Positions 1-64,000 of a DNA stretch of 64,000 nucleotides are shown here, piece by piece; the stretch's first letter is position 1; every line of letters starts with the position of its first letter. This stretch comes from Candidatus Bathyarchaeota archaeon. Its GTDB lineage: Archaea > Thermoproteota > Bathyarchaeia > 40CM-2-53-6. The notes below the pieces were generated by a model that had not been told where the DNA came from, did not search any database, and saw only the letters and a program-made list of their open reading frames with translations. Location: assembly GCA_963726255.1 (NCBI GenBank), contig CAVSBL010000002.1, forward strand, positions 288,001-352,000, read 5' to 3'. The position numbers were made by a program, and so were the translations under genes.

Positions 1-1
1 A

Positions 2-454
2 GCGGCTTGGCGCGCCCCACACGGCAAGACGAGCCGAGTCAGGCGCAGCAAGAAAGGTTGGCCAGCGGTCGTTAAGATAGGTTACTCCAGGCCGCGGGCC
101 ACAAGGGGCCTTCACCCATCAGGTTTCAAAGCGGTCACAATCTGGCGGCCTATAGATCTGCAGGCCCTTGACCCTAAGCTTCACGTGGGAATGATTGCCC
201 ATACAGTAGGCGAGAACAAACGCGTCCAAATCCTCGACGAAGCAAAGAAGGCGAACATCCGGATCCTTAATCCCGGCTTGAAGAGGCCAGCGGCGCCTTT
301 GGTACCCACCCCTACTGAGCCAACTCCTGAAACGGGAGAAGAACAGAAAGAAACCACAGAGGAAAAAGGGAAAGAGGAACCTGAACCGGCAAAACAAGAA
401 CCCAAGAAGAGAACCAAGCCGAAAACCGCGGCAAAAAGGAAGAGTAAGAAATGA
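2..454 (+). CDS. rpl32e: 50S ribosomal protein eL32, 5'-truncated by window edge, with long low-complexity C-terminal tail
   Basis: The frame of ORF 185..454 is open from base 2: WRAPHGKTSRVRR...IGY...RGLHPSGF...IAHTVG..KR..I...A....IRILNP, typical of eL32. Lies directly upstream of rpl19e. Confidence 0.93.
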   Translation, partial: AAWRAPHGKTSRVRRSKKGWPAVVKIGYSRPRATRGLHPSGFKAVTIWRPIDLQALDPKLHVGMIAHTVGENKRVQILDEAKKANIRILNPGLKRPAAPLVPTPTEPTPETGEEQKETTEEKGKEEPEPAKQEPKKRTKPKTAAKRKSKK

Positions 455-894
455 GCTGTGTTAGCCAGAAACGCCTAGCCGCCGACCTAATGAAAGTGGG
501 AACCACACGAGTGTGGGTCGACCCTGAAGACACCGACCGAGTATCCTCCGCAATAACTCGCGAAGAGATCAGGAAACTAATCCACGAAGGAAGCATCAAG
601 AAGCTCCCCAAGGTTGGCATAAGCAGAGGGAGGAAACGAGTTAGACACCAAGAACTGTTAGCAGGCCGACACAAAGGGCCAGGAAGCACCAAGGGAAGCG
701 CACATAACACCAAGAGAATTTGGGTAGTTCGCATCCGGTCGATCCGGCGTAGGTTGCGAACTTTACGCGATAAGCGATTCATCACGACGGAAGTCTACAG
801 GAAACTATCCCTAATGGCGAAAGGCGGATCCTTCAGAGGTGCCGCACACTTGGATGAATACATAGATACGCACAAACTCGCACGGAGACGCTGA
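451..894 (+). CDS. rpl19e: 50S ribosomal protein eL19
   Basis: QKRLAADLMKVGTTRVWVDP...AITREEIRKLI...GISRGR...YRKL..MAKGG motifs. Confidence 0.97.
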   Translation: MSCVSQKRLAADLMKVGTTRVWVDPEDTDRVSSAITREEIRKLIHEGSIKKLPKVGISRGRKRVRHQELLAGRHKGPGSTKGSAHNTKRIWVVRIRSIRRRLRTLRDKRFITTEVYRKLSLMAKGGSFRGAAHLDEYIDTHKLARRR

Positions 895-895
895 T

Positions 896-1534
896 ATGCA
901 AACAGCTCAAACCCAAAGGACCGAAGTAGGCTGGGTCCCCAAAACCAAGGTTGGCAAAATGGTTCAGAGCGGACAGATAGTCTCTTTGGAAGAAATCTTC
1001 ACGCAAGGATTGAAGATAAAGGAACCAGAAATCGTCGATGTCCTTCTACCCGGCCTTAGGCAGGAGGTACTCGGAATAGGGTTCGTCCAAAAGCAAACCG
1101 ATGCAGGCGAGAAATCACGGTTCAAAGCAATAGTCGCCGTCGGAAACGGAACTGGGTTCCTCGGCGTCGGAGGCGGCAAGGCTAGACAGGTGAGAAGTGC
1201 GATCGACAAGGCCACCCTAGCTGCAAAGCTCGACGTTGTCCCAATTCGCAGGGGCTGCGGCAGTTGGGAATGCGGTTGCGGTCAACCCCACTCAGTCCCA
1301 TTCAAAATTCGAGGAAAGTGCGGTAGCGTTGGCATCGAAATCATCCCAGGCCCACGAGGACTGGGTCTAGTCGGCGGAGAAACACCAAAGACGGTTCTGA
1401 CATTGGCAGGAGTCAAAGACTGCTGGACCCGAAGCTTCGGCTCAACCAGCACGCTCGGATCCATGTCTTACGCTGTGTACGAAGCCCTGCGCAGCACATA
1501 CCGAATCGTAACTCCAAAAGACTGGGTCGCGTAA
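896..1534 (+). CDS. rps5: 30S ribosomal protein uS5
   Basis: WVPKTKVG, IKEPEIVD, VQKQTDAGEKSRFKA, RRGCGSWECGCG.PHSVPF motifs. Confidence 0.97.
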   Translation: MQTAQTQRTEVGWVPKTKVGKMVQSGQIVSLEEIFTQGLKIKEPEIVDVLLPGLRQEVLGIGFVQKQTDAGEKSRFKAIVAVGNGTGFLGVGGGKARQVRSAIDKATLAAKLDVVPIRRGCGSWECGCGQPHSVPFKIRGKCGSVGIEIIPGPRGLGLVGGETPKTVLTLAGVKDCWTRSFGSTSTLGSMSYAVYEALRSTYRIVTPKDWVA

Positions 1535-1553
1535 ACCGAGGCCTTCAGGCTAT

Positions 1554-2759
1554 TCAGATAACGCCTAACGATTTACCCGTCTTCTCGAAAGTCCGCAGCG
1601 CGATATCCAAATCTGCCTTCGTATGTCCGGCGTTCATGATCGTCCTAATCCTAGCTTTGTCGCGTGAAACCATGGGGTAGACTATTGGAAGTGCAAAAAC
1701 TCTTTCCTTGAAGAGCATTTCACTCATCTTGCGCGCCGTAGAGCTCTCCCCAACTATCACGGGTGTAATCGGCGTCTCGCTGGTTCCAATATTAAAGCCC
1801 AAATTGCGCAAACCTTCTTTGAAGTAACGCGTGTTCTCCCATAACCTCTGCAGGTGCTCAGGTTCGTCTTGTACAACCTGTATGCTCGCCTTGCATGAGG
1901 CGACAATGCTGGCAGGGTGCGACGCACTGAGTAGCCACGTTCTAGACTTATTCAACGCGTAATTCACCAGATCCCGTGAGCCGGCAATGTAGCCGCCGAC
2001 AACTCCAAATGCTTTCGAGAACGTGCCCATCTCAACATCAACCCTGCCTTCAACATGGAAATGTGAAGTGATACCGCGCCCAGATTCCCCGAGCACGCCA
2101 TCACCATGCGCATCGTCAATGTATGTCATCGCTCCATGTTCTTCGGCGAGTTCAACTATCCCATCGGCTGGCGCAATATCCCCATCCATGCTGAAAACAC
2201 CGTCTGTCACAATCAAGATGTGTTTGTAGTTCTTCTTTTCCGCTTCATCCAGAACCTTCTTCAAGTCCGCCATATCACGATGCTTGTACACGGTGCGCTC
2301 TGCTCTACTCAATCGCACGCCATCGATAATGCTCCCATGATTGAGCTCGTCGCTAATGATGAGGTCACCTTCCGCCGCAAGTTGCGGAATTAGGCCAGAA
2401 TTAGCCGCAAACCCCGTCGCATACGCGAGCGAAGCTTCAGTGCGCTTGTAGTGAGCGAGTGTTTCTTCGAGCTCCACGTGCGCATCCATCGTCCCTGCAA
2501 TAGCACGGACCGAACCCGATCCAGCGCCATACTTCTCGACGGCCTCTAGAGCAGCCTTCTTCACTTTGGGATGGTTGGTTAGATTCAGGTAGTTGTTGGA
2601 GCATAACATCAGACATTTCTTACCGGAAACTACAGCCCATGGCCCACTGCTACTCGCAAGGACGCGCACGCGCCAATCCAAATCTTCCTTGACAAGGCGA
2701 TCGTATTCTTCACGGAGAAATGAACGCGGGTCTCTCTTTGACTGAGCCGCTTGAACCAA
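1554..2759 (-). CDS. kbl: Glycine C-acetyltransferase (2-amino-3-ketobutyrate CoA ligase), class II PLP enzyme
   Basis: CSNNYLNL, SDELNHGSIIDG, DGVFSMDGD, DDAHG, GTFSKAFG motifs. Divergent from tdh. Start moved to TTG 2759, which follows a GGAG Shine-Dalgarno (SD). Confidence 0.88.
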   Translation of the reverse strand: MVQAAQSKRDPRSFLREEYDRLVKEDLDWRVRVLASSSGPWAVVSGKKCLMLCSNNYLNLTNHPKVKKAALEAVEKYGAGSGSVRAIAGTMDAHVELEETLAHYKRTEASLAYATGFAANSGLIPQLAAEGDLIISDELNHGSIIDGVRLSRAERTVYKHRDMADLKKVLDEAEKKNYKHILIVTDGVFSMDGDIAPADGIVELAEEHGAMTYIDDAHGDGVLGESGRGITSHFHVEGRVDVEMGTFSKAFGVVGGYIAGSRDLVNYALNKSRTWLLSASHPASIVASCKASIQVVQDEPEHLQRLWENTRYFKEGLRNLGFNIGTSETPITPVIVGESSTARKMSEMLFKERVFALPIVYPMVSRDKARIRTIMNAGHTKADLDIALRTFEKTGKSLGVI

Positions 2760-2867
2760 AGAATTCTCTCCAGCGGCCCAGTCAACCGCCGTCACAATAA
2801 TAGGTTTGCCCGCCAGAGTCCAGCAAAACATAAAGGTTCAGTGCTTGTTAGACGGCGTGATCTAATT

Positions 2868-3896
2868 GTGAAAGCATTCGCGAAACTCCGCCCGGAGCCG
2901 GGAATTGAACAGGTCGAAGTTGAGCGGCCTAGAATCGGCCAGCATGAAGTTCTCGTGAAGGTGAAAGTCACTTCGGTATGCGGAACTGACCACCACATCT
3001 ACGCATGGGATGAGTGGGCGCAGGCACGAATCAAGCCCCCGCGCATCATTGGGCATGAGTTTGCGGGCGAAGTCGTCGAAATTGCACCCGACGTAACCGC
3101 GTGCAATGTGGGCGAAATGGTGGTTGCAGAGAGCCACATAGCCTGCGGTAAGTGTTACCAGTGCCGAACAGGAAATTCTCACATCTGTGAACGGATCGCG
3201 ATTCTGGGTGTTGATGTAGATGGGTGCTTCGCGGAGTACGTCAAAATACCGGAGAACAACGCATGGCCAGTTCCTAGCGAAGTCCCCCTCGACACCGCTT
3301 CGATTCTGGAACCCCTCGGCAACGCGGTACACGCCGCCTTCGCAGCGGATATTGCCGGCAATGACGTAACGATTTTCGGTTGTGGACCAGTAGGCCTCTC
3401 AGCCGTTGCTCTCACAAGCATCTCAGGGGCCCTATCCATCACGGCGGTCGACATCAATGACTACAGGTTGAAACTAGCTGCAGCGATGGGAGCCTCGAAA
3501 GTAATCAACTCTAAGAACAATGACCCGGTCGCGGAGGTTCACAAAGACACTGGCGGGCGAGGCGCGGGCGTAGTCTTAGAGATGTCGGGAAATGAACACG
3601 CAATCAAAGACGCCTTTCGCACAGTTCGGAACGGGGGGACGGTCATACTTTTCGGAATTCCATCAAAGGAAGTTCAACTCAACATAGCGGACGACTTCAT
3701 CTTCAAAGAAGCCCACGTCCGCGGCATAGTGGGCCGCGAGATGTTCACCACGTGGTACAAACTCGAAGCCATCCTGAAATCTGGGAAGCTCAACTTGAAA
3801 CCGTTGATAACTCACCGAATGGCACTTAACCAGCTCGAAGATGCGATGAAACTGGTTGGCTCCGGAAATTGTGGCAAGATTGTCCTCAGGCCCTGA
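2868..3896 (+). CDS. tdh: L-threonine 3-dehydrogenase (Zn-dependent MDR family)
   Basis: CGTDHHIY.WDEWA, GHEFAG, ESHIACGKCYQC...HIC, EPLGNAVH, GCGPVG, GREMFTTW. Likely start GTG 2868. Paired with kbl. Confidence 0.92.
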   Translation: MKAFAKLRPEPGIEQVEVERPRIGQHEVLVKVKVTSVCGTDHHIYAWDEWAQARIKPPRIIGHEFAGEVVEIAPDVTACNVGEMVVAESHIACGKCYQCRTGNSHICERIAILGVDVDGCFAEYVKIPENNAWPVPSEVPLDTASILEPLGNAVHAAFAADIAGNDVTIFGCGPVGLSAVALTSISGALSITAVDINDYRLKLAAAMGASKVINSKNNDPVAEVHKDTGGRGAGVVLEMSGNEHAIKDAFRTVRNGGTVILFGIPSKEVQLNIADDFIFKEAHVRGIVGREMFTTWYKLEAILKSGKLNLKPLITHRMALNQLEDAMKLVGSGNCGKIVLRP

Positions 3897-3981
3897 GGTC
3901 TAGTTCCGGAAACGTTTATCTTGGGCACTCCCGAACCTGACAGCTTCGCGTGGTCGTCTCCAACAGAAAACTAGTGAAGGC

Positions 3982-4470
3982 ATGTCCAAGTTGGCAACCA
4001 GACTAAGAAAAGGGCGGCACCTAAGGGCCTCCAGAACACACGGATGGGGCACCTCAGGCCAGCACAGGGGAACCGGCATGCAAGGAGGAGCCGGAAACGC
4101 CGGCCGATACCGGCACAAGAGATCACGCCTCATAAGAACCGGCGAATATTCACACATGCATTACGCCGGCAAGAAAGGCTTCACCTCCATCGCGAACATG
4201 AGGCCTGCTGGAAAAACGGTCAACCTTTGGCAACTATCAGAATTGGCTGACAAGTTATCGGCTGAGCAGAAAGCTGAGAAGGCAGGCGAGAAGGTTGTTG
4301 TGGATTTGGGGCAACTCGGCTTCAGTAAGCTCCTCGGCACGGGTTCAATTTCGCGTGCCGTCCAGGTAAAAGTGGACGAGTGTTCTGAGGGGGCCCGTAA
4401 GAAGATAGAGAAGGCCGGTGGAGAAGCGGTCCTCAAAGCTCAACCTACTCCAACTGCCCCCACTAAGTGA
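3982..4470 (+). CDS. rpl15: 50S ribosomal protein uL15
   Basis: RTHGWG..GQHRG.G..GG.GNAG..RHK, KLLGTG, A..KIEKAGG. Upstream of secY. Confidence 0.96.
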   Translation: MSKLATRLRKGRHLRASRTHGWGTSGQHRGTGMQGGAGNAGRYRHKRSRLIRTGEYSHMHYAGKKGFTSIANMRPAGKTVNLWQLSELADKLSAEQKAEKAGEKVVVDLGQLGFSKLLGTGSISRAVQVKVDECSEGARKKIEKAGGEAVLKAQPTPTAPTK

Positions 4471-4476
4471 CGTTGA

Positions 4477-5895
4477 ATGGTCCGTTTCATCGAACTTTTC
4501 AAGCCTATAGCGAGATTCTTCCCAGACATCAAGCCGGCCGATCGGAAAGTCGCCTTCAACGAGAAGATATTCTGGACCGCCATTGCGCTCATAATCTACT
4601 TCGTAATGTCCCAAACGCCGCTTTACGGAATAGGTACGGCAGGGCTCAACGACCCGTTAGGCTCTCTCCGGGTCATATTTGCATCAAACCGGGGCACCCT
4701 AATGGAGTTGGGTATCGGTCCCATCGTGACCGCCGGTTTGATTCTGCAGGTCCTGGCCGGGTCGAAAATGGTGAACATAGACATGTCCAATCCAGAAGAC
4801 CGGTCGCTGTTCACGAGTGCCAGCAAGATTCTCTCCGTAGTCATGACCATCTTCGAGGCATCAGCCTACATAATCGGCGGCACATACGGAGCGCTCCAAG
4901 TAACAACGGAAATCGTAATAATGTTGCAACTAGTCGCCGCAGGGATTATTGTGCTACTCCTAGACGAGATGCTTCAGAAAGGCTGGGGGTTGGGAAGCGG
5001 AATCAGCCTGTTCATCGCTGCTGGTGTTGCTTCTTCGATATGGTGGGACTCGGTGGCGCCGATGGGGCCTATGGCTGACGGGAAATACTTGGGTGCCGTC
5101 CTAGCGTTCGCCGAAAGCGTTCTTAGCAGGCAGGGCATTATGAGCGTCCTCTCCCGTACGGGGGGCCTGCCAGACATGGTGGCGTTTATGACGACGCTCG
5201 GCGTCTTCGCGATAATAATCTACTTCAACGGCATGCGCGTGGAGATTCCAGTATCATATGCTAGGTACAGAGGTTTCCGCGGAAAATTCCCATTGAAGCT
5301 CTTCTACGTGTCGAACATACCCGTGATCTTTGCAGCCGCTCTATTTGGCAACATCTACTTCATCGCACAATTACTCTGGCAGAGGTACAACAGTACAAAC
5401 ACCAATTTCTGGTTCAACCTGATAGGCACCTTTACGACGCAGGGCACTCAGTACCAACCTTCAGGCGGGCTGGTTTACTATGTGGTGCCGCCACGGAGCC
5501 TACAATTGGCGATGGCCGACCCGCTGCGAGCGCTCATGTATGCAGTCCTCCTGATCCTCGGCTGTGTCTTCTTTGCCGTAACTTGGGTTGAGGTTGGGGG
5601 GATGGATTCTAAGACTGTTGCTAGGCAGCTTTTGGATTCCGGGATGCAAATTGAAGGGTTTAGGCGGTCTGAACTCCCGATAAGGCAGATGCTTGACCGC
5701 TACATCCCGACGGTCACAATTCTCGGGGCGATAATGATTGGAGCCATAGCCGCGGGCGCAGACTTCTTGGGCGCTTTCGGCTCGGGCACGGGGATCCTGC
5801 TAACGGTCGGCATCATCGAGCAGTATTACCAAATCCTCGTACAGGAACGGATCACTGAACTCTACCCCGCGGCCAGAGGCTTCCTGGGTGAGTAG
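4477..5895 (+). CDS. secY: Preprotein translocase subunit SecY/Sec61-alpha
   Basis: GTLMELGIGPIVTAG, KGWGLGSGISLFI, KLFYVSNIPVI, GSGTGILL; many TM helices. Confidence 0.98.
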   Translation: MVRFIELFKPIARFFPDIKPADRKVAFNEKIFWTAIALIIYFVMSQTPLYGIGTAGLNDPLGSLRVIFASNRGTLMELGIGPIVTAGLILQVLAGSKMVNIDMSNPEDRSLFTSASKILSVVMTIFEASAYIIGGTYGALQVTTEIVIMLQLVAAGIIVLLLDEMLQKGWGLGSGISLFIAAGVASSIWWDSVAPMGPMADGKYLGAVLAFAESVLSRQGIMSVLSRTGGLPDMVAFMTTLGVFAIIIYFNGMRVEIPVSYARYRGFRGKFPLKLFYVSNIPVIFAAALFGNIYFIAQLLWQRYNSTNTNFWFNLIGTFTTQGTQYQPSGGLVYYVVPPRSLQLAMADPLRALMYAVLLILGCVFFAVTWVEVGGMDSKTVARQLLDSGMQIEGFRRSELPIRQMLDRYIPTVTILGAIMIGAIAAGADFLGAFGSGTGILLTVGIIEQYYQILVQERITELYPAARGFLGE

Positions 5896-5898
5896 GAA

Positions 5899-6495
5899 CT
5901 GTCCCGAACGGTCGTAGTGACCGGCATACCCGGGGTAGGGAAAACTACCGTACTCAACGAATTGCAAGACCTCGCTAAGCAAAACAAGTTCAACCTCACC
6001 GTCCTCAACTACGGGACAATCATGAACGAAATCATGCGAGAACTTGGCAAAGACCTTCACCGCGACAAGATGAGGGAGCAGAACATCGGAGAACAGAAGA
6101 AGGTTCAGGAACTTGCCGCGAGCGAAATTGCCAATCGAGCGGGACAAGGCACCATCGTCGTAGATACCCACATGTTCGTTCGAACCGTTTCCGGAATGTG
6201 GGCTGGGCTCCCACAACATGTTCTGGAGAAACTCAACCCACGGCTGCTCGTCCTTGTGGAAGCAAACCCAGAACAAATAGCCGCCAGACGCACGGGCGAT
6301 TCGAGTAGAATGCGGGAGAAGGGGGTGGCTGAAGAAATCGCATTCGACCTGGAGTGGTCCCGCGCGACTGCTGCCGCTTCGGCGGTCGTGACGGGTTCAC
6401 CTGTTAAGGTTATAAGAAATGAAGAGGGTAGGCAGAAGCAAGCGGCGCAGGAGCTGTTTCAGACGATTCGAAGCGTAATGGAGGCACAAGTTTGA
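5899..6495 (+). CDS. adkA: Archaeal adenylate kinase
   Basis: VVVTGIPGVGKTT P-loop, VDTH, GLP motifs. Canonical position after secY. Probable CTG start at 5899 (ORF track uses GTG 5917). Confidence 0.93.
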   Translation: MSRTVVVTGIPGVGKTTVLNELQDLAKQNKFNLTVLNYGTIMNEIMRELGKDLHRDKMREQNIGEQKKVQELAASEIANRAGQGTIVVDTHMFVRTVSGMWAGLPQHVLEKLNPRLLVLVEANPEQIAARRTGDSSRMREKGVAEEIAFDLEWSRATAAASAVVTGSPVKVIRNEEGRQKQAAQELFQTIRSVMEAQV

Positions 6496-6995
6496 GTTTC
6501 ATAGATGATGTATTCGCATGGGTTGCAACCGCTATCAAACCCTATAGCAACATCCCTCAGTCCACTCTACTCACAATTGGAATTGCCTTGGCGCTTGGTC
6601 TCATGTCGTCGACTGCGGCGAAGCTTCTCGTCGACTACAATATGGTCAGGAATACGATGAAGGAGGTTTCGGCCTGGAGGAAAGAGATGGATCAGGCGAA
6701 GAAAGCTAAAGATGAGCAGACGCTTTCAAAACTCATGAAGAAAAGCCAAGCAATGATGAAGGCCCAATCGAGGGCAAGCATGGAACAAATGAAGGTCACC
6801 GCAGTAACCTTTGTCCCATTCCTCCTCATATGGTACTTGATCAACAACGCCCTCGGAGGGCACGTGGTAGCGATCGCACCGTATCCCCTCCCAATCGTCG
6901 GCACACAGCTGACCTTCTTCTACTGGTACTTCCTAAGTTCCTTCGCCGTGAACTTCCCAATCATGAGGCTGTTCGGCATAGGAATGAGTGAGTGA
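6492..6995 (+). CDS. DUF106 / EMC3-TMCO1 (Oxa1 superfamily) membrane insertase-like protein
   Basis: TM, coiled coil, then two TMs ending in YWYFLSSF; conserved position after adk. Confidence 0.88.
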   Translation: MSFIDDVFAWVATAIKPYSNIPQSTLLTIGIALALGLMSSTAAKLLVDYNMVRNTMKEVSAWRKEMDQAKKAKDEQTLSKLMKKSQAMMKAQSRASMEQMKVTAVTFVPFLLIWYLINNALGGHVVAIAPYPLPIVGTQLTFFYWYFLSSFAVNFPIMRLFGIGMSE

Positions 6996-7002
6996 AAGCC
7001 AA

Positions 7003-7263
7003 ATGCCTAGAAGAGCTCTCCGAAACCGAAACGTGAAGCGGAAGACCCTGCAGGTTCCAGGCGGCAGGTCCACCATCCACTACCGAAGGAAGAAGTACTC
7101 TGGCGGTAGATGCGCGTCATGCGGCCTTCCCCTTGGCGGAGTTCCACCCAGCTCCATAAGAGGCCTAACCAAATCCTCTCGGCGGCCGTCAAGGCCGTTC
7201 GCCGGCGTTCTATGCCACGCGTGCCTACGCGAAAAGGTTCGCCAAGGAACCAGAGTCGGGTAG
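7003..7263 (+). CDS. rpl34e: 50S ribosomal protein eL34
   Basis: PGGR..IHY, CASCG.PL.GV, RRPSRPFAGVLCHAC; ATG 7003. Confidence 0.93.
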   Translation: MPRRALRNRNVKRKTLQVPGGRSTIHYRRKKYSGGRCASCGLPLGGVPPSSIRGLTKSSRRPSRPFAGVLCHACLREKVRQGTRVG

Positions 7264-7266
7264 GGC

Positions 7267-7815
7267 TTGCCGGGGCCAGTAATCACCGTGAGCGGCCCCC
7301 ATGGAACAGGCAAATCGACTTATGCAAGAGCCCTCGCGGACGCGTTGAGGTTACGGTATGTTTGCGCAGGGGAATTATTCAGGGACTTGGCGAAGGAAAG
7401 ACAACTATCCCTAGAAGCCTTCAGTAGCCTTGCGGCCAGAGACCCTACGATAGACAAGATGATTGACGACCGCACCAAAGCCGAAGCTAGGAAAGGCGGC
7501 CTTGTGATCGATGCGCAACTGGGCGCTTGGATGATTAATGGCATCGCAGACGTAAAATTACTCATGGTCGCACCCGATGAAGTCCGGTTCAAGAGAATAG
7601 CTGACAGGGACGGCATATCGCTCGAGTCCGCTAAGAAGGAAACAATAGCCCGCGAACAAATACAGAAAGAGCGTTACAAGAAATATTATGGAATCAACGT
7701 GGACGACCTAAGCATCTATGACCTTAAGATAGACACCAGCCTCCACTCAGTCGAACAGACTAAATCCCTCGTTATCGCTGAAGTCCGAAAACTCGTCGCC
7801 AAGAAACGGACTTGA
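7267..7815 (+). CDS. cmk: Cytidylate kinase (archaeal)
   Basis: ITVSGPHGTGKST, AGELFR, ID..ID.R, RY.KYYGI...DLSIYDL.IDT. Confidence 0.93.
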   Translation: MPGPVITVSGPHGTGKSTYARALADALRLRYVCAGELFRDLAKERQLSLEAFSSLAARDPTIDKMIDDRTKAEARKGGLVIDAQLGAWMINGIADVKLLMVAPDEVRFKRIADRDGISLESAKKETIAREQIQKERYKKYYGINVDDLSIYDLKIDTSLHSVEQTKSLVIAEVRKLVAKKRT

Positions 7816-7891
7816 ACAACCTCCCGCTGATGGGCTACGCTTATTTATTGCCCTCGAATCTACAGCGGCGAACAAACACCGGTGAAACATT

Positions 7892-8188
7892 ATGCCAAGC
7901 ATGGAAGTCGGCCGAATCTGCGTAAAACTCGTAGGCCGTGAAACCGGAAGAAAATGCGTAGTCGTGGATGTTGTCGACAAGAACTTCGTCTTGATCACGG
8001 GCCCAAAGGCGGTTACGGGCGTCAGGCGTAGGCGAACCAACGTTGACCATTTGGAGCCCACACCTGAGAGCGTTGAAGTGAAAAAAGGCGCACCAGATGA
8101 CGAAGTCGAGAAAGCCTTAACCAAGGGTAAGAAAACAAAATTCATGAAAGAAGATCTCCTGCCGACAATGAAAGCGGCCGCAAGTTAA
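7892..8188 (+). CDS. rpl14e: 50S ribosomal protein eL14
   Basis: EVGRICVKLVGRETGRKCVVVDVVDKNFVLITGPK..TGVRRRR.N..HLEPT. Confidence 0.97.
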   Translation: MPSMEVGRICVKLVGRETGRKCVVVDVVDKNFVLITGPKAVTGVRRRRTNVDHLEPTPESVEVKKGAPDDEVEKALTKGKKTKFMKEDLLPTMKAAAS

Positions 8189-8325
8189 CCTCCCAACTTA
8201 TCCGATTCGGCATGCACTCTGCCGGACGCCTAACTGGGCGGACGGCTGATGGTCTTGGCTTTCTTTGGAATGTTACTCTCCTTAATAGCAGCAGGGACGT
8301 AACAAGTGTGCAAGAGGTGAATTGT

Positions 8326-9334
8326 TTGCAGACCGTCATCCCTTGGACGGTAAGTAGAGAACTTGTAGCGAAAGCGGACGATGAGACCGACCCGCGTTAT
8401 GGCTTCAAGCCTGAAGAAAGGCCAATGCCACTCCGAATCAAGTATGGGATCATGAACATCGATAAGCCTGCTGGGCCATCAAGCCATGAAGTAGTTGCTT
8501 GGATCAAACGCATGATGAAATTGTCGCACGCCGGCCACGGTGGAACCCTAGAGACGTAACAGTCGGGGTAATCCCAAGGTAACCGGCGTCCTTCCCGTAG
8601 CCCTAGAAGACGCCACGAAAGTCGTTCAAGGCTTTCTCTACTCGGGGAAGGAATACGTTTGCATAATGCAAATTCACGCCGACATCCCCGAAACAACCGT
8701 TCGCGAAGTTCTAAGCCAATTCGAAGGCGAGATTATCCAGAAACCACCGCTCAGAGCGTCCGTGAAGAGGGAACCGAGAAAACGATTCATCTACAAACTC
8801 AACGTGCAAGAAGTAGACGGGCGCACAGTCCTCTTCACCTGCTCCTGCCAAGCAGGCACCTACATGCGCAAATTATGCTCCGACGTCGGCGAAGTGTTCG
8901 GTTGCGGGGCCCACATGCGTGAGCTCAGGAGGACGCGTGCGGGGCCGTTCAGCGAAAATGATGGGATTGTGACCCTGCATGAATTGAGCGCGGCCCAATC
9001 CGACTTCGAGGCCGGCAACGAAGCCCCCCTGAAGGCGATAATCAAGCCTATGGAATTGGCACTCACTCCCCTCCCGCACATTGTAATTCGTGATTCTGCC
9101 GTCGACGCGGTCTGCCACGGAGCCGAATTAGCCCTGCCGGGCATACTGAAACTGGATTCCGCTATTGAACGCAACAAGTTTGTCGCGGTCTTCACGTTGA
9201 AAGGAGAAGGAGTCGCGCTAGCACGCGCCCTAATGACCTCCCAAGAAATGCTTGACCAGGAGAAAGGAGTGGCCGTCAAGACTGAGCGGGTCATCATGGA
9301 GCGAGGCACATACCCCGCCCTATGGAAGCATTAG
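8326..9334 (+). CDS. cbf5: H/ACA RNA-guided pseudouridine synthase Cbf5, spliced: join(8326..8551,8571..9334)
   Basis: Exon 1 has IDKPAGPSSHEVV and GHGGTL. Removing 19 nt restores GTLDPKVTGVLP, then KEYVC, QKPP.RASVKR, GTYMRKLC and a PUA domain. TTG 8326 follows the SD GAGGTGA. Confidence 0.95.
8552..8570 (+). other. 19-nt BHB-type pre-mRNA intron in cbf5
   Basis: CCCU(8546-49)/GGGG(8565-68) central helix, 3-nt bulges AGA and UAA, inner stem GAC/GUC. Excision rebuilds the GAT (Asp) codon and the frame. Confidence 0.93.
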
Positions 9335-9601
9335 AATAGCATGTTACTTTGGCGGGTTTGTGATTGGTCGTGCGCACGCTTGGAGGTACCCCCAGGGGGG
9401 GTGACTCGGTTTTCCGAGTCTGACGGGGCTGGTTTTGCAGCTTTTCCTAGGTGGTTGCTCTTCCGCGCCGAATAGTAGTGTATGACATATGTTCGACATC
9501 CTTTCGTTCCGCTAGCGCGTAGGTTGATTGTGCACTGTTTTTCTTTGCACTGGAGGCCTGAACAGGCTTAAATTGAGCTTGGAATTGTGAACTCGTTTGG
9601 A

Positions 9602-9720
9602 GCCGGGGTTCCCGAGCCTGGTACGGGGCAGATGCACCTAAGCCTAAGCCTGGAATCAAAGGAACTGAAAGCCTGTGGTCCTCACGGGCCTCGAGGGTTC
9701 AAATCCCTCTCCCGGCGCCA
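9602..9720 (+). tRNA. tRNA-Ser (probably GGA) with two introns, 9632..9647 and about 9656..9669; CCA encoded
   Basis: Acceptor GCCGGGG/TCCCGGC, discriminator G then CCA; D-stem CCCG/CGGG; variable arm GGTCC-TCAC-GGGCC; T-arm GAGGG-TTCAAAT-CCCTC. Anticodon stem CAG|GC/GCCTG forms only after removing 30 nt. Confidence 0.88.
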
Positions 9721-9758
9721 TAACTTTCGATTCAAGGCCATTTCCACGCAAGCAAGAA

Positions 9759-10673
9759 TCAAATGCCGCTAGTGCTAGTGTGCAATATCCTCGGTTCTTT
9801 CGTGTGGGAACGCGTGGGTCGAGCAAGGTAGATTCCCAGCAGGACGAACCCGCCTCCAAGCATAAGCGCAGGGCTAACTTGTTCGGCTAAGAAGATTATT
9901 CCCATGAGAGGAGCGAGGATGGGGACTCCAAGTTGAACGAGCCCTCCTAGCGATGGAGCGATCTTCTTCACGGTTGCATTCCAGACACTGTAACTTAGAG
10001 CCGTGCTTACCGTACCCATATACAACGCTAGTCCTAGGTCCTGAAGCGAAATGTTTGTCGAAATCGATTGACCTGAAAGCGCGAGTGTCATCGAAGCAAT
10101 GATTGCACCTGCTCCGAAAATCAGAAAGCTGTTGAATGTGTAGCTGAAGGTGATCTCGAATCTCTTGCCGTATGCAGAGTACAATCCCCATGACGTGCCT
10201 GTTGCAGCCATTAGTAATACACCAAGTAGTGTTACTGAGCCTATTTTGCTGAAAGTTATGACTAGCACCCCGAGCAAACCTGACAATTGCCCCAGTAGTG
10301 AGCGGAGGGTCAACTTTTCCTTCTCTTCTATGATGGAATAGGCAAACATCGTCAACACGACGAATGTGTAAAAGACAAAAGTTCCCGCAGCGACCGGAAT
10401 GAACAAATATCCATAAGAGATTGCGAACGCGTAAGCGCCTAGGAAAACCGCACCAGGCAAGTAAGAAAAACCTGGTCTAGCATGCCGAAAAGTTGATGGC
10501 CTCGTTGACGTTAGAATTATCAGCATAAAGAGTCCGCTGACAAACCTGATCACCGTCACGAGGAAAGGCGAAACACGACTTACTAAAACCAAGTATCTAG
10601 TTATGACACTGTTAGCCGCGAAACATGTCATGACGACTAATAACACCAACCAGACACGAAAATCAAGCTTCAA
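9759..10673 (-). CDS. EamA/DMT family permease
   Basis: About 10 TM helices in two repeats; FAANSV..R, SWG.YS..GK, ALSY.VW, VP.LA...G..FL.E. Confidence 0.88.
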   Translation of the reverse strand: MKLDFRVWLVLLVVMTCFAANSVITRYLVLVSRVSPFLVTVIRFVSGLFMLIILTSTRPSTFRHARPGFSYLPGAVFLGAYAFAISYGYLFIPVAAGTFVFYTFVVLTMFAYSIIEEKEKLTLRSLLGQLSGLLGVLVITFSKIGSVTLLGVLLMAATGTSWGLYSAYGKRFEITFSYTFNSFLIFGAGAIIASMTLALSGQSISTNISLQDLGLALYMGTVSTALSYSVWNATVKKIAPSLGGLVQLGVPILAPLMGIIFLAEQVSPALMLGGGFVLLGIYLARPTRSHTKEPRILHTSTSGI

Positions 10674-10850
10674 GCCGTTTCCGCCCTAGCATCTTCCGAA
10701 TTGATGGCGAGTATTAGATCCCCAAGAGTCTTTGAAAACTCTTGGTGGTCGCACATTCTACAAACTAACGAACTGGCGTTGCAGCGACACCGGCCCCCAC
10801 GCAACAATTAAGTTTTAGCAGATTCTACAGATGTACTCGGCACGAAGGAG

Positions 10851-11102
10851 CTAGCTGCCCTCCTTCACCTCGACGATCTCGTCCGCGACCATGCCGTGCG
10901 CCTCCTTGTGAACTGCTGCGGCAGCTTCCTTGTTGGGCGCATCAATCATGCAGAACGCTTTGCCAGTCGACTCATCGAACCAGTATTTCATATACTTCAC
11001 ACCATATTTTCCCTGAACTTGAAGATCCTTGGCATGCGCGGCCATTATCGCCTCTGCAGTTAACCCGTGAATCTTGTAGTGGATGTCCATGTAAAGTGGC
11101 AT
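10851..11102 (-). CDS. DUF4242 (SCO4226-like nickel-binding) protein
   Basis: MPLYMDIH...AAHAKDL.VQ.KYGV.Y..YW.DE..GK.FC..DAP..EA...VH.EAHG..ADEI.EV; start ATG 11102. Confidence 0.88.
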   Translation of the reverse strand: MPLYMDIHYKIHGLTAEAIMAAHAKDLQVQGKYGVKYMKYWFDESTGKAFCMIDAPNKEAAAAVHKEAHGMVADEIVEVKEGS

Positions 11103-11215
11103 TCTTTGCGGCCTTCTTGCAGCCTTATACGATACGGGCACATTTATGTTTTAGCGTAACGTTCAGTTCGTCGTGTTTTTGATTCATGGATTGGGAATAT
11201 TGAGGCTTTGAACCA

Positions 11216-11941
11216 ATGCACATCGCGCTCATCGAAGATTTGCTAAAGGCGCCACTGCCGCCTGGGTCGTCGCTCCTAGTCGAATACGACCCTACATCAG
11301 CCTGGTATCAGGCTTCGATCTGTATTGCGGCAGAGTGGTTGAAAGCTGGTGGAGTTGTTACTTATGGTGTTTCCGCCCAACCCCCAGACAATATCCGTTC
11401 CCAGCTCGCACAACGCGGCCTTGATGTCAAGGATCTTGAGGCAAACGACAAGCTTAGGGTGTTTGATTGGTACACAGCGACGCTCGGCAGGAAATCAAAC
11501 GAAAAGTACGCCTTCTATTCCTTGAAAGCAGCCGACCTAAGCGTCCTCCATTCAAAATATCTAATGGCCACTGAGGTAGGAGTCGATTCGAATCCTCCAG
11601 TCCCTTCACCCGACTGGTTGAGGATATTAGATGACGCCTCCTGTCTTGGGAGGTTCAACGAAGAGAAGAGCTGGGTTGAATTTGTAAGGACCAGACTGAT
11701 TCCTATCGCTTCTCTATGGAAATCTACGGGAATTGGGGGTATTATTAAGGGAATTCACAGTGATTCGACCTACAAGAACCTGGAAGCTGCTTGTGATGGG
11801 GTGATTGATTTTAAGCTGGATGAGGCCGCGGACGAGGCTAAGAGCATGATTCGAATCAGATCAATGCGAAATGCGGGATTTGATTCGCATTGGCATAAGC
11901 TCAAAGTCGCCGAGAACTTCGAAGTTACGTTGGAAAAGTGA
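11216..11941 (-). CDS. placeholder
   Basis: Entry superseded: see the plus-strand call at the same coordinates; no minus-strand gene is claimed here. Confidence 0.
11216..11941 (+). CDS. RAD55/KaiC-like RecA-superfamily ATPase domain protein with degenerate Walker A
   Basis: PPGSSLLVEYDPTS where G.PG.GKT is expected; L...D.Y, DGVIDFK, IRIRSMR C-terminal KaiC-like motifs. Confidence 0.75.
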   Translation: MHIALIEDLLKAPLPPGSSLLVEYDPTSAWYQASICIAAEWLKAGGVVTYGVSAQPPDNIRSQLAQRGLDVKDLEANDKLRVFDWYTATLGRKSNEKYAFYSLKAADLSVLHSKYLMATEVGVDSNPPVPSPDWLRILDDASCLGRFNEEKSWVEFVRTRLIPIASLWKSTGIGGIIKGIHSDSTYKNLEAACDGVIDFKLDEAADEAKSMIRIRSMRNAGFDSHWHKLKVAENFEVTLEK

Positions 11942-12002
11942 CGGATAGTTCTTCGTGTAATTGTCGCGGTAAGTTGCTTCCACGCTTTTCCTTGGTGAGT
12001 CT

Positions 12003-12806
12003 ATGGGGTTTCTGCCTACCAAGACTTATGATGATCCTGCGAATTCCCAGGGTGGGTTTCCATTGAACGCATTGGGCACACTAGTTATCGTAATTTTGCT
12101 TGGGTTGGCTAGTTTCTTCTACACGATGGCGGGCTTCGCGGGCGGGTCAACTTTCACCGCTATCCTGCTCCTAATCGGAATATCCGCCGGGCAGTCCGCT
12201 TTGGGCGGTTTACTCTTTAACGTAGTGTCTGCGTCTAGCTCGATTTTTCGTTGGCGAACTCACTTCTCACGAGGTTTCGCATGGTTCATTATTGGTTCGG
12301 TTCCAGCGGCTTACCTTGCAGGACTATTCGTCCTGCCCGAAACTTTACTGAAAATTGTTATGGGCGTGGCTATAACTGCTGGCGGTGTGAGTTTGATTGT
12401 CATCACTTTTCCTTTGGGGCACATCGTTCTGAAATGGCCGTTCAAGATTCTGATCGGCATAGTGATCGGAGCCGTTGCCGGGCTGACAGGGATTGGTGGC
12501 GGTGTCTACCTGGCTCCAGTGCTGATTTTAGCGGGTATGGCCAAGCCAAAGACGACCGCGGCTACGACGACGGTGTTCATTCTGCTCAATTCACTCTCAG
12601 GCATAGTGGCGAGAACACCGCGCCTTGGGAGTTTGATCTTGTCAACTCCAGTTTTCCTCCTGAGCATCCCAGTTCTGTTCGTGTCGGCTCAGCTTGGAAG
12701 TCATTTTGGGTCAGAAAGGCTGAGTCAAATAAATGTGAAGCGCACTATTGGCCTAGTCCTGATTTCGGTGGGAGCTTACCTCACCCTAAGCGCCTTCATT
12801 CATTAG
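12003..12806 (+). CDS. TauE/SafE (TSUP) family transporter
   Basis: AGFAGGS and GLTGIGGGVYLAP repeats; multi-TM. True start may be TTG 12063. Confidence 0.85.
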   Translation: MGFLPTKTYDDPANSQGGFPLNALGTLVIVILLGLASFFYTMAGFAGGSTFTAILLLIGISAGQSALGGLLFNVVSASSSIFRWRTHFSRGFAWFIIGSVPAAYLAGLFVLPETLLKIVMGVAITAGGVSLIVITFPLGHIVLKWPFKILIGIVIGAVAGLTGIGGGVYLAPVLILAGMAKPKTTAATTTVFILLNSLSGIVARTPRLGSLILSTPVFLLSIPVLFVSAQLGSHFGSERLSQINVKRTIGLVLISVGAYLTLSAFIH

Positions 12807-12898
12807 CAACCGCGTTTTGACCGGCCACATCTAAATTCGGTAGATCCTTGAAGGTGAAAACAGAAATTGGGCGACACCACCATAACCTCTGAAGTCAA

Positions 12899-14377
12899 TT
12901 GGTCGGTTCAAGAGAAGATACATCCAAAATAGAGACTCGGCACCGAGATTTACCTCCAGAGCTTTTCAGAAAATGTGCCTACCAAGCGGTTGATTGGATC
13001 GCTGATTATCTTGAGAATATGAGCAGCTATCCAGTATTGTCCCGCACTAGGCCGGGTGAAATCAAATCATGCATTCCAAAGTCCCCGCCTGAACAGCCTG
13101 AGCCCTTCGAGGATGTGGTAAAGGATTTTCAAAAGATCATTTTGCCAGGAATCACTCATTGGAATCATCCTCGATTCTTCGCCTATTTTTCCATCACAGG
13201 CTCCTATCCGGGAGTTATCGGAGAAATGTTGTCAAGTGCTTTGAATGTGAACGCTATGCTGTGGAAAACCTCTCCATCAGCCACTGAACTTGAGGAAGTC
13301 GTGTTAGATTGGCTACGACAGATGGTTGGCCTTCCGCAACAGTTTGAGGGTGTAATCAACGATACCGCCTCGGCTGGAAGCCTGTGCGCTATGGCCGCAG
13401 CACGTGAGGCCATAGGTCTGCAAGTCCGCGAGAAAGGCCTGGCTGGCAGGGGTGGTCTTCCCCGACTACGCGCTTACTGCTCAGAGGAAGCGCATTCATC
13501 AATCGAAAAGGCGGCCATTGTACTAGGCCTCGGCCAGGATGGTATTAGAAAGATTCCCACCAACGAAGCCTTCCGAATGGACATACACGCGCTGGAAACG
13601 GCTGTCAAGTCCGACCTCGATGAAGGCATACGGCCGGTTTGTGTCATCGCCACAATCGGAACTACTTCAACCACGAGCGTCGACCCGGTGAATGAAATCG
13701 CCCAGCTTTGCAAGAAATACGGGATCTGGCTCCACGTTGATGCCGCTTATGGAGGCGCCGCAGCCATCCTACCCGAAATGCGAACGCATTTCGCCGGCTG
13801 GGACAATGCCGATTCGATAATCATTAACCCTCACAAATGGCTGTTCACGCCGATCGATTGCAGTGTTCTCTATTGCAGGCGCCCCGAAACCCTCAAACAG
13901 GCTTTCAGTTTGACTCCCGAATACCTTCGAACAGCAGAGGCGGGCGAAGCGAAGAATCTCATGGATTATGGTATCTCCTTGGGCCGCCGTTTTCGTGCAC
14001 TCAAACTGTGGATGGTTATTCGCTCACTGGGACGTCAAGGAATCGCCAACGCCATAAGAGAACACATTGCCTATGCCCATCGACTGGCGGAAAGGATTGA
14101 AAGCCATCCGGACTTTCAACTTTTGGCGCCGGTTCCCTTCAGCACGTTAGTCTTCCGGCTCTGCCCCAAAAATAAGAGTGGCTCAGACTCGGAAATTAAC
14201 GACCTCAACGAAAAGCTCTTGGAAGAAATCAACAAAACAGGCCAAGTATTTCTCTCACACACCAAACTCAGAGGAAAATTCGGAATTCGATTAGCGATTG
14301 GCAACCTGAAGACCACGTGGGAAGATGTATCTCTGGCCTGGGACATATTGCAGCAAAAGGCCGCAGAACTCACGTAG
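12899..14377 (+). CDS. Aromatic-L-amino-acid decarboxylase-like group II PLP decarboxylase
   Basis: PGITHWNHPRFFAYF, W.TSPSATELE, AHSSIEKA, WLHVDAAYGG, NPHKWL, LGRRFRALKLW. Confidence 0.9.
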   Translation: MVGSREDTSKIETRHRDLPPELFRKCAYQAVDWIADYLENMSSYPVLSRTRPGEIKSCIPKSPPEQPEPFEDVVKDFQKIILPGITHWNHPRFFAYFSITGSYPGVIGEMLSSALNVNAMLWKTSPSATELEEVVLDWLRQMVGLPQQFEGVINDTASAGSLCAMAAAREAIGLQVREKGLAGRGGLPRLRAYCSEEAHSSIEKAAIVLGLGQDGIRKIPTNEAFRMDIHALETAVKSDLDEGIRPVCVIATIGTTSTTSVDPVNEIAQLCKKYGIWLHVDAAYGGAAAILPEMRTHFAGWDNADSIIINPHKWLFTPIDCSVLYCRRPETLKQAFSLTPEYLRTAEAGEAKNLMDYGISLGRRFRALKLWMVIRSLGRQGIANAIREHIAYAHRLAERIESHPDFQLLAPVPFSTLVFRLCPKNKSGSDSEINDLNEKLLEEINKTGQVFLSHTKLRGKFGIRLAIGNLKTTWEDVSLAWDILQQKAAELT

Positions 14378-14537
14378 CCCTAACTCGCAAGACTAGCATG
14401 CTCGCTAAATGTTAAGTTAGGAATCCGCGCTTGTGGATCCAAGGAATCACTGCTTTCTGGTGAGCCGGGGTACTCCAATCCGGCAAGGTTTAATACAGTT
14501 CTGGCTTTCGCTACTTCGCAATCGGTGTAACTAGTAT

Positions 14538-15053
14538 ATGTCTCGAGAATTCCGGCAAATCCTCCGTGTCGCAGGCACCAACGTCGACGGCACGAAGAAG
14601 TTAGCTTACGGCCTTTTGCACATCAAGGGCGTTGGGCCAAGCTACTCCGTCGCAATAGTCCGGGCTGCTGAACTTAAGCCTGAGACGAGAATGGGCGAAC
14701 TTTCTGAGAGCGACGTTCAGAAGCTAGAGGATGTGATGAAGGACCCAGCAAAGTATGGTCTACCATCCCGCCTCTTCAATAGAAGGAAGGGTATCGAGAG
14801 TGGCCGTGACGTCCATTTGATAGGCGCTGATCTAGCGCTCAGCATCAAGACCGATGTTGATTTCATGACGGACATCCGAACCTGGAAGGGCGTAAGGCAT
14901 TCGTTGGGCCTGAAGGTTCGAGGGCAACGAACAAGGACAACGGGCCGGAAAGGTAGAGCAGTAGGTGTAGCAAAGAAAGTCGTTATGGAAGCCGCGAGGG
15001 CTGCCGCCGCTGCTGAGAAGAAAGGGGAAGAGCCCAAAGAAGAGAAGAAATAA
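14538..15053 (+). CDS. rps13: 30S ribosomal protein uS13
   Basis: I.RVAGTNVDG, IKGVG, NRRK, WKGVRH.LGLKVRGQRTRTTGRKG. Confidence 0.97.
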   Translation: MSREFRQILRVAGTNVDGTKKLAYGLLHIKGVGPSYSVAIVRAAELKPETRMGELSESDVQKLEDVMKDPAKYGLPSRLFNRRKGIESGRDVHLIGADLALSIKTDVDFMTDIRTWKGVRHSLGLKVRGQRTRTTGRKGRAVGVAKKVVMEAARAAAAAEKKGEEPKEEKK

Positions 15054-15065
15054 GGCTGATAGCAA

Positions 15066-15632
15066 ATGGGCGATCCGAAGAGGCAACGAAAGACCTACGC
15101 AACGCCTAGGCATCCCTGGCGCACCGATCAACTCGAACTCGAACTTCACTTGATGGGCGAATACGGCCTTCGCAACAAGCGCGAACTCTGGCGATACAAA
15201 ACCATGCTTTCAGAGGTCAGAGGCATCGCCAGGTCGTTGCTGGGGTCGACTGGTGAAGAGCGCGAACGCCTCGAACGCGAGTACCTCTCGAAGCTAAGCC
15301 GAATCGGTGTCCTGTCCGAGTCGGCTAACATCGATGAAGTCTTGGACTTGGAGATTAGAGACCTCCTTGAGCGAAGGCTGCAGACCATGGTATTCAGGCG
15401 GGGGCTAGCAAAAACGGTCTTTCAAGCTCGACAGCTCGTATCGCATGGTCACATATCTGTAGCAGGAAAAATCGTCTCGGTCCCTGGATATATGGTGAAA
15501 CGCGACGAGGAACAGAAGCTGAAGTATTTCTCGCATAGCCCGTTGTCGAAGGCTGACCATCCGCTTAGGAAAGTTATCACGGCAATGGCTGCAAGCCAAG
15601 CCGTAACTGAACCTGCCCCCAGCCCGTCCTAG
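15066..15632 (+). CDS. rps4: 30S ribosomal protein uS4
   Basis: [43 protein letters not shown]. Confidence 0.97.
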
Positions 15633-15643
15633 CAACCTCTATG

Positions 15644-16060
15644 TTAGGCTCGTCTCCTAAGAACAAGGAAGAGAACGAGAACCGCAACGGTCAGGACCGC
15701 GGCCAAAGTGATTAGGCCAACTGAGTAGGGACCGTTACCCAGGATTATTGGTATCGGCCCGATCAGTATGATTGCACCGCCACTTACTCCTCCTTGGTTC
15801 GATAACGAACCGAATGTCATCAACAACGTGCCTATGAAGATCGCAGCGAATGCTATGAAAAACAACCACGTAGCCCAAGAAAATGGGGCCGGAGCCGAAT
15901 AGTTCCCGGCGGCGGGCGTCAACTTCGCCGTGCAATCAGAACAGTGCCAGCTGGCTGAATCGATACAGTTACCGCAAACGGCCTTCCCACACGCTTGGCA
16001 TATGTAAGTCGCCGGGCTCATCCGACAGATACCACAGAGAGGGGCAGCCATACTGTTCAC
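15644..16060 (-). CDS. DUF131-like membrane protein with N-terminal Zn finger (B-box-like)
   Basis: Eight Cys in CxxC pairs, then TM and GGAIILIGPIPIILG. Confidence 0.75.
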   Translation of the reverse strand: MNSMAAPLCGICRMSPATYICQACGKAVCGNCIDSASWHCSDCTAKLTPAAGNYSAPAPFSWATWLFFIAFAAIFIGTLLMTFGSLSNQGGVSGGAIILIGPIPIILGNGPYSVGLITLAAVLTVAVLVLFLVLRRRA

Positions 16061-16320
16061 CGGGTCAGAAGCGAAGGAAGGAGCATAAAAACGAAGACGA
16101 CGGCTATGAGAATTACCGCAAGAACCACGAGAGCCTTGACTGAACCACGATCCGTCCCGAATATTATGGGAATCGGGCCAACCAGCAAAATTCCTGCTCC
16201 ACGAACCTTCGCTCCGCCACTCCCCGCCCTAACCATGAGAAGAATCACCGCGACAAATGCCAGGACAAATCCAAAAATAACCAGGACGAAGCCAATCTCA
16301 GCGATAGAACTCGCGCTCAT
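16057..16320 (-). CDS. DUF131 (TIGR00304-type) small membrane protein
   Basis: GAGILLVGPIPIIFGTD motif between TM helices. Confidence 0.85.
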   Translation of the reverse strand: MSASSIAEIGFVLVIFGFVLAFVAVILLMVRAGSGGAKVRGAGILLVGPIPIIFGTDRGSVKALVVLAVILIAVVFVFMLLPSLLTR

Positions 16321-16558
16321 CGTTTCGCGGCCTTAACTCAATTCGAAATCACTCGCGAACATTAACTCTTCGACAACATTTTCGATTGAGAGTGTTCGAA
16401 AAGTCGTAATAGTTTATAAGCCCCGCAGAGCTACCTCCGAAAGCTCTTTGCAAAGAAGTGAAAATATCGTGGACCCCGGACCCGAACGACAAGATTCAAG
16501 TCGTAATGGCAAATGTGGCCCACGAGATGCGCCGTTTCATTCGAGGGGTCCGTAGGCC

Positions 16559-17386
16559 TTGGACGTAAAGATTCTAGAAGAGAAAGATAACACGCTCCGG
16601 TTCCTGCTGAAAGGAACGGGACATGCTTACGCCAACGCCCTGCGCCGCGCGATGATGGCCGAAGTCCCGGTAATGGCCATCGAGGACGTTATCATAATCG
16701 AAAACACATCCGTCCTCTATGATGAAGTCATAGCCCACAGGCTTGGGCTAGTACCAATCAAGACGGACTTGGATGCTTACGTTCTACCTGAGGAATGCGA
16801 CTGCAAGAGTGAACTGGGATGCAGTAAATGCAGGGCCTCGTTCACGCTTGAAGCAGAGGCAGTGGATGAGCCAGTCATGGTATACTCTTCGGCTTTGCAA
16901 GCAGAAGGCGATGCAAAACCCGTGAGCGGCGGCATACCCATAGTCAAACTGGCCCCCATGCAGAAGTTGAAAATTGAGGCTTACGCTAGGCTAGGGCGCG
17001 GATTGGAGCACGCCAAGTGGCAGCCCACCTCAGCTTGCGCCTACAAGTACCTGCCAAAAGTAACCCTAAACGCCGAAAACCTAGCTAACCCCGACGAGGT
17101 TATCCAGGTTTGCCCAACCGACGTATACGCCCAAGACCCTGAGAGCAAAATCACCGTTCGCGACGAACTTGCCTGCACGCTCTGCATGGACTGCGTTGAG
17201 AAAGCTGTCCCGGTGGATCCCAAGAAAACCTTCCCCATCAAGATCGAAGGCGACGAGACATCATACCTGTTCTACGTAGAATCAACCGGTGCCATACCAC
17301 CAAAGAGAATCACGGAAGAAGCCGCGAAGGTCCTCGACAAAAAAGCGACAACCCTCGCCGACTTAGCCAAGAAGGGTTTCGAATAG
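16559..17386 (+). CDS. rpoD: DNA-directed RNA polymerase subunit D (Rpo3)
   Basis: ANALRR, NTSVLYDEVIAHRLGLVP, G.G.EHAKWQP; Fe-S insert with CP and CTLCMDC. Confidence 0.97.
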   Translation: MDVKILEEKDNTLRFLLKGTGHAYANALRRAMMAEVPVMAIEDVIIIENTSVLYDEVIAHRLGLVPIKTDLDAYVLPEECDCKSELGCSKCRASFTLEAEAVDEPVMVYSSALQAEGDAKPVSGGIPIVKLAPMQKLKIEAYARLGRGLEHAKWQPTSACAYKYLPKVTLNAENLANPDEVIQVCPTDVYAQDPESKITVRDELACTLCMDCVEKAVPVDPKKTFPIKIEGDETSYLFYVESTGAIPPKRITEEAAKVLDKKATTLADLAKKGFE

Positions 17387-17398
17387 GAGAACAACTTC

Positions 17399-17758
17399 AT
17401 GCGCCGAATGATAACAAACCCCGAACTGCTCGATACAATCAGATTCCTTAAGGTACAGGCCAGAGAAAACAAAGCCAAGATCTGGAAGGTAACAGCCGAA
17501 TCCCTCTCCGGCCCTAGAAGAAACAGGGCGGTATTAGACCTGAATCACATATCGCGAGCTTCGAAACGTGACGCATTCATACTCGTGCCAGGCAAAGTCC
17601 TAGCAGCCGGCTACATGAAACATCCCGTAACCGTCGGAGCCCTTCAGTTCTCCCAGGCTGCGAAAACGAAGATTGAACGGGCCGGCGGCAAATGCCTAGC
17701 GATCAAGGACTTCGTCAGCAAAAACCCAAAGGGATCAAACGTTCTAATCATGAGATGA
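17399..17758 (+). CDS. rpl18e: 50S ribosomal protein eL18
   Basis: TNPEL, A.IW..AE.L..PRR.R, VPGKVL, FS..A..KI..AGG, NPKGSNV. Confidence 0.95.
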   Translation: MRRMITNPELLDTIRFLKVQARENKAKIWKVTAESLSGPRRNRAVLDLNHISRASKRDAFILVPGKVLAAGYMKHPVTVGALQFSQAAKTKIERAGGKCLAIKDFVSKNPKGSNVLIMR

Positions 17759-18195
17759 GCGCCATGTCGAAAGAACCTGTGCTACTGGACGCGAAGAATC
17801 AAATCCTCGGGCGGCTGGCCAGCTACGTCGCGAAACACGCCCTAAGCGGCGACAACATCATAGTGCTTAACGCTGAAAAGGCCGTAATTTCCGGAAGGCG
17901 AAAGAACATTGTGGAAGAAGCAAAACATCGGCTCGAAACGAGAACACTTGCAAGTCAGACAACCGCCCCCGTACACCAACGGCGGCCAGACCTATACTTC
18001 AGGCGAGTAGTTCGGGGCATGCTCCCATGGAAGAAGGCTAAAGGAAAAGCCGCCTTCCACAGGGTCATGGTGTACATAGGCGTCCCGGAAGAGTACTCAA
18101 ACAAGGAAGCGGTGAAAGTACCCGGCGCAGACGCGTCAAACCTCGCTTCACCCTACATAACCCTAGCAGACCTCGCGACGGAGATTGGAGGGTAA
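17755..18195 (+). CDS. rpl13: 50S ribosomal protein uL13
   Basis: DA.NQILGRLAS, NAEKAVISG, RPD..FRR.VRGMLP. Confidence 0.96.
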   Translation: MSAMSKEPVLLDAKNQILGRLASYVAKHALSGDNIIVLNAEKAVISGRRKNIVEEAKHRLETRTLASQTTAPVHQRRPDLYFRRVVRGMLPWKKAKGKAAFHRVMVYIGVPEEYSNKEAVKVPGADASNLASPYITLADLATEIGG

Positions 18196-18201
18196 ATTTG
18201 A

Positions 18202-18684
18202 ATGAGTGAGACACTAGAAAAATTGGAAAAACCCGAGAAGGCCGAAAAACCAGAGAAAGCCGAAAAACCAGAGAAAGCCGAGAAGAAGAGACTCATACTC
18301 GTCACTGGGAAAAGGAAGACCGCAATCGCACGAGCCGTAATCAAGACCGGTTCCGGAAATGCTTTCGTAAACGGAATTCCGCTTTCAACGTTCACGCCCG
18401 AGATCGCAAGAATGAAAATAATGGAACCCTTGGCGCTGTCGGGGGAGAGGGCGAAAGGAGTGGATATCAGCGTGAAGGTAAGCGGCGGGGGTTTCATGGG
18501 ACAAGCTGAAGCAGCCCGTATGGCGGTAGCAAAAGGTTTAGTTCAGTGGTCGCGCAGCTCGGAACTTAGAAAAACGCTGACTAATTACGACCGAACAATG
18601 CTTGCAGGCGACCCGCGGAGAAAGGAACCTAAGAAGTTCGGTGGGCCTGGAGCTAGGCGCCGAGAGCAAAAATCATACAGGTAG
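18202..18684 (+). CDS. rps9: 30S ribosomal protein uS9 with N-terminal (EKPEKA)3 repeat
   Basis: [42 protein letters not shown]...QKSYR. Confidence 0.97.
18226..18279 (+). repeat. 18-bp coding tandem repeat, three copies
   Basis: gaaaaacccgagaaggcc / gaaaaaccagagaaagcc / gaaaaaccagagaaagcc. Confidence 0.95.
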
Positions 18685-18692
18685 AACAAGGT

Positions 18693-18917
18693 TTGATCAT
18701 ACCAGTACGCTGTTTCACTTGCGGAAAACTCGTAGCCGACCGCTGGGAAGAATTCGCACGGCGCGTCAAGGCAGGCGAGAAGCCGAAGACCGTTCTGGAC
18801 GACATGGGAATGACGAGGTATTGCTGCCGCCGCATGTTCATATCCCAAGTCGACGTAATAGACGACCTATTGCGCTACGCCCAAGTCACCGCTAAGAGAC
18901 GCGCACAATTCGAATAA
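18693..18917 (+). CDS. rpoN: RNA polymerase subunit N (Rpo10)
   Basis: [12 protein letters not shown]...RYCCRRM. Confidence 0.98.
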
Positions 18918-18934
18918 CCATAGAGCGTGCCAAC

Positions 18935-19600
18935 ATGTCTGAGATTGAAGAAAAAGAGGGAATGCCGAAGTCCGAGGACCTACTCCTCCCACTCGAAGAG
19001 CTACTCGCCGCAGGCCTACACATAGGTACCAGGATTAAGACTGGTGACATGGAACCTTACATCTACCGTGTCAGGCCCGACGGGCTATTCATACTAAACA
19101 TTGGGAAGACTGATGAGAAGATTCGCCTGGCGGCCCGCTTTATCGCACGCTTTGAGGAAGGACGTGCACTGATCGTTTCCTCTAGGCTTTATGGGAAAAC
19201 TCCCGTCGAGAAGTTCTGCGAGATAACGAAGACCGTTCCCATAATTGGCCGTTTCATGCCTGGCCTCATATCAAACCCCCTGCAACCGAACCATGCAGAC
19301 CCGCAAATCATTATGGTAACCGACCCGAGAGCGGATTGGCAGGCGATTAAGGAATCGTCCAGCGCCGGAGTTCCCGTCATTGCGCTCTGCGACACGGATA
19401 ACGTTTTCAGCGGAGTCGACCTCGCAATCCCAGTGAACAACAAAGGGCGACGCGCTTTGGCAATGGTTTACTGGTTGTTGTCACGCCAGGTGCTGCGTGA
19501 ACGAGGGGAACTCGCCCAAGACGGTACAATAACTGCTACTGTGGATGATTTCGAGACAAAGTTGGCAGCTATCGCCCCGAGAGCGGGCGGTGAGTTTTGA
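18935..19600 (+). CDS. rps2: 30S ribosomal protein uS2
   Basis: LAAGLHIGT, R.DGL, GRF.PG..SNP, DP.AD.QAI.E, CDTDN, NNKGR. Confidence 0.97.
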   Translation: MSEIEEKEGMPKSEDLLLPLEELLAAGLHIGTRIKTGDMEPYIYRVRPDGLFILNIGKTDEKIRLAARFIARFEEGRALIVSSRLYGKTPVEKFCEITKTVPIIGRFMPGLISNPLQPNHADPQIIMVTDPRADWQAIKESSSAGVPVIALCDTDNVFSGVDLAIPVNNKGRRALAMVYWLLSRQVLRERGELAQDGTITATVDDFETKLAAIAPRAGGEF

Positions 19601-20448
19601 AAACTCGGAAACCATATGTGGCGAACGCCTTCTACGCCGGAACGAAAACTGAACTAACAGAACAGATAATCAGTTGCTTCACCCACCGATTTGGCCCGGG
19701 GCAAGTTCCGAGGGTCGTCGAGCATGGCCCTAGGAAGATCGTCGGGTTAGTGTCGCCGCACGCAGGGTACATGTATTCGGGACCAGTGGCGGCGAATGGC
19801 TATAGCCGACTTGCGGCTGATGGGATGCCGGAAGTATTCATAATTCTTGGCCCTAACCACACGGGGTACGGAAGCGGGGTATCTATTCTGACTGAAGGTG
19901 CATGGGAAACTCCCCTCGGCGTCACCTCGGTAGATGGCGGCGTAGCGAAACAAATCCAGAAAGGGTGCGGCATTTTGGATGTTGATGAAGCCTCGCATTC
20001 CTCTGAGCATTCCATCGAGGTTCAATTGCCTTTCATTCAATTCCTTTTCAAGGATGCTCCTAGGTTCGTACCTATCTGCATGATGATGCAAGACCTGCAG
20101 ACGAGCCGAGACATAGCGAAGAGTATAGTTGAACAGTGCAAAGGCAAGAATTTCGTCATAATCGCATCAAGTGACATGACGCATTACGAAACCCATGAGA
20201 GCGCAAGCAGGAAGGACAAAGGGGCGATCGACGCAATCATCAACCTCGATGACCGGACGCTAAATGAACTAGGGGAAAGTAGCCGAGTAACCATGTGCGG
20301 ATACGGCCCAATCACAACGCTCATAGCCGCCGCAAAAATGCTGGGAGACGTCAAGCCGGAGTTCCTGGCTTACAAGACCAGCGGCGACATAACCGGCGAC
20401 AAAGGCGCGGTCGTCGGATATTCGTCTATAGTCTTCACTCGTGAATAG
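19597..20448 (+). CDS. MEMO1 family protein (AmmeMemoRadiSam protein B)
   Basis: PHAGYMYSG, GPNHTG, W.TPLG, EHSIEVQLPF, ASSDMTHY, MCG.GP, VVGY. Confidence 0.93.
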   Translation: MKTRKPYVANAFYAGTKTELTEQIISCFTHRFGPGQVPRVVEHGPRKIVGLVSPHAGYMYSGPVAANGYSRLAADGMPEVFIILGPNHTGYGSGVSILTEGAWETPLGVTSVDGGVAKQIQKGCGILDVDEASHSSEHSIEVQLPFIQFLFKDAPRFVPICMMMQDLQTSRDIAKSIVEQCKGKNFVIIASSDMTHYETHESASRKDKGAIDAIINLDDRTLNELGESSRVTMCGYGPITTLIAAAKMLGDVKPEFLAYKTSGDITGDKGAVVGYSSIVFTRE

Positions 20449-20629
20449 CCGCTGTAAGGAACGCACTCGTTACTCGATCGTACCTGAAGCTGCAGGAAGC
20501 CCCCTCTGTCGTTGATGTTTCCCGGTGAAGCGTGCTCGTAGGGAGCCTTTTGCCGGGAAAACATATATTTAAGACTAGACCTGCAGCATCGTTTTGCCTA
20601 GTGCAAATTAAGGATGAAGTGCTAATCTG

Positions 20630-21601
20630 TTGGCCAAGGCTACAGCCGTTGCTCATACTATTCAGGGTTTGTTAAAGTACCATGGCCTCAAGAACAAGAA
20701 ACTCCGGCTTCCGTTCCACGATAGCATCTCCGTTTGTGTAAAGGAACTGACGACGACGGCGACCGTTGATTTCAGCCCCCAGTACAATGAGGACATGATT
20801 CAGATTAACGGAGGCGTTGCGAAAGGCAATGAAGCGGAGCGGGTAATGGTCGTCATCGATGCCCTGCGAAGACTCGCAATGACCAAAGACCACGTGAAAA
20901 TAGTTAGTAGGAACAATCTCGAGAAGGCGAAGGGTGTCGGTTTTTCAGCGGCAGCCTTCGCATCGATTGCGTTCGCCGCAAACAATGCCCTCAACTTGAA
21001 GATTGACCTATCGCGCTTAAGCGAGATAGCACGCTTGGGAGCGGGATCTGCAAGTCGAAGCCTCGTCGGCGGTTTTTCCATCTGGTACGCCAACAAAAGA
21101 GGAAGATCGTTCGCCCAGCAGCTTGATGACGGGACGCATGTCAAGCTAGCAATGGGAATCGTGCCGTTGGCTTCACCCATAAAAACTGATATGGCGCACG
21201 ATGAGTCAACTACCTCACCTTTCTTCACCTCAAGGGTGAAATCCGTCAAAGCCGCTATCCCCAGAATGATTCACGCAATCAAGAAAGGGGACACTGCTGA
21301 AGTATGCAAGATTGCTGAAACAGATTCACTTAGCCTGCACGCAGTCACCATGACAGGTCGGCAAGGGCTTGTCCTCGTATCCCCTGAGACGATCAACGTA
21401 ATCCGAAGGGTCAGGACGTTGCGGGAAGAGAAAGGTATCCCGGTTTGGTATTCGATGGACACCGGTCCTTCAGTGTTTCTGAACACCCAGCCGGAATACT
21501 TGGACAAAGTATGCGACGATATCGAGGGCAGCCTTAACGTCCCTATCATAAGAAGTGGGGTCGGGGGCGCGGCACACGCATTTGACCAGCATCTCTTCTA
21601 G
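20630..21601 (+). CDS. mvaD: Phosphomevalonate decarboxylase-like (haloarchaeal MvaD type), copy 1
   Basis: KATAVAHTIQGLLKYHG..N.KLRLPFHDSISVC, ARLGAGSASRS, DSLSLHAVTMTG, YSMDTGPSV. Confidence 0.8.
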   Translation: MAKATAVAHTIQGLLKYHGLKNKKLRLPFHDSISVCVKELTTTATVDFSPQYNEDMIQINGGVAKGNEAERVMVVIDALRRLAMTKDHVKIVSRNNLEKAKGVGFSAAAFASIAFAANNALNLKIDLSRLSEIARLGAGSASRSLVGGFSIWYANKRGRSFAQQLDDGTHVKLAMGIVPLASPIKTDMAHDESTTSPFFTSRVKSVKAAIPRMIHAIKKGDTAEVCKIAETDSLSLHAVTMTGRQGLVLVSPETINVIRRVRTLREEKGIPVWYSMDTGPSVFLNTQPEYLDKVCDDIEGSLNVPIIRSGVGGAAHAFDQHLF

Positions 21602-21699
21602 CGGAGATACTTCGCTTCGACCGGCCAACGATGATTCTTGACAAACGTTTCGCATGATTTTTCTACTGGCTACGCAGAAAGTAATCAAGGGAGTGAACA

Positions 21700-22632
21700 T
21701 TGGGAGAAGGTGTCGGATTCGGGAAGGTCATTCTCTTCAATGAGCATTTCGTAGTGTACGGCCTCCCGGCAATAGCGTCAGCGATTGGATCTAAGACGAC
21801 CGCACTTGTTGAAAGACAAACGGGCTCAGGAGTAGAGCTGCAGGATGACAGGCCTGAGACGCCGGGTTACAAGGCAGAGAAGCTCGCTGAGCAGAAGGAA
21901 TCCTTGGACAAGATGCTCAGGTTTATGCAAGTTGACGCGGATCGCAATCATTTCAAGATCATACTAGCTGGCGATCTGATTGCTGCAAGTGGCGTCGGAG
22001 CTAGTGCCGCCTCCTGCGCCGCAATTGCGCGCGCATTTTCGGATGAGTTGGGCTTACATTTTTCTGATGAACGAATAAACGAGATTGCTTACGAGGGAGA
22101 AAAGGGGTACCATGGTACGCCATCCGGAATCGATAACACGGCAGCCACATACGGGGGTTTGATATGGTTCAAGCGAGAGCCAAATTCGCAACGAATGGAA
22201 CGCATGAAACTTAGGAAGTCGGTGGAAATTGTGATGGGCAACACAGGCATAACTGCTGACACGAAAGACGTAGTCGGAGGTGTGAAGGAGCGAAGAGAGA
22301 AGGAGCCTGAAAAGTATGCGCCCTTATTCGATGAAGCCGCCCAGCTGGTTGAAGATGCAAAGAAGCAACTCGAAGCGTTCGACCTCAACAGGGTCGGTGT
22401 CCTCATGAACAGAAACCACGAGCTGCTGCAGCAGATAGGTGTGTCATGCAATGAGCTAGACATGCTAGTGAACCTAGCCCGAGATAATGGCGCATTAGGA
22501 GCTAAGATGACGGGAACTGGACGGGGAGGCTACATGTTGGCGTTGACCCCCGGCTTAGAGCTACAACAACACGTCGCAGCTGAAATTGAGAAGAAGGGTT
22601 TTCAAGCCCTGCGCACCACGATCGGTATCTAG
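21700..22632 (+). CDS. mvk: Mevalonate kinase
   Basis: GKVILFNEHFVVYG.PAIA, SGVGASAA, HGTPSGIDN, GAKMTGTGRGG. Confidence 0.93.
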   Translation: MGEGVGFGKVILFNEHFVVYGLPAIASAIGSKTTALVERQTGSGVELQDDRPETPGYKAEKLAEQKESLDKMLRFMQVDADRNHFKIILAGDLIAASGVGASAASCAAIARAFSDELGLHFSDERINEIAYEGEKGYHGTPSGIDNTAATYGGLIWFKREPNSQRMERMKLRKSVEIVMGNTGITADTKDVVGGVKERREKEPEKYAPLFDEAAQLVEDAKKQLEAFDLNRVGVLMNRNHELLQQIGVSCNELDMLVNLARDNGALGAKMTGTGRGGYMLALTPGLELQQHVAAEIEKKGFQALRTTIGI

Positions 22633-22652
22633 ACGCTTAGGTACCTTTAGCG

Positions 22653-23948
22653 GTGAATCAGATGGAGATAGCGAATTTTCTCAAGACCCTTGAGGAAAGG
22701 GGTCTTCTGATTAGAATAAGCAAACCAGTTGATCCGAAGTACGAAATCTCGACGCTAATGAAGATGTTAGACGGGCGTGTTGTCCTCTTCGATCACGTCA
22801 ACGGATTCAGCATGCCAGTCGTAGCAAATGTCTGCTCTACACGCGACCTAGTCGCAATGGGGTTGGGAACGACGAGAGAGAAACTCATGTCGAAACTCAC
22901 CGACGCAATCGACCACCCCAAGAAAGCGAAGATAATCGAGGCGGAAGGCTACCAGAACATTGGAGCCGACCTTCGTCTCCTGCCCATATTGACACATTAC
23001 CCTAAGGACGGGGGTCCATACATATCCTCTGGCATCGTTGCATCCGAAGACAAAGAATACGGCGTCAACCTCTCCTACCATCGCGCCCAAGTCCTAGGAA
23101 GCGACTTGCTGGTCCTACGAATTCTTGAGAGGCATTTCGATTCTTACATCAAGCGAGGGTTGAAGGACTTTGCGTTCTGTATATCATCGCCCGTGCAGGT
23201 TCTAGTTAGCGGAGCGATATCGGTAGACGTCGGGATTAGTGAAGCGGACATTGCCAACGCACTGGAAGAGACTCCTCTCGTGAAACTTGACGGACATTTG
23301 GTTCCCCCTTCGGGCATCGTAATTATTGCCGAATTGACCGGTGAGCTTCACGAAGAAGGCCCATTCCTTGACTTAACCGAAACCTTCGACATCATACGCA
23401 AACAAAGAGTTGCTAAAGTCAAGAAGATATACGTCAAGAAAGGCGCGATGTATCACGCACTGCTTCCAGGTGGGCTCGAGCATAGAGTACTAATGGGAAT
23501 GCCGAGGGAGCCCACGATCTACAGAGAGGTCGCAAAGGTTTGCGACGTCAAAGATGTTCTGGTTACGTCTGGGGGCTGCTCTTGGCTGCATGGTGTCGTG
23601 AGCATACACAAGCGGAATCCAGACGACGCTCCAAAGGCCATAGAGGCCGCCTTCAAAGGCCACAAATCAATGAAACACGTCTTCATCGTGAACGATGATA
23701 TTAACATCCACGATCCCAACGAAATTGAATGGGCAATGGCAACTCGTTTTCAAGCGGACAAGAACATGATCATGAAAAGAGAAAAAGGGTCTTCACTCGA
23801 CCCATCCTCCGAGATGGATACACAGATGACCTGCAAAGTCGGGTTCGACATGACGATACCTGAAGGCAGCAAAAAGGAGTTCAAACGCCCCGAACTTCCA
23901 ATGAAACTAAACCTCAACGATTACGTAGGATCCGAATCCCGCAGGTGA
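22653..23948 (+). CDS. UbiD-family decarboxylase, likely anhydromevalonate phosphate decarboxylase (AMPD)
   Basis: DGGPYI, N.SYHR, EGPF.DLT.T.D, EH..LMGMPREP, GGCSWLH, AF.GH.SMK, SSLDPS; between mvk and PMDh subunits. Confidence 0.87.
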   Translation: MNQMEIANFLKTLEERGLLIRISKPVDPKYEISTLMKMLDGRVVLFDHVNGFSMPVVANVCSTRDLVAMGLGTTREKLMSKLTDAIDHPKKAKIIEAEGYQNIGADLRLLPILTHYPKDGGPYISSGIVASEDKEYGVNLSYHRAQVLGSDLLVLRILERHFDSYIKRGLKDFAFCISSPVQVLVSGAISVDVGISEADIANALEETPLVKLDGHLVPPSGIVIIAELTGELHEEGPFLDLTETFDIIRKQRVAKVKKIYVKKGAMYHALLPGGLEHRVLMGMPREPTIYREVAKVCDVKDVLVTSGGCSWLHGVVSIHKRNPDDAPKAIEAAFKGHKSMKHVFIVNDDINIHDPNEIEWAMATRFQADKNMIMKREKGSSLDPSSEMDTQMTCKVGFDMTIPEGSKKEFKRPELPMKLNLNDYVGSESRR

Positions 23949-25138
23949 AAATGATGTACTTGACGAAAAATGAAGAATTGATGCTATCGGGAGGAAACGG
24001 GGAGGTTGTAGAGCGGATGTTCCGCTTGCTTGTCAGCCTCGGAGATATTTACGGCGCTGACAGGATGATTCCAGTCAGCTCGGCGCAGGTCGCGGGAGTC
24101 TCGTACAAATCCATAGGTGATCCGGGCGTAGACTTCTTGGAAGATTATGCGGAGAAAGGCGCTGTTGCAAAAATAGTGACATTCCTCAATCCGGCAGGAA
24201 TGGACATTGAAGATTGGCAACAAATGAACATTCCTCCCAGCTTCGCTGAGAAGCAGCTGCGAATCATGGACGCGTTCAAGAAGATGGGCATCGTTATCAG
24301 CGCAACCTGCACCCCCTACTTGGCCGGAAACCTTCCAAGGTTCGGAGAACACATCGCTTGGTCCGAGTCGTCAGCCATCTCCTTTTCAAATTCGGTCATA
24401 GGCGCGCGAACCAACCGGGAAGGAGGGCCATCAGCCTTAGCCGCCTCACTATGCGGAGTTACCCCAAACTACGGCCTGCACTTGGACGAGAACAGAAGAC
24501 CTCAGGTTCTTGTTGATGTCAGTGCCAAACTGGAGGACAACGCAGATTATGGCGCACTAGGCTACGTCGTAGGGAAAATTGTGAAGAACAGAATTCCTTA
24601 CTTCACAGGAATCAAAGAAGCCGACACCGACCAATTGAAGGCATTGGGGGCTGCGATGGCAGCCTCAGGCGCGGTGGCACTGTATCACATTGAGAACCTG
24701 ACTCCTGAGGCGCGAGCGATGACAACCAAGGGATTAGAAAGACTGTCGGTGACCGACAAAGACTTGGACGAAACCTTCTCGAAACTCTCGACAGGAAAGG
24801 AACCCGACATTGTGATTCTCGGATGCCCACACTCCTCATTGAAGGAAATAATGACCATTTCCCGAAAGGTAGAAGGAAAGAAGTTGAAGAAACCATTGTG
24901 GGTCTGCACATCAAGAATGGTGAAAGAAGCCGCGAACCGCATGGGATTCACTCAAACCATTGAGGCAGCGGGAGGGAGAGTAGTTGCCGATACGTGCATG
25001 GTGGTCTCACCCATCGAGGATATGGGCTATAGAACAACCGGTGTCAACTCGGGCAAAGCGGCAAACTATCTACCAGGTTTCTGCAAACAGAACGTCGTAT
25101 TCACTAGGCTAGACAAACTAGTTGAGCAGTTGACCTAG
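23945..25138 (+). CDS. Aconitase X large subunit, likely phosphomevalonate dehydratase PMDh-L
   Basis: GVSYKSIGD.G, TCTPY, WSESSA...NS..GARTNREGGP, GCPH, DTCMVVSP. Confidence 0.9.
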   Translation: MKMMYLTKNEELMLSGGNGEVVERMFRLLVSLGDIYGADRMIPVSSAQVAGVSYKSIGDPGVDFLEDYAEKGAVAKIVTFLNPAGMDIEDWQQMNIPPSFAEKQLRIMDAFKKMGIVISATCTPYLAGNLPRFGEHIAWSESSAISFSNSVIGARTNREGGPSALAASLCGVTPNYGLHLDENRRPQVLVDVSAKLEDNADYGALGYVVGKIVKNRIPYFTGIKEADTDQLKALGAAMAASGAVALYHIENLTPEARAMTTKGLERLSVTDKDLDETFSKLSTGKEPDIVILGCPHSSLKEIMTISRKVEGKKLKKPLWVCTSRMVKEAANRMGFTQTIEAAGGRVVADTCMVVSPIEDMGYRTTGVNSGKAANYLPGFCKQNVVFTRLDKLVEQLT

Positions 25139-25155
25139 GACCAGCGTGAACCAGA

Positions 25156-25560
25156 ATGGAAACTCTCAAGGGAAGAACAATAAGCCCCGGGAAGGTTGAA
25201 GGCGAAAGCCTCGTATCGAAAGAGCCGATCGGGTTCTATGGCGGCGTCGATCCCAAGACAGGTCTCTTCATAGAAAAGGGGCATGAACTGGAAGGTAAAT
25301 CGGTCAGAGGCAAGATCCTAGTATTCCCGTGTGGGAAAGGCTCCACCGTGGGCTCATACGTTATCTACGGCCTCGCCAAGAACAATCAAGCCCCACTTGC
25401 AATTGTGAATAAAGAGACCGAAACCATAGTAGCCACCGGCGTAATCCTAGCCGGTGTCCCTTGCGTCGACAAAATTCCGGTTGAGAAAATAGCGACGGGT
25501 GACCATTTGATCGTCGACGCAACCGCGGGGACCGTGTCAATAATCAGGCCCGTTCAGTAA
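25156..25560 (+). CDS. Aconitase X small (DUF126) subunit, PMDh-S
   Basis: FYGGVDP.TG, H.L.G.S..GKILVFP.GKGSTVGSY. Confidence 0.9.
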   Translation: METLKGRTISPGKVEGESLVSKEPIGFYGGVDPKTGLFIEKGHELEGKSVRGKILVFPCGKGSTVGSYVIYGLAKNNQAPLAIVNKETETIVATGVILAGVPCVDKIPVEKIATGDHLIVDATAGTVSIIRPVQ

Positions 25561-25741
25561 CTGCAAGTGCTAGAACAACTGAGAGCATAGGCCGAGAGGA
25601 TGGTCGTTCATATGCTCGAACAAGTTCTGGATTCAGCAATGAGTATGATCGGATGTCAGGCTGTTGAAAGGTCGTTTCGAGAAGACTGCAATATACCTAA
25701 ACTTCAAAGCTGATGAATTGTAATCAGTAAGATGATGGCAC

Positions 25742-27010
25742 TTGGTTAAGAGTTCGGAGCTTTCCGGTTTCTACAAGCTTCCCATAGCGGAGAGGGTGCG
25801 AATGCTCAAGGAGTTCGCTGGATTGACCGAAGAGGAAGTTGGTTTGCTCCAGAAACCTGGGGCGCTTGGCTTTGACGTTGCTAACCGCATGGTCGAAAAT
25901 TTAGTGGGTGTTATGCCAGTTCCGCTCGGTGTAGCAGTTAATTTCCTAATCAACGGAAGAGACGTCGTAGTCCCTATGGCTATTGAAGAACCGTCGGTTA
26001 TAGCGGCTGCCAGCAATTCAGCCAAAATGAGCAGGCCGAAGGGCGGTTTCCATGCAACTTCCACGGACCCAATTATGATTGGGCAGATACAAATCGTCGG
26101 CGTTCAAGATGCGCATAGGGCTCGCTTCGAAATACTCGCACACAAAGCGGAGATTATGAAACATGCAAACGAACAGGATCCAGTCCTTGTCTCCCTAGGT
26201 GGGGGGGCCCGCGATTTAGAGGTACGAATCATCGACACATTCCTCGGAAAGATGGTCATCGCTGAGCTACTGGTTGACTGTCGAGACGCCATGGGTGCGA
26301 ACGCGGTGAACACCATGGTGGAAGCTGTTGCTCCCATAGCTGAGCGGGTTTCAGGCGGACGAGTTTACTTACGTATAATTTCCAACTTGGCCGTGAAACG
26401 TCTCGCCCGTGCCAAAGCAACATTTACGAAAGAGGCGTTGGGCGGCGAAGAAGTTGTTGACGGGATAGTGAACGCATACGCATTCGCTGCCGCAGACCCA
26501 TACAGATGCGCGACCCACAACAAAGGAATAATGAACGGCGCATCGGCTGTCGTACTCGCCACGGGCAATGACACCAGAGCGATTGAAGCCGGGGCCCACG
26601 CATATGCGGCTCGTTCGGGTCACTACACCTCGTTGACAACTTGGGAGAAGGACCGCAACGGTGACCTAGTCGGGACTATAGAGATGCCAATGGCGGTTGG
26701 ACTGGTTGGAGGAGCCACGGCCTCGAACCCAGTTGCAAAGTTGGGCGTGAAAATTCTCGGCGTTAAGTCGGCGAAGGAATTAGCTGAAGTAATTGTCTCA
26801 GTCGGACTAGCGCAAAACCTTGCGGCCCTTAGGGCGCTATCGGCCGAAGGGATCCAACGCGGCCACATGAATCTTCATGCCCGCAACATCGCAATTAGCG
26901 CTGGCGCGACCGGTGACCTTATCGACAAAGTCAGCGAACAAATGGTGGCTGAAAAAAAGATTCGAGTTGATCGGGCGAAAGAGCTGCTGGAAAAATACGC
27001 TAAGCGCTAG
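25742..27010 (+). CDS. mvaA: HMG-CoA reductase, class II ('degradative' type)
   Basis: SGFYKL, ENLVG, EEPSVIAAAS, DAMGANAVN, R.ATHNKGIMNG, GND.RAIEAG.H, GIQRGHM.LH. Confidence 0.93.
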   Translation: MVKSSELSGFYKLPIAERVRMLKEFAGLTEEEVGLLQKPGALGFDVANRMVENLVGVMPVPLGVAVNFLINGRDVVVPMAIEEPSVIAAASNSAKMSRPKGGFHATSTDPIMIGQIQIVGVQDAHRARFEILAHKAEIMKHANEQDPVLVSLGGGARDLEVRIIDTFLGKMVIAELLVDCRDAMGANAVNTMVEAVAPIAERVSGGRVYLRIISNLAVKRLARAKATFTKEALGGEEVVDGIVNAYAFAAADPYRCATHNKGIMNGASAVVLATGNDTRAIEAGAHAYAARSGHYTSLTTWEKDRNGDLVGTIEMPMAVGLVGGATASNPVAKLGVKILGVKSAKELAEVIVSVGLAQNLAALRALSAEGIQRGHMNLHARNIAISAGATGDLIDKVSEQMVAEKKIRVDRAKELLEKYAKR

Positions 27011-27350
27011 TTGTAGGCGTTTCTAGTTCAACGAGCGTTTCCATGCGGCGAATTTTCGGGATAGCGTCTTTCTCCATCCATTCAGAGATCGTGTCGTAGA
27101 CCTTCCTGTAATACTTCTTTGTTGCATGCTTGACTATCCCAAGCCGCTCCATTCTTCGGACGTATCGCCATTTCATGCTTCGTGAGATTTTGTCGCCCAT
27201 GAGGCGGTCGATGTCAACTTTCTTGAAAACCTTGGGCAGGTGAGCGAAGGTTCCAACGATCTCCTTCGGAAAGGCGGTCAGAGACTCTTTCGATAGTTTC
27301 CGTTTACCGCGCGAATCAATGCCGCGCAACCTACCGCCGTTAACTCTCAA
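27000..27350 (-). CDS. Hypothetical basic protein
   Basis: 116-aa ORF filling the gap after DGGGPS; no recognised motif. Confidence 0.55.
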   Translation of the reverse strand: MRVNGGRLRGIDSRGKRKLSKESLTAFPKEIVGTFAHLPKVFKKVDIDRLMGDKISRSMKWRYVRRMERLGIVKHATKKYYRKVYDTISEWMEKDAIPKIRRMETLVELETPTTSA

Positions 27351-27438
27351 GACAATGCCTTCTCAGTGAACGGTACGGCTCTGATATCATAAAAACGTTA
27401 TGAGCGACACTGTCACGCGAAAATGCTCGTGAACCGCC

Positions 27439-28296
27439 TCATATTGTCCCAAGTATGAAGGCTAATAGACCGAACGTCATCCACACGAGCACGTAGTTCT
27501 TGCTGCGTTTAGCGTTCTTAGGGCTGGAGTTTGCCAGTATGGAATATGCGGTTAGTAGAAACCCGATGTCACATATGGCGACCAAAGGAATGTAATAGTA
27601 TGAAACCATTCCCAAGATTAGGGGTAGTCCGCTGAGGGCTACTGCAGCAACAAATAGAGCCGCGCCGTACTTTGCGGCTTTGGCATTTCCTTTTGTCGCA
27701 GCTAACGATTTAACTCCCTTAGCGGTGTCGCCCGAGACGTCAACTATCCCCTTAACAATTTCTCGTCCTATGCTTGAGAGGAAAGCGAGGAGGGAAAAAA
27801 TTCCCAATGACCAAGTAGGACTTCCCACGACGAACCCTCCGTAAATAAAAGGAATTGCCACATTCGTGCTGACGAGGGCATTGCCCAAGAGGCCTGTCTT
27901 CTTGAGCCTCGAATTATACAAGACCATGATGATTACACTCACGGTAGCAATCACGAGTGCTCCTGATCCGGAATTCCCTGCAGACCAGAAACCGATTGCA
28001 GTTAAGATCAACGAGAACGAGAGAGCTTCAGCGGGCTTTATCACTCCGGCCGGTATGGGTCGCTCCGGTTCGTTGATGCTGTCAATTTCCCGGTCGAAGT
28101 AGTCGTTCAAAACCATTGACGCGGCTAAAAGAAGGAAACCGGTCATAAACCCATAGAATGCGGCTCTCACTGGCACAGTGGTTGAAGCCATTACTTCTCC
28201 TACGATTACGGCAAAACCAATCATGACACAGTTAGGTAGGCGCATCATGGAAAGTAGGCCCACGAGTTTTCGGGTAGGTGAAACGTACGATTGCAA
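27439..28296 (-). CDS. Digeranylgeranylglyceryl phosphate synthase (UbiA family)
   Basis: R..NC, NDYFDREID.IN.P.RPIP.G, LK..GL.GN, REIVKGI.D..GD...G. Confidence 0.9.
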   Translation of the reverse strand: MQSYVSPTRKLVGLLSMMRLPNCVMIGFAVIVGEVMASTTVPVRAAFYGFMTGFLLLAASMVLNDYFDREIDSINEPERPIPAGVIKPAEALSFSLILTAIGFWSAGNSGSGALVIATVSVIIMVLYNSRLKKTGLLGNALVSTNVAIPFIYGGFVVGSPTWSLGIFSLLAFLSSIGREIVKGIVDVSGDTAKGVKSLAATKGNAKAAKYGAALFVAAVALSGLPLILGMVSYYYIPLVAICDIGFLLTAYSILANSSPKNAKRSKNYVLVWMTFGLLAFILGTI

Positions 28297-28553
28297 TAGG
28301 CCCGCCTTCGCCGTTGAAGTTCAACCTTCAAACGCAAGCGGTCTTAATAGTATTTCAGCCACGCTTGGAATTCTAGTCCTTGCTCGTGTTTGGGAATGCG
28401 CGGATTTTTGCTTGGATTCTTGTAATGACGATCTCTGGACGCAACACCGCGAAACCCGTTCACACTGCCCGCTAGTGCGAATAGCTGTTCAAGCAGTTGA
28501 CGAAGTGGGGCGCAAAACGGAAAATGTTCGACGATAACTGCAGTTTGACGTAC

Positions 28554-28682
28554 TTAGAGTCGCGTCAGATATTCGTGCATCAGAAGGCCGCATCTTTGGC
28601 ATCTTATGAGCCTTAGTAGCCTTCCCTCTTCGTCGAAATCTTGGCCTATTTCCCGCACTTGAGCGTGCTGGCATACGTCCAT
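28554..28682 (-). CDS. Small putative Zn-binding protein (42 aa; 63 aa if started at ATA 28745), absent from ORF track
   Basis: MDVCQHAQVREIGQDFDEEGRLLRLIRCQRCGLLMHEYLTRL*: CxH...CxxC. Confidence 0.55.
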   Translation of the reverse strand: MDVCQHAQVREIGQDFDEEGRLLRLIRCQRCGLLMHEYLTRL

Positions 28683-28812
28683 CGAAACGGATTCCGTTTT
28701 GGGCGGGGCGATAGCCGTGTAGGCAATTTGTTTTGCCGTTTCTATTCACCTTCCTCAATAGTAGCTGTCCGTAAACGGACTTAACCGTTGGTGGAGCGTG
28801 TAGCAATTGGTA

Positions 28813-28838
28813 CACGTGGTGGATAATTCCACCAAGTG
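28813..28838. promoter_or_regulatory. Palindrome, candidate operator between divergent small genes
   Basis: CAC-g-TGGTGGA-taat-TCCACCA-a-GTG. Confidence 0.4.
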
Positions 28839-28904
28839 GAGGTGCTTTCTTATCAAGCAGGATGGTAAGAATCAGAGTTTTGTCGATCGATGGAGGCGAC
28901 TTGA

Positions 28905-29252
28905 TTGGGTGTCTTGGTTACCGGAGCCGCGAAGGTTGAGGAGGGGATCCTACGCTTCAAACGTAATGTGCGAATGGTAACTGAACAGAAGAGGGTAAGG
29001 GCATACGCTAAGTGGAGGCCGACATGGACTCATGTAAGAAACTCGTTAGAGGGCCCTCGGGTCAAGCCTATCATACGGAGAATAGAGCCGCTGCCAAACC
29101 AAATCGAACACAAAACCAAAGTGCTCCTAAACAGAGCGGAATTTCGAGCCGGAACAGCGCTCACAGACCTCGTTGACAGAACAATCGTAGAGCTTGAGAA
29201 GGTAAAGAGAAAACTAGATCGACGTTTCCCACAGCGCTGGGTTGCAGCATAA
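28905..29252 (+). CDS. Hypothetical basic protein
   Basis: 115-aa ORF with GGAGG SD upstream of TTG. Confidence 0.6.
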   Translation: MGVLVTGAAKVEEGILRFKRNVRMVTEQKRVRAYAKWRPTWTHVRNSLEGPRVKPIIRRIEPLPNQIEHKTKVLLNRAEFRAGTALTDLVDRTIVELEKVKRKLDRRFPQRWVAA

Positions 29253-29401
29253 CAGCCAACTTGCGGCCCGGACAACCCTAGAACGTTCACACAGAAACGA
29301 TGGCGATGGACCGTCACCCGACTCCCAAACCCGACGCTTTTAATAGTGTCGCGCCCAGTTTCTGAGAATACACCACTCCGTTCGATAGTGCAAGTCGGTG
29401 G

Positions 29402-30163
29402 GTGCTTCATCCTTTGGGCGATATCAGAATTGGTAAGGTAGAAAATCACCTACAGGACGTGATTAGGAAGGAAGGAGCCGCCCATCTTACCTTATTTGAC
29501 CCGGAGAAACTCACACCCTTAGCGGCACGCAACTTGGCGTCAGAAGTCAAGAAAGCTGGTACCGCTGCCGCAATGGTTGGGGGCTCGACTGCGACCTCGG
29601 TTTACGAAGTTGACGCTATCGTGAAGGCGATTAAATCTGCCGGGCTCTACGTAATCTTATTTCCAAACGATGTTGCGGGCCTGAGCCAGAACGCCGACGC
29701 CGTTTTCTTCATGTCCCTACTAAATTCAATTAACCCGTATTACCTGTCGGGCGCCCAGGCACTTGGGGCACCGTTAGTAAAGCGCTATCGCCTTGAGCCG
29801 ATCCCGCTCGCGTACCTAATTGTTGGGGAGCATGCTGGTGCGGCCGGGTTTGTTGGTAACGCAAACCCCATCCCATACGACAAGCCCGAGCTGGCAGCAA
29901 TCTATGCCCTTGCAGCCGAATATCTCGGAATGCGCTTCGTCTACCTAGAAGCAGGGTCCGGGGCGAGAAAATCAGTTTCACCCGAAATGGTGCGCGCCGT
30001 CGATCACACATGCCATATGAACATAATCGCTGGCGGCGGAATCAAAACTCCATCCCAGGCTAAGGAATTGGTTGACGCTGGAGCGAGCGTAATTGTTACA
30101 GGTACGGTAGCTGAAAAGGCGTCCGTAGCAAAGTTGCGAGCCATAATTCGAGCCATGCACTGA
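29402..30163 (+). CDS. Geranylgeranylglyceryl phosphate synthase (group II PcrB family)
   Basis: H.TL.DPEK, VGGST, ILFP, FMSLLNS.NPY, YLEAGSGA, GGGI, VTGT. Confidence 0.93.
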   Translation: MLHPLGDIRIGKVENHLQDVIRKEGAAHLTLFDPEKLTPLAARNLASEVKKAGTAAAMVGGSTATSVYEVDAIVKAIKSAGLYVILFPNDVAGLSQNADAVFFMSLLNSINPYYLSGAQALGAPLVKRYRLEPIPLAYLIVGEHAGAAGFVGNANPIPYDKPELAAIYALAAEYLGMRFVYLEAGSGARKSVSPEMVRAVDHTCHMNIIAGGGIKTPSQAKELVDAGASVIVTGTVAEKASVAKLRAIIRAMH

Positions 30164-30183
30164 ATTCTGGCTGAGGAAGCGTC

Positions 30184-31998
30184 TTGGCTCGTTCCTTTTC
30201 TAAACGCATCACTGGGACAACTCCTTACTACAACCTCATACGGCGTGTGGCCTTTCCGTCGACGAGAACAATCTTCATCGCGTCGCTGGTTCTCACAACC
30301 GTAGGAGTCGGCCTGTCCTTCTCATTCGCCGAGCGGACAATCGCATTCTTTCTAATCGGGGCGGCATGGGGGATAGTTGCCTTCACGCTGCCATCCTTTG
30401 CATCCGACATCGTACTCTATTTCACGATAATGAAACAAGACCAGTTATTCTATCTTAGAAGGTGCCTCGCACTTTCGCTCTTCACAATATTCACTTGGGT
30501 TGTAATTTTCTTGTTCGGTTCAGTGATAACGAATTTGGATCAGAGGTTCATTTTCCCTGATTTCGCGGTCATTCTGGGGCTGTTCGCCGTGATCCCACCC
30601 CGTGCCCTCGCCGTATTTTCCATGTCTAGAACCAGTTTCGCCAGGAGAGCTCTATTCACACTCATGGAACCAACCCTAACTGTATTCTCAGTGATAATCG
30701 TGTTCGGCCTGCCGCTTGCGAGAATGATAACTGGGTTGGTGCTGTCCACGATTGTGGGACTAACTTTCGCTTTCGCCCTAATTGCCATCGTCGAGGTTTA
30801 CGGCCGCGAAGCTATAGGTTTCTCACCCATCCGAATGTTCAGGGCGTTTCTTACCGATTGGCTTGAAAATGAAAATCACGAACTCGAGTCTTACCTCAAT
30901 GAACTCGGTGTCGAAGCCGAAATAAACGCGGCGGCTTTCGCGTTTCGCAGGAAAGGTTCTGACAAGATCAAGGCCGTCATGTTCGTCTCCAACTTTCATC
31001 CCGGGCCTTTCCTAAACGTCGGTAGCAGCGTACTTCCCTATCTTATGCATTCGGTAATGAGCAGAAGGTTCAATGCAGTCACTCTCGTCCCACACGGCGT
31101 ATCAGGGCATGAATTGAACTTGGTTTCCCAAGACCAGAACGCAAGAATTATCCGATGGGTACTTGCGGGGTTGGAGCATGCGCGTTACGACGGCGGCGCC
31201 AGTCGTGTTACGAGAATGAAGAACGAAATGGCCACGGCAACCTCCCAAGCCTTCGACGGATGCGCTCTCGTAACGATGACCACCTCGCCTTCTGACATGG
31301 AAGATGTCCCCTCCGAAGTAGCAAATAGGTTGACAGGCCTTACTCACGGAAGGTTCCGCCACTTGGCTTTGGTTGACGCCCACAATTGCCTTACAGGTCC
31401 CACGACCATGACATCCCAGAAAATCGGGGCTCTCGAGGAGGCGGCTTTAGCGAGTCTGCAAGTCACCGCCGAAGAGCCGTCGAGTTCGTTCAAAGTCGGC
31501 GTGGCTCGCAAAATGCCCGCTGGGTTTACGTTAAAGGATGGGTTTGGCCCTGGCGGGATCTGTGTAATGGGAATGGAGGTTTCGGGGCAACGCTTCGCCT
31601 ACGTAAACGTAGATGGTAACAACATGGTCAGTGGCCTAAGGGAGAAGATCGTGGACGCCATCAAGGACGTCGGCTTTGATGATGGAGAAGTTATGACCTC
31701 TGATACGCACATGGTGAATGGAATCGTTTCTGCCCGCCTAGGTTACCACACGGTTGGAGAGGTGGTGCCTTGGAGTAGGGTTCTTAGCGAGGTTACTGAG
31801 GCTTGCCGCGAGGCGTTAGCTAACTTGGAAACGTGCGAAGTCGGAGTAGTTTCCGGCCAAGTCCTCGTGACCACCCTCGGATCGAAGGCACTTCGTCGCG
31901 TCATGGGCGTTGTTTACAGAATCTCAAAACTTACAGCACTAACTCTCTTTCCCATTGTGGTCGCAATCACAATACTTTCGTTGCTTTTCTTGGTGTAA
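30184..31998 (+). CDS. DUF2070 family membrane protein (putative hydrolase)
   Basis: N-terminal TM bundle; HPGPF..VGSS.LP, HG...HE, VDAHN, DGNN...GLR, T.DTH motifs; C-terminal TM. Confidence 0.85.
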   Translation: MARSFSKRITGTTPYYNLIRRVAFPSTRTIFIASLVLTTVGVGLSFSFAERTIAFFLIGAAWGIVAFTLPSFASDIVLYFTIMKQDQLFYLRRCLALSLFTIFTWVVIFLFGSVITNLDQRFIFPDFAVILGLFAVIPPRALAVFSMSRTSFARRALFTLMEPTLTVFSVIIVFGLPLARMITGLVLSTIVGLTFAFALIAIVEVYGREAIGFSPIRMFRAFLTDWLENENHELESYLNELGVEAEINAAAFAFRRKGSDKIKAVMFVSNFHPGPFLNVGSSVLPYLMHSVMSRRFNAVTLVPHGVSGHELNLVSQDQNARIIRWVLAGLEHARYDGGASRVTRMKNEMATATSQAFDGCALVTMTTSPSDMEDVPSEVANRLTGLTHGRFRHLALVDAHNCLTGPTTMTSQKIGALEEAALASLQVTAEEPSSSFKVGVARKMPAGFTLKDGFGPGGICVMGMEVSGQRFAYVNVDGNNMVSGLREKIVDAIKDVGFDDGEVMTSDTHMVNGIVSARLGYHTVGEVVPWSRVLSEVTEACREALANLETCEVGVVSGQVLVTTLGSKALRRVMGVVYRISKLTALTLFPIVVAITILSLLFLV

Positions 31999-32001
31999 TC
32001 C

Positions 32002-33072
32002 TTGATTGAGGGCATTTCTCACGATTCGCATTATATGCAGCTGCCGAGGGAAGTGTTGATCGGCAAGGATGTCGCACTTTCGGTAGGTGAAACACTCACC
32101 CGCCTTGGCTTTCACGGACCTGCACTAGTCGTCACTGGTCGCAAGGTAGTATCAATTGCAGGTGCAACGGTCCAAGAGTCCCTGCAGCGCGCAGGTTTCA
32201 AATCGTCAACGATACTTGTCGAGAACGCAACAACCGACCAAGTCGCACAGGTCGAAAGGGAAATTCGACGTGTACATCCTGACATAGTTGTCGGAGTCGG
32301 TGGAGGCAAAGACATTGACGTTGCAAAACTCAGCAGTATGAAAGCTTCAACCAGGTTCCTAAGCGTCCCAACGGCAGCATCCCATGACGGCATAGCAAGC
32401 CCGCTGGTTTCAATGAAGGGATTGGACCGACCCTACTCATACGTGGCCCACGCGCCCATCGCAATAGTCGCCGACATATCGATAATCGCCAAATCCCCAT
32501 ATCCCCTTATAGCAAGCGGATGCGGCGACACGGTTGCGAAGTACACAGCAGTCAGAGACTGGAAGCTTGCCCACAGAATCAAGAATGAGTATTACGGCGA
32601 TTATGCGGCTGAACTTGCACTAATGAGCGTGCGCCTTGTGATGAAGAACGCAACCCGCATACGAGCAATGTCGGACTGGGGTGTTCGCACCCTGGTTGAG
32701 GCGTTAATTAGCTGCGGAGTTGCAATGAGCATCGCTGGGACCAGCCGACCTTGCAGCGGTGCAGAGCACTTGTTCAGCCACGCATTGACGATGATAGCTC
32801 CCAAACCAGCGCTGCACGGCGAGCAGTGCGGAGTTGGAACAATAATGTGCGCCTACCTACACGGGGCTAATTGGGAACTAATCAAAGATGTCCTCCAAAC
32901 CATAGGGTGCCCTACAACCGCAAAACAACTCGGAGTCGACCCCGAATATGTCATAAAGGCGTTGACTATGGCCCATTCTATCAGGCCTGAACGTTACACG
33001 ATCCTAGGCGAGAGCGGCCTCACCAAGGAGGCCGCGGAACGGGTCGCAACGCTCACAGGCGTGATTGACTAA
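32002..33072 (+). CDS. egsA: sn-glycerol-1-phosphate dehydrogenase
   Basis: GVGGGK.IDVAK, VPTAASHDGIASP, SRPCSGAEHLFSHAL, LHGEQCG, RPERYTIL. Confidence 0.96.
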   Translation: MIEGISHDSHYMQLPREVLIGKDVALSVGETLTRLGFHGPALVVTGRKVVSIAGATVQESLQRAGFKSSTILVENATTDQVAQVEREIRRVHPDIVVGVGGGKDIDVAKLSSMKASTRFLSVPTAASHDGIASPLVSMKGLDRPYSYVAHAPIAIVADISIIAKSPYPLIASGCGDTVAKYTAVRDWKLAHRIKNEYYGDYAAELALMSVRLVMKNATRIRAMSDWGVRTLVEALISCGVAMSIAGTSRPCSGAEHLFSHALTMIAPKPALHGEQCGVGTIMCAYLHGANWELIKDVLQTIGCPTTAKQLGVDPEYVIKALTMAHSIRPERYTILGESGLTKEAAERVATLTGVID

Positions 33073-33090
33073 TCGAAATATGGTTGGCTA

Positions 33091-34068
33091 TTGATCTTGA
33101 CCAAAGCAACTGCAATAGCACACGCAATTCAGGGGCTCGTGAAGTACCACGGGTTAAAGGACAGCAAACGAAGAATTCCGTACCATGACAGTATATCAGT
33201 CTGCGTTGAAGAGCTGACCACAAAAGCTACCATCGAATTTAGCGACAAATACTCGAAGGACATCATAGAAATAAACGGCGAACCAGCGCGCAGCATCGAA
33301 GCCGCCCGAGTCCTCGCGGTTGTTTCGCCGCTTAGAACGCTTGCGAAGGCGAAGGAACATTTCAAACTCTCCAGCCGGAACAATCTTCCTCAAGGCAAAG
33401 GCCTCGGATTCTCAGCGTCGGCTTTTGCATCGATCGCTCAAGCATCCAGCTCAGCTTTGAGCCTTAGAATGCAACCGGAACGTCTTAGTGAAATTGCTCG
33501 ACTCGGGGCCGGTTCCGCGAGCCGAAGCCTCGTGGGCGGCTTTTCGATTTGGTACGCCAACAAGTACGGAAGCTCATATGCAGAACAACTACCTACAGGC
33601 AAGAAAATGAACCTAGCCATGGCATTTGTTCCCATCCCATCGCAAATCAGAACTGACACGGCGCATGAAGAGTCAGTTACATCCCCTTTTTTCTCCGCTA
33701 GGTTGAAGGAAGTAGGGAAGGTCTTGCCGAGAATGCAGCGAGCGATCAGAGCTGGTGAGGTCGACGAAATTTGCCGGCTTGCAGAAGCTGATTCACTGAG
33801 CCTACATGCCATAACGATGACCGGCAAAAGTGGTCTCGTTCTCATGGGCCAAGAGACAATTGGTATAATTCAAGGGATTACATCACTGAGGGAAACGGAC
33901 CACATACCAGTTTGGTATTCACTTGACACAGGCCCGTCCGTCTACATCAACACCCACGCTGAATCCATCGATACTGTTTGCGCCGAAATTCGGAAGTACA
34001 CGAACTTTCCAGTTCTCAAGAGCAAAGTCGGAGGGCCCGCTCGCACAATAGAAGACCATCTCTTCTAG
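33091..34068 (+). CDS. mvaD: Phosphomevalonate decarboxylase-like (haloarchaeal MvaD type), copy 2
   Basis: KATAIAHAIQGLVKYHG...RRIPYHDSISVC, ARLGAGSASRS, DSLSLHAITMTG, YSLDTGPSV; collinear with 20630..21601. Confidence 0.8.
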   Translation: MILTKATAIAHAIQGLVKYHGLKDSKRRIPYHDSISVCVEELTTKATIEFSDKYSKDIIEINGEPARSIEAARVLAVVSPLRTLAKAKEHFKLSSRNNLPQGKGLGFSASAFASIAQASSSALSLRMQPERLSEIARLGAGSASRSLVGGFSIWYANKYGSSYAEQLPTGKKMNLAMAFVPIPSQIRTDTAHEESVTSPFFSARLKEVGKVLPRMQRAIRAGEVDEICRLAEADSLSLHAITMTGKSGLVLMGQETIGIIQGITSLRETDHIPVWYSLDTGPSVYINTHAESIDTVCAEIRKYTNFPVLKSKVGGPARTIEDHLF

Positions 34069-34102
34069 AAGCGAAACCGAGCCCACTGCGAGAGCCTTAG
34101 AG

Positions 34103-35836
34103 ATGTCAAACGACCTAACCGAGAAGATTCGGAAGTCAGCGATACTCAACGCAATTAGGCACAATGGGAAAGCCGACCCCGGAGCTGTTCTCGGCAACCT
34201 GCTCGGAGAAAATTCCGAGCTAAGGGCAAAGGCAAGGGAACTAACCCCATTGGTGCGGCAGGTCGTTGAAGAAGTCAACTCCATGCCATTGGATCGCCAA
34301 ACAGCCATGGCATTAGAAAAATGGCCTACAGAGCTGGCTAAGGAGCGCCCTGAAGAAGAAAGAAAGCTGCCGCCCCTCCCGAACGCCGACAAGTATTCTC
34401 TCATAGTAACGCGAATCGCACCTAACCCCGATTTTGTTCTCCACATAGGTAATGCCCGGGCCGTAATTCTGAGTCATGACTACGCTAGAATGTACAAGGG
34501 GAAATTCATTGTTCGGTTCGAAGACACAGACCCACGCCTCAAGAAGGCTCAATTGAGATACTACGACATCATCCGAGAGGACTTGAAGTGGCTCGGTTGC
34601 GAGTGGGATGAAGAGTACATTCAGAGCGACCGAATACCCATCTACTACGAAGTAGCTCAAACTCTATTCGCGAAAGCGGCCGCGTACGTTTGTGAATGCA
34701 AACCAGAACGGTTTCGAGAACTGGTCAACAGCAATTCGGCCTGTCCGGACCGGGAACTGAATGTCGAGACCCAAACGAAACGATGGCAGAAAATGCTCGA
34801 TGGGAGATACAAGGAAGGCGAAGCCGTTGTCCGGGTGAAGACGGAACTATCGCACCCGAACCCAGCAGTGAGGGACTGGCCCGCTTTCCGAATCATAGAC
34901 ACAGCCAGGAACCCGCACCCGCGCGTGGGATCGCGATTTCGTGTTTGGCCTCTTTACAACCTAGCATCCGGCGTGGACGACCACGCACTTGGAATAACGC
35001 ACGTGATCAGGGGAAAGGAACACCTCACAAACATGGCCCGCCAGCTCTTCATGTACAAGCATCTGGGCTGGCAGTACCCAGACGCAATTCATTATGGGCG
35101 CCTCAAGGTAGAGGGAATGGAACTCAGCAAGTCCAAACTCATGAAAGGGCTTGAATCAGGCGAGTACAAAGATGTTGACGATCCCAGGCTGGGAACACTT
35201 GCAGCCCTAAGAAGACGGGGCTACAGCCCAGAAGCAATTAGACAACTCATATGGGACGTGGGCCCCAAACCCGTGGACGTGACAATAAGCTGGGACAACC
35301 TCAACGCCCTGAACCGGAAAATTATCGACCCAACTTCCCACCGATACTTTTTCGTCCCAGACCCTATCAGGACGAGGATTAGTGGTGTCGAGAAACCGTT
35401 TGAAGTGCATCCTCTGCTTCACCCGCAACACCTAGAAATGGGAAGCCGAACCCTCAAGCTTCAGCCACAAAACGGAATCGCTTTGGCCTTCCTCGCAGGA
35501 AGCGACAAAGCAGTCCTAGAGTCAGGCAAAGTTGTGCGCTTGATGGGACTGTTCAACCTGAAGCCCCTAGGCTTCTCGGACGGTGAATTGAAGGCAGAAT
35601 TCGTTGACGAAGGTGTTGGCGGCCCCGAAAACGCTTCAATCCTACAATGGGTTCCAGAAGCGCAAAGCCTTCCTGCGGAGATCGTTATGCCTGACGCGTC
35701 AATAAAGAGCGGATTGGTTGAGAACGGCTTAAGCTCTGAGCCTGTTGGTTCCGTAGTTCAATTCGTCAGGTTTGGTTTCGGTCGGTTGGACAAATTCGAA
35801 CCAAACAAGATTTCGGTATACTTTGCGCATCAATGA
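34103..35836 (+). CDS. gltX: Glutamate--tRNA ligase (archaeal)
   Basis: APNP...LHIGN, RFEDTDP, HPNPAVRDW, THVIRGKEH, LSKS, QFVRFGF. Confidence 0.96.
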   Translation: MSNDLTEKIRKSAILNAIRHNGKADPGAVLGNLLGENSELRAKARELTPLVRQVVEEVNSMPLDRQTAMALEKWPTELAKERPEEERKLPPLPNADKYSLIVTRIAPNPDFVLHIGNARAVILSHDYARMYKGKFIVRFEDTDPRLKKAQLRYYDIIREDLKWLGCEWDEEYIQSDRIPIYYEVAQTLFAKAAAYVCECKPERFRELVNSNSACPDRELNVETQTKRWQKMLDGRYKEGEAVVRVKTELSHPNPAVRDWPAFRIIDTARNPHPRVGSRFRVWPLYNLASGVDDHALGITHVIRGKEHLTNMARQLFMYKHLGWQYPDAIHYGRLKVEGMELSKSKLMKGLESGEYKDVDDPRLGTLAALRRRGYSPEAIRQLIWDVGPKPVDVTISWDNLNALNRKIIDPTSHRYFFVPDPIRTRISGVEKPFEVHPLLHPQHLEMGSRTLKLQPQNGIALAFLAGSDKAVLESGKVVRLMGLFNLKPLGFSDGELKAEFVDEGVGGPENASILQWVPEAQSLPAEIVMPDASIKSGLVENGLSSEPVGSVVQFVRFGFGRLDKFEPNKISVYFAHQ

Positions 35837-35948
35837 CTCCATGAAAGCTCGAGTCGCTCTCTCGCCAATAGTGCTTGCATTAGGAGATTGCGAGTTTACT
35901 CATCTCCGTGTGCTGACTAGGTGTCACATGTGCGCTGCAGATGCCTAC

Positions 35949-35979
35949 TCCATGTTTCCATGTTTCCACGTTTCCATGT
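35949..35979. repeat. 8-bp tandem repeat, about four copies
   Basis: tccatgtt tccatgtt tccacgtt tccatgt. Confidence 0.85.
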
Positions 35980-36190
35980 AGTCAGATTTTGGTATGCCAC
36001 ACGGCATATTGCGGTGTCTATTGAGATGTATGCGTCAACCTGTTTCTCGCCCTTATATCCCCATGACAAGCCCTCGTTCAAGATTATTAGGGGGCACTGT
36101 TCCCTGCCGGAAGACCCGCCAGTTCAGCTTAGTCACAACCCGGTTATATCAGGTTCAAAGTCTCTACAAACCACTTCGACTCTAGACTCA

Positions 36191-36499
36191 TTGCTCAGCG
36201 ATTGCATAGATCAAGTTCTTAGCGACCTCGTCGGCGGCAAAGCCAAAGAAGCGTTTTACGATTATATGGAAAGAAATTACGCCGTCGCTAGAGAGGACAT
36301 ACCTCGTAATTTTGGAAAGTTCTATTCATTGACTGAAGAGGTCTGCGGCAAAGGAAGTAGAACAATCGCTCGATGCATCATGAAACGGCTGTGGGAACGG
36401 TTGGGATGGACTTTCGTGGATATGCCAGATTTCATGTTCTCAGATTTCTTGGAAACCACTCGAGCTAGAATCGCGAGAGAATTAGTCGAAAAAGCATAG
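36191..36499 (+). CDS. DUF3227-like small helical protein (start uncertain)
   Basis: 3' part of ORF 35921..36499: ID.VL..L.G.K.K...Y..ME......REDIP.....F....E...G.G...I...I.K.L pattern typical of a TACK small-domain family. Confidence 0.55.
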   Translation: MLSDCIDQVLSDLVGGKAKEAFYDYMERNYAVAREDIPRNFGKFYSLTEEVCGKGSRTIARCIMKRLWERLGWTFVDMPDFMFSDFLETTRARIARELVEKA

Positions 36500-36520
36500 G
36501 CCGACTTGACAAGCAAGATC

Positions 36521-37228
36521 CTATCGCATGAATAGACGATAGAGCAACCACCCAACTACACCAATCATAGCGAGCAACCCGACAAACCATATTCCAAAGA
36601 GCACGGACCATGAAGATGTCGACCTGAAACTAAAGATCGCGCCCTCCTTCTCGTCAATTTCAAGCTCAAATCTCTTAGATGGCGCAATAAAGAAAGACCT
36701 GTACCTGCCGCATACTACCCACTTACCATTCTCCGAGTGGTATGAGATCTCGTTAATGAAAATGCGAGACGAGTCGCTCACGGAGTTGATGTAATCCCGT
36801 GCGATGGTCCCGGCCTCGACCGCTGATTTCACGGCAATAAGATTCTCGGCGGCAGCTTCAGATTTCTTGATGAGGCTTGGTAGCTTATCGTACATTAGTT
36901 GCATGGCGTCGCCTAGGCTGGAAGTTTCGGTGCGAACAGCGAGCAGCTTGCTTTCACCAAAATACGTCAAAATGATACCCATATCTCCATAGAGGATACC
37001 CACAAGCCTCAGGACGCCCTGCCCTCTGCGGAATTGAGTTGCTGTTCCCAAGATCAGCGCAGGCCCGAGCGCGGTGCTCTCGGTTGTTTCCTCAATGAGT
37101 TCTGACAGCGTCCTAGCGTTGTCTCTGGCGGCGTTTTCTACCAGAGCCAAACGGCCGGATCGTTCTTCTAGGATGACAGCTTCTTCTATGCCATCATGGA
37201 GCGCTAGAACATTTTGGGTCAGCGTCAT
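36521..37228 (-). CDS. Hypothetical protein: roadblock/profilin-like N-domain, PepSY-like domain, C-terminal TM
   Basis: VL..HDGI..A.I N-terminus; A..IA..Y...W.V...F.LEID...G.I segment; hydrophobic tail. Confidence 0.55.
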   Translation of the reverse strand: MTLTQNVLALHDGIEEAVILEERSGRLALVENAARDNARTLSELIEETTESTALGPALILGTATQFRRGQGVLRLVGILYGDMGIILTYFGESKLLAVRTETSSLGDAMQLMYDKLPSLIKKSEAAAENLIAVKSAVEAGTIARDYINSVSDSSRIFINEISYHSENGKWVVCGRYRSFFIAPSKRFELEIDEKEGAIFSFRSTSSWSVLFGIWFVGLLAMIGVVGWLLYRLFMR

Positions 37229-37393
37229 CGCTTGGACCCATCTCCTAAACAAAACAGTCTCCGTCAAGCTATTACACTTTGGCCTAACGCTCACCTAAGC
37301 TAGGGGAAGCACGGATCCTCTACGCTCCATTTGTTTCAGTTCGTAGTTACTGGCCGCTGAAAGCGTAAATCACATATAGCAAGAGTCAGAACC

Positions 37394-37843
37394 ATGACAT
37401 TGACAGTTTTGGGGTCCCAAAACCTAGAATCGCAAATGTGGGAGCAGATCATGGGGAACGGGCTTGGACAAGGTTCGTTTGTGACTCTTGACAAGATTGT
37501 GCGCGAGCCGCGAGGGAGTCAAGGACCGTTGCATGACTTACTTGGACTGACATTCGCTTCTGTGAATGTTCTATTTTCGATGCTTGGTTTCGTTCTGGTT
37601 CTCGTCGGAATCAGGCGTTTCAAGACTGGATTGATTGTTAAGACATTGAAACGAGCGATCCCAGTTGGAACCTTACTCTTCCTGTTCTTCGTTACAGAAG
37701 CATTGGTCGCAATAGATGTCCTACCGTCTAATACCCCAATTGACGACGTACTTGGTACTCTCTTCATGGTCGGCTTGCTCTATGTGACTTATGGCTTCGT
37801 AAACGACTGGACACACCTGAATTCCGCCTTGCCCAGCAATTAA
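37394..37843 (+). CDS. Hypothetical 3-TM membrane protein (start uncertain)
   Basis: Hydrophobic segments in the ORF. Confidence 0.6.
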   Translation: MTLTVLGSQNLESQMWEQIMGNGLGQGSFVTLDKIVREPRGSQGPLHDLLGLTFASVNVLFSMLGFVLVLVGIRRFKTGLIVKTLKRAIPVGTLLFLFFVTEALVAIDVLPSNTPIDDVLGTLFMVGLLYVTYGFVNDWTHLNSALPSN

Positions 37844-37910
37844 CCGAGAAAATTAGTAGCAACCGCAAGGGTGGTGTCGAGAGTTCCGACAGTAAGCACC
37901 TTGGCAATCC

Positions 37911-38177
37911 AGCATTAGACATGTTCGCAAGTCCGGTGACTTGAACAACAATCGAATGTAACGCTTCAACGGGGAAGTGCGCGACCGTGAGAAGATAATT
38001 CGAGGTGTAAAGAAGGCTGACAGTCCAATTCTAACGGGGTATCAAATCTATCGTAACTACGTTAGACCACACATGGCCTTAGAAGGAAAGACACCGAGCG
38101 AAGCCGCGGGAATTCAGGTGAAAGGTAAAGACAAGTGGATGACTATAATTCAGAACGCAAAAAGCAGATCAGTCTAA
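37911..38177 (+). pseudogene. C-terminal remnant of IS6-like DDE transposase
   Basis: IRHVRKSGDLNNNRM*RFNGEVRDREK..RG.KK...Y.IY.NY.RPH..L.GKTPSEAAGI...W.TIIQNA; TAA at 37959 in place of the expected Glu; N-terminal part absent. Confidence 0.85.
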
Positions 38178-38449
38178 TTCGAGTTCTCTGTTTTCCGAGA
38201 AACCACCTCCCAAAAATCCCAAACCCAAAATCGCTGATTGTCCGTTCTTCGCAGGTATCTCCACCAGAACTCCAAATTCACTGTAAGAACGAAAAGGGTA
38301 AGCGCAGTTATCAAAGCGACCGTTTCAAAGAAATTAGCCACGAAAGTTTGCATGTAGCGTGAAACGTTGTAGAATGCAACACCGTTTATGAGAGTAACTA
38401 CGGAAATTACTCGTAGGAATAGGTGTTCTTTGCTCGTTAATCCTTTCAT
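38174..38449 (-). CDS. Small 2-TM protein, paralog A
   Basis: 60 of the first 75 aa identical (hand count) to the protein at 39185..39445. Confidence 0.75.
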   Translation of the reverse strand: MKGLTSKEHLFLRVISVVTLINGVAFYNVSRYMQTFVANFFETVALITALTLFVLTVNLEFWWRYLRRTDNQRFWVWDFWEVVSRKTENSN

Positions 38450-38546
38450 CTTTCTTCCCTCGACTGCAAAATCAATTAGGACGCCATGTGATTATGGTGT
38501 TTGATGCTCTGAGGAATGGAACGCTGTATGTGAGAAAAAACGAAGA

Positions 38547-38590
38547 ACGGAACTTTTGCGACGGAACTTTCTGCTAAAACGACGGAACTT
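38547..38590 (+). repeat. Three direct repeats ACGGAACTT
   Basis: Copies at 38547, 38561 and 38582. Confidence 0.85.
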
Positions 38591-38876
38591 ATTGCCGTTT
38601 GGTTAGATTCCGGCTTCTCCACACGTCAATATATATGCCAACTGGCAGTGTGACTAGCGCTATAACAATTACGAACTCGGGTACGTTTAATGTAACCCCA
38701 TTAATCTCCGACGGCCAAGTCCACCCATGACCTGCGTATACAATAAGCGCAGAAATACCGGCGATAAAAGTCAATCCGACACAATACCCTACAATACGCT
38801 TTCTCTTATCAAGTTCCCAATACCGTTTGCAAGACCATCTCCAATACCATTTGAGAAAACTTCTTACTGATTCCAT
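38589..38876 (-). CDS. Small 2-TM Trp-rich protein
   Basis: SD GGTGGTGA before ATG; two hydrophobic helices. Confidence 0.7.
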   Translation of the reverse strand: MESVRSFLKWYWRWSCKRYWELDKRKRIVGYCVGLTFIAGISALIVYAGHGWTWPSEINGVTLNVPEFVIVIALVTLPVGIYIDVWRSRNLTKRQ

Positions 38877-38896
38877 TTCAATTCACCACCTTTATA

Positions 38897-38924
38897 GGGT
38901 AAGTAAGGCGCTTCTCGCTCTTAC
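38897..38924. repeat. 28-bp hairpin repeat, copy 1
   Basis: GGGTAAGTAAGGCGCTTCTCGCTCTTAC; 27/28 identical to 39741..39768. Confidence 0.9.
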
Positions 38925-38974
38925 GGGTTTCACAAATCAAAACCATTCCTATGTGTTCTGAGCCTTGAAGCGCA

Positions 38975-39184
38975 TTAGCTGAGTAGATTGTATCTCCATA
39001 GGACGAACCAGATGTTGATGAGGAGCGGCACTAATGTGACAACAATGACTAAGAACGCTAGCCACCTGTAGCCAAATCTCATTACCTTCACACTGCTTAT
39101 TGATATTAAGTAAAATACGATTGCGTCAGTAACAGCGATGATTATGATTGAGCGAATGATTAAATCCCAAAGTAACGAAAGCAT
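38975..39184 (-). CDS. Small 2-TM protein
   Basis: 69 aa, hydrophobic, abuts the upstream gene. Confidence 0.65.
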   Translation of the reverse strand: MLSLLWDLIIRSIIIIAVTDAIVFYLISISSVKVMRFGYRWLAFLVIVVTLVPLLINIWFVLWRYNLLS

Positions 39185-39445
39185 TCAACTTATCTCCTCG
39201 GTCAAGGGCTTCTGCGGTTTCCAAAATCGCAAATTATCCCTTCTTCGCATGTATCGCCACCAGAACAGCAAGTTCACTGTGAGAACGAAAAGCGTGAGGG
39301 CGGTTATGAAAGCGACTACCTCAAAGAAATTAGCCACGAAGGTTTGCATGTTGCGTGAGACAGCGTAGAAGCAAGCGGCGTTAATAATAAGAGGTACAGA
39401 AATTACTCGCAAGAATAGGTGTTCTTTACTGGTTAATCCTATCAT
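39185..39445 (-). CDS. Small 2-TM protein, paralog B
   Basis: MIGLTSKEHLFLRVISV..., paralog of 38174..38449. Confidence 0.75.
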   Translation of the reverse strand: MIGLTSKEHLFLRVISVPLIINAACFYAVSRNMQTFVANFFEVVAFITALTLFVLTVNLLFWWRYMRRRDNLRFWKPQKPLTEEIS

Positions 39446-39475
39446 CTTTCTAACCCTTATTTGGGTTCTGTTCAC

Positions 39476-39694
39476 CTACGGCATTGTTCGCTCGTGAATC
39501 CACTTAGGTCGATATGTGACGATGATGATGAAGCAAATTATTGTTCCGATGATACCTGTACCTAACCTGAATGGGAAACGAGCCCATTGCATCCCATACA
39601 AGCTCAGAGCTGCGTCACCAATCACATCAACCACTACTATCGCAGCAGTCAACACAGCAACTATCAGAAGCCTAATACGTAAACTCGGAACCAA
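39476..39694 (-). CDS. Small 2-TM protein
   Basis: 72 aa, two hydrophobic helices, GGGGTG upstream of TTG. Confidence 0.65.
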   Translation of the reverse strand: MVPSLRIRLLIVAVLTAAIVVVDVIGDAALSLYGMQWARFPFRLGTGIIGTIICFIIIVTYRPKWIHERTMP

Positions 39695-39740
39695 CCTGCA
39701 TACACCCCGAAAAGTTCCCTTTCATCTTTCTTTCCTTCTT

Positions 39741-39768
39741 GGGTAAGTAAGGCGCGTCTCGCTCTTAC
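39741..39768. repeat. 28-bp hairpin repeat, copy 2
   Basis: GGGTAAGTAAGGCGCGTCTCGCTCTTAC. Confidence 0.9.
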
Positions 39769-39972
39769 TGGTTCCCCTGTTTTTCACGAATCGAAACATA
39801 CGGTAATCGCAAACTCATTCCAAGTCGTAACGATCACCGTTACTTAAGCCCGAAACAGGCCAAAAGTCCCGACATGTAACAGTTTTCACGAGTCCCTAAG
39901 ACGTAACAGAACCTTTCGAATAATTTTATATATTGGATTTTTTACCTAGCGTAACAAAATTGGTGAAGTTTC

Positions 39973-41625
39973 ATGCCTGAACAAGGTGTACCTGTACTGA
40001 TTCTGAAGGAAGGAACTCAAAGAACTCAAGGTAGGGATGCGCAGCGAAATAACATTCTCGCAGCCAAGGTTGTGGCTGAAACTGTCAGAACAACGCTTGG
40101 GCCTCGCGGAATGGACAAAATGCTAGTCAGCACGATCGGCGATGTGATCATCACAAATGACGGCGCCACGATCATGAAAGAGCTTGATGTCCAGCACCCC
40201 GCGGCGAAAATGCTAGTCGAGGTTGCAAAGACGCAAGACAACGAGGTGGGAGACGGAACCACGACTGCCGTAGTCCTAACCGGCGAACTACTGGACAAGG
40301 CCGAGAAACTTCTCGACAAGGACGTGCATCCCACCGTCGTGGTCGAAGGCTACAAGAAGGCAGCAGAGAAAGCGAAAGATATTCTCAGCGGCCTCAGTGA
40401 GAAGATCGATACGAACGATACGGAAACCCTCAGAAGAATAGCAGTCACCGCCATGGGGACTAAGGGTGTAACCGGCGCGAAGGACTACCTCGCGAAGATT
40501 GCTGTCGACGCAGCCCTTCAGGTCAAGCAAACTACGGACGGCAAGGTGAAGGTTGACGTTGACCTCGTGAAGGTCTTGAAGAAACATGGCAAGAGCCTAG
40601 AAGAAACCGAACTTGTCCGCGGCATCGTGATCGACAAGGAAGTGGCCCACCCACAGATGGCCAAGCGCACGGAGAACGCAAAGATCGCACTGCTCAACGC
40701 CAAACTCGAAATCGAGAAGACTGAGTTCGACGCTAAAATCAACATCAACAACCCAGACCAAATGAAACTCTTTCTCGACGAAGAGGAACGCATGCTGAAA
40801 GAAATGGTTAACAGCGTTGCTGCGAGTGGCGCCAATTTCATATTTTGCGAGAAATCCATCGACGACATCGCACTGCACTTCCTCGCCAAGAGGGGAATCG
40901 CAGCTGTAAAGAACGTCAGCAGCGGGGATATGGAGAAACTCGCCGAAGCCACTGGCGCGAAGATTGTAGCAAGCGTCAAAGACTTGGCCAAAGAATCCCT
41001 CGGTGAAGCTAAGGTCGTCGAGGAAACCAAGATCGGCGACGACAAACTAACTTACGTCAGAGATGCGAAGAACCCGATGGCCGTTACGGTTGTTCTGCGG
41101 GGGGGAGCCGAGCATGTCGTGGACGAGGCTGAGCGCTCGCTCCACGATGCGTTATGCGTAGTGCGGGATGCGGTCGAGGACGCGAAGATCGTGGCTGGCG
41201 GGGGCGCAGCCGAGGCTGAAACTGCGAAGCAACTCCGCGAGTACGCGATGAAGGTCGGTGGGCGCGAGCAGCTGGCCATCGAAGCCTTCGCAGATGCGAT
41301 GGAAAGCGTACCCCTAGCCCTCGCTGAGAACGCCGGCCTAGACCCAATTGACATAATGGTTTCGCTGCGGGCTAAGCACGAGAGCCCAGAAAATCGCTGG
41401 TATGGGGTCGATGTGTTCTCCGGTGAAGTCAAGGACATGCGCAGCCTGAACGTCATAGAGCCGCTCCGCGTGAAACTGCAAGTTGTCAAATCAGCAACCG
41501 AAGCCGCTTCAATGATTCTCCGCATTGATGACGTGGTGGCCTCTAAAGGAGGTAAGGGAGGCGGGCCACCGATGCCCCCTGGCGGCGGTATGCCCGGCGG
41601 AATGCCTGGCGGAGACGAATTCTAA
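39973..41625 (+). CDS. ths: Thermosome (group II chaperonin) subunit
   Basis: [43 protein letters not shown] tail. Confidence 0.98.
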
Positions 41626-41706
41626 GTTAGCCTCCTTTTCTTCCTCTCAGTCAAACTAAGTAGGACGAACGCCATTCTCCCCTTTTCTTGTTCGGGGAAA
41701 GGCTGC

Positions 41707-42825
41707 TTGTCCCATCTACCAGAACCGGTCATACTTGTAGCTTCAGCCGAGTTCACTTTGAAGAGTTCTCCCGTCAGGCGCACGTTGGAGCAGCGTCTAA
41801 TCGATGACCTGAGGTTCGCACTCTCTCGTGCCGGGTTCAGTGGTTTCCGGATTGAGAAGCACGCAGCCAGGCTGGTAGTATGCGGGTTGACAGGAGCCAC
41901 GGAAGCAAAGGTGGGAGCTCGTTCATGCAGGGGAGTCTTCGGCGTGGCCTACGCCGCCCCCGCAACCTTGCTCTCAGCTTCTGAGGAGGCTATACTGCAA
42001 TCGATTGTGCAGCTCGCGAACGAGAAGTTGGGGTCAGGTCAATCATTCGCAATTCGTGCTCACCGCTCGGAGCCGGGGTCCTTGACTCGACGTGATGTCG
42101 AACTCAAGGGCGGCTCCCACGTACTCGACGCGTTGAAGGGCAAAGGTGTCACGGTCAATCTGAAGCACCCCGACGTCACATTTCATGTTGACCTCGTCGG
42201 CGAAGATGCCTACGTTTACTGTGAGAAATTGCAGGGGCCAGGCGGCTTACCTCTGTCTGCGCAATGGAAGATGCTGGCGGTTCTAGATTCGGGGCCTCTC
42301 ACGCTTCTCGCAGCCTATTCAATGATGAGAAGGGGATGCCTAGTGGAACTATTCATCCCATTATCCAGCATCAACTCTGCCTTCGCTACCGAGAACCAGC
42401 TGAACCTCGCCCGAAACCTACGCCGGCTTGTAACCCGTCCAACATACAGGGTATACACTGTCAACTACGATCAACTGATCGGAGATAGGCTCAAGGGCAA
42501 ACTCGACCAGTTAGCCCTCTCGAAGTTCTTTGTGAGATTGGCTGCCGCCAAATTTGCAAAAGAAAAGAGGTTCAAAGGCATAATTTTCGCAGACGTTGCC
42601 GGTGAAATTGGCCCAGCTGGCGCGCTTAAGGCCGCGGCCCCAGACGTGGCAGTTTTCACTCCGCTAATTGGCTTGACGCGAGGAGACTTGACGGAATTGG
42701 CTAAGTCAGCGGATGTTATCGTAACGGAGTATGTTCAGAATGCGGATTCCAGAGCGTTGAATGCGGACATCGACAATACGCAGGTTGGGCAACCTGAAGT
42801 CCAGGTGGAACAAGTAACACTCTAG
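41707..42825 (+). CDS. ThiI-like THUMP-domain protein with degenerate PP-loop
   Basis: E..LKS..VRR..E..L, THUMP segment F.IRAHR...V.L..PD, GPGGLP; SGGxDS replaced by DSGPLT. Confidence 0.75.
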   Translation: MSHLPEPVILVASAEFTLKSSPVRRTLEQRLIDDLRFALSRAGFSGFRIEKHAARLVVCGLTGATEAKVGARSCRGVFGVAYAAPATLLSASEEAILQSIVQLANEKLGSGQSFAIRAHRSEPGSLTRRDVELKGGSHVLDALKGKGVTVNLKHPDVTFHVDLVGEDAYVYCEKLQGPGGLPLSAQWKMLAVLDSGPLTLLAAYSMMRRGCLVELFIPLSSINSAFATENQLNLARNLRRLVTRPTYRVYTVNYDQLIGDRLKGKLDQLALSKFFVRLAAAKFAKEKRFKGIIFADVAGEIGPAGALKAAAPDVAVFTPLIGLTRGDLTELAKSADVIVTEYVQNADSRALNADIDNTQVGQPEVQVEQVTL

Positions 42826-44039
42826 GAATGGCTTGCTAAACCTTCTACGATATCGCAGGCCAAAGCGGCAGCATCCATTGAGGCAGTTTCCTTGCTAATC
42901 CTGACGGCGTTCGTGACATACTCCGGGGATTCCAAAACTCTCTCCACCGTAGACTCCAGCGTGTCATGGTTCAACATGTTTTGGTCAATCTTTTCGGCCA
43001 CATGAAGTGATACGGCCCGGCGTGCGTTGCCGTATTGCTCCGTGTGATCTGGTATGGGAACAAGTACCATGGGCCGGCCGTAGACGAGGGATTTCATGAT
43101 CGTTCCGTGTCCTGCCCTCGCGATGACTAAGTCGCTAGCTCTGATGAAATCCTCTTGGTTCTCAATCCAATCATAAACCCTCACCCCGCCGACAGATCGC
43201 ATTCCTCTTTCTCCTTCAGCGTCTCCTTTGGAGAGTACGATTTGGTAATTCTTCTGCATTCCCCGGAAGGACCGAAGGAGTATTTGAGCTAAGATTGCGC
43301 GTTCAACTTTGGGCCCGCTAACCGCTGCATAGATGAAAGGCAGTTTCGAGTCAAGGCCAATTTCGCGTCGAACATTATCATTGCGCGCTCTTGAGTTGTT
43401 GTGTTGTTCGATGATGGGGCCGATCAACTTCACCTTGTCGTTGTAGCGTCTAGGGATGGCGAGGTTCCCTATCGAAATCGTGTATGGTGATGGTAGGTCC
43501 GGAATCAGTATGACTTGGCTTCGGCCCCAGACAAGTTGGATGGCGGTTCGAACGAAGAGCCAGCCAACGTTCGCTATGAAGAAGAATAGCCGGTCGAGCG
43601 GCGTTAGAGAGCGGCCTGAGGGGCGCCGGATTATTTCAACTCGGAACTGGTTGAGCATTAGGGCGACTGGGATTCTAAGGAGCCAGGCGGCAACAAGTGA
43701 AGATGCCCGAGAATCTGATAGAACAACATCTGGCCTGAACTGTTTCAAGTATTGAATTTCGCGGACCACCTGCCGAAGGAACATTCTGATGCCGAGCGAA
43801 AAACCACTAGTGGCAGCCGTCAGTTTGAAATCTATTGTACCGTCCGTTCTTACTTTGAAATTGATCGGCACTGCCTCATAGGTCGGCAAATGGTTGTGTT
43901 TCGCATAATCGAGTCCGTCAAGGTACGTGGAAAATACGGTTTCGACTCCCCGGCGATTCAGCTCAGTGGCGATCGGGTGGACTCGGGTGATGTGGCCCAA
44001 TCCTATTCCGCAAGGAGCCAGGTAAACACGCAATTTCAT
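42822..44039 (-). CDS. GT-B glycosyltransferase (MJ1255/MurG-like)
   Basis: CGIGLGHITR, PDVVLSD, ARAGHGTI...L..G.P....P...H.EQ..NA. Confidence 0.85.
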   Translation of the reverse strand: MKLRVYLAPCGIGLGHITRVHPIATELNRRGVETVFSTYLDGLDYAKHNHLPTYEAVPINFKVRTDGTIDFKLTAATSGFSLGIRMFLRQVVREIQYLKQFRPDVVLSDSRASSLVAAWLLRIPVALMLNQFRVEIIRRPSGRSLTPLDRLFFFIANVGWLFVRTAIQLVWGRSQVILIPDLPSPYTISIGNLAIPRRYNDKVKLIGPIIEQHNNSRARNDNVRREIGLDSKLPFIYAAVSGPKVERAILAQILLRSFRGMQKNYQIVLSKGDAEGERGMRSVGGVRVYDWIENQEDFIRASDLVIARAGHGTIMKSLVYGRPMVLVPIPDHTEQYGNARRAVSLHVAEKIDQNMLNHDTLESTVERVLESPEYVTNAVRISKETASMDAAALACDIVEGLASHS

Positions 44040-44689
44040 GTCCCACCGACGATTTTTCTCCTAACCTCGCCCGCAGGTTCCACTTCTTCGAAGATCTCGC
44101 CCTCAAAGACTTTCACGTCAACCCCATCAAGAAGCCAGGAGTCGGGGGGCAGTCCAGCTTTGAGGCAACAATTCACTAGAAACTCCGTCGAGTCCCACTT
44201 CCACTCGGTCGCCACCTGCGGCAGGAGCAGGCCTGAGTTGCCGCCACTGGCGACGATGAGGCCATGCCGGCCGATTTGAATTAGTTCCGGAAGTGATTTT
44301 CGGTCATGTACTTTCAGCACTTGGGGTTCAGTGAGGGCGGTGAGTTCCACGACAATGGAGCGCTTCAATTCCTCCGAGGAGACTGGAGGAAATCTAGGGT
44401 CCTCGGTCGCCGCATAAATTGCCGCCTTGATAACTGCTTCCACAAGAGGCTGTTCTGGGTAGGGGAAGCCAATGCAACCCCGCAACTCATTAGCGGGCTT
44501 CGTAACGTTCAGCGTTACGAAAACGCCGGATTTCCTAAACAGCCTTTCCGGCGCGTCTTGGGGCGGTTTGATTATCTGGTTAGTCTCTAGGTACTTGGTT
44601 ATGGCCAAGCGTGCGAGTTGAACTAGCATTCTACCTTCTTCGAGGCTCAGCTTGTTCTGTGCTAGCGGAGCCGTTTCTCTTCGCGTCAA
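44036..44689 (-). CDS. AMMECR1 family protein (AmmeMemoRadiSam protein A)
   Basis: GVFVTL, LRGCIG.P.P, AA..DPRF.P, GRHGL, GLLLPQV, C.KAGL..D.W. Confidence 0.93.
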   Translation of the reverse strand: MTRRETAPLAQNKLSLEEGRMLVQLARLAITKYLETNQIIKPPQDAPERLFRKSGVFVTLNVTKPANELRGCIGFPYPEQPLVEAVIKAAIYAATEDPRFPPVSSEELKRSIVVELTALTEPQVLKVHDRKSLPELIQIGRHGLIVASGGNSGLLLPQVATEWKWDSTEFLVNCCLKAGLPPDSWLLDGVDVKVFEGEIFEEVEPAGEVRRKIVGGT

Positions 44690-45158
44690 GAATTTTCCTC
44701 GCGCTTCCCAGGGTTTGTTCTATCTTTTTCCAGTGACTTCCTTGCCAGTAAACTTTGGCGCACTTGGGATTAGTGCAGGCCCAAAAACTCTGGTACACTT
44801 TAAAAGTTGCTGGAGGCACCAACGCTTCTGCTTCTTCCTTTGAAGCTTCCCTCAGCGTAAAGCCACACAGGGGGCATCTTGAGATCGTGGTGTCGATTTC
44901 GAGTCTTAAATTGTAACGTTGTGCGAGGTTGGCCAATCGCTCTGGCTCTGTGCGCCCCTGTACTAGCGAGGTCTCAATGCCCTTCACGGCTGCGGTCCTG
45001 TAGAGTTCTTCGTCAGAAGTCAGCAAGATGAGAGAGTCACGTTTGGCGATTGAGAGCAAATCCTTGTCCGAACTGTCGTTTAGGTAGACCGCTTCGTATC
45101 CAAGCATACGAAGCCATCTTGCTAGCTTTCCCAGCATTCCGTCTAGGAGGAATCCCAT
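44631..45158 (-). CDS. Mut7-C family PIN RNase with Zn ribbon
   Basis: FLLDGMLGKLARWLRMLGY, LLT.D..L, RCP.C, C...C.KVYWQGSHW. Confidence 0.93.
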   Translation of the reverse strand: MGFLLDGMLGKLARWLRMLGYEAVYLNDSSDKDLLSIAKRDSLILLTSDEELYRTAAVKGIETSLVQGRTEPERLANLAQRYNLRLEIDTTISRCPLCGFTLREASKEEAEALVPPATFKVYQSFWACTNPKCAKVYWQGSHWKKIEQTLGSARKILDAKRNGSASTEQAEPRRR

Positions 45159-46483
45159 GCCCTATCGCTCTTGGTAACCTTGCCCACGGGGTTCCCTACA
45201 ATCCTTCCCCTCTCAGCAACCAGCGTCCCGTTCACAATCGTGTATGCTGCCGTCCCAAGGCATTTGTAGCCTTTGAACGGCGAGTATCTCGCTTTGCTTT
45301 CAAAATTCTCCGGGGAAACACGTGTCCTAGCCTTCGGGTCGACCAGCACTAAATCTGCGTCATAGCCTTCCTTGAGCTCGCCCTTCCTTGGCAGACGAAA
45401 GAGCTTTGCCGGCAAGGTTGCCGTTGCTTCTACGAGTCTTCGCAACGTGAGTTTTCCCCGCGAGACCTGCGTGAACATTAATGGGAGGGATGTTTCCAGG
45501 CCTGGTACTCCTGAGGCTGCGTCCCAGGCGTTTTCTTTTGTTTTCTCTTCAAGCGTGTGCGGTGCGTGGTCACTGGCGAGTATGTCCACTTTCCCTTTGG
45601 CAAAAAGCCTCCACAGGCTATTCCTGTTTGTCTCGTTTCTAATCGGAGGGACACAAATCGCTAGGGTCTTCTGTTTTCGAAAGACAGTTTGATTCAGGAG
45701 TAGGTGGTGGGCGGAGGCTTCGCATGTTGCATTCGGCGCCGTTCGGACGAGGTTTACGGCTTCCGGAGTCGTGATATGGCAGATGTGAAGTCGTACTCCA
45801 AGTCTGTTGCCGAGGCCTAGGATCCTGCGGACTGCATATACTTCGATTTGTGGTGTATGTGCTTTGAGAAAGTCTCCGATTGAAGTCTTCCCTTGGTGTA
45901 TGCTCTCCTGCTGGGATTTTCTGATGCGATCCCCGTCTTCGGCGTGGATGGTGACTATAGCGTCAGCTTGTTTTGCTGCTTGAAGAGAGTTCATCAAATG
46001 CGTTTGGTCACTTGAATCGAACGTTTCGAGGGATTTGTTTAGGTATAGTTTGAACGCGATTGCGCCTTGTTCAGCCATTAGTTTCATTTCGTTCGGATCC
46101 TCAACCAGCGCGCCTTGGAAGGCTACGTTCGAGTACATCCTCCCTTCCGCCTTCGCCATCTTATCGGCCAAATTGACGTGGCTTAATGTGGGAGGGCGGG
46201 AATTGGGCATGTCAAAGACTGTCGTGAACCCTCCGACGGCAGCGGCGCGAGTTCCCGTCTCGAAAGTCTCCTTGTAGGATAGTTCCAAATCACGAAGGTG
46301 GACGTGCGCGTCAATCATCCCCGGGAGGGCGATTAAACGGCTGGCGTCGATTCTTTGGTCTGGAGTTGAAGTTGGTCGAATTTTAGATATGCTTTTGATT
46401 ACGCCATCTTCGAGAAATATGTGAGCGTTAGTCAGTTCTTCCCCTTTTAGTATCTGCGCTGATTCTATGAGTAATGATGCCAT
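45143..46483 (-). CDS. pyrC: Dihydroorotase (amidohydrolase)
   Basis: PG.IDAHVHLR, GGFTTVFDMPN, HAED, H.CH, ASDHAPH, GVPGLET. Confidence 0.85.
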   Translation of the reverse strand: MASLLIESAQILKGEELTNAHIFLEDGVIKSISKIRPTSTPDQRIDASRLIALPGMIDAHVHLRDLELSYKETFETGTRAAAVGGFTTVFDMPNSRPPTLSHVNLADKMAKAEGRMYSNVAFQGALVEDPNEMKLMAEQGAIAFKLYLNKSLETFDSSDQTHLMNSLQAAKQADAIVTIHAEDGDRIRKSQQESIHQGKTSIGDFLKAHTPQIEVYAVRRILGLGNRLGVRLHICHITTPEAVNLVRTAPNATCEASAHHLLLNQTVFRKQKTLAICVPPIRNETNRNSLWRLFAKGKVDILASDHAPHTLEEKTKENAWDAASGVPGLETSLPLMFTQVSRGKLTLRRLVEATATLPAKLFRLPRKGELKEGYDADLVLVDPKARTRVSPENFESKARYSPFKGYKCLGTAAYTIVNGTLVAERGRIVGNPVGKVTKSDRAWDSS

Positions 46484-46538
46484 GGCCCCGGTTGCACCGC
46501 CTGCTGACTATCCACGTGTGTCAGCGGCTTAAGGTTGG

Positions 46539-47117
46539 TTATGCTTCTTCAGGTTCTTCCGTTTCGGATGCGCAGTCATCGCAAAGGAATTGTCCGTCGT
46601 GTGATTTCAACTCGTCAGCCCAGGAGCCGCACCTGTCACAGTAGCCGGAGAGCGGTGCGGCCTCCTTGATCTTCGGGACCGGGGCTATCTGAGATTTCTC
46701 AGCCATAACGTCAATCAAAGCCGGGGTTATGTCTACGATATCGTTGCTGGTTATGATGCCCTTGACCTTAGCGCCTTGAACAACGACTAGTCGCCTAACT
46801 TTCATCTCCCGCATTCTATTCGCAGCATCCGTCACGTTAGAGGAAGGGTCGATTGTTGCGATAGGTTTAGTCATGCATTTCTCGGCCGTCGCTTTGCTCG
46901 GAAGCAAATCAAACGCGGCGACTCTTCTCACAACATCCCGCTCGGTCATAAGGCCCAGTGGTTTGCCCGACTTGTCTACGACGACAACGCAGCCGATTTC
47001 GTTCTTCTTCATCAGCTTAGTGGCCGCGAGCACTGTGTCCGTTTCTCGAATCGTGACCACGGGACTTGACATAACGTCCTCAACTTTGACGTCGGGCGTA
47101 TCTGACCTTGTTCCCAA
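46539..47117 (-). CDS. CBS-pair protein with C-terminal Zn finger
   Basis: V.DVMSSPV.T, G..TERD, RRL.V, GII...DI; G.CDRCG...G.FLCDDC. Confidence 0.9.
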   Translation of the reverse strand: MGTRSDTPDVKVEDVMSSPVVTIRETDTVLAATKLMKKNEIGCVVVVDKSGKPLGLMTERDVVRRVAAFDLLPSKATAEKCMTKPIATIDPSSNVTDAANRMREMKVRRLVVVQGAKVKGIITSNDIVDITPALIDVMAEKSQIAPVPKIKEAAPLSGYCDRCGSWADELKSHDGQFLCDDCASETEEPEEA

Positions 47118-47263
47118 TCGTTATCCCAACAGGACTGGTTTTTCGACGCCTTAAGGGCTTTGCTGGACATTTCCGGGAGGGGTTTGGTAAGGGCAGGGAA
47201 GGGTTATCTAGCGACTGTAGGTATGATGCGAGGAATCCCCAGCCGGTTAGGAATGGAAGCAAG

Positions 47264-47599
47264 TTGAGCACCGCTCAATCTCAGGTTCAAACTCAGTCCA
47301 AGAGACGAATCAAGCCAACCTCAGTCGTCTACTGGCTTCGTGTCGCCTTAGCGGTTGTAGCCGGGTTTGCGAACCAATTCTTACACATCAACCAAGCCAA
47401 TTTTGGTGACTTCGCAATTTTCGTAGGCATCGGCCTAGGACTAATCATTTACGCGTTTTCCATCTTCATTGTTCAACGTGTCTTGCATTACGGCGAGGCT
47501 GAACTGAAAGGAAAGAACCGGTACATCACTCTCGGTGGTGGCACCTTCATAATTCTGTGGATCGTAGTATTGGTGTTTCTCAACACCATCTCGCCGTAA
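47264..47599 (+). CDS. 3-TM membrane protein, possibly EMC6-like
   Basis: VYWLR...A..AG and G...F...W pattern; start TTG 47264. Confidence 0.6.
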   Translation: MSTAQSQVQTQSKRRIKPTSVVYWLRVALAVVAGFANQFLHINQANFGDFAIFVGIGLGLIIYAFSIFIVQRVLHYGEAELKGKNRYITLGGGTFIILWIVVLVFLNTISP

Positions 47600-48025
47600 C
47601 TACTTTGCTACTGCCTTTTGCGTGTCAGGGGGCGCGCGAGGGGGCCCCTCCCGTTCGAGTTTCCTCAAGTAGCTCTCCACGGCCTCAAAGTAACCCCTGT
47701 CATAGTCGGAATGCAGTTCGTTCGTTCCGTGTTGTGCGAACTCCTTTCTCAGCGTCCTCAGTTTGGTGGGGGTCATTTCAATTTTCGACAGGTACAGGTA
47801 CTTGTCATCAGTAGACTTGGCGGTGAGCAGCAGCCCTTCGAGGGCTTTTAGGTAGCCTTTCGCCAGTTCGGTTGCGGGGATGCTAGTGCGTATGCTATCA
47901 AGTTCTTTTTCTGCGTCTGAATTTCGTCTCTGGATGATGGCTTGAAAGAATTTTTCAGTGTCGATGTTTAAGCTGGCGCGCGGTTTCTCATTTTCGGCGT
48001 TTGACTTCGTCTTCTTCGGTGATAT
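47600..48025 (-). CDS. Hypothetical protein downstream of radA, probable ATA start, absent from ORF track
   Basis: 141-aa open frame SPKKTKS...FFQAIIQRR...KGYLKALEG...DKYLY...DYDRGYFEAVE; SD-like GAGGAAGGT upstream. Confidence 0.7.
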   Translation of the reverse strand: MSPKKTKSNAENEKPRASLNIDTEKFFQAIIQRRNSDAEKELDSIRTSIPATELAKGYLKALEGLLLTAKSTDDKYLYLSKIEMTPTKLRTLRKEFAQHGTNELHSDYDRGYFEAVESYLRKLEREGPPRAPPDTQKAVAK

Positions 48026-49061
48026 CTTTGATACCTTCCTCAGTTATCTTGAATATTCGTTCTCCTTCCGGTAGGTAGGGGCTTGAGACGAGCCTGCAAA
48101 TTCGGACTGGGCCACTGGACGTCCGTCTCAAGAATATCCTGGTATGGGTAGTGTGGGATACTATATGTCCTCCGACTGCCTCCACAGCCATAGCGAAAAA
48201 CTGGTCGGGTCTCGACATGACCTGGTTCGTGACAACTGCGCATGCATTGAAAGCGCGGGAAAGCCTAACGAGCCGGTGCAAGTGGCTATTGAGCTTCTGC
48301 TGCCGCTCCGCGAGCATCTCTCGTCCGAGGTATTCGCTTCGGAAATGCGCGGTCAACGAATCCACAATTATCAACTTCACGTTATTTTCCTGAATGACCT
48401 TGTCAGCTTTGTCGAGTACGAGAATCTGATGATCAGAATTGAAGGCTTCTGAGTAGATGATTCTCTTCGCCGTTTCGATCGGGTCTAGTCCCATAGCCTT
48501 TGCCATGCGGACTATCCATTCTGGGCGGAAGGTGTTCTCCGTATCAATGTATAGGGCTGAACCGTTGAGGCCTCCTTTCTCTTCAGGGAGTTGTACGTTG
48601 ACTGCAAGCTGATGGCAGAGTATGCTCTTACCGACTCCATATTCCCCGTAGAATTCAGTTATCGTTTGGGTTTCAAGGCCTCCGCCCAGCAGTTCATCAA
48701 CCTGTTTGCTCATGGTCGAAAGTCGCCGAACGTTCTGCCTCATCTTCATGAGCTCGTCAGCTCGAATGAAACTGAGCGCCAAGCTGTCCCGTGCTTCAGC
48801 GATTACTTTGGCGGCCTGTTTTTCACCAACGCCAGCTACGGTCAGTTCTTTGATGGTGGCCGTGGCCAGGGACTCAACGGTCTGGTAACCCATCTCTGTA
48901 AGTTTTTCAGCAGTTGCGGGGCCGACACCTGGAATATCTTCTATGAACTCGTACTTCTTCTGCGGTTTCTCAGCCGCCGCCTCGACTTTTTCTTCTGCCG
49001 CTTCCTCTGCCTCTTCTTCAGGTTGCTTGGCTTTTTCTTTCAAGACTTCGGCCGTTGCCAA
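47988..49061 (-). CDS. radA: DNA repair and recombination protein RadA
   Basis: HhH PGVGPATAEKL, ITEFYGEYGVGKS, YIDTENTFRPE, DSLTAHFRSEY.GR..LAERQQKLN, VTNQV; TTG 49061 after GGGTG. Confidence 0.97.
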   Translation of the reverse strand: MATAEVLKEKAKQPEEEAEEAAEEKVEAAAEKPQKKYEFIEDIPGVGPATAEKLTEMGYQTVESLATATIKELTVAGVGEKQAAKVIAEARDSLALSFIRADELMKMRQNVRRLSTMSKQVDELLGGGLETQTITEFYGEYGVGKSILCHQLAVNVQLPEEKGGLNGSALYIDTENTFRPEWIVRMAKAMGLDPIETAKRIIYSEAFNSDHQILVLDKADKVIQENNVKLIIVDSLTAHFRSEYLGREMLAERQQKLNSHLHRLVRLSRAFNACAVVTNQVMSRPDQFFAMAVEAVGGHIVSHTTHTRIFLRRTSSGPVRICRLVSSPYLPEGERIFKITEEGIKDITEEDEVKRRK

Positions 49062-49226
49062 CAATAACACCCTACTTATTTCAACATTGGCTACGCTTTC
49101 TACAGGCCTCGTTCGATATAACGGAGAGAGATGAGTGAATGAATTACAATCATCGGCTCTTCGGCGTCAGTTTGAAGCATTCAATTATGTCGAGAGCTGA
49201 AGCAATGATTCTGTAGGAGCTTCAAC

Positions 49227-49997
49227 ATGGGACTCTTGGTAAGAATTGACCCTGAGCTTTCTGAGGCAGCAGAGATCCTTGAGAAAGCTTTCCGGGCAAG
49301 AAGTTTCGTGCTCGTAATCGGCAAGTGCAGAGTCGATTACGAGGGGCGCGCGTCTTCGACGTTAGAATGGGGTGAGAGAGTGACAATTGTGAAACAAGAC
49401 GGGTCTGTATTGGTCCACAGGCCAACAGAATATGAACCCGTCAACTGGCAGCCCCCAAAATGCGTTGTCAGCGTCAAGCTTGCCGACTCTGGGTTAGTTG
49501 TTAGTGCGTCACGTTCTCAGCCAAGAGAAAACGTTTCCATAGAATTCCAAGAAATTCACCTGACCGCAACAGGAACGCTCGTCGATACCGGCGAATTCGC
49601 TCTGCACGTGACTGAGGAACAGATGAAGCAGGCGATCCTCACCGCGCCCGACCTAGTAGAAAATGGGCTAAAACCACTTCAGCAGGAGAAAAATCTCGGC
49701 GTAGCTGGCTTCACGGATATCTTCGCAGAAGACAAGAATGGTGCACTCGTTGTTGTAGAAATCAAGAGGAATGCAGCCTCAAAGGATGCGGTTTTGCAAC
49801 TTGAACGGTACCTCGACACCCTCAGGAAGAAGGTTAACAGGCCTCTCAGGGGCATTGTAGTGGCTCCTGAGCTTCGCAAGACCGCGCAACCGCTCCTAGA
49901 TAGCCTGAAGCTGGAGTATGTCAGGCTCGCACCAGAGAAATGCTTCAGCGTGCTGAAGAGCCACAGAGACATGAAACTAAGCCACTTCATGACGTGA
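49227..49997 (+). CDS. nucS: Endonuclease NucS/EndoMS
   Basis: C.VDYEGRA.S.L..GER..I.K.DGS.LVH, PVNWQP, D....D..G..VVVEIKR, QL.RY. Confidence 0.95.
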   Translation: MGLLVRIDPELSEAAEILEKAFRARSFVLVIGKCRVDYEGRASSTLEWGERVTIVKQDGSVLVHRPTEYEPVNWQPPKCVVSVKLADSGLVVSASRSQPRENVSIEFQEIHLTATGTLVDTGEFALHVTEEQMKQAILTAPDLVENGLKPLQQEKNLGVAGFTDIFAEDKNGALVVVEIKRNAASKDAVLQLERYLDTLRKKVNRPLRGIVVAPELRKTAQPLLDSLKLEYVRLAPEKCFSVLKSHRDMKLSHFMT

Positions 49998-51380
49998 CAT
50001 CCTCCCACGACTAAAGGTCGGGGGCTTCCTGGTTCTTCGACCCCGCTTGCTCCGCCACCACGCATGGTCGGAGTAGAGGTTGGATCTCCTCAGGCGTAAG
50101 TTCGGCTGTGCCCCAGCCTACGCGATTGAATATGTTCAATGCGGCGTTCCAGTCCCGGTCAAGCATGAACCCACAGTTCGGACATTCGTGCACTCTCTTG
50201 GAAAGTGTCTTCGGGACGTGGAACCCACATCTTGAACAGTCCGCTGTGGTGTCGTATGGGTCTACAAACTTCACAACTGCACCGGCTTCTGCCGCCTTGT
50301 ACGATGTGAATGTTTGCAGTTGACCCCAACCAGCATCTGCTATTGACTTCGCAAGCTGATGGTTCTTGATCATGTTTTGGATGCGAAGCCTCTCGAAGAT
50401 TATCATGTCGAAACGGTTCACGAGCATTCGGCTTAGCTTGTGATTGAAATCCATTCTCTGCAGTCGGACCTTACGGTGAACCTTCGCAACCCTCATGGTC
50501 TGCCTCGTCCAGTTCCTAGAACGCTTCTCCTTCCTTGAGAGTCGTCTTTGTTCTCGTTTGAGTTTCCTCTCCATCTTTCGAAGAAACTTCGGCGGCTGCA
50601 CCTTCTCCCCGTTGCTTAGTGTCAGCAGTGAGTTCAACCCAAGATCGACTCCAACCTGGGTTTTTGGATGACGCGGCGGTGTTGCGGTCTCCTCCATTTC
50701 GACGGTGAAGCAGGCGTACCATTTCTCGAGTTCTCTACGGATCGTGCATGTTTTGATGGTCGCGTTGGGCGGTATGGGTCTGTGCTGGAAGATTCGGACC
50801 GTCCCGATCTTGGACAGTTGAAGTCTGCCATCTTTCAGGATGGCGCCGTTTCCGTACTGGGGGTAGGTGAAGGAGTCGTACCTGTTCCATCCTTTGAATC
50901 TGGGATAGCCTGCCTTTCGCCCATTCTTGTCTCTCTTGAGGAAGCGTTCGGAGGCGCGTTCCAGTCGCAGGGCAACGTCCTGCAGCACTTGAGAGTGTAC
51001 CTGAGGCAGGTATGGGTTATCATTCTTCCTCTTCGTGAGACCTCGCTTCTGCTCGTAGTATGATGCCGACCGACCATTCTTCCTGTAGGCGTCTCTGCGT
51101 TCACCGAGCAAGTTGTTGTACAGGATGCGGCATGTGTGAAGTGTTCGTTCAAGAATTCTCCTCTGCTCCGCGTTGGGGTAGATTCGGAACCTGTATGCCG
51201 TGCGCGTTCTCATTTGCCCCCTTGTGCTCGCTTGTATGTACCGGTAGCGTTCAATGAGGAATGAGATGTTTCCTGGTTATGTGTGTTGGTGGTGCTCTCA
51301 TGCTTCGCCTCTACAACGCGGATTTGGCGCTGCCGCGCACGGAATTCATCCCACCGCTGAAGCATGTGGGGATTACTTGC
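49994..51380 (-). mobile_element. IS200/IS605-family element carrying only tnpB (IS1341-like)
   Basis: Right-end hairpin at about 50003-50024 ending in ...GGATGTCAC on the minus strand; left-end hairpin at 51350-51370; no tnpA. Left boundary approximate. Confidence 0.85.
50011..51213 (-). CDS. tnpB: RNA-guided endonuclease TnpB
   Basis: AYRFRIYP, GYPRFK, RuvC-I GVDLG, RuvC-II FERL, Zn finger CSRC/CPNC, RuvC-III DRDWNAA. Confidence 0.96.
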   Translation of the reverse strand: MRTRTAYRFRIYPNAEQRRILERTLHTCRILYNNLLGERRDAYRKNGRSASYYEQKRGLTKRKNDNPYLPQVHSQVLQDVALRLERASERFLKRDKNGRKAGYPRFKGWNRYDSFTYPQYGNGAILKDGRLQLSKIGTVRIFQHRPIPPNATIKTCTIRRELEKWYACFTVEMEETATPPRHPKTQVGVDLGLNSLLTLSNGEKVQPPKFLRKMERKLKREQRRLSRKEKRSRNWTRQTMRVAKVHRKVRLQRMDFNHKLSRMLVNRFDMIIFERLRIQNMIKNHQLAKSIADAGWGQLQTFTSYKAAEAGAVVKFVDPYDTTADCSRCGFHVPKTLSKRVHECPNCGFMLDRDWNAALNIFNRVGWGTAELTPEEIQPLLRPCVVAEQAGSKNQEAPDL

Positions 51381-51477
51381 CTCAAATCCGTTCTATGGGT
51401 GGGGGTTTTTCTGCCAAAGCTTGGGGTTGGGGCAAGCTTATTTAGACTAATAGAGAAGGTTGCGAAGCAAATCAGTG

Positions 51478-51729
51478 ATGAACGTGGAGCCTTCTAGGAA
51501 ACCTCTCAACTTACTCGTGAAGAAACTTAACGGAGAAATCACGATTCGGCTAAAGAACGACGTAGAATACCACGGCAAGATGATAGACGCTGACAGCCAC
51601 ATGAACATCATTCTCGAAGGAGCAACTGAGTACCGTGGTAACTCTCCGACAGCCAATTATGGGAACGTAATCGTGCGCGGAAGCAACATTCTCTACATTA
51701 GCGTAGAACCAGGCAAGAAACAGCCTTAA
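51478..51729 (+). CDS. Sm-like archaeal protein (Lsm/SmAP)
   Basis: KPL..L, I.IRLKN..EY.G....D.HMNIIL..A.E, YG.VIVRGSNILYI. Confidence 0.93.
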   Translation: MNVEPSRKPLNLLVKKLNGEITIRLKNDVEYHGKMIDADSHMNIILEGATEYRGNSPTANYGNVIVRGSNILYISVEPGKKQP

Positions 51730-51762
51730 GGCCGCACGGTTTTAGCGGGGGTTAACCGAGCG

Positions 51763-53361
51763 TTGGGTGTTCCCTTTGACTCACCGCTCGAAGCCTCACT
51801 TCTATCTGAGTTGGCTTCGCGTGTTGTTGAAAGCGGGGCAACTGACCCCGACAGCCTCAACAGGATAAAGTTGGAATTTTGCAGAAAGCACGAACTCAGC
51901 TGGATGCCACGCAACTCTGACATTCTCGGCGCCCTGCCGGAACACGTGAAGGAAAAACTTCGGCCCAACCTGCGTTTGAAAAAAGTGCGCAGCATTTCAG
52001 GCGTGAACGTCATAGGTGTCATGAGTTCACCGCGCGGCTGCCCACACGGCCGCTGCGTATTCTGTCCCATGGAGAAAGGGTTCCCAATGAGTTACACGTC
52101 AGGCGAACCCGCAGCCATGAGGGGTTTTCAGTCTGGATACGACCCGTTCCTCCAGATCAGCAGTCGGCTTGAGCAGCTCAAAGCCATCGGGCACGTGCCT
52201 TCGAAGGTCGAGCTGGTAATTCAAGGCGGAACATTCCTAGCCGCACCCGTCGACTACCAGGAGCACTTCGTAAGTAGATGCTTAGACGCAATCAACGGCG
52301 TAAACTCATCAACTCTAGAGGAAGCAAAGACCCGGGCTGAATTCAGCGAAATTCGCAACGTGGGCTTAACCATCGAGACCAAACCTGACTGGTGTAAGCA
52401 GCCGCATGTTGACCAGATGCTCAGGTTTGGAGCAACGCGCGTCGAAATCGGCGTCCAAGTAATCGATGATTACATCTACACTCTAACTAATCGGGGCCAC
52501 ACGGTGCAAGACGATGTCGAAGCCTTTCAAATAGCCAAAGATGCAGGCTTCAAAATCGTCGCACACATGATGCCAGGTCTGCCGGGCTCCGACTTTCAGA
52601 AGGACCTTCAATCATTTAGAACGCTTTTCGAAGACCCGCGGTTTTGCCCGGACATGTTGAAGATCTATCCTTGCCTCGTCATGGAAGGCACGGAACTGTA
52701 TGACTGGTGGCAGCGCGGCCTCTACCAACCATACGACTCAGAACAAGCCGCTGACCTGATCGCCAGCGTGAAGGAATTTGTTCCACGATGGGTCCGAATT
52801 ATGCGTGTCCATCGGGAGTTCCCTGTTCAACTCATTAAATCCGGTGTAAAGAAAGGCAACCTTCGCGAACTCGCCATAGCACGATTGAGAGAGAGGGGAA
52901 AAAGGTGCAGGTGCATTCGGTGCCGTGAGGTAGGCCACAGAATGCTAAAGGAGAACGTGACCGTTCAATCCGACCGAATTCGTCTCATCACACAGGAATA
53001 CGAAGCGTCTGGGGGAAAGGAGTTCTTCATCTCGATTGAAGAACCTGAAGCGGATGTCCTGATAGGATATTTGCGCCTGAGACTGCCTTCTGAAAAAGCC
53101 CATAGGCCTGAGGTCGATGCAACGACCGCAATGGTCCGAGAGCTTCACGTTTACGGGACCGAGGTTCCTGTCGGCCTAAGGTACGGGGGTGCGTGGCAGC
53201 ACACCGGTCTAGGTCGAAAGCTACTAGCGGAAGCAGAGAAAGCGGCGGAGGAACACGGTGCGAACATGATACTGGTCCTAAGTGCCCTCGGGACGAAGGG
53301 GTACTACAAGCGGGCTGGTTACGATGTCGTCGGGCCCTACGTGGGAAAGACGCTGAGCTGA
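51763..53361 (+). CDS. elp3: Elp3 tRNA U34 acetyltransferase (radical SAM + GNAT)
   Basis: CPHGRCVFCP, SYT.GEPA, TIETKPD, HMMPGLPG, CRCIRCRE, RELHVYG, QH.GLG. Confidence 0.96.
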   Translation: MGVPFDSPLEASLLSELASRVVESGATDPDSLNRIKLEFCRKHELSWMPRNSDILGALPEHVKEKLRPNLRLKKVRSISGVNVIGVMSSPRGCPHGRCVFCPMEKGFPMSYTSGEPAAMRGFQSGYDPFLQISSRLEQLKAIGHVPSKVELVIQGGTFLAAPVDYQEHFVSRCLDAINGVNSSTLEEAKTRAEFSEIRNVGLTIETKPDWCKQPHVDQMLRFGATRVEIGVQVIDDYIYTLTNRGHTVQDDVEAFQIAKDAGFKIVAHMMPGLPGSDFQKDLQSFRTLFEDPRFCPDMLKIYPCLVMEGTELYDWWQRGLYQPYDSEQAADLIASVKEFVPRWVRIMRVHREFPVQLIKSGVKKGNLRELAIARLRERGKRCRCIRCREVGHRMLKENVTVQSDRIRLITQEYEASGGKEFFISIEEPEADVLIGYLRLRLPSEKAHRPEVDATTAMVRELHVYGTEVPVGLRYGGAWQHTGLGRKLLAEAEKAAEEHGANMILVLSALGTKGYYKRAGYDVVGPYVGKTLS

Positions 53362-53418
53362 CACAGAGAGCGGGCATAGCTAACGTCTTAAGGGTCTCAG
53401 CTTTCCATCTCCAAAGCC

Positions 53419-54788
53419 TTGGCGGAGATTGGTTTGTCCCAGGAAGAATTGTACGGTTACTCAGGTATCTCACGCGACATCTTAAGGAAAGCAGGCGCTC
53501 AGGTCGGGGATAAGCTCCGACTTGAACTGAAACGGGGTGCAGGCCAAGAGATTGTGGAGGGGCTCCTCATGCCGCGTTACCACTCCGGCCGGGATGAGAA
53601 TTACATTGTCGTAAAATTGAGGACTGGATATAATGTGGGCGTTCGGGTTGACACCTCGACGAAGGTTAGCGTTCTAGGGAAAGGAGAGGCGCCCCATTTC
53701 ACCCGCCCTCCCCTTCCAAAACAGAAGTCAGGGCTGCCGAAGGTATCCATAATCAGCACGGGGGGCACCATAGCCAGTAAAGTCGATTATAGAACTGGGG
53801 CGGTGAAGCCCGCCCTCGATTCGGAAGACTTGTACAGCGTAGTCCCAGAGCTAGCTGAGCTTGCTGACATTAATGCAAAAGTACTGACGAGCGTCTTCAG
53901 CGAAAACATAGGGCCACAACAATGGCCTAAGATTGCGGAGTCGGTGGCAGAGCAAATTCTGCGGGGGCGGACGGCGTCGTAGTGGCCCATGGAACTGACA
54001 CACTTGGTTACACAGCGGCTGCCCTCAGTTTCGCTTTGCAGGGCATACCGGTGCCCGTGGTACTCGTTGGCTCACAGCGTTCGTCCGATCGGCCTAGCTC
54101 CGACGCCGCAACCAACCTGATTGCGGCGACGGCAGTAGCCGGCCAAGCTCCTTTCGCTGAAGTTGTTGTCGCTATGCATGATTGGGTTTCGGATGAGAGA
54201 GTCGCCGTCCACAGGGGAACCAAGGTACGAAAGTGCCACACGAGTAGAAGAGATGCCTTCAGGAGCGTAAACGCCCGCCCCATCGCCCAGTACGACCTTG
54301 TCAACCGGGCGCTCCAACTCAACGGAGAAAAATACGCTGAACGGCACAAGCGTTCAGATTGGGAGGTTCGATCCAAGTTCGACCCAAACGTCGCCCTGAT
54401 CAAATTCCACCCGGGGCTCTCAGTGGGGATGATCGATTGGGCGACCGCCACGGGGTACAAGGGCATCGTCCTCGAAGGAACTGGTCTGGGACACATTGGC
54501 GAGGCTTTGTTCCCCGCAATTGAAAGGGCGGTGAAGAATGGGACTGTGGTAGCCATGTGCTCCCAGTGCATATGGGGTAGAGTTCACATGAACGTCTATT
54601 CAACCGGACGGGACCTGCTGAAACTTGGGGTGTTACCACTCGGCGACATGCTCTCAGAGACCGCGCTGGTGAAGATGATGTGGGCGTTCGGGCAAGAAAC
54701 GGATTCAGAGAAAGTCAAGAAGTTAATGCTCACAAATATTGCGAATGAAATTTCGGACAGACGAATACCTGAGGCCTCCGTAGAATGA
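53419..54788 (+). CDS. gatD: Glu-tRNA(Gln) amidotransferase subunit D, frameshifted at about 53963-53967
   Basis: 5' part has KL..GYNVG and STGGTIAS.VDY.TG; 3' frame has (AD)GVVVAHGTDT and GSQRSSDRPSSD. One extra G in the G5 run joins them. Confidence 0.92.
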
Positions 54789-56692
54789 GCAAGGAATCAA
54801 AGGCCCAACCTAGAATCAAGGTTGGGTTGGAGATACACAGGCAGTTGGACACGGAGCATAAACTGTTCTGCGCTTGTCCGACCGACCTCGCTGAATCAGA
54901 ACCTGAAGAGAAGTTCATGCGAAGGCTTCGGCCGACGCAAAGTGAGCTCGGCCAGATTGATCAAGCTGCCCTATTCGAATTCCACCGTGGCAGGAGCGTG
55001 CTCTACGAGGAGGATCATGAAACATCATGCCTAGTCGAAATGGATGAAGAACCGCCTAGCAAACTCAACAGCGAAGCGGTTGAAGTATGTTTGACCGCCT
55101 CTCTATTGATGGATGCCAAACCTGTGGATGAAATCCACGTGATGCGTAAGGTCGTGATTGATGGTTCCAACACTACAGGGTTTCAGCGCACTTGCGTAGT
55201 TGCCCTGGATGGAGCCTTGACGGTGGACGGAAAGGAAATTCCCATTCAACAGATCTCACTAGAGGAGGATGCCGCTCGGAAAACCACTCAATCAAAGGAA
55301 ACCGTTGGGTATAGGATAGACCGGCTTGGGGTTCCATTAATTGAGGTAACAACAGGGCCCGCGATGGACTCTGCAGGTGAAGTCGAGAAGGTTGCCTACG
55401 CTATAGGCACCATGTTGCGGGCGACGAGAAAGGTGAAGAGAGGTTTGGGAAGTATTCGGCAGGACCTGAACATTTCAACCCCTGGCGGAGCCCTAATGGA
55501 AATCAAAGGAGTCCAGGAACTCGACCTCCTTAGCAAGGTTGTTGAAACAGAAGTCAACCGCCAGCAAACGCTGCTCGAAATACGAGATGAACTCGGTCGA
55601 AGGGACGCGAATCCTAGTCTACTCGAAAGAAAGTATAGCGATCTTACCGAGGCTTTCGGTGGCTCAAAAGTTCGAATAATAAAGGAAGCTATCTCGAAGG
55701 GCGGCGTCGTGTTGGCCGTTAAGCTTCCCAAATTCAAAGGGCTCTTAGGGAAGGAGCTTGCACCGGGATTGCGCCTCGGGACGGAACTGTCCAACCGCGC
55801 ATCATTCTGGGCAGGTGTCGGCGGCATATTTCACTCCGACGAGCTTCCGGCTTACGGCGTCACAGAAGACGAGGTCCACCATGTGAGGGAGCGATTGAAT
55901 GCGTCGGGCAACGATGCCTTTGTCTTGGTCGCTGACGAGAAGGCAACAGCAAACGATGCTTTAGATGCCGTCGTCGACCGCGCAATCGAGGCAATCTCCG
56001 GCGTCCCTGAAGAGACGCACACCGCGATGCCCGACGGGACCACGAGGTACATGCGGCCGAGGCCAGGCGCAGCACGAATGTATCCCGAAACCGATGTCCC
56101 ACAAACACCAGTCACACCAGAATTAGTCACGAGATTGAAGGCTAACCTGCCCGAAACCCCTGAAGGCCTAACAAAACGACTGGTTGACCAATACTCGCTA
56201 AACCAAAAGCTGGCAAAACAACTAGTCGACTCGGATCATCTTACCCTCTTCCAACAAATTGCTGCAACTAGCAAAGTGCCACCCACGTTCATCGCCACCG
56301 TGCTCACTGAAAGCTGCAAAAGCCTTGAACGTGAAGGCATACCCGTTCACTCCATCCCAGATGGCAAAATCCAACGCATGTTTGGACTAGTGGACGAGGG
56401 GGTTGTCGCTAAAGAAGCGGTCCTAGACCTGTTGAAGTGGCAAGCGGCGAACCTTGCCTCAGACCCGTCCGATGGCGTCAGGAAGCTCGGGTTGAAAATG
56501 TTGACTGAGCACGAGCTTGAGGAGATCATCGACCGCCATATCGAGAAGAACAGAAAACTCGTCGACGAGAAAGGAGAAGCAGCTTTCTCCTCACTGATGG
56601 GCTCGGTGATGTCCGAAGTTAGGGGATCCATTGAACCTAAGGTCGTTTCAGAGAGGTTGAAGAAGCGACTATCCAAAGCGGGTCGAAAGTAG
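54785..56692 (+). CDS. gatE: Glu-tRNA(Gln) amidotransferase subunit E
   Basis: KVGLEIH.QL, RRLRPTQSELG, MRK.VIDGSNTTGFQRT, RGLG.IRQD, RPRPGAARMYPETD. Confidence 0.97.
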   Translation: MSKESKAQPRIKVGLEIHRQLDTEHKLFCACPTDLAESEPEEKFMRRLRPTQSELGQIDQAALFEFHRGRSVLYEEDHETSCLVEMDEEPPSKLNSEAVEVCLTASLLMDAKPVDEIHVMRKVVIDGSNTTGFQRTCVVALDGALTVDGKEIPIQQISLEEDAARKTTQSKETVGYRIDRLGVPLIEVTTGPAMDSAGEVEKVAYAIGTMLRATRKVKRGLGSIRQDLNISTPGGALMEIKGVQELDLLSKVVETEVNRQQTLLEIRDELGRRDANPSLLERKYSDLTEAFGGSKVRIIKEAISKGGVVLAVKLPKFKGLLGKELAPGLRLGTELSNRASFWAGVGGIFHSDELPAYGVTEDEVHHVRERLNASGNDAFVLVADEKATANDALDAVVDRAIEAISGVPEETHTAMPDGTTRYMRPRPGAARMYPETDVPQTPVTPELVTRLKANLPETPEGLTKRLVDQYSLNQKLAKQLVDSDHLTLFQQIAATSKVPPTFIATVLTESCKSLEREGIPVHSIPDGKIQRMFGLVDEGVVAKEAVLDLLKWQAANLASDPSDGVRKLGLKMLTEHELEEIIDRHIEKNRKLVDEKGEAAFSSLMGSVMSEVRGSIEPKVVSERLKKRLSKAGRK

Positions 56693-56699
56693 GAGTCGA

Positions 56700-57644
56700 T
56701 TATTCTAGAAATTGTATGTCATCGATCAGCCCGTCACTGTTCACATCTAAGCCGCTCACAACGCGTGCAACCACATTCGGATTCATCGAATTTCCTTTGG
56801 CGATTTCGTCAGTGTATTTGATGAACGCGAGCACTGCCGCCCTAGTCCCTTGGTAGGTGTTACCCGCGATTACTATGATGCGGCATTCCCGATTCATTGG
56901 GTTGACGATAGATTGAATTGCGCCTTCTTCTTCTCCCGCGTAGCTTCTGCCTGAGATTCGCGAAACCATGAGGTTGTGGCCCGTCAGTTCGTACGTTACT
57001 GGCAAAGACTCATTCACGGACATTGTGACCGTGTTCACTTTTGGCCCCCCGACGAGGATGAGGTTTTGAAGCATCTCCTGTTGCGCTATCTCCGTGTCCA
57101 AACGCACATTATTTTCTCTCGTGAGCGGTAGCAATGAACCTAGAAATAGGGCGAGGTCAGTGGCTCTATCGCCGCACCGGGCGCGGCTTCGGAAAGCTCC
57201 ATGAGTATCCGGACTCCCAAGGACGATGTGGGCGTTGAGGTGGCCGAGGGAAATGAATGGGTCAAGGAGTTTGGAAGACGCTTCGCCGAGAGTTTGCTCG
57301 GGGAGACTTTCCCCGACCTTTCCTGCGGTTCCGAGTTTGGGGATGATGGTTATTGCCTTCTGCTCCGCTCTGTAGTACTTTGCCATCGCTCCCCTTTTCT
57401 TGACGGTTCTCTGCAGGCGCACGAACCCAGTTCGCTCAAGCTCCCTGAGGTGATAACAGACGACCTGTTCGCTCGTGTGGAATATCTCTGCAAGGTCCTT
57501 TGCACATTTCTCGCTGGCCGTCAGTTCACTTAGTATCCTCCAACGTGTCGGCTGGAGGACTGATTGGGCTAATCGTGGGTCGGAGAAGACACGCGTGGGT
57601 ACGAGCTGGTCGGAATGTCTTTCCTTTAGGATCAGGTATGACAT
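56700..57644 (-). CDS. ArsR-like winged-HTH regulator with C-terminal alpha/beta domain
   Basis: P.RWRIL..L...A.DLA.....EQ.V.YHLREL...G.V; C-domain NLILVGGPKVN and IAG...GTRAA; ATG 57644 after AGAGGA. Confidence 0.8.
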   Translation of the reverse strand: MSYLILKERHSDQLVPTRVFSDPRLAQSVLQPTRWRILSELTASEKCAKDLAEIFHTSEQVVCYHLRELERTGFVRLQRTVKKRGAMAKYYRAEQKAITIIPKLGTAGKVGESLPEQTLGEASSKLLDPFISLGHLNAHIVLGSPDTHGAFRSRARCGDRATDLALFLGSLLPLTRENNVRLDTEIAQQEMLQNLILVGGPKVNTVTMSVNESLPVTYELTGHNLMVSRISGRSYAGEEEGAIQSIVNPMNRECRIIVIAGNTYQGTRAAVLAFIKYTDEIAKGNSMNPNVVARVVSGLDVNSDGLIDDIQFLE

Positions 57645-57686
57645 GGCTGCGTGTCCTCTTGATTCAACGATTAATAAAGTCACGTT

Positions 57687-57702
57687 TTGACTATTAAGTC
57701 AA
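57687..57702. promoter_or_regulatory. Inverted repeat, candidate operator between the HTH gene and glmS
   Basis: TTGACT-atta-AGTCAA. Confidence 0.55.
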
Positions 57703-57836
57703 TTTTTGCCCATTCGCAACATCTTTTCAGCGTGGGACCGGTCAATCATCGTCAATTCATCAAATGCCATGCACAGGAATGCTTATCACGCAAATTTAGA
57801 CACCTCGGCGGAATCTCCTGCAAGTTGGTCACGTGA

Positions 57837-59660
57837 ATGTGTGGAATCTCAGCTGTGGTTTTGAAAAACGGCAACGTCGGGCCAATTCTTTACGATTCAT
57901 TGAAACGGCTTGAGTACCGAGGGTACGATTCCGTTGGTGAAGCCGCCATTAACGGCGGAACAATCGTTGTTAAGAAAGATAAGGGAAAGATCGACGAGGT
58001 GGAACAAACACTCCACATTAGTGATCTAACCGGCCTCGTAGGGATAGGGCACACACGCTGGGCAACCCACGGAGCCCCCTCCAAAGAGAATGCCCACCCT
58101 CACACCGACTGCAAGGGTCAGGTTGCGGTCGTACATAATGGCATCATTGAGAACTTCATGACGCTGAGGCAAGAACTGGAAGCAGTCGGCCACGAGTTCA
58201 AATCTAGAACCGACACGGAAGTTGTTGCGCACCTCGTTGAAGAGAACCTGAAATCGGGAATGGGATTCGTCGAAGCGGTGAGGTCGGCAGCAAATCGATT
58301 AACGGGCGCGTACGCTCTGGCGTTCATATGCTCTCTTGAACCTGACAAAGTTGTAGCCGTCAGAAGAGAGAGTCCTCTGGTCATCGGTACTGGAGCGGAT
58401 GGAAACTACTGTGCCTCGGATGTTCCCGCCTTCCTTTCAAGAACTAAACTTGCAATCCATCTCGAGGAGAATGAGATGGCTGTCCTGACAGCAGACCATG
58501 TGACCCTGTACAAGGTTGACACTGGGGAGGAAATATCCCGAGAGCCCTTCAAAGTGGATTGGAGTGTTGAAACCGCCCTCAAGACTGGCTACCCACATTT
58601 CATGCTCAAGGAAATCCATGAACAGCCACTCAGCGTGCGTAACGCCCTCAGAACCCACCCTATTTACCTCGAACTGATGGCTTCTGCGATCAATCGCGCG
58701 AAGAAAGTCTTCTTACTGGCCTGCGGGACCTCCTACCATGCATGCTTGGCCGCGGCCTACGCTTTTTCTAATCTTGCCAAAGTTGAGGTTACACCGGTCG
58801 TTGCTTCGGAATTCATAGACGGCTTCGGCGCCCTTGTTGACTCGGATACTGTTGTTCTAGCGGTAAGTCAATCCGGCGAAACAACAGACACACTCAGCGC
58901 TGTCAGAGGCGCAAAGGACAGGGGCGCAACGGTGCTCGGAATCAGTAACGTAATGGGCTCTACGCTGACTAGGCTTTCAGACGTTTACATAGGGCAAAAT
59001 TCAGGGCCCGAAATGGGCGTAGCAGCGACAAAAACCTTCACGGCACAGGTCTCAATTCTAGCAAAACTTGCCCTGGCCCTGGCCAAGAAACGGGAAGTGA
59101 TTCCGAAGAGCCAATCTGAGCTATTGGAAAATGGCTTCAACCAACTGCCGGACTGGATTTCCACGTTCCTTTCCACTCAAGAGCGTCACGTCAAGCGCAT
59201 TGCTGAGAAATATTTGGACAGGAGGAGCTTTTGTTTTCTTGGCAGGGGGATGAGTGTTGCAACAGCACTTGAGGGACGCCTGAAACTTCTCGAACTCTCA
59301 TACCTTCCCGCAATCGCGTATCCTGCAGGGGAATCAAAGCATGGCTTCATCTCAGTCGTGGAAGAGGGCTATCCGGTCATCTTCGTCGCCCCGAAAGATG
59401 AAGTCTATTCGAAGATTATCGGCAATGTTATGGAGATGAAGGCGCGCGGAGCGAAGGTTATCGGAGTGATCGAAGAAGAGGACGGGGAAATATCCACTCT
59501 CTCCGACGAAAAGATAACCCTTCCACCAGGAATTCCGTCGCCCCTCACGCCAATCGTATACATTTTGCCACTTCAGCTGTTTGCGTACTATGTGGCTGTG
59601 GGAAAAGGTTACGATCCGGACTTTCCGAGAAATCTTGCGAAATCGGTTACGGTGCACTGA
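57837..59660 (+). CDS. glmS: Glutamine--fructose-6-phosphate transaminase
   Basis: MCGI, LEYRGYDS, GHTRWATHG, MLKEIHEQP, SQSGET, ATKTF, PRNLAKSVTV. Confidence 0.98.
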   Translation: MCGISAVVLKNGNVGPILYDSLKRLEYRGYDSVGEAAINGGTIVVKKDKGKIDEVEQTLHISDLTGLVGIGHTRWATHGAPSKENAHPHTDCKGQVAVVHNGIIENFMTLRQELEAVGHEFKSRTDTEVVAHLVEENLKSGMGFVEAVRSAANRLTGAYALAFICSLEPDKVVAVRRESPLVIGTGADGNYCASDVPAFLSRTKLAIHLEENEMAVLTADHVTLYKVDTGEEISREPFKVDWSVETALKTGYPHFMLKEIHEQPLSVRNALRTHPIYLELMASAINRAKKVFLLACGTSYHACLAAAYAFSNLAKVEVTPVVASEFIDGFGALVDSDTVVLAVSQSGETTDTLSAVRGAKDRGATVLGISNVMGSTLTRLSDVYIGQNSGPEMGVAATKTFTAQVSILAKLALALAKKREVIPKSQSELLENGFNQLPDWISTFLSTQERHVKRIAEKYLDRRSFCFLGRGMSVATALEGRLKLLELSYLPAIAYPAGESKHGFISVVEEGYPVIFVAPKDEVYSKIIGNVMEMKARGAKVIGVIEEEDGEISTLSDEKITLPPGIPSPLTPIVYILPLQLFAYYVAVGKGYDPDFPRNLAKSVTVH

Positions 59661-59675
59661 TTCCCTGAAACCAAC

Positions 59676-60095
59676 GTGGTTCGCAGTCCAACTCGAGACC
59701 GGAGACCTCCGTTCTTCTTGCCAGAACGCGACAACCCTGTAAGTGTGACTCTTGCGGAGGCCCTATCAATCGTCAAGCGAGCCATCCAAGCGGCGGCAGC
59801 TGAAGACCCTGCGACCTATACGTTTCTCCTCTGGAAGTCCGCGGCGGAAGCAGAGTACGCCGCGTTCCAACTCTCAATGACACAGGGTTTGAGCGACTTC
59901 AACCCTAGCAGCAACCATGACGAAACCGATGCTGAACCAACCGCGGAGGCAGCTCATGAGCTTCTTTCGTACGCCCAATCGTGCCTTAAGTCCAAACCCC
60001 GCGACGCTTATTTCACCATTAGAAACGCTGTGACGATTCTTCGGAAGATGTCTGTGGCAGCCGAAAATCTATCAAAGGGCGCGTCCAGAAAGTAG
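59676..60095 (+). CDS. Hypothetical helical protein (start uncertain)
   Basis: 139-aa ORF co-oriented after glmS. Confidence 0.55.
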   Translation: MVRSPTRDRRPPFFLPERDNPVSVTLAEALSIVKRAIQAAAAEDPATYTFLLWKSAAEAEYAAFQLSMTQGLSDFNPSSNHDETDAEPTAEAAHELLSYAQSCLKSKPRDAYFTIRNAVTILRKMSVAAENLSKGASRK

Positions 60096-60221
60096 AGATT
60101 AACAAACTGAGTTGTGTCGGCCTCTCAGTCTCGCAGGAATTCTCTGCGTTATGGATACTCTGAGGCTTAGTTTTGAGTACTCGTAAATTAGTAGAAACTC
60201 TATTATAAGTAGGTTCGAAGT

Positions 60222-60920
60222 GTGGCACGAACAAACTTGGTCGAACGAACGTCAGCACAGAAGTTGACCGTTACCCTCGCCGGGGCGGCAGTCTTCGCGG
60301 CGATTTCAGCGATTTTGACCCTTGCGAAGGCGTCGGTGCCGTTCCCATTAATTCCCTACCTCCAAGTAGACTTCTCCGAGATCCCCATTCAAATGGCCTT
60401 CTTCCTCTTCGGTCCTTTCGCCGGCGCAATTACCGCAGTCATTCAATGGATATTTCTAAACGAAACCGGGGGCGACGCGCCCCTCGGCCCCGCGATAAAA
60501 TTCGCCGCGGTCATATCGACCCTCGGAGGCTTCTGGCTGGGCGGCGAGGTATCTCGCCGAATCAAGGGGAGTTCGGCCCATCCCTCACTTGCTTTTTCAT
60601 TGATACTTGGTAGTGGTACTCTCTTGCGCGTAGCTGCGATGACCGTCGTCAACTACGCGGTCTTAGTATACATTGGGCCAGTTTTCTTTGGCGCAAACTA
60701 CCTAGCCTTTGCGAAAGTAACGCTGGAGAAGTCGACGGGGTGGACGTTCCCAAGCGATGCTATGGTTCTAACTTACACGCTAATTTTTACCGCTCTGTAT
60801 AATGTTGTGAACCTTCTCGTGGCGGCAATCCCTGCCGGCTTAATTGTTTCCCCGATTGCGAAATCGTTCAGACACATTACTTCGGGTGAGACTTGGCTGG
60901 CTCGAAATACGCACTCGTGA
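60222..60920 (+). CDS. ECF transporter S component
   Basis: A.FAA.S..L, PFP..PYL.VDFSEIP....F..FGP..G, R...M..VN. Confidence 0.85.
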   Translation: MARTNLVERTSAQKLTVTLAGAAVFAAISAILTLAKASVPFPLIPYLQVDFSEIPIQMAFFLFGPFAGAITAVIQWIFLNETGGDAPLGPAIKFAAVISTLGGFWLGGEVSRRIKGSSAHPSLAFSLILGSGTLLRVAAMTVVNYAVLVYIGPVFFGANYLAFAKVTLEKSTGWTFPSDAMVLTYTLIFTALYNVVNLLVAAIPAGLIVSPIAKSFRHITSGETWLARNTHS

Positions 60921-60957
60921 GAGCTGTGGAGTAGTTTCTCCACATCTCTGCAGCACG

Positions 60958-62214
60958 TTAGAGTATTACGATGTTCTCGCGTTTGGGGCCCACGGACACG
61001 TACTGGATCGGCACCTTCGCCAGTTCCTCGATTCGCTTGAGGTATGCCTGGGCTGCTTTTGGTAGGTCATTCCACTTTCGTGCGCCTGTTGTGGGTTTCT
61101 TCCACCCCGCCCATTCCTCGTAGACGGGTTGCACTCTTCCCAAGTCAACGGTGTCTGGCATTTCCGTGATTTCTTTCCCATCCAAGCGATAGGCAATGCA
61201 GACCTTCATGCTTTCTAAGGAATCTAGCACGTCAAGCTTCGTGACTGCAAGGCTCGTCAAACCATTTAATGATGCAGCATAACGGACAATCACGCTATCT
61301 AACCAGCCACACCGCCTAGGCCGTTTGGTCGTGGCACCGTATTCTTCACCGATTTCGCGCAGGCGTTCTCCATCCTTGTCAAAGAGTTCTGTAGGGAATG
61401 GGCCGCCTCCAACGGCAGTCGTGTACGCTTTCACAACACCGATGATGTTTTCGATTGAACGGGGCGACACGCCAGCGCCGGCGCAAGCGCCCCCAGCCGT
61501 GGGTGATGACGCGGTGCTGTACGGGTAGATTCCCCAGTCAAGGTCGCGCATCGCACCCAATTGGCCTTCGAGCAAGACCTTCTTGCCTTCGGCCAGTGCC
61601 TTGTCTAGAATTGGCCGAGAGTCAACAATTCTCGCGCCCAATCTGGCGCCCCAATCCCTAGCTTGCTGTATCAGATCCTCCGCCCGCAGAGGCGCCAAGC
61701 CGTAAAATCCCAACTCGTGGTTCTTGAGAGGAAGAACCGACTTCAACCTGGTTTGTAGGAAGTCAACGTGGAGGAGGTCCCCTATTCGGATGCCTCGGTA
61801 GGCCGCTTTATCGCCATAAACGGGCCCTATGCCCCGGCGCGTCGTCCCCAGGCCGCCTTTCCGTTCTCCCGCCCCGTCGAGAAGCCGGTGGTACGGCCAG
61901 ACAATGTGCGCCCTCCTGTCGATCCACAGGTTGTCGGTCTTGACTCCAGCTTTCTCCAATGTTGCGATTTCGTCGAGCAAGGAGTCTGGGTCGATCACGG
62001 CCCCTGCCCCGTTGATGCAAACAACTTGAGGGTAGAAGATGCCGGACGGAATCAAGTGAAGCTTGAATGTACCGTAATCATTTACGACAGTATGCCCCGC
62101 ATTGTTGCCGCCCTGAAACCTGACAACAAAATCCGCTTTGGCGGCGAGATAATCTATAATTCGGCCCTTTCCTTCGTCGCCGAATTGCGCTCCGACAACT
62201 ACAGTGCACGCCAC
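60958..62214 (-). CDS. purA: Adenylosuccinate synthetase (long form)
   Basis: GAQFGDEGKG, GGNNAGHT, GTT.RGIGP.Y.DK, EYGATT.RPRRCGWLD, TKLDVL. Confidence 0.97.
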   Translation of the reverse strand: MACTVVVGAQFGDEGKGRIIDYLAAKADFVVRFQGGNNAGHTVVNDYGTFKLHLIPSGIFYPQVVCINGAGAVIDPDSLLDEIATLEKAGVKTDNLWIDRRAHIVWPYHRLLDGAGERKGGLGTTRRGIGPVYGDKAAYRGIRIGDLLHVDFLQTRLKSVLPLKNHELGFYGLAPLRAEDLIQQARDWGARLGARIVDSRPILDKALAEGKKVLLEGQLGAMRDLDWGIYPYSTASSPTAGGACAGAGVSPRSIENIIGVVKAYTTAVGGGPFPTELFDKDGERLREIGEEYGATTKRPRRCGWLDSVIVRYAASLNGLTSLAVTKLDVLDSLESMKVCIAYRLDGKEITEMPDTVDLGRVQPVYEEWAGWKKPTTGARKWNDLPKAAQAYLKRIEELAKVPIQYVSVGPKRENIVIL

Positions 62215-62376
62215 ACAGTGTCCCCCTCACTGGGGCAGAAGACTGAATTTAAGCTTTGACAGCAATTCACGAGGGCGATAGCTTGCGGCACGGGAGACCT
62301 GCTGTTTAGGTCCGAGGGGAGAGAATGGATTTCAGTCTGGTCGTCGAATGTCGAAGGGTGTCGTTTCTCACGCGCC

Positions 62377-62658
62377 CTATTCTGTACTCGTTGTGAGTTG
62401 AGAGGCATCTCTAGAAAACCCCCATTCTTGTTCATTCAGTCGAGCAGAATCACTTAGTTGCCGCTTCCTATTCACGAGGAATGCTGCTACTAGAAATATG
62501 GGCGAGAGCACAATGGCTGCAACACCAAGATAAAACGATGTCTTATCGGTCGTCGGATAAATGGCCAAGATCGTGATTCCGCCTCCAACAATCAACCCTA
62601 TGACGATCACTCCCACTATGAAGCCTGTGTTTCCTGGCAGACGTTGTTCTTGGTTCAT
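62377..62658 (-). CDS. Small 2-TM hypothetical protein
   Basis: Two hydrophobic helices. Confidence 0.55.
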   Translation of the reverse strand: MNQEQRLPGNTGFIVGVIVIGLIVGGGITILAIYPTTDKTSFYLGVAAIVLSPIFLVAAFLVNRKRQLSDSARLNEQEWGFSRDASQLTTSTE

Positions 62659-63074
62659 GAGCGGTCGTGTGCTCAGCCGAAATCGCAGCTCTGTTTATAC
62701 TGATATCGGTCGACTACGAATTGGCATCCTTATTTCGGTGAGAAAGGAGCACTGCCGTACTGGGTCGTAGTCACAGGATGTAGAAGAAACTACTGGTATG
62801 TCAATAATTCCCTAGGAAACTTGCCTAACACAAGACTCGATCGTGGAGTGCTAGAGGACGACTTGGACGATCAGTGAACTCGATGCGCTGTAATTGTCCG
62901 TGGGCCGATGGGGCAAAGATGAACCGAACGCAGATTTCAGGGACACATTCGAAAGAAACTTCGTTTATACCTCAAACATTGTTCTTAATTGATAGTTTCC
63001 ACAGCCAAAGTGGTATCCTGAGGAAAGAGACTAACGTGAAAACCCATACTACACCGTCCTTGGATTGAGCTGAA

Positions 63075-63614
63075 ATGACCTCATTCGCCAAACGCGGTAC
63101 ATCAGAAAACAATTCTGCGCGGGGCTTCGGCGTCGTACTAAACGTGTCGAACCTCACCGTAAAGTCCGATCACAAGATGCCTGCTAGGAAGGATCACTCG
63201 GAATTAGGAGGCATATTGATATTCATAGGTGGAATCATGGCTTTGATTTTTCCAGTTTTTCCACTCAGTCTAACGCTACTGATGCGTCAGGATTTAGGAG
63301 AATGGTTTGAGAATGTTGGCGTATGGATTACCGGAAGTGGGGGCGCCCTTGCAATACCACACCTGCCAGCGTTTGTCGTAGTATTCGTAGCTGTGGGCGC
63401 TATTGCTACGGTACTCTTTGGAATAATCGCTGTGTCAGCATACACATGGGTTAGGCGCGGAGAGGTTAGGGAAGGAGGTTTGGTTGCAATCATGGCTGGG
63501 ACGGCAATGATTGCAAGCTTGCACTGGATTCCAGGCATCATAACTGTATTTGGGGGAGTCCTCTGCTACAACTCAAATCAACATGCCGAAAACCGTGGTA
63601 CGACCAGCTCTTAG
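63075..63614 (+). CDS. Hypothetical multi-TM protein (true start may be near 63177)
   Basis: About four hydrophobic segments. Confidence 0.6.
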   Translation: MTSFAKRGTSENNSARGFGVVLNVSNLTVKSDHKMPARKDHSELGGILIFIGGIMALIFPVFPLSLTLLMRQDLGEWFENVGVWITGSGGALAIPHLPAFVVVFVAVGAIATVLFGIIAVSAYTWVRRGEVREGGLVAIMAGTAMIASLHWIPGIITVFGGVLCYNSNQHAENRGTTSS

Positions 63615-63639
63615 AAAATCCGTTAAACATCTACTGTCT

Positions 63640-64000
63640 CTAGTTTCTGCAATCCTGGTCGAGCCACTGACCATCAACCTTCCTCAACCGGGCTGCGTAA
63701 TTTCCGCACTCCTCGCAGAACCCAGCGAGGGTCACCTCTTGAGGCTCGTTAGGAGTCATTCTCGCTTCTAGTTTCGTTCGTTCTCTAATCAAGAAGTGCA
63801 GTTCGGGTTCGACACGGATTATGTCTGACTCTGCGATTATACCCACTGTCTGATGGGCCCTCTCAACTAAGAGTCTGCGTATGCTATGCTCAGCCATCTT
63901 CTTCGCAGCTTCCTCAACAGGGGCATCCTCTCCAATCGTTATCAGTGGAGAACTCAACACTTCGCTAACTCTGACCTTCGTTGCATCCAACCCTTTGGAT
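63640..64000 (-). CDS. CBS-pair + Zn-finger protein, 5'-truncated; paralog of 46539..47117
   Basis: V.EV.SSPLIT, RRL.V, GII.ESDI, GFCEECG...G.WLDQDC. Confidence 0.85.
   Translation of the reverse strand, partial: SKGLDATKVRVSEVLSSPLITIGEDAPVEEAAKKMAEHSIRRLLVERAHQTVGIIAESDIIRVEPELHFLIRERTKLEARMTPNEPQEVTLAGFCEECGNYAARLRKVDGQWLDQDCRN

Follow-up and report, generated by a model that had tools for sequence, protein, structure and literature searches.

Two described archaeal systems lie closest to the locus analyzed here: the Aeropyrum-type archaeal pathway (type IIb AcnX phosphomevalonate dehydratase, PMDh, with AMPD, UbiX, and IPK) and the haloarchaea-type pathway (MvaD, NF040704, EC 4.1.1.99, with IPK). 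In the part of the supplementary table of Zhu et al. 2024 considered here, phosphomevalonate decarboxylase (PMD) is listed together with acnX1, acnX2, and AMPD in at least 12 genomes (5 of 15 Bathyarchaeia, 5 Thermoplasmata, 1 UBA186, and 1 Lokiarchaeia), and passages of the text describe Hodarchaeales contigs with PMK and DMD plus AMPD and AcnX (PMC11052028).

The window, the whole stretch of 64,000 nucleotides analyzed here, comes from an uncultured Bathyarchaeia archaeon and carries a conserved supercluster of archaeal lipid genes, which runs from uS2 to GluRS in the order of Table 1. An earlier note on this DNA had claimed six co-oriented genes at positions 20630 to 27010, and coordinates, plus-strand orientation, and family profiles bear this out: GHMP decarboxylase, mevalonate kinase, UbiD-family decarboxylase, AcnX-L, AcnX-S, and class II HMGR. 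The upstream anchor uS2 is 82 to 100% identical across related loci, and synteny shows that the DUF2070 slot between GGGPS and G1PDH is kept across the family.

Table 1. Genes of the lipid supercluster, in their order along the window
Feature	Position	Strand	Evidence
uS2 ribosomal protein (upstream anchor)	18935..19600	+	TIGR01012 254.6 bits
MEMO / AmmeMemoRadiSam system protein B	19597..20448	+	PF01875 263 bits; TIGR04336 306 bits
MvaD1, PMD-type GHMP decarboxylase (head of mevalonate operon)	20630..21601	+	MVD-like_N and MDD_C domains; NF040704 280.9 bits
Mevalonate kinase (MVK)	21700..22632	+	TIGR00549 238.6 bits (cut-off 163)
UbiD-family decarboxylase	22653..23948	+	N/Rift/C domains; TIGR00148 296.5 bits (cut-off 244.85)
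AcnX-L, candidate PMDh	23945..25138	+	PF04412 541.7 bits; PDB 7cnr 419.9 bits
AcnX-S (swivel)	25156..25560	+	PF01989 113.8 bits; NF003046 178 bits
HMG-CoA reductase (HMGR), class II (NAD type)	25742..27010	+	TIGR00532 485.5 bits (cut-off 259.95)
UbiA-family prenyltransferase, closest to digeranylgeranylglyceryl phosphate synthase models	27439..28296	-	PF01040 142 bits; NF009523 259 and NF009521 199 bits, both below cut-off
Geranylgeranylglyceryl phosphate synthase (GGGPS)	29402..30163	+	NF003198 302 bits; TIGR01769 240.7 bits
DUF2070 membrane protein	30184..31998	+	PF09843 389.5 bits; synteny
Glycerol-1-phosphate dehydrogenase (G1PDH)	32002..33072	+	NF002022 494.5 bits (cut-off 413)
MvaD2, second PMD-type decarboxylase	33091..34068	+	NF040704 277.9 bits
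Glutamyl-tRNA synthetase (GluRS; downstream anchor)	34103..35836	+	NF003169 727.6 bits

Our preferred reading, which we regard as probable, is that two parallel routes from mevalonate 5-phosphate (MVA-5-P) to isopentenyl phosphate reside in one lipid cluster, with PMD in two copies, and that both are kept. The reading draws on gene content, protein family, residues, synteny, tree, selection, and distribution, from which we infer the enzyme activities and the cellular use of both routes. The earlier note had likewise proposed two alternative routes in one cluster; the PMD type of the decarboxylase, the AcnX match with its cysteines, and the covariation of UbiD with UbiX support that proposal, which overlooked the second decarboxylase gene, MvaD2.

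The archaeal route would use no ATP: AcnX-L/S, an Fe-S dehydratase, would convert MVA-5-P to trans-anhydromevalonate 5-phosphate, which would then be decarboxylated by the prenyl-FMN enzyme UbiD/AMPD with cofactor from the sole UbiX. In the ATP-dependent, haloarchaea-type route, PMD, present as two paralogues, would form isopentenyl phosphate from MVA-5-P in one step. MVK, upstream, and IPK, downstream, would be common to both. The two routes are probably interchangeable in function, given that some relatives manage with only the one and some with only the other. Speculatively, the archaeal route could be the cheap option under anoxic, energy-limited conditions, and PMD could be an oxygen-tolerant route that needs neither an Fe-S cluster nor prenyl-FMN. 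A regulated switch between them, of the kind that the earlier note had suggested (for example, by oxygen or iron), is likewise speculative.

As the earlier note had stated, IPK, IDI, and UbiX lie outside the window. The genome contains one UbiX (TIGR00421, 252 bits), one IPK (187.8 bits; cut-off 120), and, elsewhere, HMG-CoA synthase. Genome-wide, no PMK and no IDI2 (best match, 30 bits) were found, and two IDI1-like Nudix genes are subthreshold (72 and 66 bits; cut-off 105.8).

Decarboxylase type and duplication of MvaD

MvaD1 and MvaD2 are 59% identical, and the best NCBIfam model for each is MvaD NF040704 (281 and 278 bits, both far below the equivalog cut-off of 475). The DMD model gave 186 bits for MvaD1 (TIGR01240, 185.7 bits; cut-off 171.35) and 168 bits for MvaD2, the MBD model gave 94 and 81 bits, and the M3K model gave 52 and 45 bits. 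The best solved relative of MvaD1 is the Anaerolinea mevalonate 5-phosphate decarboxylase (151.7 bits versus approximately 120 for DMDs), which the predicted model of MvaD1 (pLDDT 96.8) also matches in Foldseek (TM 0.91 to 0.93).

MvaD1 carries the signature K-Y-H-G-L plus A-H190, and MvaD2 has the same signature residues; K-Y-H-G-[L/M] plus A-H is common to both paralogues and the haloarchaeal-type equivalog P0133 (603 bits, above the cut-off of 475). Other MvaD-best representatives have His at position 18 in 27/33 cases and at position 190 in 26/33, and DMD-best representatives have Trp18 in 76/79, Lys20 in 60/79, and Met190 in 54/79. The DMD-like form of the Anaerolinea enzyme is the N20K/H194M mutant, and MvaD1 and MvaD2 have Leu and His at these two positions. 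The earlier note had proposed a phylogeny of the GHMP decarboxylases. In our broad tree (FastTree, as for all trees here, midpoint-rooted, and labeled by profile scores rather than experiments), both paralogues group with the PMD type, apart from the 79 DMD-best sequences: the Bathyarchaeia clade (support 0.999) lies inside a 48-tip clade (0.874) that contains none of them. Profile scores, the closest solved structure, the residues that set specificity, and the position in the tree all assign both paralogues to the archaeal PMD type; the DMD, MBD, and M3K types are rejected for both.

The earlier note had also raised the possibility of a repurposed MvaD. On this view, only the archaeal route would be real, and one or both paralogues would have taken up ATP-independent decarboxylation of mevalonate 3,5-bisphosphate, 3-kinase activity, or a reaction with some other substrate. 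Scores below the MvaD equivalog cut-off would fit such a change of function, as would Phe at position 105 of the phosphate-binding loop in the paralogues (Ser in 79/79 DMD-best sequences) and the division of labor that a paralogue pair invites. The nearest non-Bathyarchaeia tree neighbors of the Bathyarchaeia MvaD clade include MBD-like sequences, and because of this we infer, rather than observe, the ATP dependence of the paralogues. We nevertheless consider repurposing improbable: both paralogues keep the catalytic S106, S140, R143, and D277 along with the residues of PMD specificity, MvaD1 is set apart by only three clade-specific substitutions, all conservative (T44A, L103V, and L203V), and the M3K and MBD models, whose cut-offs are 440 and 560, reach 45 to 94 bits. 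The N-terminal extension is absent (residue 63 of the solved MBD chain is the first to align, to query residue 10), and in the sister genera g2 and g3, whose genomes have MVK and IPK and lack UbiD and AcnX, the MvaD orthologue is the sole candidate for the step.

MvaD2 starts 18 bases after G1PDH, and its slot between G1PDH and GluRS is the same in sister genera. The copies between MEMO and MVK form one clade (0.993) within that of the genus (1.0); the remaining members of the larger clade stand between G1PDH and GluRS. The MvaD2 slot is judged ancestral for the family, with MvaD2 as the copy inherited within it, and MvaD1 is judged to be a within-genus duplicate inserted ahead of MVK. PMD adjoins UbiD-AcnX in three further arrangements (L045, L056, and L068).

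The AcnX/UbiD module and its contiguity

The module is tightly packed between MVK and HMGR, with a 20-base gap between MVK and UbiD, a 4-base overlap of the AcnX-L start with the UbiD stop, and a 17-base gap before AcnX-S. AcnX-L scores 419.9 bits against the solved Thermococcus phosphomevalonate dehydratase (PDB 7cnr) versus approximately 205 to 210 for hydroxyproline dehydratases, and Cys122, Cys294, and Cys351 align with the three cluster-ligand cysteines. UbiD and UbiX, each single copy in the genome, covary exactly, occurring in the same 16/31 family genomes; the best solved relative of UbiD is a different enzyme (6h6x, 226 bits).

Since the UbiD and AcnX families include members with other substrates, since a second AcnX pair exists elsewhere in the genome, and since a contamination of 9.3% is given for the source genome bin, one could suppose that the pair acts on something other than MVA-5-P or that the cluster is an artefact of assembly or binning. 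The packing and the 7cnr match argue against the former, as does genus g4, where the other route is missing (MvaD in 0/8 genomes), and the second AcnX pair, a weaker match at 389 bits, adjoins amino-acid ABC transporter genes. Independent assemblies of four public runs, each from a different study, yield contigs that bridge the junctions, a single independent contig of 6,885 bases covers positions 20076 to 26960, and the order MEMO-MvaD-MVK-UbiD-AcnX was found again in 8 distinct loci. The cluster is not an assembly artefact, and this whole line of explanation, which we rate as very improbable, is largely refuted. The earlier note had allowed that ubiX might be absent or that UbiD and AcnX might have nonmevalonate substrates; ubiX is present in the genome, and our analysis found no support for such substrates.

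Distribution and selection among relatives

Among 31 genomes of the family, both routes occur in 8, all in the genus of the window, only AcnX/UbiD/UbiX in 8, only PMD in 13, PMK plus DMD, located in the same slot of the chromosome and unaccompanied by IPK, in 1, and neither route in 1 (72% complete). Among close relatives, some have retained the archaeal route, some PMD, and one a third route (PMK plus DMD). IPK is present in 8/8 tested PMD-only genomes of g2 and g3.

This pattern could reflect a passing redundancy, in which one route is being replaced by the other: both are still intact, but having two brings no benefit, and the genome is bound for the single-route state already reached in the sister genera (module only in 8/8 genomes of g4; PMD only in 9/9 of g2). 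Even within the genus, UbiD, UbiX, and the PMDh-type AcnX are gone from G166, G158 is without either route, and split copies of MvaD1 and HMGR in G169 and of UbiD and AcnX-L in G153 could be decay of one route or assembly errors. We consider this account unlikely, however, in view of the double state, which occurs in 8/10 genomes of the genus and, outside the family, in 8 further Bathyarchaeia genomes with a PMD-type gene, and of the duplication of PMD, its move into the operon, and its further associations with UbiD-AcnX. PMD between G1PDH and GluRS is shared with some sister genera and the operon-borne module with others, which suggests that the family ancestor already had both.

Selection also speaks against transience and for the maintenance of both routes. 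The dN/dS values, which rest on few pairs because dS was saturated in most comparisons, are 0.04 to 0.19 for MvaD1, 0.08 to 0.18 for MvaD2, 0.06 to 0.09 for UbiD, 0.03 to 0.04 for AcnX-L, and 0.01 to 0.04 for AcnX-S, and 0.03 to 0.14 for neighboring genes. The route genes are intact (4/4), and their dN/dS (0.01 to 0.19) is comparable to that of essential neighbors; therefore, both routes look functional and maintained by purifying selection.

Comparison with described pathways

The locus resembles the Aeropyrum-type pathway in its two-subunit AcnX with three ligand cysteines, in the UbiD-family gene directly upstream of AcnX, in an operon-like block that also includes MVK and HMGR, and in the presence of UbiX and IPK in the genome; relative to the A. 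pernix enzyme, this UbiD is a candidate AMPD. The difference is that the operon here is headed by a PMD gene, with a second PMD copy in the genome.

With the haloarchaea-type pathway, the paralogues share the best profile, K-Y-H-G-[L/M] plus A-H, the catalytic Ser/Arg/Asp, and a tree superclade with the sequence above the equivalog cut-off. They differ in their approximately 40% identity to the equivalog representative, in their scores (281 and 278 versus 475 bits), and in having Phe rather than Ser/Thr/Ala at loop position 105; moreover, PMD here coexists with the route that it is said to have replaced. The Anaerolinea thermophila enzyme (PDB 6n0x, 6n0y, and 6n0z) is the nearest solved structure by both sequence and fold (33% identity), and the His lost in its N20K/H194M mutant is retained in the paralogues, but it has the bacterial K-Y-W-G-N where the Bathyarchaeia have K-Y-H-G-L.

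The earlier note had allowed that the co-occurrence might already be common and described. It is tabulated in the supplement of Zhu et al. 2024 and occurs in 9 to 11 of 151 Bathyarchaeia genomes, but the text passages searched in that paper do not discuss PMD with the archaeal route and speak of "chimeric" pathways for Asgard archaea only (PMC11052028). The part of the table considered here lists no Bathyarchaeia with PMK, DMD, or two PMD copies (PMC11052028). The co-occurrence is thus not new as data; what is new is the physical linkage, together with the apparent within-genus duplication and module swapping.

Gene content of the supercluster and of the genome

The six open reading frames that the earlier note had placed at 20630 to 27010 are all on the plus strand with exactly those coordinates, and the Pfam and NCBIfam assignments agree with the six families that it had named (see the table). 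The HMG-CoA reductase (HMGR) is of class II, with 485.5 bits against TIGR00532 (cut-off, 259.95) versus 54.2 bits against the class I, NADPH-type model TIGR00533 (cut-off, 441.8). Mevalonate kinase (MVK) and UbiD lie 20 bases apart, UbiD and AcnX-L overlap by 4 bases, and 17 bases separate AcnX-L from AcnX-S; the first two of these intervals leave no room for an LpdD-like small gene between MVK, UbiD, and AcnX. A larger lipid supercluster includes this block; it is bordered on the 5' side by the genes for ribosomal protein uS2 and a MEMO-family protein and continues on the 3' side with a UbiA-type prenyltransferase on the minus strand, GGGP synthase (GGGPS), a DUF2070 membrane protein, glycerol-1-phosphate dehydrogenase (G1PDH), MvaD2, and glutamyl-tRNA synthetase (GluRS). 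MvaD2 is a second GHMP decarboxylase, absent from the list in the earlier note, and is 59% identical to MvaD1 over the full length.

Features of the supercluster and related genes of the same genome (window positions; G000:C2, contig of the window's genome)
Feature	Coordinates	Strand	Assignment
GHMP-type mevalonate-family decarboxylase (MvaD1)	20630-21601	+	Pfam/NCBIfam
Mevalonate kinase (MVK)	21700-22632	+	Pfam/NCBIfam
Three-domain UbiD-family decarboxylase	22653-23948	+	Pfam/NCBIfam
Aconitase X large subunit (AcnX-L)	23945-25138	+	Pfam/NCBIfam
Aconitase X small subunit (AcnX-S)	25156-25560	+	Pfam/NCBIfam
Class II (NAD-type) HMG-CoA reductase	25742-27010	+	Pfam/NCBIfam
ORF	27000-27350	-	no Pfam/NCBIfam match
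ORF	28905-29252	+	no Pfam/NCBIfam match
DUF2070 protein (604 residues)	30184-31998
Second GHMP decarboxylase (MvaD2)	33091-34068
ORF	35921-36499	+	no Pfam/NCBIfam match
ORF	36521-37294	-	no Pfam/NCBIfam match
UbiX	G000:C2:927164-927709		TIGR00421, 252 bits
Second AcnX pair	G000:C2:247515-249141 (L012:1501-3127)		389 bits

The contig of the window accounts for 2.36 Mb of a 2.42-Mb genome, for which completeness is given as 98.5% and contamination as 9.3%. Nearly identical proteins in public databases bear names of Candidatus Bathyarchaeia MAGs. MvaD1 and MvaD2 are the only MvaD-like genes in this genome, and UbiD is present in one copy. UbiX and IPK, for which the earlier note had proposed a search, are each found once elsewhere in the genome, UbiX in an unrelated neighborhood and IPK with 187.8 bits (cut-off, 120). 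An HMG-CoA synthase-like gene scores 270.8 bits, under its cut-off of 353. No PMK was found in the genome, where the sole match to the PMK model is MVK itself; a genome-wide profile search did not find a type 2 IDI, and two type 1 IDI-like Nudix genes both score under the cut-off.

An assembly artefact or chimera as the source of the gene arrangement was rejected: the cluster was recovered on contigs of four runs belonging to four studies, where one independent contig spans 20076 to 26960 and others join MEMO-MvaD1-MVK-UbiD and G1PDH-MvaD2. The 20 runs in which the stretch was located all consist of DNA contigs.

The second AcnX pair lies about 40 kb upstream of the window, directly 3' of amino-acid-type ABC transporter ATPase and permease genes, and has orthologs in two related genomes (G155 and G166). 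Because of its lower score and its transporter neighbors, we left it out of the pathway; its substrate is probably a compound other than mevalonate phosphate. Four ORFs in or beside the supercluster are without a Pfam or NCBIfam match, and the gap between the prenyltransferase and GGGPS measures 1.1 kb and is otherwise unexplained. The G+C fraction is 0.43 at 38001 to 40000 versus 0.48 to 0.55 in the rest of the window. A strict TATA-like pattern had no match in the intergenic regions; the ATATATTTAAG run lying upstream of MvaD1 and TTTTT following it were examined by eye and are uninformative on their own.

Identity of the decarboxylases and of the AcnX/UbiD pair

MvaD1 and MvaD2 both have the GHMP decarboxylase fold, with 153 and 149 bits, respectively, against PF22700 (MVD-like N-terminal domain) and 38 and 39 bits against PF18376 (MDD C-terminal domain). 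The best NCBIfam model for both is NF040704 (MvaD; 280.9 and 277.9 bits). Neither reaches the equivalog cut-off of 475 bits; only one (P0133, 603 bits) of 117 full-length representatives of 50%-identity clusters passes it, and the cut-off is therefore narrow. Scores against the DMD model TIGR01240 (cut-off, 171.35) are lower than the MvaD scores in both cases, 185.7 bits for MvaD1, over the cut-off, and 168.4 bits for MvaD2, under it. The Thermoplasma-type models NF040848 and NF040847 (mevalonate 3-kinase, M3K; the decarboxylase of mevalonate 3,5-bisphosphate, MBD) were also tested, and MvaD1 and MvaD2 gave 52 and 45 bits with the M3K model (cut-off, 440) and 94 and 81 bits with the MBD model (cut-off, 560). 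The N-terminal extension of MBD is absent, residue 63 of the PDB 7t71 chain aligning to query residue 10.

The closest solved structure is the mevalonate 5-phosphate decarboxylase of Anaerolinea thermophila (151.7 bits, versus about 120 for DMDs), and the predicted model of MvaD1 (pLDDT, 96.8) superimposes on 6n0x, 6n0y, and 6n0z with TM scores of 0.91 to 0.93. The catalytic and phosphate-loop residues S106, S140, R143, and D277 are invariant in both paralogs and in all 16 tabulated Bathyarchaeia sequences. Leu20 and His190 of MvaD1 occupy the sites of N20 and H194 in the Anaerolinea enzyme, and MvaD2 is identical there; an N20K/H194M mutant of that enzyme is named in a PDB title, and the aligned PDB sequences differ at exactly those sites. 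Both paralogs carry H18, L20, and H190 and thus lack the DMD signature K-Y-W-G-K + G-M, and Phe stands at loop position 105 in place of the Ser of DMDs. When each of the 117 representatives was labeled by its best NCBIfam model, 34 were MvaD-best, 3 MBD-best, and 79 DMD-best, with 1 lacking a match. K-Y-H-G-[L/M] + A-H is found in P0133 and in all 14 tabulated PMD-type sequences from Bathyarchaeia; His18 and His190 occur in 27 and 26 of the other 33 MvaD-best representatives, and the DMD-best representatives have Trp18 (76/79), Lys20 (60/79), and Met190 (54/79).

The GHMP decarboxylase phylogeny suggested in the earlier note places both paralogs with PMD-type sequences, apart from DMD. In this broad tree (FastTree, midpoint root, labels from profile scores), the Bathyarchaeia clade (support, 0.999) lies inside a clade of 48 tips (0.874) from which all 79 DMD-best sequences are absent, with MBD-like sequences among its nearer neighbors. 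The pathway context, with MVK in the cluster, IPK in the genome, and PMK absent, also fits PMD. Profile scores, solved structures, specificity residues, and the tree thus agree in assigning MvaD1 and MvaD2 to the predicted PMD type. Their ATP-dependent conversion of MVA-5-P to isopentenyl phosphate (IP) is a function that we only infer, because the root is a midpoint root, the labels derive from profiles, MBD-like sequences are close by, and residue 105 is Phe. The repurposed MvaD that the earlier note had considered is unlikely, since a search for changes specific to MvaD1 gave just three positions fixed differently in its clade (T44A, L103V, and L203V), all of them conservative.

The AcnX proteins have the two-subunit architecture (PF04412, 541.7 bits; PF01989, 113.8 bits; genes 17 bases apart). 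AcnX-L scores 419.9 bits against the type II AcnX of Thermococcus kodakarensis (7cnr), compared with 205 to 210 bits against hydroxyproline dehydratases (7cnp, 7cnq, and 7d2r), and its Cys122, Cys294, and Cys351 align to cysteines of 7cnr. According to Komeyama et al. 2023 (PMC10040528), the corresponding cysteines of A. pernix (C122, C297, and C356) bind the catalytic [4Fe-4S] cluster. The AcnX pair is accordingly a candidate phosphomevalonate dehydratase (type IIb AcnX). UbiD has the PF20695, PF01977, and PF20696 architecture and scores 296.5 bits against TIGR00148 (cut-off, 244.85); among solved structures, it is closest to 6h6x (226 bits), a different UbiD enzyme. We regard the UbiD of the window as a candidate anhydromevalonate phosphate decarboxylase (AMPD) on the basis of its position, its being the sole UbiD of the genome, and its covariation with UbiX.

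Distribution and exchange of route modules

In a sample of 151 Bathyarchaeia genomes, including that of the window, 20 have an MvaD-like match (E ≤ 1e-20), 127 have AcnX, and 10 have both, as revealed by the co-occurrence survey that the earlier note had advised. UbiD is also present in the nine of these ten other than the window's genome, often adjoining AcnX; genome G087 has a UbiD fragment without an AcnX match. In one of the ten, G003, the decarboxylase is of the DMD type and not of the PMD type.

The locus in G003, which belongs to another Bathyarchaeia family, comprises UbiD, AcnX-L, AcnX-S, and IPK, followed by UbiX and the decarboxylase on the minus strand (L034:3237-9038); the decarboxylase displays the DMD-like K-Y-W-G-K + G-M signature, and its MvaD and DMD scores are equal (248.7 and 248.1 bits). 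Neither AcnX nor an MvaD-like gene is found at E ≤ 1e-20 in 14 of the 151 genomes, and this applies to all three genomes (G040, G063, and G107; 83 to 92% complete) of genus g9.

The 31 genomes sampled from the window's family are divided among genus g1, which includes the window, and genera g2, g3, g4, and g81. The 16 genomes with UbiD are exactly those with UbiX, namely, that of the window, 7 others of g1, and all 8 of g4. PMD-type MvaD is present in 9/10 genomes of g1, 9/9 of g2, 2/3 of g3, 1/1 of g81, and 0/8 of g4. Both routes are therefore combined in 8 of the 31 genomes, all from g1, while 8 have only the archaeal module (AcnX-L/S, UbiD, and UbiX) and 13 have only PMD. G158 has neither, and no route gene was found in G154, which is 72% complete. 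IPK and MVK are present in all eight of the PMD-only g2 and g3 genomes tested, and the MvaD ortholog is thus the sole candidate for the step in them.

A genome scan with Bathyarchaeia-type patterns retained 80 related loci of 136, all from MAGs and most from Bathyarchaeia/Bathyarchaeota. The supercluster is kept across the family, and route modules come and go within it. The order in g4 is uS2-MEMO-MVK-UbiD-AcnXL-AcnXS-HMGR, without MvaD, and that in g2 and g3 is GGGPS-DUF2070-G1PDH-MvaD-GluRS, which corresponds to the MvaD2 position. In g1, MvaD is located between MEMO and MVK in eight distinct loci and only after G1PDH in others. MvaD lies between AcnX-S and HMGR in L068, and two loci (L045 and L056) have the order IPK-UbiD-AcnXL-AcnXS-MvaD. 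Both MvaD copies are present in the window's genome, in a near-identical MAG (L054 and L066; 98% and 96% identity), and in G169. In a tree of 91 distinct sequences of 113, the copies between MEMO and MVK form one clade with that of L056 (support, 0.993) inside the genus clade (1.0), whose remaining members sit between G1PDH and GluRS. MvaD1 therefore arose by duplication inside the genus and was relocated to the operon; support for its exact sister group is 0.62. The operon-borne module is common to g1 and g4 (79 to 87% identity), and PMD between G1PDH and GluRS is common to g1, g2, and g3. The simplest reading would be that both routes were already present in the ancestor of the family.

A third variant is found in G158 (g1; 96% complete), whose supercluster proteins are 69 to 89% identical to those of the window. 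Between MVK and HMGR, where the window has UbiD-AcnX, this genome carries a DMD gene (TIGR01240, 199.6 bits; cut-off, 171) and, next to it, a gene resembling PMK (120 bits with an ERG8-type model, under the cut-off) at L047:7456-9702. A profile search of G158 gave no match to AcnX, UbiD, UbiX, PMD-type MvaD, or IPK. Its predicted gene set is that of a eukaryote-type lower mevalonate route.

Further differences were observed within g1 (loci L042, L044, L045, L056, and L039; L040, L041, and L046). The UbiD-AcnX module exists in two versions, 43 to 53% identical, one of which travels with IPK, and MVK exists in two versions, 73 to 86% versus 34 to 38% identical to that of the window, which suggests repeated replacement by transfer. 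Reading frames are split for MvaD1 and HMGR in G169 (L038) and for UbiD and AcnX-L in G153 (L040), representing either pseudogenes or assembly errors. G169 has no AcnX between UbiD and HMGR, and a different AcnX pair adjoins UbiX on another of its contigs. In all of the family loci seen, the DUF2070 membrane protein lies between GGGPS and G1PDH, with 31 to 39% identity to that of the window in g2, g3, and g4 and 60 to 85% within g1; this constant place points to a possible role in lipid synthesis.

Proposed parallel routes to IP and comparison with known systems

The route genes in the window are all full length relative to their profiles. The dN/dS ratios (Nei-Gojobori; closer pairs only, dS being saturated in most pairs) were 0.04 to 0.19 for MvaD1, 0.08 to 0.18 for MvaD2, 0.06 to 0.09 for UbiD, 0.03 to 0.04 for AcnX-L, 0.01 to 0.04 for AcnX-S, 0.05 to 0.09 for MVK, and 0.03 to 0.14 for other neighbors. 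Judging from these sequence data, the best reading is that MVA-5-P is converted to IP by two parallel, maintained routes and that PMD is duplicated. A regulated switch between them, as the earlier note had envisaged, is plausible. MvaD1, which heads the mevalonate operon, appears to be preceded by an upstream region of its own, and MvaD2 is positioned 18 bases behind G1PDH, among lipid-backbone genes.

It is conceivable, although we consider it rather doubtful, that the two routes represent a selected fail-safe and not a leftover. In anoxic peat and sediment, the ATP-free AcnX/UbiD route would then be the cheaper one, used by default. The PMD paralogs, which would need no Fe-S cluster, oxygen-sensitive step, or prenyl-FMN, could sustain isoprenoid supply when that route fails. 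Prenyl-FMN is made by UbiX from dimethylallyl phosphate. Because this compound must first come from the pathway, PMD could also restart the AcnX/UbiD route. The slot between MVK and HMGR and that behind G1PDH may be exchange sites in this family, at which three of the four known mevalonate variants would have been swapped within one genus.

PMD in Bathyarchaeia has been reported by Zhu et al. 2024 (PMC11052028), in whose supplement PMD, acnX1, acnX2, and AMPD occur together in at least 12 genomes (5 of 15 Bathyarchaeia, 5 Thermoplasmata, 1 UBA186, and 1 Lokiarchaeia). The earlier note had raised the possibility that this co-occurrence is common and already described; it is visible in that supplement and undiscussed in the available text of the article (PMC11052028). 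None of the 15 Bathyarchaeia rows of the available table has PMK, DMD, or two PMDs (PMC11052028). In our full-text literature search, no further article dealt with PMD in Bathyarchaeia or with the two routes in combination. The cluster is thus a further, well-resolved case of the mixed mevalonate gene sets already in published data, to which our analysis adds linkage, duplication, evidence of selection, and a three-way exchange of modules within one genus. It provides a natural case of one cell keeping 2-ATP and 3-ATP routes to the same lipid precursor, which matters for the question of how an essential pathway is safeguarded in energy-limited sediment archaea and is relevant to engineers, by whom the archaeal route is already used to save ATP.

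In current schemes, PMD and then DMD derived from an ancestor using AcnX/UbiD, and the discussion of Aoki et al. 2022 holds that PMD replaced the dehydratase/decarboxylase pair (PMC9254496). In the window's family, the proposed stages are each represented by living, closely related genomes and at one chromosomal site: the old route only, the old route with PMD, PMD only, and PMK with DMD but without IPK. As these stages stand side by side in close relatives, the replacement scenario can be tested by comparative genomics and the expression of a few genes.
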